The notes under the pieces were generated by a model. That model worked only from the letters and a program-made list of their open reading frames with translations, had not been told where the DNA came from and made no database searches. The position numbers were made by a program, and so were the translations under genes. A stretch of 57,206 nucleotides of DNA, filler included, from Dugesia japonica (Eukaryota): the NCBI GenBank assembly GCA_001938525.1. It is 5 parts of 5 records of this genome, joined end to end, with 100 filler letters (N's around TTAATTAATTAA, not from the genome) between each part and the next. Parts side by side here need not be neighbours in the genome. Positions count along the whole stretch, not along the records: positions 1 to 11,659 come from MQRL01607266.1; positions 11,760 to 25,197 come from MQRL01612775.1; positions 25,298 to 36,167 come from MQRL01647499.1; positions 36,268 to 46,839 come from MQRL01647903.1; 1 more part is not named here. One strand, given 5' to 3'. Shown here piece by piece: positions 1 through 57,206 of the stretch. Each line of letters begins with the position of its first letter. Position 1 is the stretch's first letter.

Positions 1-200
1 ATTATCAAATCACCACTTGCTATACATTAATTTAACAAATAGAACAAATGATAAAACTAACGTGGTCTGGATTCTGATCCGGAGCAAGCACGAGGTTTGA
101 ATTATCATTTCATTGATAGATGTATCCACCATAATTTTCCATTTTCGGATCAAGTAGGAAATCGTTGCATCCGGCAATGAGTAACAAGAATATTTACTTT

Positions 201-1060
201 AAATAATACCCGTTCAATGACCGTATGTCGCTTGAAAAAGAATGAATGTTGAATGAAAATTACATCGGTATTTATAGCGGTTTCTATCCACACCCCCATT
301 CCTTTCATTGGTTATTTGGAATCATACGACTTTTCTGACGTTTCCATTGGCTTGAACGTCATGTGAGCTCTTTTTATTGGTTGATATTTTTGGACTTCAA
401 ATCTATTGGTCAACCTTCAAACCCCTGTATCTTTTTTCTGAGACTTCTACCGATATTTTAACTTAAATGTTCAAAATTTCCGATTTTTTCTTGACCAGAA
501 TCATTTTAATTGCTAATTTTCTCACCAGGGTAAGTCGTTGTTTTTGCCATTTTTCATGAAATAATTATTTTTCTTTTTAAAAATAATTTATTTTAAATTC
601 ATTTTNNNNNNNNNNNNNNNNNNNNNNNNNNNNNNNNNNNNNNNNNNNNNNNNNNAATAATCTCCGTTCAATTACCGTATTTCGCTTGAAAAAGAATGAA
701 TGAAACTGAATATTGAATGAAAATTACATTGGTATTTATACCGGTTTCTATTCACACCCCATTCCTTTCATTGGTTATTTGGAATCATACGACTTTCTTG
801 ACGTTTTCATTGGCTTGAACGTCATGTGAGCTCTTTTTATTGGTTGATATTTTTGGACTTCNAATCTATTGGTCAACCTTCAAACCCCTGTATCTTTTTT
901 CTGAGACTTCTACCGATATTTTAACTTAGATTTTCAAAACCTCCGATTTTTTCTTGACCAGAATCATTTCAATTACTAATTTTCTCACCAGGGAAAGTCG
1001 TTGTTTTTGCCATTTTTGATGAAATAATTATTTTTCTTTTTAAATATAATTTATTTTAAA
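201..1060. repeat. ~400-bp direct duplication (201-605 and 656-1060) flanking an N gap
   Basis: The two copies align end to end with scattered substitutions and a small indel. This is either a real tandem duplication or two haplotypes joined at a gap. Confidence 0.8.
240..410 (-). promoter_or_regulatory. Pol II promoter-like block: four CCAAT boxes, GGGGTGTG box, TATAAATA and TCATT initiator-like repeats; second copy at ~700-855
   Basis: ATTGG at 307, 346, 376 and 405; CACACCCC at ~289-296; TATTTATA at 269-276; GAATGA repeats at 240-256. The order is correct for minus-strand transcription. Confidence 0.6.
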
Positions 1061-4000
1061 TTGTTCGAATTATTTTATTTAAATAAATAAATTATTTATT
1101 TTATTTTCTTGGTGCATCTTAATTAAGTGTTCATTTCTTTATTCCTTGATTTGGTATTAATTTAATTTCACTGTTTTCTTTATTTAATTCATTTAATTAA
1201 TATTTCGTTCTTCAAGTATTAATTCCATTTTCTTTATTTTGCCCAACGAAATAATGGTTATTCATCATCTTTCATTGTCCTGTTATAACTTATATTACTT
1301 CTTTTCTTCTTTGGTCTGTTCTTTTATGTGTGGTTTCTTGTTGTAAATTTTGGGTTTTGTTGATTATTTCGTTGNNNNNNNNNNNNNNNNNNNNNNNNNN
1401 NNTTAATTATTTCCTTCTTTCCCTGACTATGTTCTTCTTAGATCTGGATGCTTCGCTTTCTTTTTTGACGACAATTTTTTAACTTCGAGTCTTCTTGTCG
1501 CCATTTTTTATTTTCAGTACCCAGTGTTTCATCCCAACAATAATAATGATAATAATAATTATTAAAACATGAACCTACTTGTGTTATCATAAAATTAAAA
1601 CTGATAGGTTTATATGAAAAACATACTTTCACTAATAATCCAAGCAAGATTTAATTAATTATAGAAAGAATCCCGTTAGTAGTTTAATAAAGCATATAAA
1701 TAATACATGTATTTAAAATTTAAACTTACAATTAAAAGTTAATCATATTAACATGTTTTAATAAATCTTGTTTAAATTCGTTGTTTGAATTACATAAAAA
1801 ATTTTCAAATTTCAAAATTCAATTTGACTTGGTTTAGAAATTACAAATTACAACATATAAACTAAGTTTTAAAAGATGTGTAAATTTTCTTTAAGTCAAT
1901 GAAAATTTTTATAGATTTATATAAAACTTCAATAAATATCTACCAAGTTCCATTAAAAAGCTTAAAAAAATTAATACCACTTAAAAGATACATAATAAAA
2001 TTAATTGAAGGATTAAATTTTTAATTAATAATTAAATTTTTAACCTTAAATGTAACCTGAATACACACGCACTCATACATTCAAAAAAACATAACAAAAC
2101 GTACACACTTACACAAATACATTCGACCTCAAAGAAAATTGAACCTAAAGAACAATCCAACCAAATCAATGATCAACAATCGAACCACAACCAAAAAGCT
2201 TAAAATAACTGTTAAACTGTTAATCAATACTTACTGGATAAATTTTATTGTTAATTGTTATTCAATTATAATTCTTAAAAAAGTAATTTTTTTAAAATTT
2301 TATTAAATTTTATTGATATCCTTTTATCTATATTAGCTATATTAAGGCATATATAATCAAAAATATAACGATACTATATACTCGGGATTATCACAATTTT
2401 CTTCTTAAAATCAATCATAAAAACTCACGCATTGTTGATTTATTTTGGCAATTAATCCCCCAAAGTATCTCATCAATTATGTCGTTACATAATTGATTAA
2501 AATATCAAATTTCAGATAATCTCATTACACAATTGAATTAAGTTACATCAGCGATGGGAAGGGTATGCACTCAAGGTGACTCAGTGCACCAGTATGTATC
2601 TACTTGAAACATCAGTGTAATTAAATCTATACGAAGCCTTGAATGCAAACGTTTAAACTTGTATCTTGATAATCGGTTTCATTACTTATAACAAAAGTTG
2701 TTGTATGTCGAAAACTTAGTTTTCCTTATGGATCGAACTAAAATAACATTGTTTAACTAAATGAAATAATAATTAATAATTTATTATACCTGTCAAGAAC
2801 TTCCATTAACTATTTGCATTAAGAAATTTCAACTAAAAGTGGAAAGCCGACTATATGTTATATGATTGAGAATTACATAATGTGGGATTATTTCAATGTA
2901 TCTTTTTTCACGTAAAATAGGAAAAGTTGAAAAAACAGTTGAAACTGAAAATGGAAGTTCTTTCATTGGAAGAGGACCCATTACTACGATTCATTGTGAA
3001 GATAAACGAGAATATGTTTAAATGAGATGGAAAAACGATGTCTGCATTTCAAAAGAAGTGCAAGCGAATTTTCTGAAAGAAGACTTACAACTTTAATCGC
3101 TCAATGCATGATTGCGACGAATGTTTATAATTTATTTATGAATATTATATAATTGTACATTTTTTTTCTCTTTTTAGACACTAATTTCAAATGACGCAAA
3201 CTTACATGACTTAGCAATAAGACTAACGTAATATGGTTGAAGGGGATGATAACATTTATACTCCCTATTTTCAAAGAAGAAAAACAGAAACTACCCTTAA
3301 TATTAAGTTGTCTATACATAATCGATCGGTAAATTGAATATTTTGGAAGATTTAATATATTTTTTGGGCTAGAACAGGCAGAAAAAAAAAGTTTATTAAA
3401 ATCGAATAATCAAACAAAGCAAAAATAATAATGAAACAGTATCTTCATACGAGAAGAGAAAAGGAATAATTAATAATAGAAAGGTTGATAACAATAATAA
3501 AAGAAATAATCAAGAAATGGAATAAAATAATTAGTAAGGAAATAATGGCTCAAAGAAATAATTAATAAGAAAATATCGTTCGAAAAACATAATTAATAAG
3601 AGTTATCACCCGAAATAATTAAACCAAGAAAAAGCAAAATTGAAATAAAAATAATTTAATAGGATTAGAGAAAATAAAAGAAAGAATTGAAAAACAATAC
3701 CGAATAGATATAAAAGAAATGAATTACGAAAGATTCAAAAGTTAATGAAAACGAGAAATAAATTAGAGAAAATAAAAGAAATTAATGGAATTAATAAAAC
3801 GAATTAATAATCAAAAAAAATTAATTATTATTTAATAAATCTAAAAACAAGAAGCAACAACAAAAAGAAAAGAATTTCATTAAAAATCAGAACAGTGATT
3901 AAAACAAAAGTGTAAAATGCAGAACTGAATCGGGATAAGAAATACGACATGCATTATTATTTATATTTGTATAAACGTTATATTTGTCGAGATATAATAA

Positions 4001-5146
4001 AGGAATAGTATATAAATAAAATAATTTATGTAAATTAAAACAAAAGTATTATTTAATGTTAATAGAAGTAAAATTATTAGGAAAAAATAAAACCATTAAA
4101 AAGTGTATTAATAATAAATTATTATAATTAATAGATAGTAACTAATATGGTGATTATTATTATTATAAACTTATGTTATTAATGTAAGTTATAATATAAT
4201 GTCCAAAAACTAAGTTTATTATTATTTCAGTTAAATATTATTAATTTTATTATTATTAACTCGTTCAAGGTTCAGTTATTTTTTAATTATTATTACAATA
4301 AATATTATAAAATATTAAATATTAAATCCATAAAGAAAGTAGAATTTAGATAAAAATACATGATGAAAGTTTATGAAAAATTAATTTATAATTTTGTAAC
4401 TATATTAGCTTATTTATATGCGAACTGTTTTTTATTCTTCTTTATAAGTTGCCGTTCTAGAAAACGGACTTTAAAGAAAATTATTAGAGAGAGCGGCAAA
4501 AATAAATTAGCAACTATAGAATACATCGGGTGAACACATGTATTGTGAAAAAAATAGAATGAAAAATAATTTTCTATATGATTAGTGGGTGAGCAGAGCA
4601 AGATTGCACTTGCAATTTCCAGTTTTCTAAAAAAAATTGAAGTAAATTCTCCGCAATAAACGTCAAAAGTGAGGATAAAATATACTATAAAAGAAAATCA
4701 TAAAATCAAAAATTATCTCCTAAAAATTCAATTAAGTTAGCATTTGGGTTATTCATGAATTTGGTTGATTATTTGTTATTATCTAGCTAACAAAGAAACC
4801 ATCGGGGAAAACTAATCGTTACAATTGCGAGGTTGTTTGAGTAATCATCTGATTTATTGAAAGAATTAAATTTAATAATAATGAATAATATAAAGTAAAG
4901 TCTTTGAATAACGGTCAACTGGTACGATCGTGACGAATGGTTTTCCTAGTGACTGGCATCTAGGGTCATTGAACTATTGTTTCGTAATTAAGTTTATGTT
5001 TAAGCAGTGTTGTGTGAGAATACGATTCACTATTGAATCACTCGAATTGATTGATCTTCAAACAAAAACCTCAATTATTCTCAACATTATGTATACTCTT
5101 TAATTATGAATGGGATAAAGTATCCTTATTATCTTTTCATATGAAG

Positions 5147-5385
5147 ATGTCTAAACAAATCATGTACACAGATCCAATACAATCACTCAAAGAAGACGGT
5201 TGGACATTCAAAACAAAGCTACCAAACAAGACGCCAAATCTCTGGGATTCGTTAGGGCTCGATGGAACGAATTTCAAGCTCTATATATTTTATCACTCAG
5301 GATCGACTTCATCAAAAAGACCCGCAAACTGGAGCATTACGAATGGAAATTGATGACTAATTGTGAGATTGATAAAGGACAGTAA
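5147..5385 (+). CDS. Small cassette exon of unknown function, paralog of 6411-6592
   Basis: Preceded by pyrimidine tract and AG; aligns without gaps to the 6411 copy (GWTF.T....P.LWDSLG in one frame, DI......Q.A..LGF.R.R.N in the +2 frame). Confidence 0.45.
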
Positions 5386-5483
5386 TATTACAGAGTATAT
5401 ATGAAACATCAAAAGCCTAAAACCCCAACAAAAAAAAATTTTACTTATAAAATTTGTTTTCAAAATATTTGTTTAATTTACAG

Positions 5484-5656
5484 ATCAATGGAAAAGTTTA
5501 ATTTTAGATAATGAAAAATTTTACAATGAAAATTTAAAAATTTTAATTTCTGAAATAAAATTAACAGATATAAAAGTTGACGATAATGATGAAAGGGATA
5601 TGTATATTATGAAAGTCACTGAATATGAGAGGTGGTGGTTGAGTTCTCTCTACTAA
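5484..5656 (+). CDS. Small phase-1 cassette exon (QWKSLILDNEKFY...YERWWLSSLY*), unknown function
   Basis: TTAATTTACAG acceptor; open for ~57 codons in phase 1 up to TAA; has no in-frame ATG near its start, so it is absent from the ORF track. Confidence 0.4.
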
Positions 5657-6045
5657 AAGTCTTGTTACTTTATTTGTATTAGTACTATTGTTATGAGAAA
5701 TTCTTGTAACTTTCGATAAAAATATCAATTTGATTTATTGTTACAATTGAATTCTTGATTTTAAACTGATTTCGATCTAGGAATTTTATTCTCAAAATTT
5801 TGTAAATTAGATTTTATTTATACATAATATTTACATCATTATAAACTAATTTTATTATTGATAATAGCTTTGATAGTATACCCTGGAATATTTACCCTGA
5901 TTATGAATAGTAATAATAACTTTGCTGATTAATTATGCTTTGATGATGTTTTGATAGTTATTTTGTTGATAGATAACTTTGATAATATATGAATAATTTA
6001 TATTCGATTAATAGCATTGTTAATTCGAATACTTTAAATATTTAG

Positions 6046-6290
6046 AAATAATATTTCATGATGGTGTAGTATCTGAGAACAGAAGGAACATTCGTTATCA
6101 AGATGGAGCTGGATTCCTGATCGAAATTGAATTGAAAACTATATGGTGACTCAAATAGTAAAGCCTGAGACAAAACAAAATGTTTAATGAACACAAAGTA
6201 GGACTATCAACTCCATCAGAGATGACGAATGATCGATGGTCTGTTGATTTGCGAATTATAATTAAGAATAGTATCGATGAACGAAATTAG
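6046..6290 (+). pseudogene. Decayed phase-1 cassette exon (IIFHDGVVSENRRNIRYQDGAGFLIEIELKTIW*...)
   Basis: TATTTAG acceptor; GC-richer frame with a cluster of three stops in the middle. Confidence 0.3.
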
Positions 6291-6410
6291 ATTCATCAGT
6301 TCTTATCAATTGATTTAATTGTATAAACTGTTATTTGAATTAATTTATAAATGCTCGATATTAACATGTTACTAACTTAATTATGAGAAATTATTATTAC
6401 TTGTATCTAG

Positions 6411-6592
6411 ATGGCCAGACGTATGATGCAGCCAGAGACTAGGAAATCCATGAGCAAGGAAGGATAGACATTCACCACGAATCAATGTAGCAACATGCCC
6501 GTGCTCTGGGATTCACTAGGGGCAGAAAGAACTCATACAGAACACTTGTAGATCACCCAGAACCAGCTATACCAGAAAGGTATGCAGATTAA
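6411..6592 (+). pseudogene. Decayed paralog of the 5147 cassette
   Basis: TACTAAC (~6370)...TTGTATCTAG|ATG; MARRMMQPETRKSMSKEG*TFTTNQCSNMPVLWDSLGAERT; in-frame stops present. Confidence 0.45.
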
Positions 6593-7088
6593 GTAAAAGA
6601 AAAGAAACAATATACAGGATTCATTTTCCGAAATGGAGAAAAAACGAAAAGCAGATTTTAATTATATTCCCGTTGCAGAAATCTTATTAATCTTATTAGT
6701 AAGTAATGTGTTTTTGTTAATTTATGAAATTTGTTGAATAATAAAAATAATACCTGAAATTTATATTTAAATTATCTTAAATAACAAAAAGAAAAACATG
6801 AAATTTTATTATTTAATGCTTGACTCAACAGTTAATCTAGTTGCCGTTGACTTGTTTATTTTCTATTGCTGAATTTGTTTGCACTCCAAAATTACAGACG
6901 ATAGATTTTATCACTAACTTGATCACTGTATGACTGAGTCGGAAATAACCAAAAATCGATAATCATAATTAGAATATTAACATACCACAACTCGGCAACC
7001 CAGACAGGCTATCTGTATCTCCTAGATGAGGCGTGTACTTTCAAACACGCTTTAGTTACAACACTGATGAGTCCTGATGCGGTAATTA

Positions 7089-8530
7089 TTAAGTTAGCAT
7101 AATCACCAACTTTTTTCTGTTGACAATGTCAGTTCCAGCAATGATGATTAAATGAATGAAATAGCTATCAGCACCCCATAATGCATCTTGATTTTGTAGA
7201 GTTGTTTTTCTACTGTAATGACAATCAAAAGGATAAGAAGTTCTGTTTACTCTCCAACTAGCGTTAGCTGAAATCCTGCAAACGGATTCTCCTACAATCT
7301 CCTTCACTGCCACATGTCAGTAAAACCTACAATTTACTATAAATCCACCGTGAAGTAGCGTTACAAGATGAACATCAAATTACTAGTAACAACTAACGTG
7401 GAGTTTGTCATGGAATTTTCATCGATACTTTACTCTCCTGTCCAACACCAACCATTTTTCGTGAAATGGATTTATTAATATTGATTTGAATCCAATATGT
7501 CGTTGCCACTTCATATTGACATAAGGTTGTAATGACTAAAACTGTCTGGATATAATCTTCAATTATATCACTAATATAACTTTTATTAGTTTTGTTCATA
7601 CCAACAAGCTGACTAAGGATAATTGTGGAGCTATTAATTTTGCCCATGACATTATTAACGATGTCCTTGTTATCAGTAGTATTATGAGTATTAAAATTGT
7701 TTTCTTTTGTATCATTATTATTATTATTATAGTTATTATAATCGTTACTGTTATCAATATTGTCATATTTATTACGAATATTACTGATATTATTTTGCAA
7801 ACATTAACACCATTACTATTATGATTGTTATACCTATTATAATAATACGTTAATATTCTCATCATCACTAACCTGATCATCCTAATTGTCACGGATATTA
7901 TTCTGTTATTATCATCCTTATTACCATCATCATTATAATTGTTATTAACAAGAACTATCAAATTATTATGAAACGATTATGAGCATTCGTATGATTATTA
8001 TTATTAATACTATGTTCAGTATTACTGCTAATATTAACAATTTTATTATTAGAATTAGGAATATTAAGTTTATTATTATCATTAGTAGTAATGTTAATAA
8101 CATTAGTAATATCACATTTAGGATTAGCATCAATATCAGCATTTTTATTATTGTTATTGATAATATTCGTTTTATTGTTGTTATTACTGTTATTATTAGG
8201 AATGTCATTAATATTATCAGTAACATGGTTACCAGAATAAGGATCATTATTACCTCCACGGGCGTCACCATCGATCTGGTTAAATCAACACTATCAGTCC
8301 CGTTATTACGAACGCCATCAGCCGGTTACCAATTTAAGACTCATTGTTGTAGCATTGATTTGGCTATGTCTTGGTGCTTGTCGCCCATATTATTATCATC
8401 GTTATGCCTTTACGACGCGGTGTTTTTTAGCATACAGGTTATGACTCACAATACTATCAATATTACTGTTTTCACTATTAAAAAAAATCTGAGTGCCAGT
8501 ATTATCACCACCATTACCACCTCAAGGTGT
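7089..8530 (-). pseudogene. Frameshifted Asn/Asp-rich long ORF followed by a non-repetitive domain
   Basis: The minus-strand N/D/T-rich reading (GGNNDPYSGNHVTDNINDIPNNSNNN...) persists across several frameshifts into the track ORFs 7408-7800 and 7089-7313. Confidence 0.4.
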
Positions 8531-8697
8531 TAAGTCGATTCTACGATAACAGAATCATGAGCTTTATATCTATGACCGTTATCGTTAATAAACATGTTTT
8601 TACTAATACTCTGAATACCATGTACGATTAACGTTCAGTTAACGCTAATGATGCGTTTTTACGCACGAATTTTCGTTTATAAAACTTTCGAGGATTT

Positions 8698-8931
8698 ATG
8701 AGTTATGAGATAACCTTTAGATTCAGCTGGAATACTCGTGGTAATATGTACAATATCCTAAAAGATGTGCTGAATTTCATTCGACGAGATCGGAAACGAG
8801 CACGCCGAAAACAGTTAATCGGCCACCTCCTCTTTCCGACTATTATTCCCTCCCCCGACGAATTAGACTTGCAATGTTTTCTTGAGTTGTTTCCCTTCGA
8901 ATATCAAGTTGATTTGGATGAGAATCCATAA
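8698..8931 (+). CDS. 77-aa small protein with a basic NLS-like stretch (RRDRKRARRK) and an acidic C-terminus
   Basis: Intact GC-richer ORF; AATAAA at 8957. Confidence 0.4.
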   Translation: MSYEITFRFSWNTRGNMYNILKDVLNFIRRDRKRARRKQLIGHLLFPTIIPSPDELDLQCFLELFPFEYQVDLDENP

Positions 8932-9032
8932 GCTTCATTTAGATTATTTGGTGTTCAATAAAACTTCTTTTCTGATTTCTTCTCAATTAACTCTTTAATT
9001 TTATTACTATAGCTAGTTATTATTAATTTCAG

Positions 9033-9404
9033 TTTATGATGGAGTAAAAATGGGAAATATTATTGGACCGGTCAACAGGCCGAACCATTTTTAAAAGATA
9101 TAAGAACCTTCACAACCGAGATGCGGGTGTCTACGCAGACCGTTCCAACATGCCCATAGAGAAAGCGGAAGAAGAAAGGCAGTGGGACACCGATGAGCGC
9201 CAGGCTTATTATGCTTGGAATTGCCCTGATCGTATTCGTGCAGTTTACCATGCAGTTAAAACCACGCAGTCAGGCGTAAATAGTGAGCCGCGAATTATCC
9301 GGGTATGGCATGAAGTCTGTGGTAGCTATTACCACCAAACAACTGCCCCATTTTTCCAGACTAAATGCATTTGTGCAAAACAATCTGTGGAACATCCGAA
9401 ATGA
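9033..9404 (+). CDS. Small cassette exon (~120 aa, Trp/Cys/His-containing), unknown function
   Basis: TATTAATTTCAG acceptor at 9032; GC-rich ORF; one stop near its start. Confidence 0.35.
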
Positions 9405-9670
9405 GAAAAACAGCGGTAGTTCTGAGAATACTGTTACCCCGTCCGTTAATGACAATTGATTGTAATGGTTGTTCTTCCCCGACTACTTTCTTTTATTTGA
9501 TGTGAATGGAGTTAAAATATTTTTTTAACTTTCCAGTGTTAATTAAGTTAACTGAGTTGTTTGTGACACTTCGTCTTTAGGCATTTGAAAAAGAGTCATT
9601 AAGGAGGTGTTATATATTATTTAACTTATTAAATAAAGGTCATATTCAGTTATATTTTCTTTTTTATTAG

Positions 9671-10029
9671 TGCATTCCTCTTTAAATCGCTCTACGGCAC
9701 CGACTAAAACGGTAAGAGAAAGCAGTGATGATATCTCTATGACGTGGGATGTTTGCAAATTAGCTAAGCGTCGATGGGAGGCTGACACCACTGCTGCAGA
9801 AAGTAAAGTTAAGCGGTACAAAAATAAATGCATCGCTGTTAGAAAGCAAGCGGAGGCCTCCTATGCTCAAGTGAGACTCTGGAAAAATCAAATAGAATCC
9901 TTTGCGGAAATTATCCGGTCCCTCCATGACCGAGAGAATAAACTGGTTGAGGGCATCATGACACTGAGAAAAGTTATGCCATTGGAGCCATTAATGATGG
10001 ATAAGGGTACGCAAACCTCGCGACCGTAA
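9671..10029 (+). CDS. Phase-1 cassette exon encoding a ~119-aa coiled-coil-like protein; homolog at 43959
   Basis: TTTTTATTAG|TG acceptor; intact ORF; AATAAA at 10061; ungapped similarity to 43959-44242. Confidence 0.55.
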
Positions 10030-10192
10030 CGTTGTACATTTCTTTTGTTTTGTGTTTATAAATAAAAGTCATCTTCCATAGCAACATGATTTATTTTTTC
10101 ATCTAAATTGTTTAATTTACACTAATTAAATTTTTGTATCAGATTAAATCTGTTTGGAACCCTCTATTTATTAATTATTGATTATTTTATAG

Positions 10193-10485
10193 TGGCCAGG
10201 ATACAGTTACCCAACATTTTCCGAAGCTGCCATAGGCTTATACAAAAATTATTACTCGAAAGACACATCAAGCGTCAAAATGAACGAGCTCTTTTGAGGC
10301 ACGTCACCCAAAGAAACCGGTTGATTAAGAAACTAGACGTCATAGTAAAAAAGCAAAGCGAGTTGGCTTAACAGGCAAAACAAGTCCTTCTTCATAAGAT
10401 AGAGTTTTTACAGCAATACACTGCTGACCTATCTAACCGACTTGAACAAGAGATGTGGACTCGCTGGAACATCGAGGACGATTAA
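10193..10485 (+). pseudogene. Phase-1 cassette exon, coiled-coil-like (ARIQLPNIFRSCHRLIQKLLLERHIKRQNE...), with one premature TAA
   Basis: TTTTATAG|TG acceptor; ~97 codons with a single stop at ~10369; AATAAA at ~10564. Confidence 0.45.
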
Positions 10486-10902
10486 ACCGCTATTGGTTTC
10501 ATATCTGAGGAGCCTACCTAGTTGTTAGACCCGGGTGCTCTCGATTACTTGTAGATAATTAAAAATAAATGTTAATATTAGTGAATTCTTAATTTCTTTA
10601 ATAAATACAAAAAATGGAAAATAATGAACGCAAGCCAAAGGTACACGAGTGAGTACTCCAAATAAGCATTGAGATTCAACCACCTGTACTGAAGATCTAA
10701 TAAGGGACATTAGATAAATTCTTGAACGGGTCCCCTGAGGGCTTTTTTTTTCCCAGCCGCCATTTTTCTAACCCCAACTCAGGTGGAACCCCAACAATAG
10801 TATAAGTAATAAATTGTGGAGGTGAAAACAGAATAATCTCAAGATAGTAAGGGATATTTAGATCGTATTTTAATTTACATTGAATTTACCAAATTTAGAA
10901 AG

Positions 10903-11043
10903 TAATATTTTTCGGGCTATGAGGTGCATTTTATTTCTTACTGTTTCTGAAATTTTTTTTTAATTTGTACAAGAAATTCATGTGTTAGGCTCATTAATTC
11001 AAATTTTTGTTTTCGGTGCGCCTTAAATCCCGATAAATACTGT
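10903..11043. mobile_element. Small Tc1/pogo-type MITE remnant
   Basis: Imperfect inverted ends TATTTTTCGGGCTATGAGGTGCA and TGCGCCTTAAATCCCGATAAATA, followed by CTGTA. Confidence 0.4.
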
Positions 11044-11243
11044 ACATGAATAGAAAAATTAATAAAATCAAAATCAAAAATCAAAGTAAAATTTAAATTA
11101 ATAAATTTAAACTCAAAAATTATATAAATTAGTAATCAAAATATATTGTTAGACTTAGGTGCTAAGAACGGTAATTTTTATATCAAATAAATTAAAGATA
11201 GTAAATACTGTTATATCGAAACGTTTGCCTATATAAGTACAGA

Positions 11244-11322
11244 TGTTGGGCTGGAACACCAAAATTAGTTGAAATAATAAAGCAATAGAGAATAGTGAAA
11301 ATGTATAAAAAAGACGAAGAAT
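11244..11322 (+). mobile_element. Another TGTTGGG-family 5' end, truncated by a gap
   Basis: TGTTGGGCTGGAACAC followed by an A-rich leader. Confidence 0.4.
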
Positions 11323-11703
11323 NNNNNNNNNNNNNNNNNNNNNNNNNNNNNNNNNNNNCAAGAAAATTATTATTATTATTATTATGGTCATTATTATTAT
11401 GTAGTTATTATTATTATAATTATTCTGGATTGTTTAGAAAATATCGAAAAATGAAAATTGGGCGTAGAAGACCCAATTATGGTGTTACAAAAATAAAACA
11501 TATATGTAAAGAAAGGTTATGATAAATTAAATAATAAAAATAATATAATAATAATAATAATATAATAATTTATTAAAGGGGTCTTTGCGACCCAATTTCA
11601 TTATTATAATAACGCAGTATCGCGTTTAATATTAATTATTATATTTAATTAAGTCTGGTNNNNNNNNNNNNNNNNNNNNNNNNNNNNNNNNNNNNNNNNN
11701 NNN

Positions 11704-11715
11704 TTAATTAATTAA
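11704..11715. other. Artificial contig-join linker TTAATTAATTAA between N runs (also 25242-25253, 36212-36223, 46884-46895)
   Basis: The identical 12-mer has stops in all six frames and is flanked by ~44 Ns on each side, four times. Confidence 0.85.
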
Positions 11716-14700
11716 NNNNNNNNNNNNNNNNNNNNNNNNNNNNNNNNNNNNNNNNNNNNAAAAAGTTGTAAATATTGAAAAAAAGGTTGTATGTATATTT
11801 TAGGAAAAGTCAATAAGCTACATGATGATACAGGAACGTTGTATGCTAAAAATTTTAAACGAAAATTTAAAAACGGTCATTTGACCGCGCATGGTAGGTT
11901 TAGTGTTAAACAATTGATTCTAGAACATTTTTATTAAAATTATTTAAAAATTAAATTATTTAAATTAAAGTAAAATAATTTGAATTAAAATAGATAAAGT
12001 ATTTGTTTTTTCTATATATCTTTTTATGTATAAAGTTTGTTGATTTTTAACCGTTTCATTCGAACTCACCGTAAACTTTCCAGTCGAATAGTATTAATGT
12101 CTATAAATTTTGAGTTACTTTTGATATTTTCGAAAAATGTCAACAAATCCGGGAGGACGGCTGTACATATTCGTTAGGAAGCATTTTTCCCGAGAAAAAT
12201 ATTTTAACTTTGCAGTCACTTTTTCCTCCCGAGAAAAATAATACCAAATTTGAATAGATAGCTGTTATCTGTACACAGAAGTCTGAGCACTAAACTCTGA
12301 ATTTTCAGATTTTTTCACCACAAAACTTCATTTATTTATTCAAGTATTAAACTTGACGAATTTAGGTTAACATATTTAGAATCAGCGAAAGATTTTCTAT
12401 CGAATAGACAGTTTCGTGACCTATTTTGTGTAGAAATTATTTTCTCGTAAACATCCTGTGCAAAATACTGAGAAAATCAAAAATGATCGTCGTAAAATTT
12501 TGAGTCAATATATATTAAAATAACTATATGTTGTAAAAATGGAAGAAATTATTTTTAAAATTTTTGATGCTCCGGATTCCATAAATAATTGATTAAAAAA
12601 ATTTAAAATTCAATATTATTTAAACAACATGAACAGTTTGCCCAATTCTTATAAAAAATTATCATAAAAAATTTTCCCCACCATAAAAGTCTGAAAAAAT
12701 ATTGCTGCTTAAAAAGCCTAAAAAATATTACCGTTTAAAAAGCCTAAAAAAATTTTCCCAACTAAATACACAGGTAAATATCACCCCAAGTTATATAATA
12801 ATCTCGCGACGAAATTAATTAGATTATGTAATGCACACAAATGTGTGCCGCCGACTATTTACATTAGAAAAATACAAAAACTCTTATGTAATAATCCAAT
12901 GACATCATCTGGGTGGGGCTTGCTAAAAGTGTGCGTGGTGTGGAGTGCCACTATTCATTCAGTAAAAATCATATTTCGCACGTATTGGAAATACTATTTA
13001 AGAAATGGTAAATAAGCACAAATTTTAGTGAGAGTTCTGATACATTGCAGTTACGATCTTTAGAGAACAAAAGTTATAAAATCTTAAGACAGACCTTTAC
13101 CCAAAAAGGGAATCAAATTTAATTTAAATTTAGAATTGATATTTTGTAGAACAAACGAAATTAATTGTTGAAAACCCGAAACATTTTTTATAAATCATTG
13201 AAGCAGATGAAGAGTCAAGTGAACTTTTTGGTAACGGTGAGAGTATTTTGATTAAATGACAAAGCTCATTTAAGGTAGAATTATTCTCACTGCAGATTAT
13301 TGAATAACTAAAAATATTGAAATTGAAAGTTTCAGTCGGAAAGTTATCATTTATTTAAAAGCCAAAATTTTATAATTTTGCTTAATTATGATTTTAATAA
13401 AATTACAAATTTGATTAATTTGTAATTAATCACAAAAAATTAGCTGAAGAACACAAAATTACATATTACTAATTGAAATAAAAATTTATAGAGAGAGCAT
13501 TTGAGAAATTTTAAAACAGTTGCTTAATAAATAAAATGTGAAATGTATATTTAATTAGACAAATTATTTGACTGAAAATTTTTTCAAGAGTTTCATATAT
13601 TTTACATTATAGAATACGGAGTTATTTTATTTATGAATATTATTCAAATATTTTCAATAACTTCTTTAAGAATTCGCACCAATTTGAATAAAACTCGATA
13701 AAGCTCTTCGTATATTGTTATAAATATTTCATTTGATTAAAATCTAATTATTAAAATTTTTCGAATGAATGAATTTAGCTAACATTATTGGTTTCCAGCT
13801 AAAACAATTAAAAATTTATCACATTTTAAAAAAATTATAAATAAAAACTTTGTTTAAATATTCACTAATAAATTTGAAAATAATTTGAAATTGTCATGAC
13901 TGCTGAAATTTCAAATATACATATTATTGAATTGGCAAACGAAGTTATATCATTATTAATAATTTATATCATTATGTTCTTTTTATATTTAGTTTATAAC
14001 AATATATCCTGATAAAGGTGAACAGGATTTTTTCAACTTTCTTTTTGATAATCAGTCACAAATGTTTAATAAGAAAAAGTTTCTTCACCTTAAAGCAGCA
14101 AGACATGGTTCTTTATTAACGAAATTATAATTTAGCATTAAAATTATTTTCAGCTTTTGAATATGTTAAGAATCAGAAGCAATTGAATGTCAATCAATGC
14201 GAGTCGGAAATTTTTAATGATAAAGTTTATTCNGAACAAGTATAAAGATTTAATATTTTTTTAAATTAATAATCTTTTCAATATTATTAATAGTTTTTAT
14301 TATTTATTAATGATATTTTTGCGATTGGAAACCAAAAATGTTAACTAAATTCATTCTTTTCAAAATAATTTTTAATCATAAATTTTAAATATTTAATTAT
14401 AACGTTTCTTAATTATGTAAAAAGCAATTCAAGTCAATTTGAGAGAAAGAACTACTTGTATAATTTTGTATTAAATTTTATTTATGCATCATTATACTTT
14501 TACAAAAGAAACGATAAATATTTACTATTGATGTCGCATGCAAATTAGGTCTGTTAAAAGGGTTGCTATCAATCACCCGCTTTTTAGTCACCTCATTTTT
14601 GTTTTATTCGTTTATTTACTCAGGACATGATCAAGTGATCTTATTTTACTCGACATCAGTGCCTTCCGCCATCTCTCTTTCCTCCTCTTACAACTTTGGT

Positions 14701-14764
14701 TTTTTCACAAAACTCCCGCTTTATTTGGTACATCAATCACTTCAGTAAGTTGCCTAATCAGGTT

Positions 14765-17700
14765 TCTGAGTGGTTTTGAAGCGAGTTGAAATTTTGTGCT
14801 TTGGCTGGGAATTATTTTTTTTAAAAAATCTCTTTTTTGATAAATTGTTGTTCACAAATTAATCAAGAAATTAAGTTTTGGCACGAAAATTATGTGTAGT
14901 TAAAGATTTATTCAAGTATTTTTTATATAAAAATATTTATTTAGTATAAAAATTTGTAAAAGTAAATAGTAATTAAAATTTCGATAACTGTGCAAATAGT
15001 AAAAAAGCAGAAGAAGAGATCATCATGGGAAAATTAGAGAAAGTAGAAGACATAAAAGAAACGTTATCTTTAGGTGAAAAGATAGAAAGAAGAGAGCCTA
15101 TTAACGTAGTAAAGAGTTACGCTGGTGTAACACGTGGAGAACGTTTCGGAGAAAGGAGACAAAATATTTTTAGAGTTACAAAAAGATGAGAACCACAGTG
15201 TTGGACATGCCAGAGTTATGGGCATACAAAAAGAGTGTCCAAAAAATGATAATGTGGACTTGTCACAAAAAAGGGCATTTAAGTATAAATTGCCAGACAA
15301 GAAACCACCAAGATATTTTGGGTGTGGTAAGATTGGTCATATCAGAAGGATGTGCACAGAAATTGTATGCGGTAGATGTAAAAGACCAGATCACAGAGCA
15401 GAAGAATGTTATTCGAACATTAGTAAACCTAGACTAGAAGAGAGAAGATACAATTCTAAAAGCGGACAACAAACAAAAGATTGGAGTCGGACAAAACCAA
15501 TTCATACCATTTGATAAGAATTTGATGATGATAATGAAGAGAGATTTTCTATGAGCATAATTGAAAATGAAGATCCAAGAAGAGAATACCCAAAAGGCAG
15601 GACTCCATCAGTAGAGGATTGGTCGGAGCCATTCATTAAACCAGTTAACGTTTGAATATCCTCAAGAGACCGAAAAATAGGATGATACAAATTCCTAAAC
15701 AGAAAGTTTCAATGATGCGGAAGTTAACAAAGCAGAAGTGGTAGGAATAATTGAAGAGAAACAAAATGCAGAAATTTCGTATGATAAAATGTAAGGGAGA
15801 CCTAGCATTTCAGTGATGATCAAGGGTGAACAGTTTGATTGTTTGTTAGAAACAGGAGCAAGAATAAATGTGATGAGCATGAAAGGATTTGATAAACTCG
15901 GAGAAACAATGTTATAGAAAAGCGAGGAACGATTGCATATCGGAAATAACAGCTCATTGGAAACGATTGGAAAGATACGTGTCGAAGTTGTAGTTTCAGA
16001 GGTGTGCAATGAAGTAAGATTTACAATAGTAGAGAAATTAATACCAGATCTAATTGGTGGAGTGGAATTTGGAAGACAAATATAGACGGGTGAACAATTG
16101 AGAAATGCAATGGATATTCTAGAAATAAATAAAGATCATAGATTGACTGCGATTATTCAGAATAATGAATATGTATTTATGGCGGATAAATGGGACATTG
16201 AATGTAGACACTTAACGAAGTATCGAATAATCACTAAAGGAAGTCCAATCAACATAAAATCGTATCGCCAACCAATGAATCTAGAGGAATAGATTAAAGA
16301 AGCGATCAAAAATCTATATGATAATTGTTTCATCCGGAAGTGTAATTCGCAATGGAATATGCCATTAATCTGTGTTTTGAAAAAGGAAAAAAAAGATATA
16401 CGATTATGCTTAGAATTTAGACAGGTCAATACAATAACAGAAAGACAAGCTTTTCCTATGCCAAATATGGATGAAATGCTAGATGCTTTGGAAGGTACGC
16501 AGTATTTTAGCTCAATAGACTTGGGAAATGCATACTACCAAGTGGAACTCAGTGAAGATTCTCAAGAAAAGACGTCTTTTTCGACCAAACAAGGACAAAT
16601 AAAAGGAGCGATGGTTTATCTAGATGATATGCTCATATTTACTGAAACAAAGGAGCAACACTATGAAATAATCAATAAAGTATTAACAGAAATTAAGAAG
16701 GCTAGTCTTAGAGTTAATCCGGAGAAATGTCCATTCATGCGAAAGGAGATCAAATTTTTGAGACACGTTATCAGTAAAGAAGGTGTAAAAACAGATCCAA
16801 CTAAAATAGAAGCAATTAAGAACTTTGGTAAACCAAACTGCGGTAAGAAAATGAGAAGCTTTTTGGGAATTTGCAATTACTATCTCAAGTTTATTAAAGA
16901 TTATTCGAAAAAAGCTAGATTGCTGTAACAACTGTGTAGTGGGCTAAGTAACAAGATGAGCGAATGAATTAGAATGAATTAGAAGAAGTTTTTAATGGAA
17001 TGAAAGAAGCACTAATGATGTCTCCAATACTAGGTTTTCCAGATATAAATGGAGGATTTATTTTGGACACGGATGCAAGTTTCGATACGATTGGGGCATT
17101 ACTATCTCAAAAGGACAACAATGGACAAGAAAGTGTAATTTCCTATAGGTCACACGCAATGACGAGTCATGAGAAAGGATATTGTACTACACGGAAAGAA
17201 TTGCTCGCAATTTTCTACTTTTGTATTCATTCCAAACGTTACTTATATAGAAAGAGATTTATCCTGAGAACAGACAATAAAGCCATCACTTTTATGCTGA
17301 ATACCAAGAAGCCGATTACATCACAGTTTGAAACCTGGATTAATTATTTGAGAAGTTTAGATATAAATTTGAAATATAGAAAAGTATCGCTTCATACAAA
17401 TGAAGATATATTGTCAAGAAGTAAATGCGATACATGNGCACAATGTCTAATGTCACATGAAGATCCCAAAAGTGGAAAATTTAAAACAAGGATGTTAAAT
17501 ACAGTAGATAGACAAGAAAAACAAAACGAGTTTTGTGAGAATGATGAAGTAACATAGATACCTGATGAAAAAGTAGAAGTTATAATGAAGATACAACATC
17601 TTTTGTGTCATGCTGGAGCAGAAAAGGTTGCAGTGTATATGAAGCATAAATATAACGCGAAACATTTGTGGAGCAATGTACAAGAGGTTGTCCGAAGCTG

Positions 17701-18714
17701 TATAACATGCCAGAAAGCTAAAGTGTTGACAACAAAAACGAAGGAAGAAACCAAAAGGACACAGCCAGCCGAAATGTTTGAGTTATTATTTATAGATGCG
17801 TGTAGATCACTGCCTGAGACAAGAGTTCGGAAAAAGTATGTTCTCGGTATAATAGACCCATGCAATAAGTATGTAGCCTTGATAGCAATGACAATACAAG
17901 AAAATACCATACGGAAAGCAATATTGGAGAAGTGGATATTAAAATTCGGGTGTACGAGAGAAATTCGAGTTGATTGTGGAAGAGGTTTTGAGTCTAAATC
18001 ATTGAAAGATTTTGCAGGTTAACATGGCATTATCCTCAGGTTTTCGAGTCCAAATCATCATAACACAAACGGACAAATTGAGATGCAGTTTAGAACTTTG
18101 CGGGATGTGGTTAATGCAACGCTTAAAGAAAGGAAAACCTCAGATTGGGCAGATATATTGCCAGAGATAGAATTTACCTTAAATGCTATTAAACAGAAAA
18201 CTATCGAGAAAAGCCCTGCTAAAATCGTATTTGGAAAGAGAATAAGCAGAGAAAAATGGTATGAAACCAATACTCAAAGAGTGCACAAAGAACAAGAAGA
18301 AAAAATAATAACCAAAAGACAATTCGGAATCGGTGATGAGGTCTTAGTGGAAGCTGAAACAATAACCAAAATCGTTATGAAGAACCCTTTAAGATCGAGA
18401 GAAAGATTCATGACAGACGTTACATTCTTGAAGATACAAACGGAAAAAGTCTTGAAAGAAACTTAGAGAAGATCAAAAAATTTCTTAAAAGGGGGATGTG
18501 AGTGGTTTTGAAAGGAGTTGAAATATTTTTGCTTTGGTTTGGAATTATTTTTTTAAAAAAATCTCTTATTTGATAAATTGTAAATCACAAATTAATCAAG
18601 AAATTAAATTAAGTTTTGGCACGAAAATTATGTGTAGTTAAAGATTAATTCAAATATTTTTTATATTTATTTAGTTTAAAAATTTTAAAGTAAAAATTAA
18701 ATATTTTAGTAGCA
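14765..18714 (+). mobile_element. Degenerate Ty3/gypsy LTR retrotransposon (gag CCHC x2, PR, RT, RNase H, IN) with paired LTRs
   Basis: LTR copies at ~14765-14980 and ~18497-18710; PPT AAAAGGGGGA before TGTGAG. Motifs: GCGKIGHIRRMC, CGRCKRPDHRAEEC, LLETGA, IDLGNAYYQ, YLDD, DTDASF, HHNTNGQIE. Many stops and an RT deletion. Confidence 0.92.
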
Positions 18715-20573
18715 AATGATATTTTATTTTATGAAGATTATTATTGATATTATTACTATTATACGTTCATATTCACTTTATTATTATATATTATAATTTT
18801 ATTATTATATTAATTTTTATTACTATCAAATGGACCTTTACCCACGTGTCGTTTCTCTAGGTAATTGAGAAACTAAAATGAGTGGATATGTTGCAATCAT
18901 GAATAATAAAATACTAAATAATTATTAAAATAGCTACATACCTGGCAGGCCCTAAACAAAGGCTAAATAATACATATCAGTAATTAGTAGTTAAATTATG
19001 TTAATAGTTTAAAGTTGTATTTTAGTGAATATAATTTATGAAACCGTGAAATCTATGAATGAATATTGATTATCCCGAGTGATTGTGTAAATTATAAATT
19101 TTTTGTAATAACAAAAATATTTATTTGAATTTGAAAAGCGACAAAAAATTCATATAATTTTATTTAATGATATGGACGATAGATGAAAATAGATCTGTAA
19201 AGTAAAATGCACAGATCATTTCAAATTGTGAGAAGCCATTCAATAAATGATCCATAGCTCAATAGATATGATGAAAACTTCAACTGATTAAATAATAATC
19301 TAAACACATTAGCAAAATTTATCAAATTTTGAAATTAAAGTAAATAAGAGTTTCTGACATTTATATTTGAAAATAGAATCAATTTAAAATTTTACGGAGT
19401 AGATCCCGAACCCCTCATTTGTTTTCGTTTAGAGAAAGTTGACGCGCGGCCAATTGGTGATCAGTATGGCAAAATCATTTTTATTGGTAGATTTGCGAAC
19501 ACAGTTTTACCTTAAAATTTTTTGTATTAGTCAATGTTTCATTGGTAGAGTCATGAGTGCAAGAAATTTTGGATTGATTATAATTTGATAAAACATTTTA
19601 TTGGATTTTTCTCTTTGTGAATTTGATGTTTGGTGTGTATGATTAGTATATATAAACAAGTGTAATTTTTCAAAAATCCGCCAAGTTGGTCGAAAATTTA
19701 TTTTTAAAAAGATTGGTGTATTTTGTTCAATTACAACTTTGTGGATTTTCGAGTTAGTATTATTGTGGACAAAGATATTTAAAGTTGAGTAAACGATTAT
19801 TTATGTATATTTCTGTATACGCATCTAAATCTAACTTGTGGANNNNNNNNNNNNNNNNNNNNNNNNNNNNNNNNNNNNNNNNNNNNNNNNNNNNNNNNNN
19901 NNNNNNNNNNNNNNNNNNNNNNNNNNNNNNNNNNNNNNNNNNNNNNNNNNNNNNNNNNNNNNNNNNNNNNNNNNNNNNNNNNNNNNNNNNNNNNNNNNNN
20001 NNNNNNNNNNNNNNNNNNNNNNNNNNNNNNNNNNNNNNNNNNNNNNNNNNNNNNNNNNNNNNNNNNNNNNNNNNNNNNNNNNNNNNNNNNNNNNNNNNNN
20101 NNNNNNNNNNNNNNNNNNNNNNNNNNNNNNNNNNNNNNNNNNNNNNNNNNNNNNNNNNNNNNNNNNNNNNNNACTTATAGGATCATTAATATCAAAACTC
20201 GATTCCATCGCAAAATTTGTTCACAAACAAAACTATAACATCATTATTTGTTTATTCAAACAAATTAAAACCGGAAATTAATTTTCCAAATTTTAAAACC
20301 AAAATATTATTTTAGTTTAGTTTTAGTTTTAGTTTCTAATAATCTACAATAAATTGTGTATAAAAAATATTTGAATTAATCTTTAACTATACACAATTTT
20401 TTTACCAAAACTTTAATTTAATTTACTTTAATTTCTTTATTTATTTGTGACTTTCAATTTTTAAATAAATGATTTTTAAAAAAAATAATTTCAAATCAAA
20501 GTACAAAAATTTCAACTCGCTTTTCAATTCATACCAACAATTATTATTATTAGTATTAGTATTTTTATTATTA

Positions 20574-20631
<58 letters not shown>

Positions 20632-20681
20632 NNNNNNNNNNNNNNNNNNNNNNNNNNNNNNNNNNNNNNNNNNNNNNNNNN

Positions 20682-20739
<58 letters not shown>

Positions 20740-21702
20740 ATGATTTATTGTGTGGTTTTAAACAAAATAAAGTCTTTTTTATCTTGATTTTTTTAGCTTG
20801 AAACAGTAATTTTTAATGCTTTTGTAGTGGGGACACATTCAAGATTTCAAAAATAAATACAGTCATTTTCCGATTAAGTAAGTACAAAAATTATTGCGCA
20901 TCTTGGATTATTACGCTTATAAAATGGCAAAGAATATGATCAATATTTTATTCAAAGTCGAAGTATAGAATTATTTTCAAAAACTAAAAAAACAAATTTT
21001 GATCGAAGTTTTCATTTTAAATGAATGTTATTATTAAATATTCTTTACAAACATGTCATCAATTGTCAATTTTGGCTTAATTTCTTTCTATTTTTCGCTT
21101 TGCTTTTTCTACTAATGAAATTTCTATTAATTTCTGTTGGATGTTTTCAAACGAACTTAGAAAATCGTTATAATCAGAACAAGTTGCATTTTAAACGACT
21201 TAACAACTGATCTTCTATATTCACAAAAGTATTGCACAACTGAAAAAAATTAGCAAATTTAAAACAGTAATAATTTTTTGTTTTACTGTTGTTTTCTCAA
21301 TTAGAATCATCAGATAGATGGTTTTTACTCTATACTTCAATATTTTCCAATACATCATCCACATTTTTCATATGTTCACATATTCATCATTTCAAATTCT
21401 ATTGCATCCGTCACTCGCTTGCAATTTATAATAATCCGGTGCCATATAAAGGTTGAAAAATTTTGACTTACTGTAAGACTTATTAACTTTTCGTTAATCA
21501 CAAAATTATTTAAATAAAAATTATTTCAACTCTCTGAATATGATAAACGATTAAAGTATTATCAATGAACATAAAGTTTATTGAGAACAGGTTAAGTTTT
21601 TATCAAAAATTTATGATATTTAGCTTCTTTTTATTCAACAGTATTCATTAAATCTGTTAATCTTTAAATTTTATAAAATAAATAGTTTTTATTTCTGATT
21701 AA

Positions 21703-21930
21703 CCCATTTCAACACAAAACCAGTGATTTACCGGCCAATGTCATTTTAGCATTGAGCCACTCAGTATGCGATTCGCCGATTTGTCTTTGAGTGACATGAA
21801 AATTGATTGACAATAACTTTATTCATGAAAATAACGTTAACAAATATATTTAATTATTGATTTTATAATAAAATATTGTAATAAAGTATTGTATTAACAA
21901 ATTATTTCTTTATATTTGTGTTGCAATGAG
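21703..21930. mobile_element. piggyBac-type MITE (228 bp)
   Basis: TTAA on both sides; TIRs CCCATTTCAACACAAA and TTTGTGTTGCAATGAG match at 14/16. Confidence 0.7.
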
Positions 21931-21983
21931 TTAATAAAATTAAACAAATTTTCTACTAATTAATTGAAAATAATAAATATCAG

Positions 21984-24900
21984 GATGAAAAAGACAACGA
22001 GATTAGAAAATTGGTAAAAGGCTTGGCTGAAAGTTTAGAGAATTACTCGCCGAAAGCTAAACGGCAGAAAATGACATCATCATTCCAAGATAAAGATTTT
22101 ACAATTTATTCCCTAGAGGAAATTATCGATTGTAAAAATATAATTCCATTTAACCAGTGCCTGATTGTATTAATTTTATTATTATGAAGTAATTTATAAA
22201 CATGTTATAATGATAGAATGAAATGGAAACAATAATTTATTCTAAATCAAAACTCGCTAAACCAGTTCTACTTTATGGTGCAAGGAAATGTGGGAAAACT
22301 ACTTTCATAAGATTCATCGCTCAAGTATTTGTCCAATGATTTTCATAGATAAAATTAATCATAACCACAATTCTATTTTCACAGAAATATGGTTATCAAT
22401 ATGTTTATGTGTCGAACTATCACATTGAAAATATGGTCATAGATAAGTTTGAGAAAGCTATTGAAAATATATTGGAGAGGTTTGAGTGAAATATTTATTT
22501 TTCCTTTTTAATTTTTATGTTTATCTAGGGAAATGATAAAATTCTTTTACATTTCGAATTTCATATTTATTCTGCAAAAATTGTAGATAATTTCAAATAC
22601 CAACCAATGAAAGGTAAATCGATATTTGTCAGTTAATTCTTCATTTCATATTTTCACAAAGCACCATCAAGATTCCTCATGATTTATGAAACAATCGATC
22701 CTGGACAATTGAATCAACTGACATGTTTTCCAATTTATTTTCCAAATGGTAATAAAGATGATCGACAAATGTAAGTAAATAAAACTAATAAAATTCAATA
22801 ATTTACACAAATGTTAATTAAATTACATATTAATTAAATTAAATATTAATTAAATTAAATATTAATTAAATTAAATATTAATTAAATTAAATATTAATTA
22901 AATTAAATATTTGGGTTTCAACGAGACCGGGTTCACAATATATATATTATATGTATAAATATTATAAATTTATATTATTATGTAAAGATAAACGGATTCA
23001 GGATTCTGATTCAGTTCGCTTTTCATTATTATACCTTATTTTTATTTTCATAATTTTCTCTTCCTTCATAACACTGACGACTGGTAGGACAGCTTAGTAA
23101 TCAATATAAACACAATTTGTTTTGGCAATCCTTATCCTATCCCTTCTATCCTACATTTCCAATATTGTATCATCTGTCTCCGTGGGCATTCCCATTTAAT
23201 ATGAACCTCTTTACTTCATTCCCAGCCTTCTTTACTTTTACTTTATCCAATCAGCTGGGTAATTTCACTACTGTAAATTTCACGATTATTTCCTTTTACC
23301 ACCTTCGAATAGCTTCGTACAGCGTTAATCGGCTCCTTCTCACTATCTACTTTATCCAACAGTCACAAAGTCTCCTTATTTCCTTTTATAATTTTTACTT
23401 TTCGCAACAGAATTTCTTCCTCTACTCATTTATTTTCTGCACACTGTATTTACATCTCTATGTTAACATTCTCTTGTGTAAATGCCCCATTTGCAAATAA
23501 ATAACAAACAGACAAGAAAACATTACAGAATTAATAGGGAATGACTTATAAAAAGAAGAAACAAATTGTAGCTAACAATTCACGCAAAACAGATAAAGTA
23601 CAACCAAACTAAAATTTACAATTATAAGTATAAGACAAAATCAATTTTAGTTTCTATTTATTGATGTACAGTTTTTAGAAATTATTTTTAGCAATCTTCC
23701 AATTCAGTAAAGAACAGGGGGTTTCCAAACTTTGCCTCCCATTAAAAATTAATCTAATCTTAGTGCCTCTCTTCCAGTATTTTATAAAATAATGCATGTT
23801 TTTAAATTGTGAAGAATGTATTACAAGTGCAAATAAATAAATAAGTAAAAGGATTCATATGACTATCCGTGCTGGTAAATATTTTAAATTATATATACAT
23901 GTGTACGTTATATTAAAACATTTAATGTTATTTGATGGAATTTATATAGATATATTGAAAAGTTGAAAAAAATGTACCCAGCATTGATCAATAAAAAAGG
24001 CCCAATTCTTTTTGCATGACAACGCCCGTCCACACATAGCAAAGCAAACCATGGATAAACTGAAGAGCCTAAATTATGAAATTCTGAGACACCCACCGTA
24101 CTCACCTGATCTCTCGCCAACTGATTTCCATTTATTCTAACATTTACAAAATTATTTGAATGGGAAAAGATTTGAGAACGAAGGGGTGTTAAAAAATGAA
24201 TTCGAACAGTTCCTTGCCTCCAGGTCTGCCGAATTTTATCGCATATAAATGGAAAATCTACTAACTCGTTGACATAAGTGTGTAAACGCTAATGGTTTTT
24301 ATTTTAATTAATAAATCTTTTGTTTCGGCTTTCTTATGATTTTTTAAAATTAAAGTTCAAAAACGTACAAAACTTTCTGAACAACCTAATAGATTATTTA
24401 ATTTATAAGGAGTTATAAAAATTACATTTCTATTAAAAATCTCGCTTAGAACTCCGCGTCTCCTGAGTGACGAAAAAATCTAATTTTTTACAACAATGTA
24501 TTAGATGAACAAATTTTCATACGAAAAACTTTTATACGAAACGTCTAGGTACCGTTACTTGTTAATAGCATCATTAGTATCTTCGTATTTTCTCGTTAGA
24601 TTTTCACCATTCTAAATTTTATCACTTGATGAATTTCATTATTTTCATTTGCTCTATTATTATCTTTGTTTAGTATGCTCTTATTATTTTATCAGTAAAA
24701 TAATTAATCGGTCTCGATAATTGATTGAATCGATTGAAAAGTTCTAGGTGCTATATATATATATATATATGAATCAAACGTATAATTTTTCAATATATGT
24801 TTGGAACACGGCACTACAAGATTTCAATATATTCGATATTAATTGTTAACATTTTTCATTTTTATTAATCCGGTTTAATTACAGTTATTTGGAACATTTT

Positions 24901-25173
24901 CTGTCTGGTTACGAATTAGAGAGTGAATTAACTTTTGAAATAATGGCGAAATCAACGCCCAGGTATCAAATAGGAGAAATAGAAGCCTTGTGTGAAATGC
25001 TCGTGAATAAAGCTAAACGAAATGAATCATTAAGGGGATTAATAACAGAATGCGCATTTATGAGTCTTATAAAGAGTGATAAGATAAAACATGACTTCAT
25101 TAATACAGACGACGTAAATTGGAGTGACATCGGGGGTCACGATGAAGCGAAGATCAAATTGATGAATATTATG
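21984..25173 (+). CDS. Partial type II AAA+ ATPase (CDC48/AFG2-SPATA5/PEX6 group). Exons 21984-22166, 22217-22324, 22385-22479, 22529-22613, 22662-22770, 24885-25173
   Basis: GT-AG introns; Walker A VLLYGARKCGKT; D1 lid (AKSTPRYQIGEIEALC); D2 entry motif VNWSDIGGHDEAKIKL. One 1-nt phase conflict at ~22528; truncated at the gap/linker. Confidence 0.75.
22826..22910. repeat. 16-bp AT minisatellite (ATTAATTAAATTAAAT)n
   Basis: About five tandem units visible. Confidence 0.8.
23920..24390 (+). mobile_element. Mariner 3' fragment in the AAA gene intron
   Basis: LLHDNARPH...HPPYSPDLSPTDFHLF; terminal AACTTTCTGAACAACCTAATA; stops present. Confidence 0.88.
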
Positions 25174-25297
25174 GTAAATATATAAACTTTCCTTTCTNNN
25201 NNNNNNNNNNNNNNNNNNNNNNNNNNNNNNNNNNNNNNNNNTTAATTAATTAANNNNNNNNNNNNNNNNNNNNNNNNNNNNNNNNNNNNNNNNNNNN

Positions 25298-25332
<35 letters not shown>

Positions 25333-25355
25333 CTCTAATATAGAAATATTACATA

Positions 25356-25498
25356 AATATTTTGAAAAAACAAATTCTTTATTTAAAATTTATTTTCTAC
25401 TGCAAAGATCAAAATGATGAATAGAAAGAACATCGTTTTGATCTTTGCAGTGGAAAATAAATTTTAAATAAAGAATTTGTTTTTTTTTCAAATATTCA
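25356..25498. repeat. Fold-back palindrome of the same sequence family as the 51988-52374 arms; a decayed Penelope-like RT scrap follows (EISFLDTLI, ~25660)
   Basis: TGCAAAGATCAAAATGATG and CATCGTTTTGATCTTTGCA arms, ~65 bp each. Confidence 0.7.
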
Positions 25499-26349
25499 TC
25501 AATGAATCTAATCATCAATTCTTTGCACATAACTTTCGCTCGATTTCATTGATCTAAAAAATTTCTGCATGAAATTTTAAAATTCCAAGTCAANAGTCAT
25601 CAATAATTTTAATTTAAAATTAAAACATGGAATTAAATTTAGAGAAATCAACTAACTTAGAAATTTCTTTTCTGGATACTTTAATACAAAATAACTATTG
25701 TGATCTTAATATGAATTCATTTCAAATTAGACATATTTTACTATGGAGTAGTAACATTACATAATGAAAAAATTTGTTAAAATTATTAGGGTATAGAATT
25801 AGAGCTGATAGATAATCCAGAAATGAAGAAATTTAGTTGGTTTCTTTCAAGTTGTTAAAAAGTAAATAAATAAAAGTAACGACGATCAAAAAAATTAGTA
25901 TCAAAATATCTTTGTTTTAATGTAAAAGTTTATAAACTCAAAACAAATCAAACAAATTTATATTTCCATTCATTAACGCAAAATGAGAAAAATAATCAGT
26001 AAATAAAAACTCAAGAACAATCTCATAATAATATGTAAAACACAAGCCTTTACTCTTGAGCCATATTTTTTTAGGTTCATTAAATTTTAATAATATTCAT
26101 TTTACTTGTATACTTGGAAATATTTTTCATTATTTCCTTTCTACATAGTTTTCATAAAAATTATTGTGTCTTTTATGTTTTTATCTAGAGTAATTAGATA
26201 TTCCAATTCATGAATCAAATATTCGATACTCGACTACTATTCGTAAGTTATGTTTTCCTTAAAACCGAGAACCCTACACGCTGGACACCCTGCTGAGATC
26301 TGACAAATAAAACTCATCAGTAAATATCATTTATATATTTATCGTTATA

Positions 26350-39989: not shown

Positions 39990-42900
39990 TGTTCTTTATA
40001 TCAGGGAATTCTAAAATAGGAGCGTCTATCAGTGCTTGTTTCATTTCTCCGAAAATCTTCTCATATCCATCTGACCATATTAGTTTGGTGCTGTTTCTTC
40101 AACTTAATTATTCAACAGCTCTTGATTTCTTTGAATATTTCTTGATAAATATCCGATAATAATTGCATAATCCAAGGAAGCTTCTCATGCTCTTTACGCA
40201 TTTAAGTATTACAAAATTCTTGATAGTTTTGATTTTTATTGGATCTGTTTGAATTCCTTCTTTATCTATTATGTGAACAAGAAATTTCACTCTTTGGCGT
40301 AATAGGTGGCATTTTCCTGGATTCATTGGCAGCCCTGCTTTTTGAATCCGTTCTAATACCTGACCCAGAGTTTAATAATGTTCTTTTAGTCCTTCTGGGA
40401 ATATCACTATGCCATCCATATATATCATTGCTCCATCTAGACCGTCCAATACATTCGTCATTAGTTCTTTGAATGTTCCTGGGGCTGCTGCTATGCCAAT
40501 TGGCATTCTTATGAATGCTGTTTTATCTTGTGACTCTTTTCTAAAGGTACCTGGTAATACGCGTTTCCTAAGTCTATGGTACTTAAATATTTTTCTGCAT
40601 ACAAATTGTCTAACATTTCTTCTACGTTTAGCATCAGGAAGGCCTGTCGTCCCGTAACTGTATTTAGTATCTTGAAGTCCAAGCAAAGTCTCACATCATT
40701 TCTTTCTTTCTTCCAGAAGCATATCAGTGGTGTGTTCCACTGCGAATTACATTTTTTTATAATATTAGCGTCTGCAAAATTTTTTATGGCCATATCTATT
40801 TTTTCTTCTAGATTTATGAGTTGTCTCCAAGGTTTCGTATTTATTAAATTATCCTTTGTCACTATCTTGTGTTCCGCGCGTGTCGTGATCCAACATCCTA
40901 GTTATATGTCATGAATAGTCCTCGATGTTGTATTATTACCTTTTCCAGTTTTTCGTCACGTTTTGTCATCAAAATTCTCAAATCTCTCTGTTCTCTTTCA
41001 GCATCGTCAATTTACGGCCAAATCTTGTATCTATGTTGCAGATCCACTGATTATACTAATAATCCTTTGTTTCTTTCATTAAACGGTAACCAAACTGGCG
41101 TTGCATTTCTATTCCTCCAATAAGATTCGGACTCATTTCTTCCACTACGGTAAATTGTACTGTTTTCTTATTGTTTCCTATCTCCACTTCTACACATATC
41201 TTTCCCACAATGTTTATTATTTGCACATTTTAACACGTCATCAGTTTCTATCAGCTCCACATTTGCCAGACTCCTAAAGATATTGAGGCTCATCACGTTT
41301 ATTTTTGCACCTGTATACAAATGGCAGTTCATATATCTTCCTTGAATTCTAATTACCACACTGAACTTACCTTGCATTATGTCATAATTTATTTGTACTT
41401 GTTCATTCTCTTCTAATACCATTAGTTTGTTATCACCATTTCTCGTTTCTTTCATTATATTGATGTCTGTATTATACATTGTAAGTGTGTTAAAAAAGCA
41501 AGTTAAATTTTTTGTGTAATTGGTGATNATATTTTTAAAATCTTTTGTTTAAAAGAAAGATTTTAAGTTTTGATGAAGAATTTAAATAACAAAAATTTAT
41601 TTTAAATGATAAATTAAAACTTTTCAGTAAACAGAAATTTATTTTTATTTTAAATAAATAAATAAAATTGTTTGAAATAAATTAAATTAAAATTATGTTA
41701 AATAAATTAAGTTTCAATTTAAAAAATTCAAAAATGGTGATTGGATAAAAAAATAAAATCTTAAATAAATAAATAAAATGTTTGAAATAAATTAAATTCA
41801 TTTTAAATAAATTAAATCCAATTTAAAGAAATTCAAAAATGATGATTGGATAATAAAGTTAAATTTTTAGTAAATAAAATTTTCAAGGTGAAAGAAATTT
41901 CCTTAAATTTTAAATAAATAAATAAAATGTTTGAAATAAATTAAATTAAATTTAAAATAAATAAATTAAAGTTTTAGATTTTGAAAAATGATCACCAATG
42001 AAAACACGGGATTTTAATTTGTTTGTTTAACAAATATTGTTGGATATAGTTTTGATTTTCAATAAAGTGTTGTAATAAATTCGAATTTTGAAATTCCAAA
42101 CTCAACTAACATACATATCTTTGAAATCTTTCTATAAAAACGCATAAACCTTTCTGTCTACTCTTTCCTCTTTAGTTTCATCTTTTATACTATTAATAAA
42201 ACTACTTTTACTATACATATGTATTTCGCGATCTGGATTGTTTTTCAGTTCATGGCTCCAATCATCTCGACTTTGGATGGAGCTTGTCTGTTTGGGATCT
42301 CTTCTATATAGCTGTTTATCTCCTCGTCGTAACAATAAATATTATCTCCTCTCTTTATATATTCCTCATCCTCTTCTACCATTGCGTTTACATATTTATT
42401 GCCGTCTCTTTTCGTGAATCCATTATTAACTGATGTCTTCCAACTTGGTTTTGAGAATCTGTTATTATCGCCATATCTTCTGTTAGATTCCTCTCTTCGG
42501 TTTTATTGTGCTGCTTTGTTTCTTTGTTCGTCATTCTGCTGTCTTTTATCATAAATCCACACACCTTTTTTCTCCAAATTAGTATAGCATTGTTCTGTAT
42601 TTTTTTCTGTATTACATTTTTTCCACATCTTGAACATCTAATTTTGTCACAATTTCTTCTTATATGATTCTCTGATTCGCATGCATAACATTATGTTCTT
42701 TTCCGGATAATTTCTGCTGATAAGACCTATCTTCTGACATGACATACATGTAATTTCTTTTTTAGCTTCACTTTGAGTTTATTTGCAATATCTCATTTTA
42801 CTGCATTATTGTAAATCTCCACTGTATTTATATTATCTGTTTCTTGCAGGTCCTCCTTTAGTTCAATATTTGCTTTTATTTTTTCAAATATCTCTTCCAA

Positions 42901-43901
42901 ATTACCTAGTTTGACTCTTTTAATCTTTATTTGTTACCTTTAATCGCGGCAACTATTGAATATTAATTCTTTTGTCATATCTTCTTTGTCTAGTTTATGT
43001 GCAAATATTTTATCGACCCGTGTTAAAATCTTTTTCTTGTACACATAAACGTGTACATCCGTTCTCTTGTATTTTAAAGCTTCCTCCAAGCCCGGTATTA
43101 GAGTAGTCTTTTTGTGAAACGCTTTTCTCAGTCGGTCCTCAAAATCTAATAATTCATCCTGGCATTCGTATGCTTCTATTAATTCTCGATCAATTAAGCA
43201 ATCACCACCAAGAGGTTTTTATCATTTTTTTACACCAATACTTTCGAATTATTTGGTGCAACCATTTATAAACTGTTCAATATCGTCACCATGTCGGTAA
43301 ATTCCTGGGTGTAGTACTTCTCGAATGAGGTCCATTGAAGCGTTTGTCACCACGTTAATTACAGAAAAAATTTCTGAAAAATCCAGTAAATTCAATAAAT
43401 CTTTTATTTATAACACAAAATTTCAAAGTGGCGGATAGAAGTCGCAAATGTGCGGGCAGATCTAGAAACCGCCCAGTTACAACTAGTGATCAAAGACACC
43501 AACTACTTGCTAAGCAATTATCAGAGAAAATGCGACCAGGAGATAGCCGGGAAGGAGACCTCGGTGATACCTGATTCTTCTACAGAAAGTTCCTTGAAAA
43601 TCACCAATGTGCTAACATTGGTGGAATCGGCAAATGAAGAGATGGAGGTGGAGGAATCGCTTAAAATCCGATAATTGTTGGAATTGAGAGAGATCGATCC
43701 AATAAGATTTGATGAATAAAATATATGTGTATAAGAAAGAGAGAAATTGTTTTGTTATTGGATGTCGGTAATGTGATATGGATGTCACCAGTTTATAAGA
43801 TTTGATTTATGGTTATAGTAAAGATCCTTAGAGGCGGCGTGTATTAATGATTTATTAAATAGGATATTAAGACTGTAAAATTTCTCTTATTTAAAATAAC
43901 A
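39990..43901 (-). mobile_element. 3'-truncated degenerate Ty3/gypsy (5' LTR ~43901-43353, gag from ATG 43335, PR, RT, start of RNase H)
   Basis: TGTTAT start; PBS-like TGGTGAC; CHLYTGA, IDLGNAYYQ, AAAPGTF, IYMDG, RSFLGLCNYY. Same lineage as the 14765 element. Confidence 0.85.
41480..42111. mobile_element. 632-bp solo LTR nested in the gypsy gag-pol junction
   Basis: TGTAAG...CTAACA ends; perfect 5-bp TSD TACAT; internal AT-rich tandem repeats. Confidence 0.75.
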
Positions 43902-43958
43902 TAGATTATTTTTAATTGTGGCTAATGTTTTAAAACTTTATTATTGAATTCATTTCAG

Positions 43959-44242
43959 TGTCTGTAGAAAGGAAAAGATGGGCCGAGGAACGACGTGAAT
44001 TGCGAAACGAGATATTGCGACTGAAGGGACAAATCATGAAGGCCACCGGAAAGTTTAATCAGATAAAATAAAAGGAGTTGTCCCTTCAGCACGCAAATCG
44101 CCTCATGGCTAAAGTGATCAAAACCTATGCCGATCGGGAGAGTTCGATGTTCCTGTCATTACGAACCCTATGGCTGAATTATCGAGAATCTCCGCCATCA
44201 ACAGAAGTCATGGATCCAACCGTGGATTTAGACGCCGATTGA
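43959..44242 (+). pseudogene. Phase-1 cassette exon, homolog of the 9671-10029 coiled-coil protein, with one premature TAA
   Basis: CATTTCAG|TG acceptor; RKRWAEERRELRNEILRLKGQ...MAKVIKTYADRESSMFLSLRTL; AATAAA at 44263. Confidence 0.55.
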
Positions 44243-44385
44243 GAGAGACTTAATGGTATATAAATAAATGTAACTAATTGTGGATGCAGTATTCTTATTT
44301 TGTTTTGTCACTAAATGTTATTTGGTAAAGAAAAAAAATTATAATAATAAGACATTTTTATACTGAGCATAAAGAGATTTATTGC

Positions 44386-44599
44386 TGTTGGGTTCATTAA
44401 TTCAGTAAATAAGACGCGATACCGCAAAGTCGCGCTGAACCCGTGGAAAGAGAGGGGTACGTCACAGAGGTGACGCAAACGCTTGTGGTTTTTAGGTTGC
44501 CCCTAGATTATGTGACAATTTCTTAAAAGCGAGTGTGATATCAGTCGGAGATGGTTTAAAGTAAGAGAATTTAAATATAAAACTCCTAAAAACCCAACA
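44386..44599 (+). repeat. GC-richer self-complementary terminal segment ending in the family 3' motif CCTAAAAACCCAACA
   Basis: TGTTGGGTT...AACCCAACA; internal complementary pairs GGGTTCA/TGAACCC, CGTCAC/GTGACG and GGTTTTTAGG/CCTAAAAACC. Confidence 0.5.
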
Positions 44600-46589
44600 A
44601 TACTTAATTTATTTAAATTTTAGACTTTATTTAAACTTCTTTGCAATAATTTAAAAGAATTAATAAAATAAAAATAAAACGTTTATGAAAGGTTTCTAAT
44701 TTTTTTTGACTGTTAAAAATTAAAATATATTACAATAGGTTATTCAATTATTTAAATTTTAAGAGCAAACGTAGCCTGTAATATGTACTGTAGCTATATA
44801 TTAGTTTTTATATTTATTTCACTTTAATATATTCTTAAATTGAATTTTTTCATAATTTTATTGGGTTGCTAATTTTTTTGATCACACTATATATATAATT
44901 CGGTAAATGATGGCGAATTCAAAACATAATATAGTATGGAAAACATCATGAACATACTACATACTTAAACTTTACTTATCAGAGAAAGTAAACCTAAAAT
45001 CATTGTAATTTATTATAAGCAAAATAAATGAACTAATTGAAAATCAATATTGTAAAATAAATTACAAATTTATTCCTATTACCGTATTAAATTGTAAAAA
45101 TCAAAAAAAAATCTCTGAACACAATTGTCAAATATTTGGATTACTAACAAAACAAAAAACCACTTTTTGTTTATCTTTTCCTCAAAAATTTCCTCAAAAA
45201 TTTCCTCAATAATTAAGTGTTATTTAGTTTCATTAATTCGTTTTATAAAATCAAATTTATATTTGTTGTCTTTGTTAATTAATATTTGTTTAAATCTTCA
45301 ACTCTTCTAAATTCAATTCATTTGATAGCAACAACTTTGAAACAGTAGCATCACAATTGCCAAACACGAATAAACTAGTCTGTGTTTTGAGCATGTGAAA
45401 CAATAACAGCTGATTAAAATGTGTACTTGAAAAGAAATAACCCAACTTTATAAATATAAACGTTCAGGACACAAATAAAACTACGTAATTTAAAATTGGT
45501 AGCTCATAGATTCAACAAAAGTGTTATTTGTAGACAAATTAGTTATTGTATGATGAAAAAAAAACAATTTGCATTTTTACTTAATTTTATTAATTTAATT
45601 TATAAATTTACCAAACATGGCACACATCCATTTTCTTTATTTTTTGCTTTATCTAAACCAAAACATTTGTTTTAATGAATCTAAAATATATTGGAACATC
45701 AACAAATTAATTATAAAAAATGTTATTTTTTATAAAATTATAAACTGAATTACAATATTATTTTTTATGTTAAAAATATTTTATTTTATGTCTATTTTAA
45801 TTTTACAGAAATTTTTAAAATATTTGTGAAATAATTCACTTCACAGTGAAACTCGATCACTTTGTTTGCAATTTATATTTTTATTTTACTCGACAATGAT
45901 CATAAAACCACTTTATCAATAATAATATAAAGTAATGGCAAATTTAATAATATCTGCAAAACCTAGAATGCAATTTGAATGGAATCAAGATATTTAACTT
46001 AAGAAAAATTGTAAAATTCTGTTTTTTTATGAAAAAACTTTATTCGTTCAAAGAATTACATTTAAATATTTAATTTCTTCACAATAAAATCTAGAAGAAA
46101 ATTTAATTGAGTTTTGAATATCAATTTGAATATGTTTTTTGTTAATTCTCTTCAGAATTATTCTTTTGGAAAAGTAATTTATTTATTAAAAAATGAATTT
46201 GAATTCAGTTTTTTAATTATGAAAGAACATTTTTATGTTGCAAATTTATACCAGGTGATAAATATTTCATTTTTTGTTTTAATGTGTGCGTGTGTGTATT
46301 TTAAAAGCGTAGATTATTAATAATAATGCCATGTTTATTAAAATGATTATTTTAATAAAATATGTACCGNAACAGCACCAAATTTTCTTGCATCCTTTTT
46401 CATCGCAGAACCATCTAAAATAATTTAACAATTATCTTTATATAATTTTAAAGGGTTTTAAGTTTTAATAATATTTTGCAAGATTGATTAAATTTGGTTG
46501 ATTAAATAAATTGAAAAATAAAACTCAAATATATTAAGTTGTCCAACATGGCATATCGCATTTGAAAAGAAAAAAATGATATGGTTTTT

Positions 46590-46800
46590 AAAGGTTAAAT
46601 ACTTATTAATATATGAGCCATGTTTATGGATCACCTGCGCCAAACGTTTCCCTAAGGTATTTCTTGCAACTTCAACAAATTTCTTATCTTTAATACGGAT
46701 AAATGGTTTGAATACTTCAATTACCACTTCTTTATTAGTAGTGGGATACGTCAGCACTGGCACGATGACTTGTTTTATATATTTCTCAACCAAAACCTAT
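46590..46800 (-). mobile_element. Tc1/mariner-like transposase C-terminal scrap
   Basis: KRLAQVIHKHGSYI resembles the R.eaVI...GgyI terminal motif; no other motifs found. Confidence 0.35.
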
Positions 46801-46939
46801 CGTATGGTCATATAAATGATTGCATTCAATTCAGAATAANNNNNNNNNNNNNNNNNNNNNNNNNNNNNNNNNNNNNNNNNNNNTTAATTAATTAANNNNN
46901 NNNNNNNNNNNNNNNNNNNNNNNNNNNNNNNNNNNNNNN

Positions 46940-48960
46940 GATCTTTAATAACATTTTCATCGTTTAAATTATTATTCGTATTCAGAATAATTTTATCAAT
47001 TGTTTCGTATGTTCATCTTTCTACAATTGATTTAGAATATCCATTTTTATTTAACAAAGAACTCAAAGTTTGACTTTTTTCACGACTTCAAAAATGAAGA
47101 AGAGAGCGTCCAAGATCTATATATTAAACCTTTGATCATATTAAATTGATATCAAGATTCACAGAAACTACCAGGTGTTGTATATATACCAGTATCAGTT
47201 GGCTTTCGGATGATTTCTGTCTCATATTGGTCAGATTTTCGTTCTATTAATAAATCAAGAAAAGAAAGTTTACCATTACGTTCCATTTCAGTAGTGAACT
47301 TTATATTAGAGTGTAAAGAGTTCATATAATTTAGAAAAGATTCTATATTAGATTGATTACTAAACCACAAGAAAATATCATCCACATAACGCTTATATAC
47401 CAATGGCTTAATTCCCGGAAACAACTCAATTTTTTTTCAATATTCGAAAGAAATAATAAAGCAAGAGTATGCGCAAGAGGAGAACTCATAGCAGCTTCAT
47501 CAATTTGCTTATACCATTGATCATTAAATAAAAACGAAATATTAGAAGTAGCAAAGGTCAACAGCTTCCTAAAACCTGTGACATTTAACATACCATGTTC
47601 CGCCAAATTACTTCCCCACAATTCACAACACTGATTTATAATTTCATTTAACGGAACATTAGTAAATAAGTTCACAACATCAAAAGACATCCTGCATTCT
47701 GTTGCATTGTTAACATCAAGGTTAGAAATGAAACTACAAAATTCAAAACTATCTTTACATTCGTATTTAGAATAAATTAACAATTTAATTTTTTGATCTG
47801 AAAATTTAGCAACTTTATATTGAGCCGTGTTAATCATAGATAAAACAGGTCTTATTGGATAATTATTTTTATGAACCTTTGGAAGACCACATAACTTCGC
47901 TGGCTGAGAACCAACAGAGTTAAAAAGTTTATACCATTATACCACGTTTATACCACTCAACATTAAAATGTTTTTCACAAATTAATTGCTTAAGTAAAGA
48001 ATTTAAAAATTCTTCATCTTTTATAGGAGGTAATTTGCCATTTTTTCTGAATTTATCTATTTTACTAAATGAGGTCCTTTTAAAATGTCCTTGACTTTGT
48101 TTATATATTCAAAGTCATTTAGAATAACAAGGCCATTACTCTTATCAAATTTACAAATTTTAATAGGCTTATTTGAAAGATTTTTTAATATTATAAAATC
48201 ATGATTACTCTGTTTAACATTTTTATTTAATTATTCATTAGAATATTTTAATAAAGCATATTTTAAATTCCCGAAATCGCAATTATAATTCAAATAATAA
48301 TTAAAAAATGACTCAATTTTTGATTGGAATTGAAATTTATCAATTCGTTTTTTAATACTGAAATTGGGTCCAAATTTTAATAAGTTAATTTCCTCCTGAG
48401 ATAATGTAATATCACTTAAATTTAAAATAGAATTATCAAATTAATATCAAATTTAAATACGCCAAAATAATTTTCTTAAATTATTTATCTTTTTATTCTG
48501 TGCAGTAATTTTATCTTTAATTAATTTTTTGGAATTATNNNNNNNNNNNNNNNNNNNNNNNNNNNNNNNNNNNNNNNNNNNNNNNNNNNNNNNNNNNNNN
48601 NNNNNNNNNNNNNNNNNNNNNNNNNNNNNNNNNNNNNNNNNNNNNNNNNNNNNNNNNNNNNNNNNNNNNNNNNNNNNNNNNNNNNNNNNNNNNNNNNNNN
48701 NNNGTGTATCGATTTCGTAAAAATGAACTTAGGTATTATATTTTCATCGATAAATGTTTCGAGAAAACAAATATCCGCTTCTTTCTTTCTTAAAGTATGA
48801 AAAACTTTCATGTATTTCTTGAAAATTGGAACAACTGCAGTGATAGGTTTTGCAAGTATGAAGCTTTAATCAGATGTTCTTTTAGCTTTACCAAAATACG
48901 ATTCTCTTAAGTAAGCTTTACTACGAAAACGCCAAAATATAAAGTCAAGGTCAGGATTGA
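46940..48960 (-). mobile_element. Degenerate Penelope-like retroelement RT
   Basis: LLKLGPNF, DKSNGLVIL, GLPKVHK..PIRP, SFDVVNLFTNVP, YKRYVDDIF, IKFTTE..LSFLD, RKPTDTG. Confidence 0.9.
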
Positions 48961-49039
48961 CATATCTTCTTCCACCTCCAAAAGATACCAAAAAAAATTC
49001 AAAATGTAATTTTATATGCTGTTTATGATCGCATTATAA

Positions 49040-49770
49040 TGGCAGTAAAACGGATGATTCCATTGGCTTCACCAGATAGAATACTGCTAGATTTTGAGAG
49101 TGCTGCAAAAAGTGTCTTTAGAGCAGCTATTCCAATTGCAAATGTTATGGGCTGCTAGTTTCATCTTACGCAAACTGTAAAGCGGAAAGTAAATGAAATT
49201 GGCATGAAAGTCGATTATGAAAGCAAAGACTTTTTGAGAACAGCCGTTTGCTGCTTATTTGCTTTGGCTATGGTTCCTTCAGCAGATGTTATTAATGCTT
49301 ATTAGCTGAAAACATTCCAGAGCACGATAATATGCCTGAGCTTCTGTCCTATTTTGAACACACTTATATTCAAGGTATAAGGCGACCAGGATGTACTGAA
49401 TATTATGATCTAGCGCTTCTTCCAATAAAAAGCTGGAATCATTATGAAACTGCTTCTGAACGAATAGACAGAACAACGAGTTAAAAGATACAAGTTAATG
49501 AAACAGAGTAAAAAATATAGTTGATATTCGTCGAGTGAAATTTTAGTTTATTGAGATAGTCTTGCACAGATGTCATGTAATTAATAAATTTATATTGTGA
49601 CATGTTTTTATTTTATTTTATTGTATTCATTTTATTGAATTATACTATTAATAAATTAAATATATTAACATCGCCTGATTAAGTGTTTTTATCTTTAACT
49701 GTCGATGATAAAGTGTCGAGTGATTAACTGTCGAGTGATAAACTGTCAAGTGATTATATGTCCGTACATC
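49040..49770 (+). mobile_element. MULE/Mutator transposase 3' remnant with terminal repeat array
   Basis: DFESAA...GC*FHLTQTVKRKV...ALAMVP; YFEHTYI; ~15-bp tandem (GATAAACTGTCGAGT) subterminal repeats at ~49695-49765. Confidence 0.8.
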
Positions 49771-50187
49771 AATAAAACAAGCTACACCATTCTACTGTTA
49801 GATATCAAATAGTAAACAAGAAATTGTCGTAAAAATCTTTTTACCGCAACGTGAGCAAATGTGTAAAATTTAGCAAATACATATGTTTTAGAGCATATAA
49901 ATATTTTAGTTCCAATGAAAACTAATTTATTGTATTTTATTTTGTTTTTTTGTTGTAAATTTTTTAGAATAGATAAGGATTTACATTAATTATAGGACAA
50001 TCTATCTAATTCACCGGAAATATGACAAAGCGCAGCCTAACGGTCGCCATGTAAGATTCGCTCGCCGCCACTATTTATTTAAAATTTGATATTTTGCGTT
50101 TTCTTTTAGTTTATTGACATCTTTTGAAATAATGTAATATAAAATTTTATTTTTATTTGCTTAGGGATCCAATCAAAAAAAATGTCT

Positions 50188-50603
50188 AATAATTAATTTG
50201 AAAATATTATTAATTAATTTGAAGATATTATTAATTAATTAGAAAATATTAATTAATTTGATATTAATATATAATTTGAAAAGATTATTAATTAATTTGA
50301 AAATATTATTAATTAATTTGAAAATATTATTAATTAATTTAAAAATATTATTAATTAATTTGAAAATATTATTAATTAATTTGAAAATATTATTAATTAA
50401 TTTGAAAATATTATTNNNNNNNNNNNNNNNNNNNNNNNNNNNNNNNNNNNNNNNNNNNNNNNNNNNTTATTAATTAATATGAAAATATTATTAATTAATT
50501 TGAAAATATTATTAATTAATATGAAAATATTATTAATTAAAATGAAAATATTATTAATTAATATGAAAAAATTATTAATTAATTTGAAAATATTATTAAT
50601 TAA
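50188..50603. repeat. 21-bp minisatellite (AATTAATTTGAAAATATTATT)n just downstream of FLAD1
   Basis: More than 15 tandem units; explains the spurious ILLINLK ORF. Confidence 0.9.
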
Positions 50604-50679
50604 TCACAAAACCGATAACAATGTACAAAAAAATCAATTATTCAAAAAATAAGACTGAAAATTTAATAAATAAAAAGGA

Positions 50680-51786
50680 TTAACGGCCGATTCTTTCGAA
50701 TTTTTCTTCTTGTAACTTATAAGCAGGATGATATTTAGATTTTCCGTTTTCATCAATGTAAAGCAATTTAGGATTCGGAAGAGTGTTATCTATACCGCCG
50801 AGTGATGTGTACCTGAATGATTTGTATTAACTGAAATGATTAAAAGAAAAGTTCTAAAAAACCCTCTATCATAAAGAGAACAATAGGGTATCGATAAATC
50901 CAAAAGAAAATTCCAGATTTCATGATAATTCCAATCGATAATTGGATTGATCAACTCGAATTTCGGCCAGCCTTCTGTGGTTTTCGAAAATGACGTCTGA
51001 TCTATACTCAAACAAATCTTTTCCATAAAAAATAAATATTATCAATTAAAATATCAACTTCCATTTGGATCATTTTGTTTAGTTCCCATAAAAACGGCCT
51101 TTACTTCGGGATGTTCATTTTTTAGGGTTTGGAGGCTCGTGATCAATCTGCCATTGTAAGAAATTAAGTTCGATTTTGGTGGGATTATTTTGTAGTTAAT
51201 TAATGACATTTTAATAAATTCTTCAACTTCTTTAAAAGATGGCCGAGATCTGACAAAAAGGGCTCGTATCATTGCATTATTTGGATAATTTCTTTGAAAA
51301 TAAGCATATATAAGATGCAGTAAAACTGTACAATCTTTCCCTCCAGTAAAAGCCACTACCATTTCATTTAATCTAATACAATCCGATAATTTCCTTTATT
51401 GGTCAATTAAATAATTTTACTGAAATAATTTAAAAGCTTTATCAATAGTTTCAAGAGCACTTTGAACTTTTTTATGTGTGGTTAAACTGCATACTCGCTC
51501 GGCGGCTTTCTCAAATACAAATGGATCAAAGGTTGACATATTTTCTGAAAATGAAAATTTTCAACTGAAAACGAATCAAAGGTTTAANNNNNNNNNNNNN
51601 NNNNNNATGATTTGTTCAATTATCAAATCCAATCAAATAAAAACACAAATTTATTAAATGTTTAAAAATAAAATAAACATTTAAGGCGGTATTTACCTTT
51701 GCCAATAACATTTTTCAATCGGTCTGATGCAGCTTTAATGAATTCTCCATTTTTAGATTCCATTGTAATTTTTACTTTATAAAAGC

Positions 51787-51833
<47 letters not shown>

Positions 51834-54800
51834 NNNNNNNNNNNNNNNNNNNNNNNNNNNNNNNNNNNNNNNNNNNNNNNNNNNNNNNNNNNNNNNNNNN
51901 NNNNNNNNNNNNNNNNNNNNNNNNNNNNNNNNNNNTATTCTAACCATTGATCTGTAAATTAAACGACGCTTATGACACTCCTTCTACTGAATATTTTGAA
52001 AAAACAAATTTCCATTTAAAAATCATTTTTAAATCCAAAGATCAAAACGATGTTCTTCTATTTTCATAGATTGTTCTATATTTCGGCTATGCCTTCTTCA
52101 GGAACTATGGCTCAATTCATTCTGATTATAAATGTTTAAATAGAAACACAATTTATATTAATCTGATTAAAATTAATTTTCATTGGTTACTAATTATAAC
52201 ATTAAATTTAAAATTTATTGAACATATTCTCGGTTAATTGATGCAAACAATGAAGTAAAACTGAAGAAGGCATAGCCGAAATATTGAACAATCTATGAAA
52301 ATAGAAGAACATCATTTTGACCTTTGCATTTAAAAATGAATTTTAAATGAAAATTTGTTATTTCAAAATATTCATTTATAATGTTATGTTTATAATAATT
52401 AATTTGTTTTTGTTTAGTAAATTTACTAACTCAACAACATTGACAGTAAATAATCTTATAATTTTCATTAAAAAATAAAAAAATTACTTTAATTTACAAT
52501 AATGGAAATCAGCTGCTTGATTAGTTCCACGATAAAGATTGATTTAGAATTTATGAACATAAGGAATAGTTGATCATTTACATACTTTCAGATACATATT
52601 TCTCGTCAAAAATTTGTGCATACATGTACTAGTTAAAGTGCTTAGAAAAAATTTGGAATAAATTTGTCTTGTATAAATAAATATTTCAATATTGTTATTA
52701 CTTTTGAATTTTTTGAATAAATTAAGTTAAATTAAAATCAGAATTATTTGTGTTGAGGTTCTAAAGAAAAATTTGGTTTATGATTCAACAATTGTCAGAA
52801 TTATGTCGCTTTTTAGAATTTATATTCTTTAGAGAAATTCCAGTTTTATCGAATTGACGAATGTTTTAAGATTCTTTTGTTATTTTCTATTTTTTATGTG
52901 AATATATAAAATGTTAAAAAATTTTGTTCCTTGGTTTATTCAATTTATAATTCCATTAGTTTTCAACACATTTTTTTTCATTACTATAAATAATAATTAA
53001 AATAACATCAATATTATTTATTGATGTTTTATTTTCGTATAATTATTATTAGTATAATTTATTATTACATAATCGTCGTTGTTATTACTTAAGATCATAA
53101 ATAAGGTCGCATGTTTTTTATTAAAAATATTTATAGAAAAACCAAGTATTATTTTTTATTATTTACAAATAACAAATTAGTTAAATAATAGTCTACATCA
53201 TTGTTCAAGACTTACTCCAACCTCTCGGCCAATTTATTTATGCCATTTCGCCAGAAATCGCCTCGTTGGGTCTTAAAGAAATTGTTGACCCGGTTTTTAA
53301 GATCGTCTTCGTTCTTGAAGGTTACACCCCTTATTTTGTTTGACAACAAGCGGGAAAGGTGAAAGTCAGATTGCACCAGGTCACGAGAATACGTCGGATA
53401 AAGAAGAACCTCCCATTTGAGCTCTTGGAAGGGGGTTTTTTTGAAGATGTTTTCTGTGTCGCCATGCGTTGTCGTGAAGCAAGATTACTTGGTTACATCG
53501 ATAGGGTCTTCTCAGTTGAATAGCCTCGTTCACTCTATGCAACTGGATCACATAGAGTTCCTTGTTAATTTTTTTATTTTTCTCAAAGATTTCCCAGTCC
53601 CAATAGACTCCCATCATTCTCATCTTGGGATGAAGCTATTCTTTCATTTTTCAATAAGGCATGACTCCCTCAGCTATCCACTCCTTCCGCTTCCTCATAT
53701 TGACATAGAGGCCCTATGTTTCGTCTCCGTTCACGATTCTGTGCAGAAATCATTCCTTGTGGTCGCATGTCGCTCAGTGCCGGGCGAGATGTTGCGCTAC
53801 AATTTTGAAACAATTGTTTTTGTTTCGTTTGCTAAATTTGTAAAGCACCCAAGCTGCAAAGTTTTGCTCAAAACCCATCAAATGGCAATGTCCATCTTCT
53901 CGGCAAATCCTTTGGATGTTTAGTGGCCATCCTCCTTGAAAACATTCTTCGTCAGAGCGGGGCTTACCGTTTAACTCAAAATTACCGTTTTTGAAATAAT
54001 TATACCACATGTTTTGAGCCGCTTCCGTACTTTATTGACGACGGCGAAAGCCAAAGTAAAGTAAATGTCGAAAGTAAACTTTTTACCGCTTATAATTTCC
54101 ATTTCTAGAGCTAAAGATATAGATACAATCCAGTTATTAAGAAAAATGATGATAACATATTTGTTCATGAGAATGAGCTTTTTCCAATAACTGTATTCAC
54201 ACTTTGCCAAACAAAACACAAAATAGCCCTAAAATACAAACTAAAAAAAACGCGGGAACTTATTTACCAACCTAATATAACAAATTTATCGCTTCTTAAC
54301 AAAAATCAAATATGAGGAAATAATTATTATTTAATAATTTTGAGCCAATAGACAAGACGAGGAAACAATACGAAAAGCTATTTTTGAAAAGTGGATATTG
54401 AGATTTGGATGTCCAAGAGAGATAAGATTAGATTGTGGAAAAGCGTTTGAATCCAGAGTTATGAGAGAGTTTGCACTGAGACTAGATATTAAACTTTGCT
54501 TTTCAAGTCCATATCATCATAATGCAAACGGACAAATTGAAAGACAGTTTAGGACAATTCGAGATTTGATTAATGCAACNNNNNNNNNNNNNNNNNNNNN
54601 NNNNNNNNNNNNNNNNNNNNNNNNNNNNNCACTTCAGGAAAGAAAGTCAACAGATTGGGCAGATCTTTTACCGGAAATAGAATTTACAATGAACTCAAAA
54701 AAAACAGAAGACGACTGGAAAGAGTTCGACTGTGATTTTATTTGGAAAGAAAATTAGCAGAGAAAAGTGGTACGAGTCAGACATTTCAGAAAGAGCTAAA

Positions 54801-56015
54801 GAAAACACTTCAGACGTGATTACTAAAAGAGAATTCAAAGTTGGCGATTTTGTACTCATCAAGGTAGAAACAAGAAATAAAACCCAAGACAGATTTGAAG
54901 GACTCTATCAAATAATTGAGAAAATTCATAAAAGACGGTATGCAGTACAAGGAGAAAATGGACAACGTTTAGAAAGAAATGTGGAAAAACTTAGAAAGTT
55001 TCTTAAGAAGGGGGATATGAGGAAATAATTATTATTTAATAATTTTGAGCCAATAGAAATTGAGNTAATTCTGGATAAAGATTTTTAAAATACTATTCAA
55101 TAATCATTTCTCTTATTAAGTATAGATTGTAGTAGTAAAATAAAAAATGTCNNNNNNNNNNNNNNNNNNNNNNNNNNNNNNNNNNNNNNNNNNNNNNNNN
55201 NAAAATAAAAAATGTCTAACAATATGAATTCTGATTTCCAAAATGAATTAACAATTGAAGATTTACCTAAAAATTAGAATTCAAAGAAAAACTTTTCTGA
55301 GTTTATGAAAAACTTGCTATTTAATAAACTTATTAGATGTTACTAAATAATAACATAGATAGATGAAAAACAAGCATTTAATCTAACTTATTATTCAAAA
55401 CTGGATATGAACCAAAGAGAACATCATCATTAAATTCTTTTACGACAGTATTAAGAGAATCTGCTAGTTTAGATTCTTCAATGTTAAAATACAAGGAACC
55501 TGTATGAAGCTTGACAGAATTTTCAATCAATTTGTTCTGTAAAAAGGAAATAAACTTTTACAGAGAAACGCTAAAACAACTTTAATGATATTAAAACCTT
55601 TTCTGAAAAGACTAGGAATTCCTGGAAGAATGAAAACGTTGTTTACGGAAACAACTGGATATGGAATTTTAGCACCAGTTTCAAAATCAGAACCGAAAGT
55701 TAATTTTGCAGATTTAGGTATTCTGGCTAATTTCAATTTGGCATTCGATANNNNNNNNNNNNNNNNNNNNNNNNNNNNNNNNNNNNNNNNNNNNNNNNNN
55801 NNNNNNNNNNNNNNNNNNNNNNNNNNNNNNNNNNNNNNNNNNNNNNNNNNNNNNNNNNNNNNNNNNNNNNNNNNNNNNATATGTTTAATACCTTCAAATG
55901 TTACATCATCATGAGTAGTACCTATACCTCCTGATGTAATAACATAATCAAATCTCTGACTAAATTCAAGTACTTCTTTTGATATGATTTCTATATCATC
56001 AGGAATTACCGACAC
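50680..56015 (-). CDS. FLAD1: Bifunctional FAD synthase (molybdopterin-binding domain plus PAPS-reductase-like domain), 5'-incomplete. Exons ~56015-55892, (gap)-55581, 55536-55388, 51785-51697, 51544-51421, 51372-51059, 51001-50863, 50812-50680
   Basis: [36 protein letters not shown]...[21 protein letters not shown]...PNP. Phase-consistent GT-AG introns; no internal stops in the visible exons. Confidence 0.93.
51988..52374. mobile_element. Fold-back element with ~114-bp inverted arms, probably derived from Penelope-like termini
   Basis: Arms 51988-52101 and 52261-52374 are near-perfect reverse complements; each inner end carries CTGAAGA...GAAA. Confidence 0.7.
52070..52108 (-). ncRNA. Minimal type I hammerhead ribozyme motif
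   Basis: Minus strand reads AUAGUUC-CUGAAGA-AGGC AUA GCC-GAAAU-AUA-GAACAAU: both core boxes, stem II GGC/GCC, stem I 6/7 bp, palindromic loopless stem III. Confidence 0.6.
53096..54277 (-). mobile_element. Near-full-length decayed mariner in the FLAD1 intron
   Basis: 5' TIR TATTAGGTTGGTAAATAAGTTCCCGC; [33 protein letters not shown]; many frameshifts. Confidence 0.88.
54311..55130 (+). mobile_element. Internally deleted Ty3/gypsy: LTR head fused to integrase 3' half, PPT and 3' LTR (from 55016)
   Basis: 42-bp direct repeat TATGAGG...CCAATAGA at 54311 and 55016; [13 protein letters not shown]; PPT AAGAAGGGGGA. Confidence 0.85.
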
Positions 56016-56584
56016 CTACTTGAAAATGATATTAAAATAACAAAAAAACAAAATTCATTAAACTTTGCATCTAACGAACATATTACAGATGGATAAAAAA
56101 GTTCGCAGAATTATAAATAATACCTTACACAAATTACCATTACACAATACCATTACACAAATAACTATTATAAATATCATAAATATCATATGAGAATATC
56201 TTTAAATAGTTTAATAAGTTTTTAATCTTATATATAGTAAAAATGTGTGTATTTATGTGTGTGCTTGGTGTGTATTGTTTTTTCTTTCTTTTTTCTATAA
56301 TATAAAAGTTTAATAAGTTTTTAAACTTATCTATTATAAAAATGTGTGTATCTATGTGTGTTTTTGGTGTGTATTATATTTTTTAACCTTTTTTTATAAT
56401 ATAATCACTTATTAAACTTTAAGTAAGCTTTTTATGCATGTAAATTTATTTTAATTATATTATAAGCAGCCAATCAGAATACAATAAATTATTATAAGGT
56501 TAGTATTTTTTACTTATTAAACTTTTAACAGTTTAGTTTGGTTTTGCAAATTGATTATCTTTTAATCATATTTTCATTTATAGA

Positions 56585-57206
56585 TGAAATTATGCAATAT
56601 ATAAGTTAGAACAATTATATTATATGAGTAGATAAAAAAATCAAATGCTCAAGAATGTTTAAAGAACATGAAATTATCTTCAGGAGATGACGTTGTATAC
56701 AAAACAACTGTTTATAAGTATTTTAAAAGTTTCAAGGATGATAATTTTGATCAGGAAGATGATACATGTTTGGGTCGACCAAATGTAAACCATGATGATG
56801 CAGTTTTATTGGAAATAATTGAAACAAATTCATCAATTAGTACCGAAGATTTATCCTACATATTCAGTACAACAACTCAATCAATTAGAAATCACTTGTG
56901 TGGTCTTGGCTATTCGTCAGTGAATAATAAGTGAATACCACATGCATTTAGTAAATTATAAAAACAAAACAGAGTTAACGTTTGTAATGAATTGATTGAA
57001 ATGCATCAAAAAGACGAGCTCTTCTCAAGAATGGTAACTTGTGATGAGATCATGGGAAAAGTCTGATCAAGAACCGGTAGCAATACCCAAACGTGGATTA
57101 AATAATAATAAGGTATTGTTTTGCATATTTCGAAATATAAGAGGAATATAAGTACTAGGAATATCTTAATAATGGATAAACACTTAATAAACAACTGTAT
57201 AAAGTC
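56585..57206 (+). mobile_element. Decayed mariner transposase N-terminal half, running off the window end
   Basis: GDDVVYKTTVYKYFKSFK.DNFD.ED...GRP HTH, *IPH (WVPH-like), RMVTCDE. Confidence 0.85.

Follow-up and report, generated by a model that had tools for sequence, protein, structure and literature searches.

A 7.4-kb stretch of the AT-rich genome of the animal Dugesia japonica carries a row of six to seven short open reading frames on a single strand, and this same-strand array of small frames is real. The stretch (3362-10796, free of assembly filler N) is part of a window of 57,206 nucleotides, the whole piece of DNA that was analysed. Six cassettes hold up (5147, 6411, 8693, 9033, 9671 and 10193, numbered 1 to 6 in Table 1), a seventh at 8225 is likely and two others listed in the initial annotation (5484, 6046) are doubtful. 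Three of the six solid cassettes (6411, 9033, 10193) contain in-frame stops, and in this sense the present copy is partly dead. We tentatively read the stretch as a decayed solo LTR of a large Ty3/gypsy-type element, which would express accessory genes via one non-coding leader and alternative last exons. A second, diverged array, which had been overlooked, was found at 43417-44599.

Small frames on one strand

The initial annotation had described eight GC-richer islands, each following an AG, often with AATAAA behind the stop and mostly open in splice phase 1. An AG directly precedes all eight positions, and the long phase-1 frames were recovered at 5484 (56 codons), 6046 (33), 8693 (78, with the GAG acceptor), 9671 (118) and 10193 (58). 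The other descriptors stood in part. A GC step up within 20 nt of the AG was observed at 6 of 9 acceptors (4 nt away in cassette 2, which has CTAAC at -39, and 1 nt away in cassette 6), and near the stop, at most 11 nt away, GC drops at 6411, 9671 (8 nt), 10193 (11 nt from its last stop) and 43959, but 5484 is no GC-rich island (0.17 before the AG, 0.21 after) and GC does not step up at the AG of 8693. AATAAA follows the stop within 60 nt at 8693, 9671 and 10193 (3 of 8) but not at the other five, with a background of 9-11% of positions. In the 3′ cluster the order is stop, A[AT]TAAA and, 43-132 nt later, the next AG.

Table 1. Features of the element, of related termini and of the second array (positions in the window; a slash marks the putative splice site)
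Feature	Position	Strand	Remarks
Family left terminus, another copy	1524..1539	-	CCAAT boxes, TATA-like and TCATTC sites inside copy
Candidate 5-bp target-site duplication, left copy	3357..3361	+	ATATT
Degenerate left terminus, TGTTGGGNTGRAACAC family	3362..3377	+	3 mismatches to family pattern
A-rich degenerate tandem-repeat tract	3378..3900	+	like tracts behind other three family termini
Candidate leader donor A/GTGAG, speculative	4668..4675	+	sequence only
Cassette 1 (5147)	5145..5353	+	AG/ATG, 68 aa, phase 0, intact; paralogue of 6411
Inner right-end-like 15-mer CCTAAAACCCCAACA	5416..5430	+	14/15 match to second-array end
Hammerhead-bearing (Penelope-type) repeat piece	5431..5491	+	supplies AG at 5482-5483
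Initially listed cassette 5484, doubtful	5482..5656	+	56 open codons, GC 0.24, no start near AG
Initially listed cassette 6046, doubtful	6044..6290	+	80 codons, stops at 34, 37, 38; no start near AG
Cassette 2 (6411)	6409..6596	+	AG/ATG, 61 codons, phase 0, stops at codons 19 and 47
Candidate donor A/GTAAGT, speculative	6698..6705	+	upstream of 3′ cluster; sequence only
ATT-rich low-complexity tract	7660..8220	.	
Candidate cassette (8225), previously overlooked	8219..8533	+	ATG at 8225, 102 aa, intact, AATAAA at 8587
Cassette 3 (8693)	8691..8931	+	own ATG at 8698 behind a weak GAG acceptor; intact, 77 aa; AATAAA at 8957
Cassette 3, Arg-rich motif RRDRKRARRK	8782..8811	+	8 R/K in 10 residues
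Cassette 4 (9033)	9031..9404	+	own ATG at 9036, phase 0, 122 codons, stop at codon 4
Cassette 5 (9671)	9669..10029	+	AG/TG, phase 1, 118 open codons, AATAAA at 10061
LC8-type motif DKGTQT, cassette 5 tail	10000..10017	+	
Cassette 6 (10193)	10191..10554	+	AG/TG, phase 1, 119 codons, stops at 59, 97, 109; AATAAA at 10564
Right terminus CCCAACA	10790..10796	+	
Candidate target-site duplication, right copy	10797..10801	+	ATAGT
Family left terminus, another copy	11244..11259	+	
Family left terminus, another copy	35272..35287	+	five CCAAT boxes in 175 nt
5′-cut cassette, second array	43417..43719	+	100 codons, one stop, AATAAA over stop
Second-array cassette (43959)	43957..44242	+	AG/TG, phase 1, 93 codons, one stop, AATAAA at 44263
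Right terminus, second array	44585..44599	+	

Openness was tested jointly in fixed windows of 150, 210 and 270 nt after the eight AGs, in which the stops of the best frame were counted and compared with dinucleotide shuffles. The plus-strand frames contained 6, 10 and 15 stops vs 14.4, 22.7 and 32.5 in the shuffles, and 1, 0 and 0 of 1000 shuffles were as open as the eight islands. Equivalent windows of the minus strand contained 11, 21 and 28 stops; the openness is confined to the plus strand. Individually significant were 9671 (2 of 2000 shuffles), 5484 (6 of 2000), 8693 (27 of 2000) and 9033 (118 open codons, 11 of 2000 in a longest-frame test), while 5147, 6046 (354 equally open shuffles), 6411 and 10193 failed when tested one by one against 2000 shuffles. 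Against our reading, a lenient filter (tract, AG, open frame) was passed by 71 sites of the window, and 56% of 326 GC-matched windows elsewhere were equally open.

The cassette at 5484 is doubtful because its acceptor is common to a hammerhead-bearing repeat; its frame is open, yet lacks a GC step, and its start overlaps a 23-nt tandem duplication. That at 6046 is doubtful because it has no start. The candidate at 8225 was detected by a blind acceptor scan (70 of 2000 shuffles equally open) and has no clear GC drop at its stop. Long frames in the ATT-rich, low-complexity tract are uninformative.

Cassettes 1 and 2 share 81 of 138 nt without gaps (blastp E 4e-8), and in both the phase-0 ATG directly follows the AG. 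Mismatches at the three phase-0 codon positions numbered 15/15/27 (third-position excess, binomial p 0.019), with pS 0.57 and pN 0.37 in phase 0 and pS 0.42 and pN 0.39 in phase 1. The pair had been thought to be conserved in phase 1, but the third-position excess falls in phase 0; these duplicates evolved under codon-position constraint in phase 0 from their own ATG.

In the second array, the 5′-cut cassette was matched in openness by 57 of 2000 shuffles. When cassette 5 was compared with the window, the neighbouring cassette at 43959 ranked first apart from cassette 5 itself (27 of 10000 shuffles, or 196 of 10000 if the shuffles kept the heptads; 2 of 400 when compared ungapped), and it is probably a distant homologue, as judged by these alignments.

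No homologue of the cassettes was found in any sequence library searched. The Arg-rich motif of cassette 3 (1 of 20000 shuffles) and the DKGTQT motif of cassette 5 (128 of 100000 shuffles; pattern [DS]Kx[TVI]Q[TV], as defined in the accessible part of PMC3078936) are each the sole match among 114408 six-frame residues of the window. The predicted structure of cassette 5 is one long helix (18-101, mean pLDDT 86); the AlphaFold2 model of cassette 4 was uninformative (pLDDT 35.7). Going by motifs only, the product of cassette 5 would be a coiled coil with an LC8-type site at its end, and that of cassette 3 a Rev-like, Arg-rich protein.

A proposed start of translation at the acceptor

A repeat-derived element with TG..CA-type ends and small same-strand frames at acceptor-like AGs had been proposed, and this part of the interpretation stands; a coding leader joined to all cassettes in one splice phase is not supported. 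Of the six solid cassettes four have an own ATG, three of these in phase 0 and one in phase 1, and the other two start with TG in phase 1. The cassette at 9033, formerly regarded as the exception, is no oddity: its frame is in phase 0, has an own ATG and is interrupted by a single stop early on. A better rule appears to be that translation begins at the acceptor, either with an own ATG within two codons or with AG/TG in phase 1; the latter agrees with a start codon that splicing completes.

The blind scan covered both strands of the window at three filter stringencies. With the strictest filter, 7 of 10 array sites had a start at the acceptor vs 5 of 61 sites elsewhere, and the looser ones gave 8/17 vs 10/153 and 10/35 vs 25/355; these counts belong to a rule set up post hoc, on sequences already seen, and include non-independent sites (5146/6410, 9670/43958, 8199/8220). 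AG/TG alone gave 3/10 vs 1/61 and 3/17 vs 3/153, and was not significant at the loosest filter (3/35 vs 10/355, p 0.10). Against the rule we counted that the frame of cassette 6 can also be entered from a second good acceptor, at 10142, which yields no start. Cassette 5 needs no split start because it has an in-frame Met at codon 24, near the start of its homologue.

Termini and alternative explanations

The end sequences are present as described, with CCCCAACA ending at 10796 and TTTTGGGCTAGAACAG beginning at 3362, but the left one was not confirmed as a family terminus: it is degenerate, and 1.88 chance matches of its 3-mismatch class are expected per window. Three exact family termini occur elsewhere in the 57-kb window (0.00 expected), and inward-facing, CCAAT-rich promoter-like DNA lies behind two of them. 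Unlike the copies at 1539 and 35272, 3362-5150 contains no CCAAT box, and its 5′ part aligned with theirs no better than shuffles (3 and 4 of 40); both points tell against the solo-LTR reading. The A fraction is 0.57 in the first 500 nt behind the left end and 0.48, 0.53 and 0.49 behind the other termini; 0.54 is reached by 0.9% of 543 windows. A tandem unit lies at 3520-3601 inside the A-rich tract. The target-duplication copies agree at 4 of 5 positions, and 1519 of 57206 window positions match equally well (0.027). A PBS- or PPT-like run, looked for by eye in the flanks, was not seen, which we counted for a solo LTR. As initially claimed, no transposase or intact pol was detected: tblastn with the window's own RT, RNase H, integrase, mariner and Penelope-type proteins gave no match in 3362-10796 (E<=1). 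Neither a second copy of any internal part nor a gag-pol link was seen in the window, which we counted against a solo LTR. Going by this sequence evidence as a whole, 3362-10796 is likely to be a solo LTR, now decayed, from a large Ty3/gypsy-type element.

It is rather unlikely that 3362-10796 is a composite of two or more element pieces, nested or abutting, such as a piece that stops at 5430, a scrap of Penelope type and a 3′ part that runs to 10796, with the array divided among them; the stretch would then not be one LTR, although its cassettes would still be real. The 15-mer at 5416-5430, which had been overlooked, matches the second-array end at 44585-44599 (0.00 expected by chance), and the foreign repeat starting at 5431 matches 51944-51964 (21/21, E 2e-5) and 52332-52378 (48 nt, E 2e-4) of a repeat with hammerhead cores at 52101 and 52261. 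This end-like sequence with a foreign piece behind it argues for a composite, as do the weak left end and the 1.6 kb without clear cassettes (6600-8200). However, the paralogues 5147 and 6411 flank 5430 on either side, and the 4/5 duplication brackets 3362-10796, with none around 3362-5430.

An operon-like unit, in which a long precursor is cut at poly(A) sites and an AUG-ended spliced leader is trans-spliced at each AG, is improbable. According to the accessible part of PMC12582326, SL trans-splicing is reported in S. mediterranea, flatworm leaders end in ATG, and flatworm operons, for which a 300-nt threshold is used, consist of same-strand genes less than 300 nt apart, the next acceptor following soon after a poly(A) signal, as seen here. 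The stop-to-next-AG gaps of the 3′ cluster (159, 101, 266 and 163 nt) are below this threshold, and the phase-0 cassettes 5147, 6411 and 9033 are in frame with such a leader. The three AG/TG cassettes are out of frame with it: the phase-0 frame at 9670, 10192 and 43958 closes after 4, 34 and 2 codons, the first own ATG of each is out of frame, and 10193 has no in-frame Met before codon 87.

TGT..ACA ends are a feature of Ginger-like DNA transposons, and a non-autonomous transposon of this kind carrying small genes is quite improbable. The element has such ends and AAAAATGGCG lies ~30 nt inward from the end at 10796 and likewise from that at 1539, but the two ends of the element agree over ~9 nt only, no transposase trace was found in it, and the inward CCAAT/TATA promoters of the sister copies suit an LTR.

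We give little credence to the coding leader of the initial annotation, ATG plus one base fused in phase 1 to every cassette. It is true that 5 of 8 long frames are in phase 1 and that a phase-1 donor-like AG/GTATG occurs at 6580, near the end of 6411. However, 5147, 6411 and 9033 are in phase 0 with their own ATG, two of the phase-1 cases (5484, 6046) are doubtful, and TG at three acceptors would be left unexplained. It is very unlikely that the frames are chance frames or decayed polyprotein scraps in an AT-rich repeat that were never separate genes, since the missing homologues, the four of eight islands failing singly and the abundance of open GC-rich windows in this DNA are set against the plus-strand restriction of the joint openness, the constraint on the 5147/6411 pair from a common AG/ATG, two rare motifs (Arg-rich, LC8-type) and the existence of a second array.

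Expression model and known systems

Alternative terminal exons under one leader appear to be the most economical reading of these data. In the solo-LTR model, a promoter near the left end would produce an ATG-free leader ending in A, and each transcript would use one acceptor together with the poly(A) signal behind it. For own-ATG cassettes leader splicing would suffice, and at 9671, 10193 and 43959 the leader would supply the A of the start codon. The candidate donor at 4668 is one of six GT[AG]AG[TAG] sites in 3362-9600, and that at 6698 one of two GTAAGT sites.

The adenovirus major late unit combines one non-coding leader with many acceptors and several poly(A) sites, and MMTV sag and foamy-virus bel are ORFs reaching into U3. 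These are exogenous viruses with known proteins, and the likeness is one of layout, with no sequence kinship claimed. Foamy virus has an internal promoter (PMC7828637, accessible part). The following comparisons likewise follow the accessible parts of the sources. The planarian giant gypsy-like elements (Burro/GYPSM1), compared by description only, share with the LTR element proposed here its large size, an AT-rich animal genome and accessory ORFs; their accessory domains sit in a ~5000-aa polyprotein or an upstream ORF (PMC6431247), whereas here the small genes would lie inside the LTR and no internal region is present. In springer-subclade env (Drosophila errantiviruses) the start codon is completed by splicing, as proposed here, but there the leader contributes AU, and for a single env gene (10.1101/2023.08.03.551782), whereas here A + TG would serve at least two of six to seven small genes. 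The MDG1-group sORF1/sORF2 of Drosophila are small accessory ORFs (70-110 aa) separated by a poly(A) site, as here, but they are two ORFs between 5′ LTR and gag, for which the accessible text gives no evidence of splicing (10.1101/2025.03.14.642691). The C. elegans Cer1 is a Ty3/gypsy element with a spliced accessory protein: CERV is made from spliced mRNA and needed for export of unspliced genomic RNA (PMC10309623).

Genomic RNA is hard to reconcile with the presence of several poly(A) signals in an LTR, unless they are read through or lie on the opposite strand. Judged by its motif, cassette 5 may encode a coiled coil docking LC8, and cassette 3, again by motif, an RNA-binding export regulator (Rev/CERV-like), which would let unspliced genomic RNA pass these signals.

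Coding capacity and start sites of the islands

Stop codons were counted in the best plus-strand frames behind the eight AGs of the element 3362-10796; with the window length set at 150, 210, and 270 nt, we found 6, 10, and 15 stops. Shuffled sequences gave 14.4, 22.7, and 32.5 stops and were as poor in stops in 1, 0, and 0 of 1000 cases. These AG starts, after which the islands are named here, had been chosen in the initial annotation and this choice favours the joint result. On the minus strand, the same windows contained 11, 21, and 28 stops. Elsewhere in the window 56% of 326 GC-matched windows were equally open because of old coding DNA. Judged jointly, the eight islands are coding. Tested one by one, islands 9671, 5484, 8693, and 9033 were significantly open and the other four were not. 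A 194-codon Ile-rich frame at 7949, the first half of which is low-complexity, was not counted.

Islands 5147 and 6411 are duplicates, which share 81/138 nt without gaps from AG/ATG (own start straight after the acceptor, phase 0) to codon 46. Their mismatches were distributed 15/15/27 over the phase-0 codon positions (p 0.019; pS 0.57, pN 0.37) and no third-position signal was detected in the phase-1 frame of this pair (pS 0.42, pN 0.39). Thus, the initial claim that the pair is conserved in phase 1 does not hold. Nor do the cassettes share this phase throughout, as a same-phase model would require, since 5147, 6411, and 9033 are phase 0. The minus-strand mirror frame of the duplicates carried the same signal (0.62, 0.33), which is expected because third positions are shared. 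In-frame stops were present at codons 19 and 47 of 6411, at codon 4 of 9033, and at codons 59, 97, and 109 of 10193. We consider it very likely that the islands represent a real micro-gene array, partly decayed, in a repeat family.

An in-frame ATG of their own in codon 1 or 2 after the acceptor was found for 5147, 6411, 8693, and 9033, and 9671 and 10193 show AG/TG (acceptor AG followed by TG) with a long frame in phase 1. These six solid cassettes begin at their predicted acceptor. An acceptor directly before the coding start was observed for 6/8 listed islands and also for the candidates 8225 and 43959. Islands 5484 and 6046 have neither an own ATG near the acceptor nor AG/TG; 5484 also lacks a GC step and its acceptor is borrowed. 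A blind acceptor scan, which covered all AGs of both strands in the window, exposed a cassette missed by the initial annotation (ATG at 8225, 102 amino acids; 70/2000 shuffles were as open). At three filters, starts at the acceptor were found at 7/10, 8/17, and 10/35 sites in the arrays vs. 5/61, 10/153, and 25/355 elsewhere, for a rule that was framed after the data had been seen and for sites several of which are mutually dependent. For AG/TG alone the corresponding counts were 3/10 vs. 1/61, 3/17 vs. 3/153, and 3/35 vs. 10/355 (p 0.008, 0.014, 0.10).

Ends of the element and composition of the window

The right end of the element is an exact CCCAACA. The left end at 3362 has 3 mismatches to the 16-letter family pattern and since 1.88 matches are expected by chance at this level, it is weak on its own; it is the sole further match at 3 mismatches beyond the three exact termini. 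The latter (1539 on the minus strand, 11244, 35272) agree in all 16 letters with 0.00 expected by chance, and although the pattern was drawn from these sites and fits them by construction, their mutual match is still not chance. The tract behind 3362 has an A content of 0.57 vs. 0.48-0.53 behind the three other termini (0.54 is reached by 0.9% of 543 windows) and the flanks of the element, ATATT and ATAGT, a candidate target-site duplication, agree in 4/5 letters (chance 0.027). The A-rich tract and these flanks back 3362 as the putative left end. A search for a 4-bp target-site duplication around 3362-10796 gave no match.

Within the window no second copy of the element was found; the terminus recurs in three exact copies, and for the interior a single distant relative was seen, in the second array described below. 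CCAAT boxes were counted in the sister termini (9 at 1539, 5 at 35272) and none was present in 3362-5150. The 5' parts of the element did not align with the sister termini above shuffles, and an 11-mer common to the element and the 1539 copy was dismissed as chance level. Next to four family ends stands ATA with one further letter (1540-1543 ATAA, 10797-10800 ATAG, 44600-44603 ATAC, 35268-35271 ATAC), which is perhaps a target preference. An ATAC/ATAC duplication around 35272-44599 was rejected because a spacer, apparently a join, falls between its two ends. The four spacers are identical (44 N, TTAATTAATTAA, 44 N) and look like artificial joins of five separate pieces; no connection should be drawn across them between features.

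The window is AT-rich and packed with decayed gypsy, mariner, and Penelope-type pieces, labels that reflect our reading of the translations. An Rfam search of 1-14000 gave a single match at chance level.

Features of the joined stretch, with the observations made on each
Positions	Strand	Feature	Remarks
1-1539	minus	Family terminus, then A-rich tract and 450-nt tandem unit	Tandem copies 202-599 and 656-1062 (92%); CCAAT boxes, TATA-like and TCATTC sites; beyond the unit an ATG-free stretch closing in A/GTAAAT, possible leader donor
3362-10796		Element under study	Inside first piece, N-free
5147, 6411, 8693, 9033, 9671, 10193	plus	Cassettes 1-6 (starts)	
6852-7803	minus	Stop-poor stretches adjoining Asn-rich tract	No more open than shuffles; no Pfam or PDB match, frame 6852-7559 likewise blank
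9034-9459	plus	Second frame across cassette 4	Three stops; basic run, hydrophobic segment, STQT; probably a by-product
11244-11322	plus	Family terminus	
11660-11759, 25198-25297, 36168-36267, 46840-46939		Spacers	100 nt each
14767-18703	plus	Short decayed gypsy (gag knuckles, RT, RNase H, integrase)	Flanked by 215-nt direct repeats, 85% alike
24850-25185	plus	Exon presumably resembling AAA ATPase	Truncated by a join
29916-30521	minus	Piece of presumed mariner-type transposase	
56632-56934	plus	Piece of presumed mariner-type transposase	
51944-52378, 25348-25499, 37368-37398		Penelope-type inverted repeats	Minimal hammerhead cores
52101, 37395	minus	Hammerhead cores	CTGAAGA..CGAAA
52261	plus	Hammerhead core	CTGAAGA..CGAAA
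35272-36167	plus	Family terminus	Five CCAAT boxes within 175 nt
about 40000-43417	minus	Gypsy	Cuts second array on its 5' side
43417-44599	plus	Second array	Diverged; cassettes 43417 and 43959, the latter an AG/TG coiled-coil frame
44386-44599		TGTTGGG..CCCAACA unit	214 nt, closes second array; no target duplication
51054-51395, 55527-56015	minus	Exons presumably resembling the two domains of FAD synthase	

Two matches count against a single element: 5416-5430 agrees in 14/15 letters with the end at 44585-44599 (0.00 expected) and 5431-5491 matches the hammerhead-bearing repeat at 51944-52378. Neither Pfam nor tblastn with the pol pieces of the window itself detected gag-pol inside 3362-10796, and the initial statement that the element lacks an intact pol was thus borne out. 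In Ginger-type DNA transposons the terminal inverted repeats span tens to hundreds of bp, but such repeats are absent here, the two ends agreeing over about 9 nt only.

Proposed expression of the array, and a probable relative on another piece

In the most probable mechanism, a promoter close to the left end would drive a non-coding leader ending in A. This leader would be joined to one acceptor per transcript and poly(A) would be added behind the chosen exon; 4669 and 6699 may serve as A-ending leader donors but these candidates are guesses. The first in-frame Met is codon 87 in 10193, codon 26 in 43959, and codon 24 in 9671; a start split by the intron would be needed for 10193 and 43959, not for 9671. 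AATAAA follows the stop within 60 nt in 3 of the eight listed islands (background 9-11%) and also in 8225, 43417, and 43959. In the 3' cluster, the nearest of the listed A[AT]TAAA signals lie 43-132 nt upstream of the next AG. With many poly(A) signals within an LTR, the genomic RNA would be blocked unless these signals are linked to splicing or the array is antisense to gag-pol. If they were used only with splicing, a Rev-like factor could control this step. The combination of a solo Ty3/gypsy LTR with shared-leader splicing is a tentative reading, to which we give somewhat less than an even chance.

The gaps between the cassettes of the 3' cluster (159, 101, 266, and 163 nt) all fall within the 300-nt threshold for operons resolved by a spliced leader (SL), as they should if the cassettes formed such an operon. 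However, phase 0 closes after 4, 34, and 2 codons at 9670, 10192, and 43958. AUG-ended spliced leaders exist in flatworms (PMC12582326), but at these three sites such a leader would be out of frame.

The second array, which lies on another piece, provides two further plus-strand frames closing in AATAAA. The second of them (43959) shows AG/TG in phase 1, with a GC step at a distance of 3 nt from this AG. Within the window, cassette 5 matches this frame better than any other sequence except itself (27/10000 shuffles, 196/10000 heptad-keeping shuffles, ungapped 2/400); tblastn in the window did not report it. Because coiled coils match easily and tblastn was silent, homology of the 43959 frame with cassette 5 is probable but not proven. 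A test for orthology between the cassette 6 frame (10195) and the two second-array cassettes was negative for both (347 and 284 of 400). The second array may represent, in antisense, the 5' LTR that belongs to the gypsy at 40000-43350, but a short TGTTA..TAACG segment ahead of a PBS-like TGGTG looks like the own end of that gypsy.

Predicted products and biological meaning

Two motifs, both noticed by eye ahead of testing, stood out among the cassette proteins: RRDRKRARRK in cassette 3, with 8 R/K in 10 residues (1/20000 shuffles), and DKGTQT in the tail of cassette 5, the sole [DS]Kx[TVI]Q[TV] among 114408 six-frame residues (128/100000 shuffles). We take the Arg-rich stretch of cassette 3 to resemble Rev; by this motif the protein is a candidate Rev-like export factor with an Arg-rich RNA-binding motif, its export role being putative. 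Cassette 5 was predicted as a single helix (residues 18-101, pLDDT 86), past which DKGTQT lies in a non-helical tail. PMC3078936 gives the LC8 motif as [D/S]Kx[T/V/I]Q[T/V][D/E] and places such sites often beside coiled coils. LC8 clients are expected to carry it in a disordered segment. DKGTQT agrees with it at 5/6 defined positions (S at +2), which makes cassette 5 a candidate LC8/DYNLL client as judged from motif and model. For cassette 4 (protein 9048) the AlphaFold2 model failed (pLDDT 35.7).

No homologues of the cassette proteins were found in any library searched, these searches having no positive control for host coverage. A word-indexed search with the proteins of cassettes 5, 4, and 3 (9673, 9048, 8698), limited to near lengths, was blank and phmmer with 9673 gave 0 matches at E 0.001 among 1.84 billion proteins. 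Scans of metagenomes (182 and 231 pattern matches) and of viral sequences (11 pattern matches) yielded 0 confirmed cases. Among 26 frames, Pfam gave nothing above the curated cut-off, the best match being the BRE1 coiled coil (E 5e-5). In the Atlas, 9673 matched unnamed clusters at 0.91 with low recognition and 8698 matched nothing. A RecA match in the PDB was rejected, its score being the sum of repeated 2-bit stretches.

In PMC6431247, Burro/GYPSM1 is a >30-kb element with a giant polyprotein (gag, env-like, PR-RT-RH-IN, BIR, MATH); the window contains no internal region of this kind. Every ingredient of the proposed unit has a precedent: Burro accessory ORFs (PMC6431247), a split env start (10.1101/2023.08.03.551782), CERV (PMC10309623), and MDG1 sORFs (10.1101/2025.03.14.642691). 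For gene arrays inside planarian LTRs, no account was found in the passages of the literature that were surveyed (PMC8532177, PMC13238120, PMC11410931, PMC8629364, and PMC7828637 among it); the extended data of the primary Burro paper, repeat libraries, and supplements may hold one.

In a reading that we regard as unlikely, the LTR of a giant animal retrotransposon would be an adenovirus-like multi-gene unit, in which one leader serves six or more last exons and some starts arise only through splicing. A Rev-like export switch and a coiled coil that docks LC8 would be among its proteins. This would give Ty3/gypsy a regulatory kit of complex-retrovirus size. LTRs are normally regarded as non-coding. 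The termini are frequent, with three exact ones and two arrays in 57 kb, and if such end-repeats carry expressed gene arrays, each solo LTR in the genome would be a ready-made multi-gene unit. If true, this would add several protein families, none of them in the libraries searched, and would reveal how elements of giant size regulate their splicing, export, and transport.

Follow-up and report, generated by a model that had tools for sequence, protein, structure and literature searches.

Two decayed coiled-coil mini-genes near element termini in the planarian Dugesia japonica, candidate members of one old accessory-gene family

Can two small coding frames near the ends of separate repetitive elements, with little DNA similarity left between them, be recognized as one gene, and what kind of element would have carried it? 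The question is raised by 57,206 nucleotides of Dugesia japonica sequence, five parts joined by filler, which we call the window. The first frame, mini-gene A (9671..10029, + strand), is a putative 3'-terminal exon with 118 open codons, and a stop-free frame of this kind occurs in 13 of 20000 shuffles, which makes A more open than chance. Its GC content is 0.45, that of the AT-rich spacers 0.21-0.26, and structure prediction makes residues 18-101 a single long helix, in keeping with the coiled coil originally predicted. The second, mini-gene B (43959..44242, + strand), has 93 codons and, because of an in-frame TAA at 44069-44071, is a broken copy; no more than one stop is seen in 439 of 20000 shuffles, so that B also is more open than chance. 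The surroundings are as had been described: in both, a T-rich AG|TG acceptor opens the long frame in phase 1; AATAAA follows 32 nt past the stop of A (10061..10066, + strand) and 21 nt past that of B (44263..44268, + strand), against a background of 10% per 40-nt window; and CCCAACA begins at 10790 and 44593, 761 and 351 nt past the respective stops, within the 350-770 bp given earlier.

The original prediction set A and B on one ungapped diagonal, and the residues named do fall there: RW, R+13, K+15, A+43, I+46, DRE+51-53 and TL+62-63, with 11 identities over the 65 columns that separate RW from the end of TL, and P+71 in addition. Along this diagonal the DNA is 35% identical (32/45/28% by codon position), which bears out the high divergence claimed. 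How much weight can such an alignment bear? Taken by itself the pair is marginal: its score of 48 is reached by 21 of 10000 plain and 33 of 10000 10-residue-window shuffles and, when the coiled-coil bias is controlled for, by 231 of 10000 heptad-preserving and 176 of 10000 7-block shuffles, with 261 of 5000 and 472 of 10000 in further heptad-preserving nulls. Tblastn gives E values of 1.3 and 7.6, and hhalign a probability of 1.3% (E 0.041, 22 columns). An unlikely alternative takes A and B for members of unrelated coiled-coil families, both carried by elements, with RW, DRE and TL arising from heptad periodicity and selection among some 10 mini-ORFs. The heptad-preserving nulls (p ~0.02-0.05) speak for it, as do the negative score of the middle 25 residues of the alignment, the lack of any BLASTP match between A and P0001 (the closest relative of B, introduced below), and the different types to which the element ends at 10796 and 44599 belong. 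Against it, the spacing is exact and ungapped, with RW to DRE at 52 in A, B and P0001 alike, the hydrophobic heptad register is shared, the context of A and B is identical, and of 2423 six-frame windows B matches A best after A itself. Above all, each family, measured on its own, peaks in conservation on the matched segment: the A core (residues 75-92), the identity peak of B and P0001 (13-14 of 15) and the best stretch of A against B or P0001 are the same segment. Since these three peaks coincide, we consider homology of A and B likely, though the pairwise statistics fall short of proof.

Further members of each type exist. On the B side, a profile of A and B searched against 1.84 billion representatives gave one match, P0001, which is of B type only; it is an intact natural protein, 71% identical to B and with an identical ending, and is itself a singleton from a 554-bp contig. 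A word-indexed protein search over lengths of 0.55-1.75x returned only P0001 itself when it was the query, and no candidates for A. On the A side, many contigs share the core (9895..9947, + strand; 53 nt, including DRE), which is common to many diverged genomic copies. Bin depth in genomic contigs is 25,103 over the core and 147-243 in flanking bins, a difference of more than 100-fold; the signal is drawn from many different contigs, with loose ends at 9895, 9913 and 9947 in 39, 48 and 117 contigs, and apart from its termini no part of element A is shared more widely among genomic copies than this coding core. A member bridging the two types was not found. The past protein-level selection originally claimed for one element-encoded gene is supported in each family taken separately, by the 71% relative of B and the widely shared core of A.

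Could the conserved helix instead be a captured host coiled-coil fragment, BRE1-like for example, passively amplified and without protein function? Pfam does align BRE1 to A residues 34-100 (E 4.8e-05), and all copies seen in the window carry stops or are silent, but the BRE1 (PF08647) score of 23.8 is below the cutoff of 27.9, P0001 has no BRE1 match, conservation is centred on the coding core, P0001 is intact and 71% identical to B, and a second family in these elements is biased to third-position divergence; a host origin of this kind is very improbable. Other Pfam matches are likewise to coiled coils and below cutoff, and those in the ESM Atlas are to unnamed or generic coiled-coil clusters. 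Weak PDB sequence matches to CENP-U and RecA fusion chains were rejected. Foldseek found no viral model at E<=0.001, scans of IMG/VR and JGI metagenomes confirmed none of 9, 28, 182 and 489 candidates, and Rfam and tRNA searches gave none. The literature searched yielded no description of these mini-genes; the novelty claimed for them holds only against the libraries searched, with Repbase and the main Burro papers standing outside.

Is the family expressed? The A core is present in one of three RNA runs (22 reads, run X20), and the depth of exon A is zero in the other two. Reads at least 99% alike to the 9.9-kb stretch number at most 2 per run, and no RNA dataset containing 8500-10820 is listed; the RNA seen derives from a relative. 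No spliced read or RNA splice joint is listed for the three runs, and the listed GT donors yield no intact upstream coding exon for either gene. A and B are therefore called putative exons.

Neither gene stands alone. The genes lie in tandem cassettes in which GC-rich exons alternate with AT-rich spacers. Around A there are a decayed upstream cassette gene of no family (9035..9458, + strand; GC 0.45, broken frames, T-rich acceptor) and a third AG|TG phase-1 mini-gene (10193..10485, + strand; 96 codons with one in-frame stop, charged and helical-looking, AATAAA at +79). Three such phase-1 AG|TG starts are seen in all, and the background is TG after 10 of 111 acceptor-like sites on the + strand. 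Upstream of B is mini-gene D (43427..43674, + strand; 81 open codons, AATAAA at +41), which on its 5' side adjoins a minus-strand Gypsy at the latter's truncated short LTR. A second family joins A's element to a third element, C: mini-gene F (6411..6599, + strand), upstream of A, has an AG|ATG start, a PxLWDSLG motif and stops that break its frame, and mini-gene E (5147..5353, + strand), in element C, is open, with some 70 nt between it and the 5430 terminus. E and F align with a score of 79 that none of 10000 shuffles reach, and their identity by codon position (70/70/42.5%) puts divergence mainly in third positions; the word-indexed search with E (0.55-1.75x length) gave no candidates. The original prediction had overlooked the stop in B, the other genes of the cassettes and the second family that elements have in common.

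What, then, carries the cassettes? The element ends are of the form TGTTGGG...CCCAACA, inverted over only 7-8 bp and with ATA-type flanks, ATA following three of four right-hand ends. Element A ends at 10790..10796 (+ strand) with CCCAACA then ATAG; inside the terminus the sequence is multi-copy (bin depth 6,711 versus 585), outside it a single-copy junction contig (record 8, 10774-11113) has depth 7.25, and no left end of element A is identifiable in the window. Element B ends at 44593..44599 (+ strand) with CCCAACA then ATAC, and element C at 5424..5430 (+ strand; bin depth 3,896) with an end of CCTAAAACCCCAACA type like that at 44599. Of left-type ends, one at 35272..36167 (+ strand) is of the form TGTTGGGG, with ATAC before it and an A-rich tract and four CCAAT boxes within; that of a further copy (1..1539, - strand; bin depth 17,984) has an A-rich tract, TATA-like and initiator-like sites and nine CCAAT boxes, partly the product of a 463-bp duplication. 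The 35272 end is possibly the partner of that at 44599 across scaffold gaps and nested elements, with ATAC/ATAC as candidate target-site duplication, a 4-bp match that is weak because of the ATA preference and the gaps between the ends. For the 3362/5430 pair there was no matching duplication.

TG...CA ends with short inverted termini, here TGTTGGG/CCCAACA, are as expected of Ty3/gypsy LTRs. Of a U3 promoter and a poly(A) signal there are motifs only, CCAAT and TATA beyond the left ends and AATAAA beyond the genes. Next to such ends the window has no PBS, PPT, gag or pol, which fits solo or outer LTR ends without proving them. The carriers are probably the long terminal regions, multi-kb LTRs, of a high-copy Gypsy-associated retroelement. 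A nearer candidate is the decayed short-LTR Gypsy adjoining element B (40000..43430, - strand), with a gag zinc knuckle, RT remains and a PBS-like TGG after its LTR tail; it is a separate element, and is disfavoured as carrier because the tail resembles, in a weak alignment with scores of 27 and 22, a 200-bp short-LTR family.

Might the geometry be the opposite one? Read inward, the end at 10796 looks like the left-type one at 1539, AAAAATGGCG included, so that the orientation may be reversed; a minus-strand LTR would then have CCCAACA at its 5' end, and the cassettes would be HBZ-like antisense U3 genes with an antisense promoter. Antisense aORFs are described in plant LTR elements (PMC7264820); they have promoters of their own, and one carries an SMC (coiled-coil) domain. 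However, the 5430 and 44599 ends are without the A-rich/CCAAT module typical after left-type ends, and the tail of the adjacent minus-strand Gypsy LTR matches, if weakly, the short-LTR family instead, and this arrangement is improbable. More improbable again are integrase-type DNA elements, Ginger-like, or small DNA virus-like remains with tandem spliced genes. TG...CA termini and a 4-bp target-site duplication would fit Ginger1 too (PMC6839031), no gag-pol is linked in the window and the tandem genes have their own poly(A) signals. Yet the ends here are inverted over 7-8 bp only, with none of the long TIRs or the integrase-like transposase of Ginger1; transposase, integrase and capsid frames are absent from the element ORFs scanned, and there are no IMG/VR relatives.

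With the LTR reading preferred, which known elements come closest? Repbase carries GLT-type entries as LTR-associated elements. On our best reading, these are probably spliced accessory genes of a Gypsy-associated element that resembles planarian GLT2/Burro. GLT2 is a transcribed, PIWI-silenced transposon of Schmidtea mediterranea (Li et al. 2021, PMC8532177), in a study whose transposon annotation is Repbase-based. Judged by eye, the reverse strand of the 400-nt probe given there shows a GT donor, some 100 nt of AT-rich intron, a T-rich AG|TG acceptor and, in phase 1, a long frame that looks charged and helical, but the RW...DRE motif is not clear in it by eye. Burro/GYPSM1 (PMC6431247) is a giant planarian Ty3/gypsy with thousands of copies and long LTRs, more than 30 kb in total with an internal region of up to 25 kb; high copy number, long LTRs, accessory ORFs, an Smc-like motif and an AT-rich host are points in common. 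In contrast, the accessory domains of Burro belong to a 4,900-aa polyprotein or lie upstream of it, small spliced terminal-region genes do not figure in the description consulted, and no such giant polyprotein ORF (BIR/MATH/BCL2 domains) is in the window. Accessory proteins of LTR elements are otherwise exemplified by CERV of Cer1 (PMC10309623), bdelloid ORF3 'CC' (PMC5408684) and plant aORFs (PMC7264820), which are described as element-specific, without cellular homologue, often from spliced mRNAs and sometimes coiled-coil. The likeness is one of description. Here several short genes lie in tandem 0.1-1.8 kb from a terminus, every one of them with a separate acceptor and poly(A) signal, and they are reshuffled between subfamilies.

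On balance we lean, by a small measure, towards A and B being decayed copies of one old family of accessory genes in a high-copy element, which would be spliced and encode predicted coiled-coil proteins of about 100-120 residues. A left-end promoter (A-rich tract, CCAAT cluster, TATA) would give a pre-mRNA in which a short first exon is spliced, in phase 1, to a 3'-terminal exon chosen from several; as every such alternative exon would bring a poly(A) signal, one element could make several small proteins. The flatworm spliced leader ends in AUG; its trans-splicing was rejected on the inference that AG|TG exons would then be read in the wrong frame. The predicted single helix may oligomerize via the shared heptad face, and the conserved patch A-[DE]-[IV]-I-[RK]-[ST]-x-x-D-R-E could be displayed to a partner. 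The likeliest function, though put forward with low confidence, is that of a Rev- or CERV-like or counter-silencing helper acting for the RNA of the element itself.

A bolder proposal, unlikely as it stands, is that multi-kb LTRs of a very high-copy invertebrate retroelement became modular arrays of alternatively spliced small accessory genes, with one leader spliced in phase 1 onto whichever terminal exon is used among several, the start codon possibly completed across the splice junction, modules swapped between subfamilies and the DRE helix acting on a host silencing or RNA-export factor. Were it true, solo LTRs would be thousands of dispersed, self-contained protein-coding cassettes. Exchangeable small end genes, with a core as widespread as the termini, would indicate a strongly selected interaction between element and host. 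This is an unannotated repeat-borne gene family, the members of which risk being mistaken for lineage-specific host genes.

Mini-genes A (9671-10029, +, 118 open codons) and B (43959-44242, +, 93 codons), which the original prediction took to be the same gene carried by two separate elements, have all the identities first listed on one ungapped diagonal, with 11 of 65 columns identical from the shared RW to the TL residues, and their DNA is as diverged as had been claimed (35% identity). Both indeed begin at AG|TG acceptors in phase 1, are followed by AATAAA (at +32 in A and +21 in B) and lie 761 and 351 nt, respectively, from a CCCAACA terminus. Their frames are open for longer than chance (13/20 000 shuffles for A, 439/20 000 for B), with an in-frame TAA at 44069-44071 interrupting B; the copies in the window are decaying remnants.

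How firmly can the two be related? Their local score of 48 was equalled in 21 of 10 000 plain shuffles, but in 231 of 10 000 when the heptad pattern was preserved, so that the coiled-coil-controlled test, proposed at the outset, is suggestive only, and weaker still once choice among about 10 mini-ORFs is allowed for. A further test gave 64/5000 plain and 261/5000 heptad. The profile search also proposed then found one further member, P0001, an intact B-type protein that was the sole match to the A+B profile among 1.84 billion proteins (E 5e-19). This protein, a singleton encoded on an ENA contig of 554 bp, is identical to B at 64 of 90 positions, with an uninterrupted frame and the same final residues. 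The ungapped score of A against B plus P0001 was reached in 32/10 000 plain and 472/10 000 heptad shuffles; BLASTP of A against P0001 gave no match, and hhalign of A against the B type a probability of 1.3%. B is nonetheless the best non-self match of A among the 2423 frames of the window, the RW-to-DRE spacing is 52 in A, B and P0001, and the hydrophobic heptad positions of all three share one register. Residues 75-92 of A, encoded by 9895-9947, are where similarity to B/P0001 and the hhalign match are highest, and in the stretch aligned to them B/P0001 identity peaks (13-14 of 15). Structure prediction, the remaining proposal, yielded for A alone a single predicted helix over residues 18-101 (AlphaFold; mean pLDDT 86, pTM 0.47). 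The lines in favour of kinship (best match, spacing, register and coinciding peaks) are partly independent, and homology of A and B is likely, short of proof; each gene has further relatives, and the shuffle scores of the pair are marginal under heptad control.

The family of A was followed by mapping one DNA run along with three RNA runs to 1403-11322, with the likeness set at 85%. Against a depth of about 7-15 for single-copy contig pieces, the exon A bin (9678-10008) reached 25 103, compared with 147-243 in surrounding bins and in the same range as the bins at the termini (17 984, 3896 and 6711), summed depth being no copy number and the claim being confined to ‘many diverged copies’. Loose ends of low agreement cluster at 9895 (39 contigs), 9913 (48) and 9947 (117), and therefore many different relatives have this 53-nt stretch, the one encoding residues 75-92, in common and diverge beyond it. 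In RNA, 22 reads of run X20 have a loose end at 9947, while runs X19 and X23 had zero depth in the exon A bin. Reads at least 99% alike over 1403-11322 numbered 0, 2 and 1 in the three runs, and no joint was among those listed for that region. A relative is thus present in one poly(A) library, in reads that may be of either strand, and the window copy gave no sign of expression in the roughly 6-25% of each RNA run covered.

Segments of GC 0.39-0.46 alternate with AT-rich spacers in both elements: 9035-9458, A and 10193-10485 (+) in element A, 43427-43674 and B (+) in element B. Three cassette genes start AG|TG in phase 1, as against 10 of 111 acceptor-like plus-strand sites followed by TG. In the frames of the decayed gene 9035-9458 (+) an MG start, a run of basic residues and a hydrophobic stretch can be read, possibly those of a membrane-anchored accessory protein. 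ATT-rich, degenerate 7400-8530, also in element A, carries long open frames of low complexity on each strand, two of which had no Pfam match. A second family, PxLWDSLG, is statistically stronger than the A-B pair, its kinship being unambiguous: its members at 5147-5353 and 6411-6599 (+; a weak third copy is at 6143) align without gaps over 42 residues (5147-5350 against 6411-6599; score 79, 0/10 000 shuffles), with 70/70/42.5% identity by codon position. Both begin AG|ATG, the former lies about 70 nt ahead of the CCCCAACA end at 5430, and neither the protein collection nor Pfam yielded a homologue. Three elements within 57 kb thus share modules in differing combinations.

Left-type ends, read inward, lie at 1539 (-), 11244 (+), 35272 (+) and, degenerate, 3362 (+), followed by A-rich tracts, with CCAAT clusters behind 1539 and 35272; right-type ends lie at 5430 and 44599. 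That at 10796 looks like the left type, so the end of element A may be oriented either way. Left and right ends have only 7-8 bp of inverted sequence in common, ATA directly follows three of four CCCAACA ends, and ATAC/ATAC flank 35272/44599, but with gaps and nested elements between. No PBS or PPT adjoins any TGTTGGG/CCCAACA end in the window. A decayed short-LTR Gypsy (40000-43430, -), with its own PBS-like site and short-LTR tail, abuts B; it and relatives at 14767-18694 (+) and 54310-55057 (+), also decayed, are 70-76% alike in pol. LTR pieces at 20359-20527 and 38592-38653 adjoin ATT microsatellites. The element ending at 1539 has a 463-bp tandem duplication (202-599, 656-1062) of a CCAAT/TATA promoter-like block; just outside the 1539 end, 1734-2064 is another high-copy repeat (contig depth 29 968), and many contigs skip about 2020-2480. 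Multi-copy 5431-5700, with a short AT-rich frame, directly follows the 5430 end of element C, which may have inserted into that repeat.

The window is AT-rich and eukaryotic (GC 0.13-0.40 per kb). It contains spliced host genes as well as ATT microsatellites, gaps in the scaffolds, and decayed copies of mariner and of short-LTR Gypsy elements. Its composition, together with the likeness in architecture to a planarian element, suggests a planarian host. There are FAD-synthase-like host exons (51054-51395 and 55527-56015, -), with a PAPS_reduct match; those at about 21985-25185 (+) we take, by motif, to be probably of an AAA-ATPase, a Pfam scan of one giving no match. Mariner remains lie at 29916-30521 (Transposase_1 match), 23908-24288, 53212-53923 and 56632-57200, an RT-like fragment of non-LTR or Penelope type at 47152-47936, and a palindromic MITE-like repeat family at 25356-25499 and 51988-52374.

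The nearest architecture to the A/B cassettes is the planarian transposon GLT2 probe in the supplement to PMC8532177, in which, by eye, a donor and a short intron precede a T-rich AG|TG and a phase-1 helical frame like theirs; a DRE motif is not clearly visible in it. Long LTRs and accessory ORFs are described for Burro elements (PMC6431247, section 7). Ginger1 and BRE1 were tried as identities and rejected on membership tests. No account of these mini-genes turned up in the literature covered, which left aside Repbase, the original Burro papers and a number of large supplements; the elements themselves may well be catalogued already.

The mechanism we envisage is mostly inferred. Transcription from a promoter close to the left end of the element would give an RNA in which a short first exon is joined by splicing to one among several terminal exons, each separately polyadenylated. 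For AG|ATG exons a non-coding leader would suffice; AG|TG exons would require one leader base, either to make up a start codon or to carry on a micro-ORF. The A/B product would oligomerise as a coiled coil and bear a conserved DRE patch. If CERV, the spliced Cer1 product described in PMC10309623 as required for genomic RNA export, is taken as the model, its likeliest role would be to assist the RNA of the element or to counter silencing, that specific job being in itself improbable. The feature holds up, and there is more to it than first noted: two gene families of high conservation, in modular cassettes at element ends.
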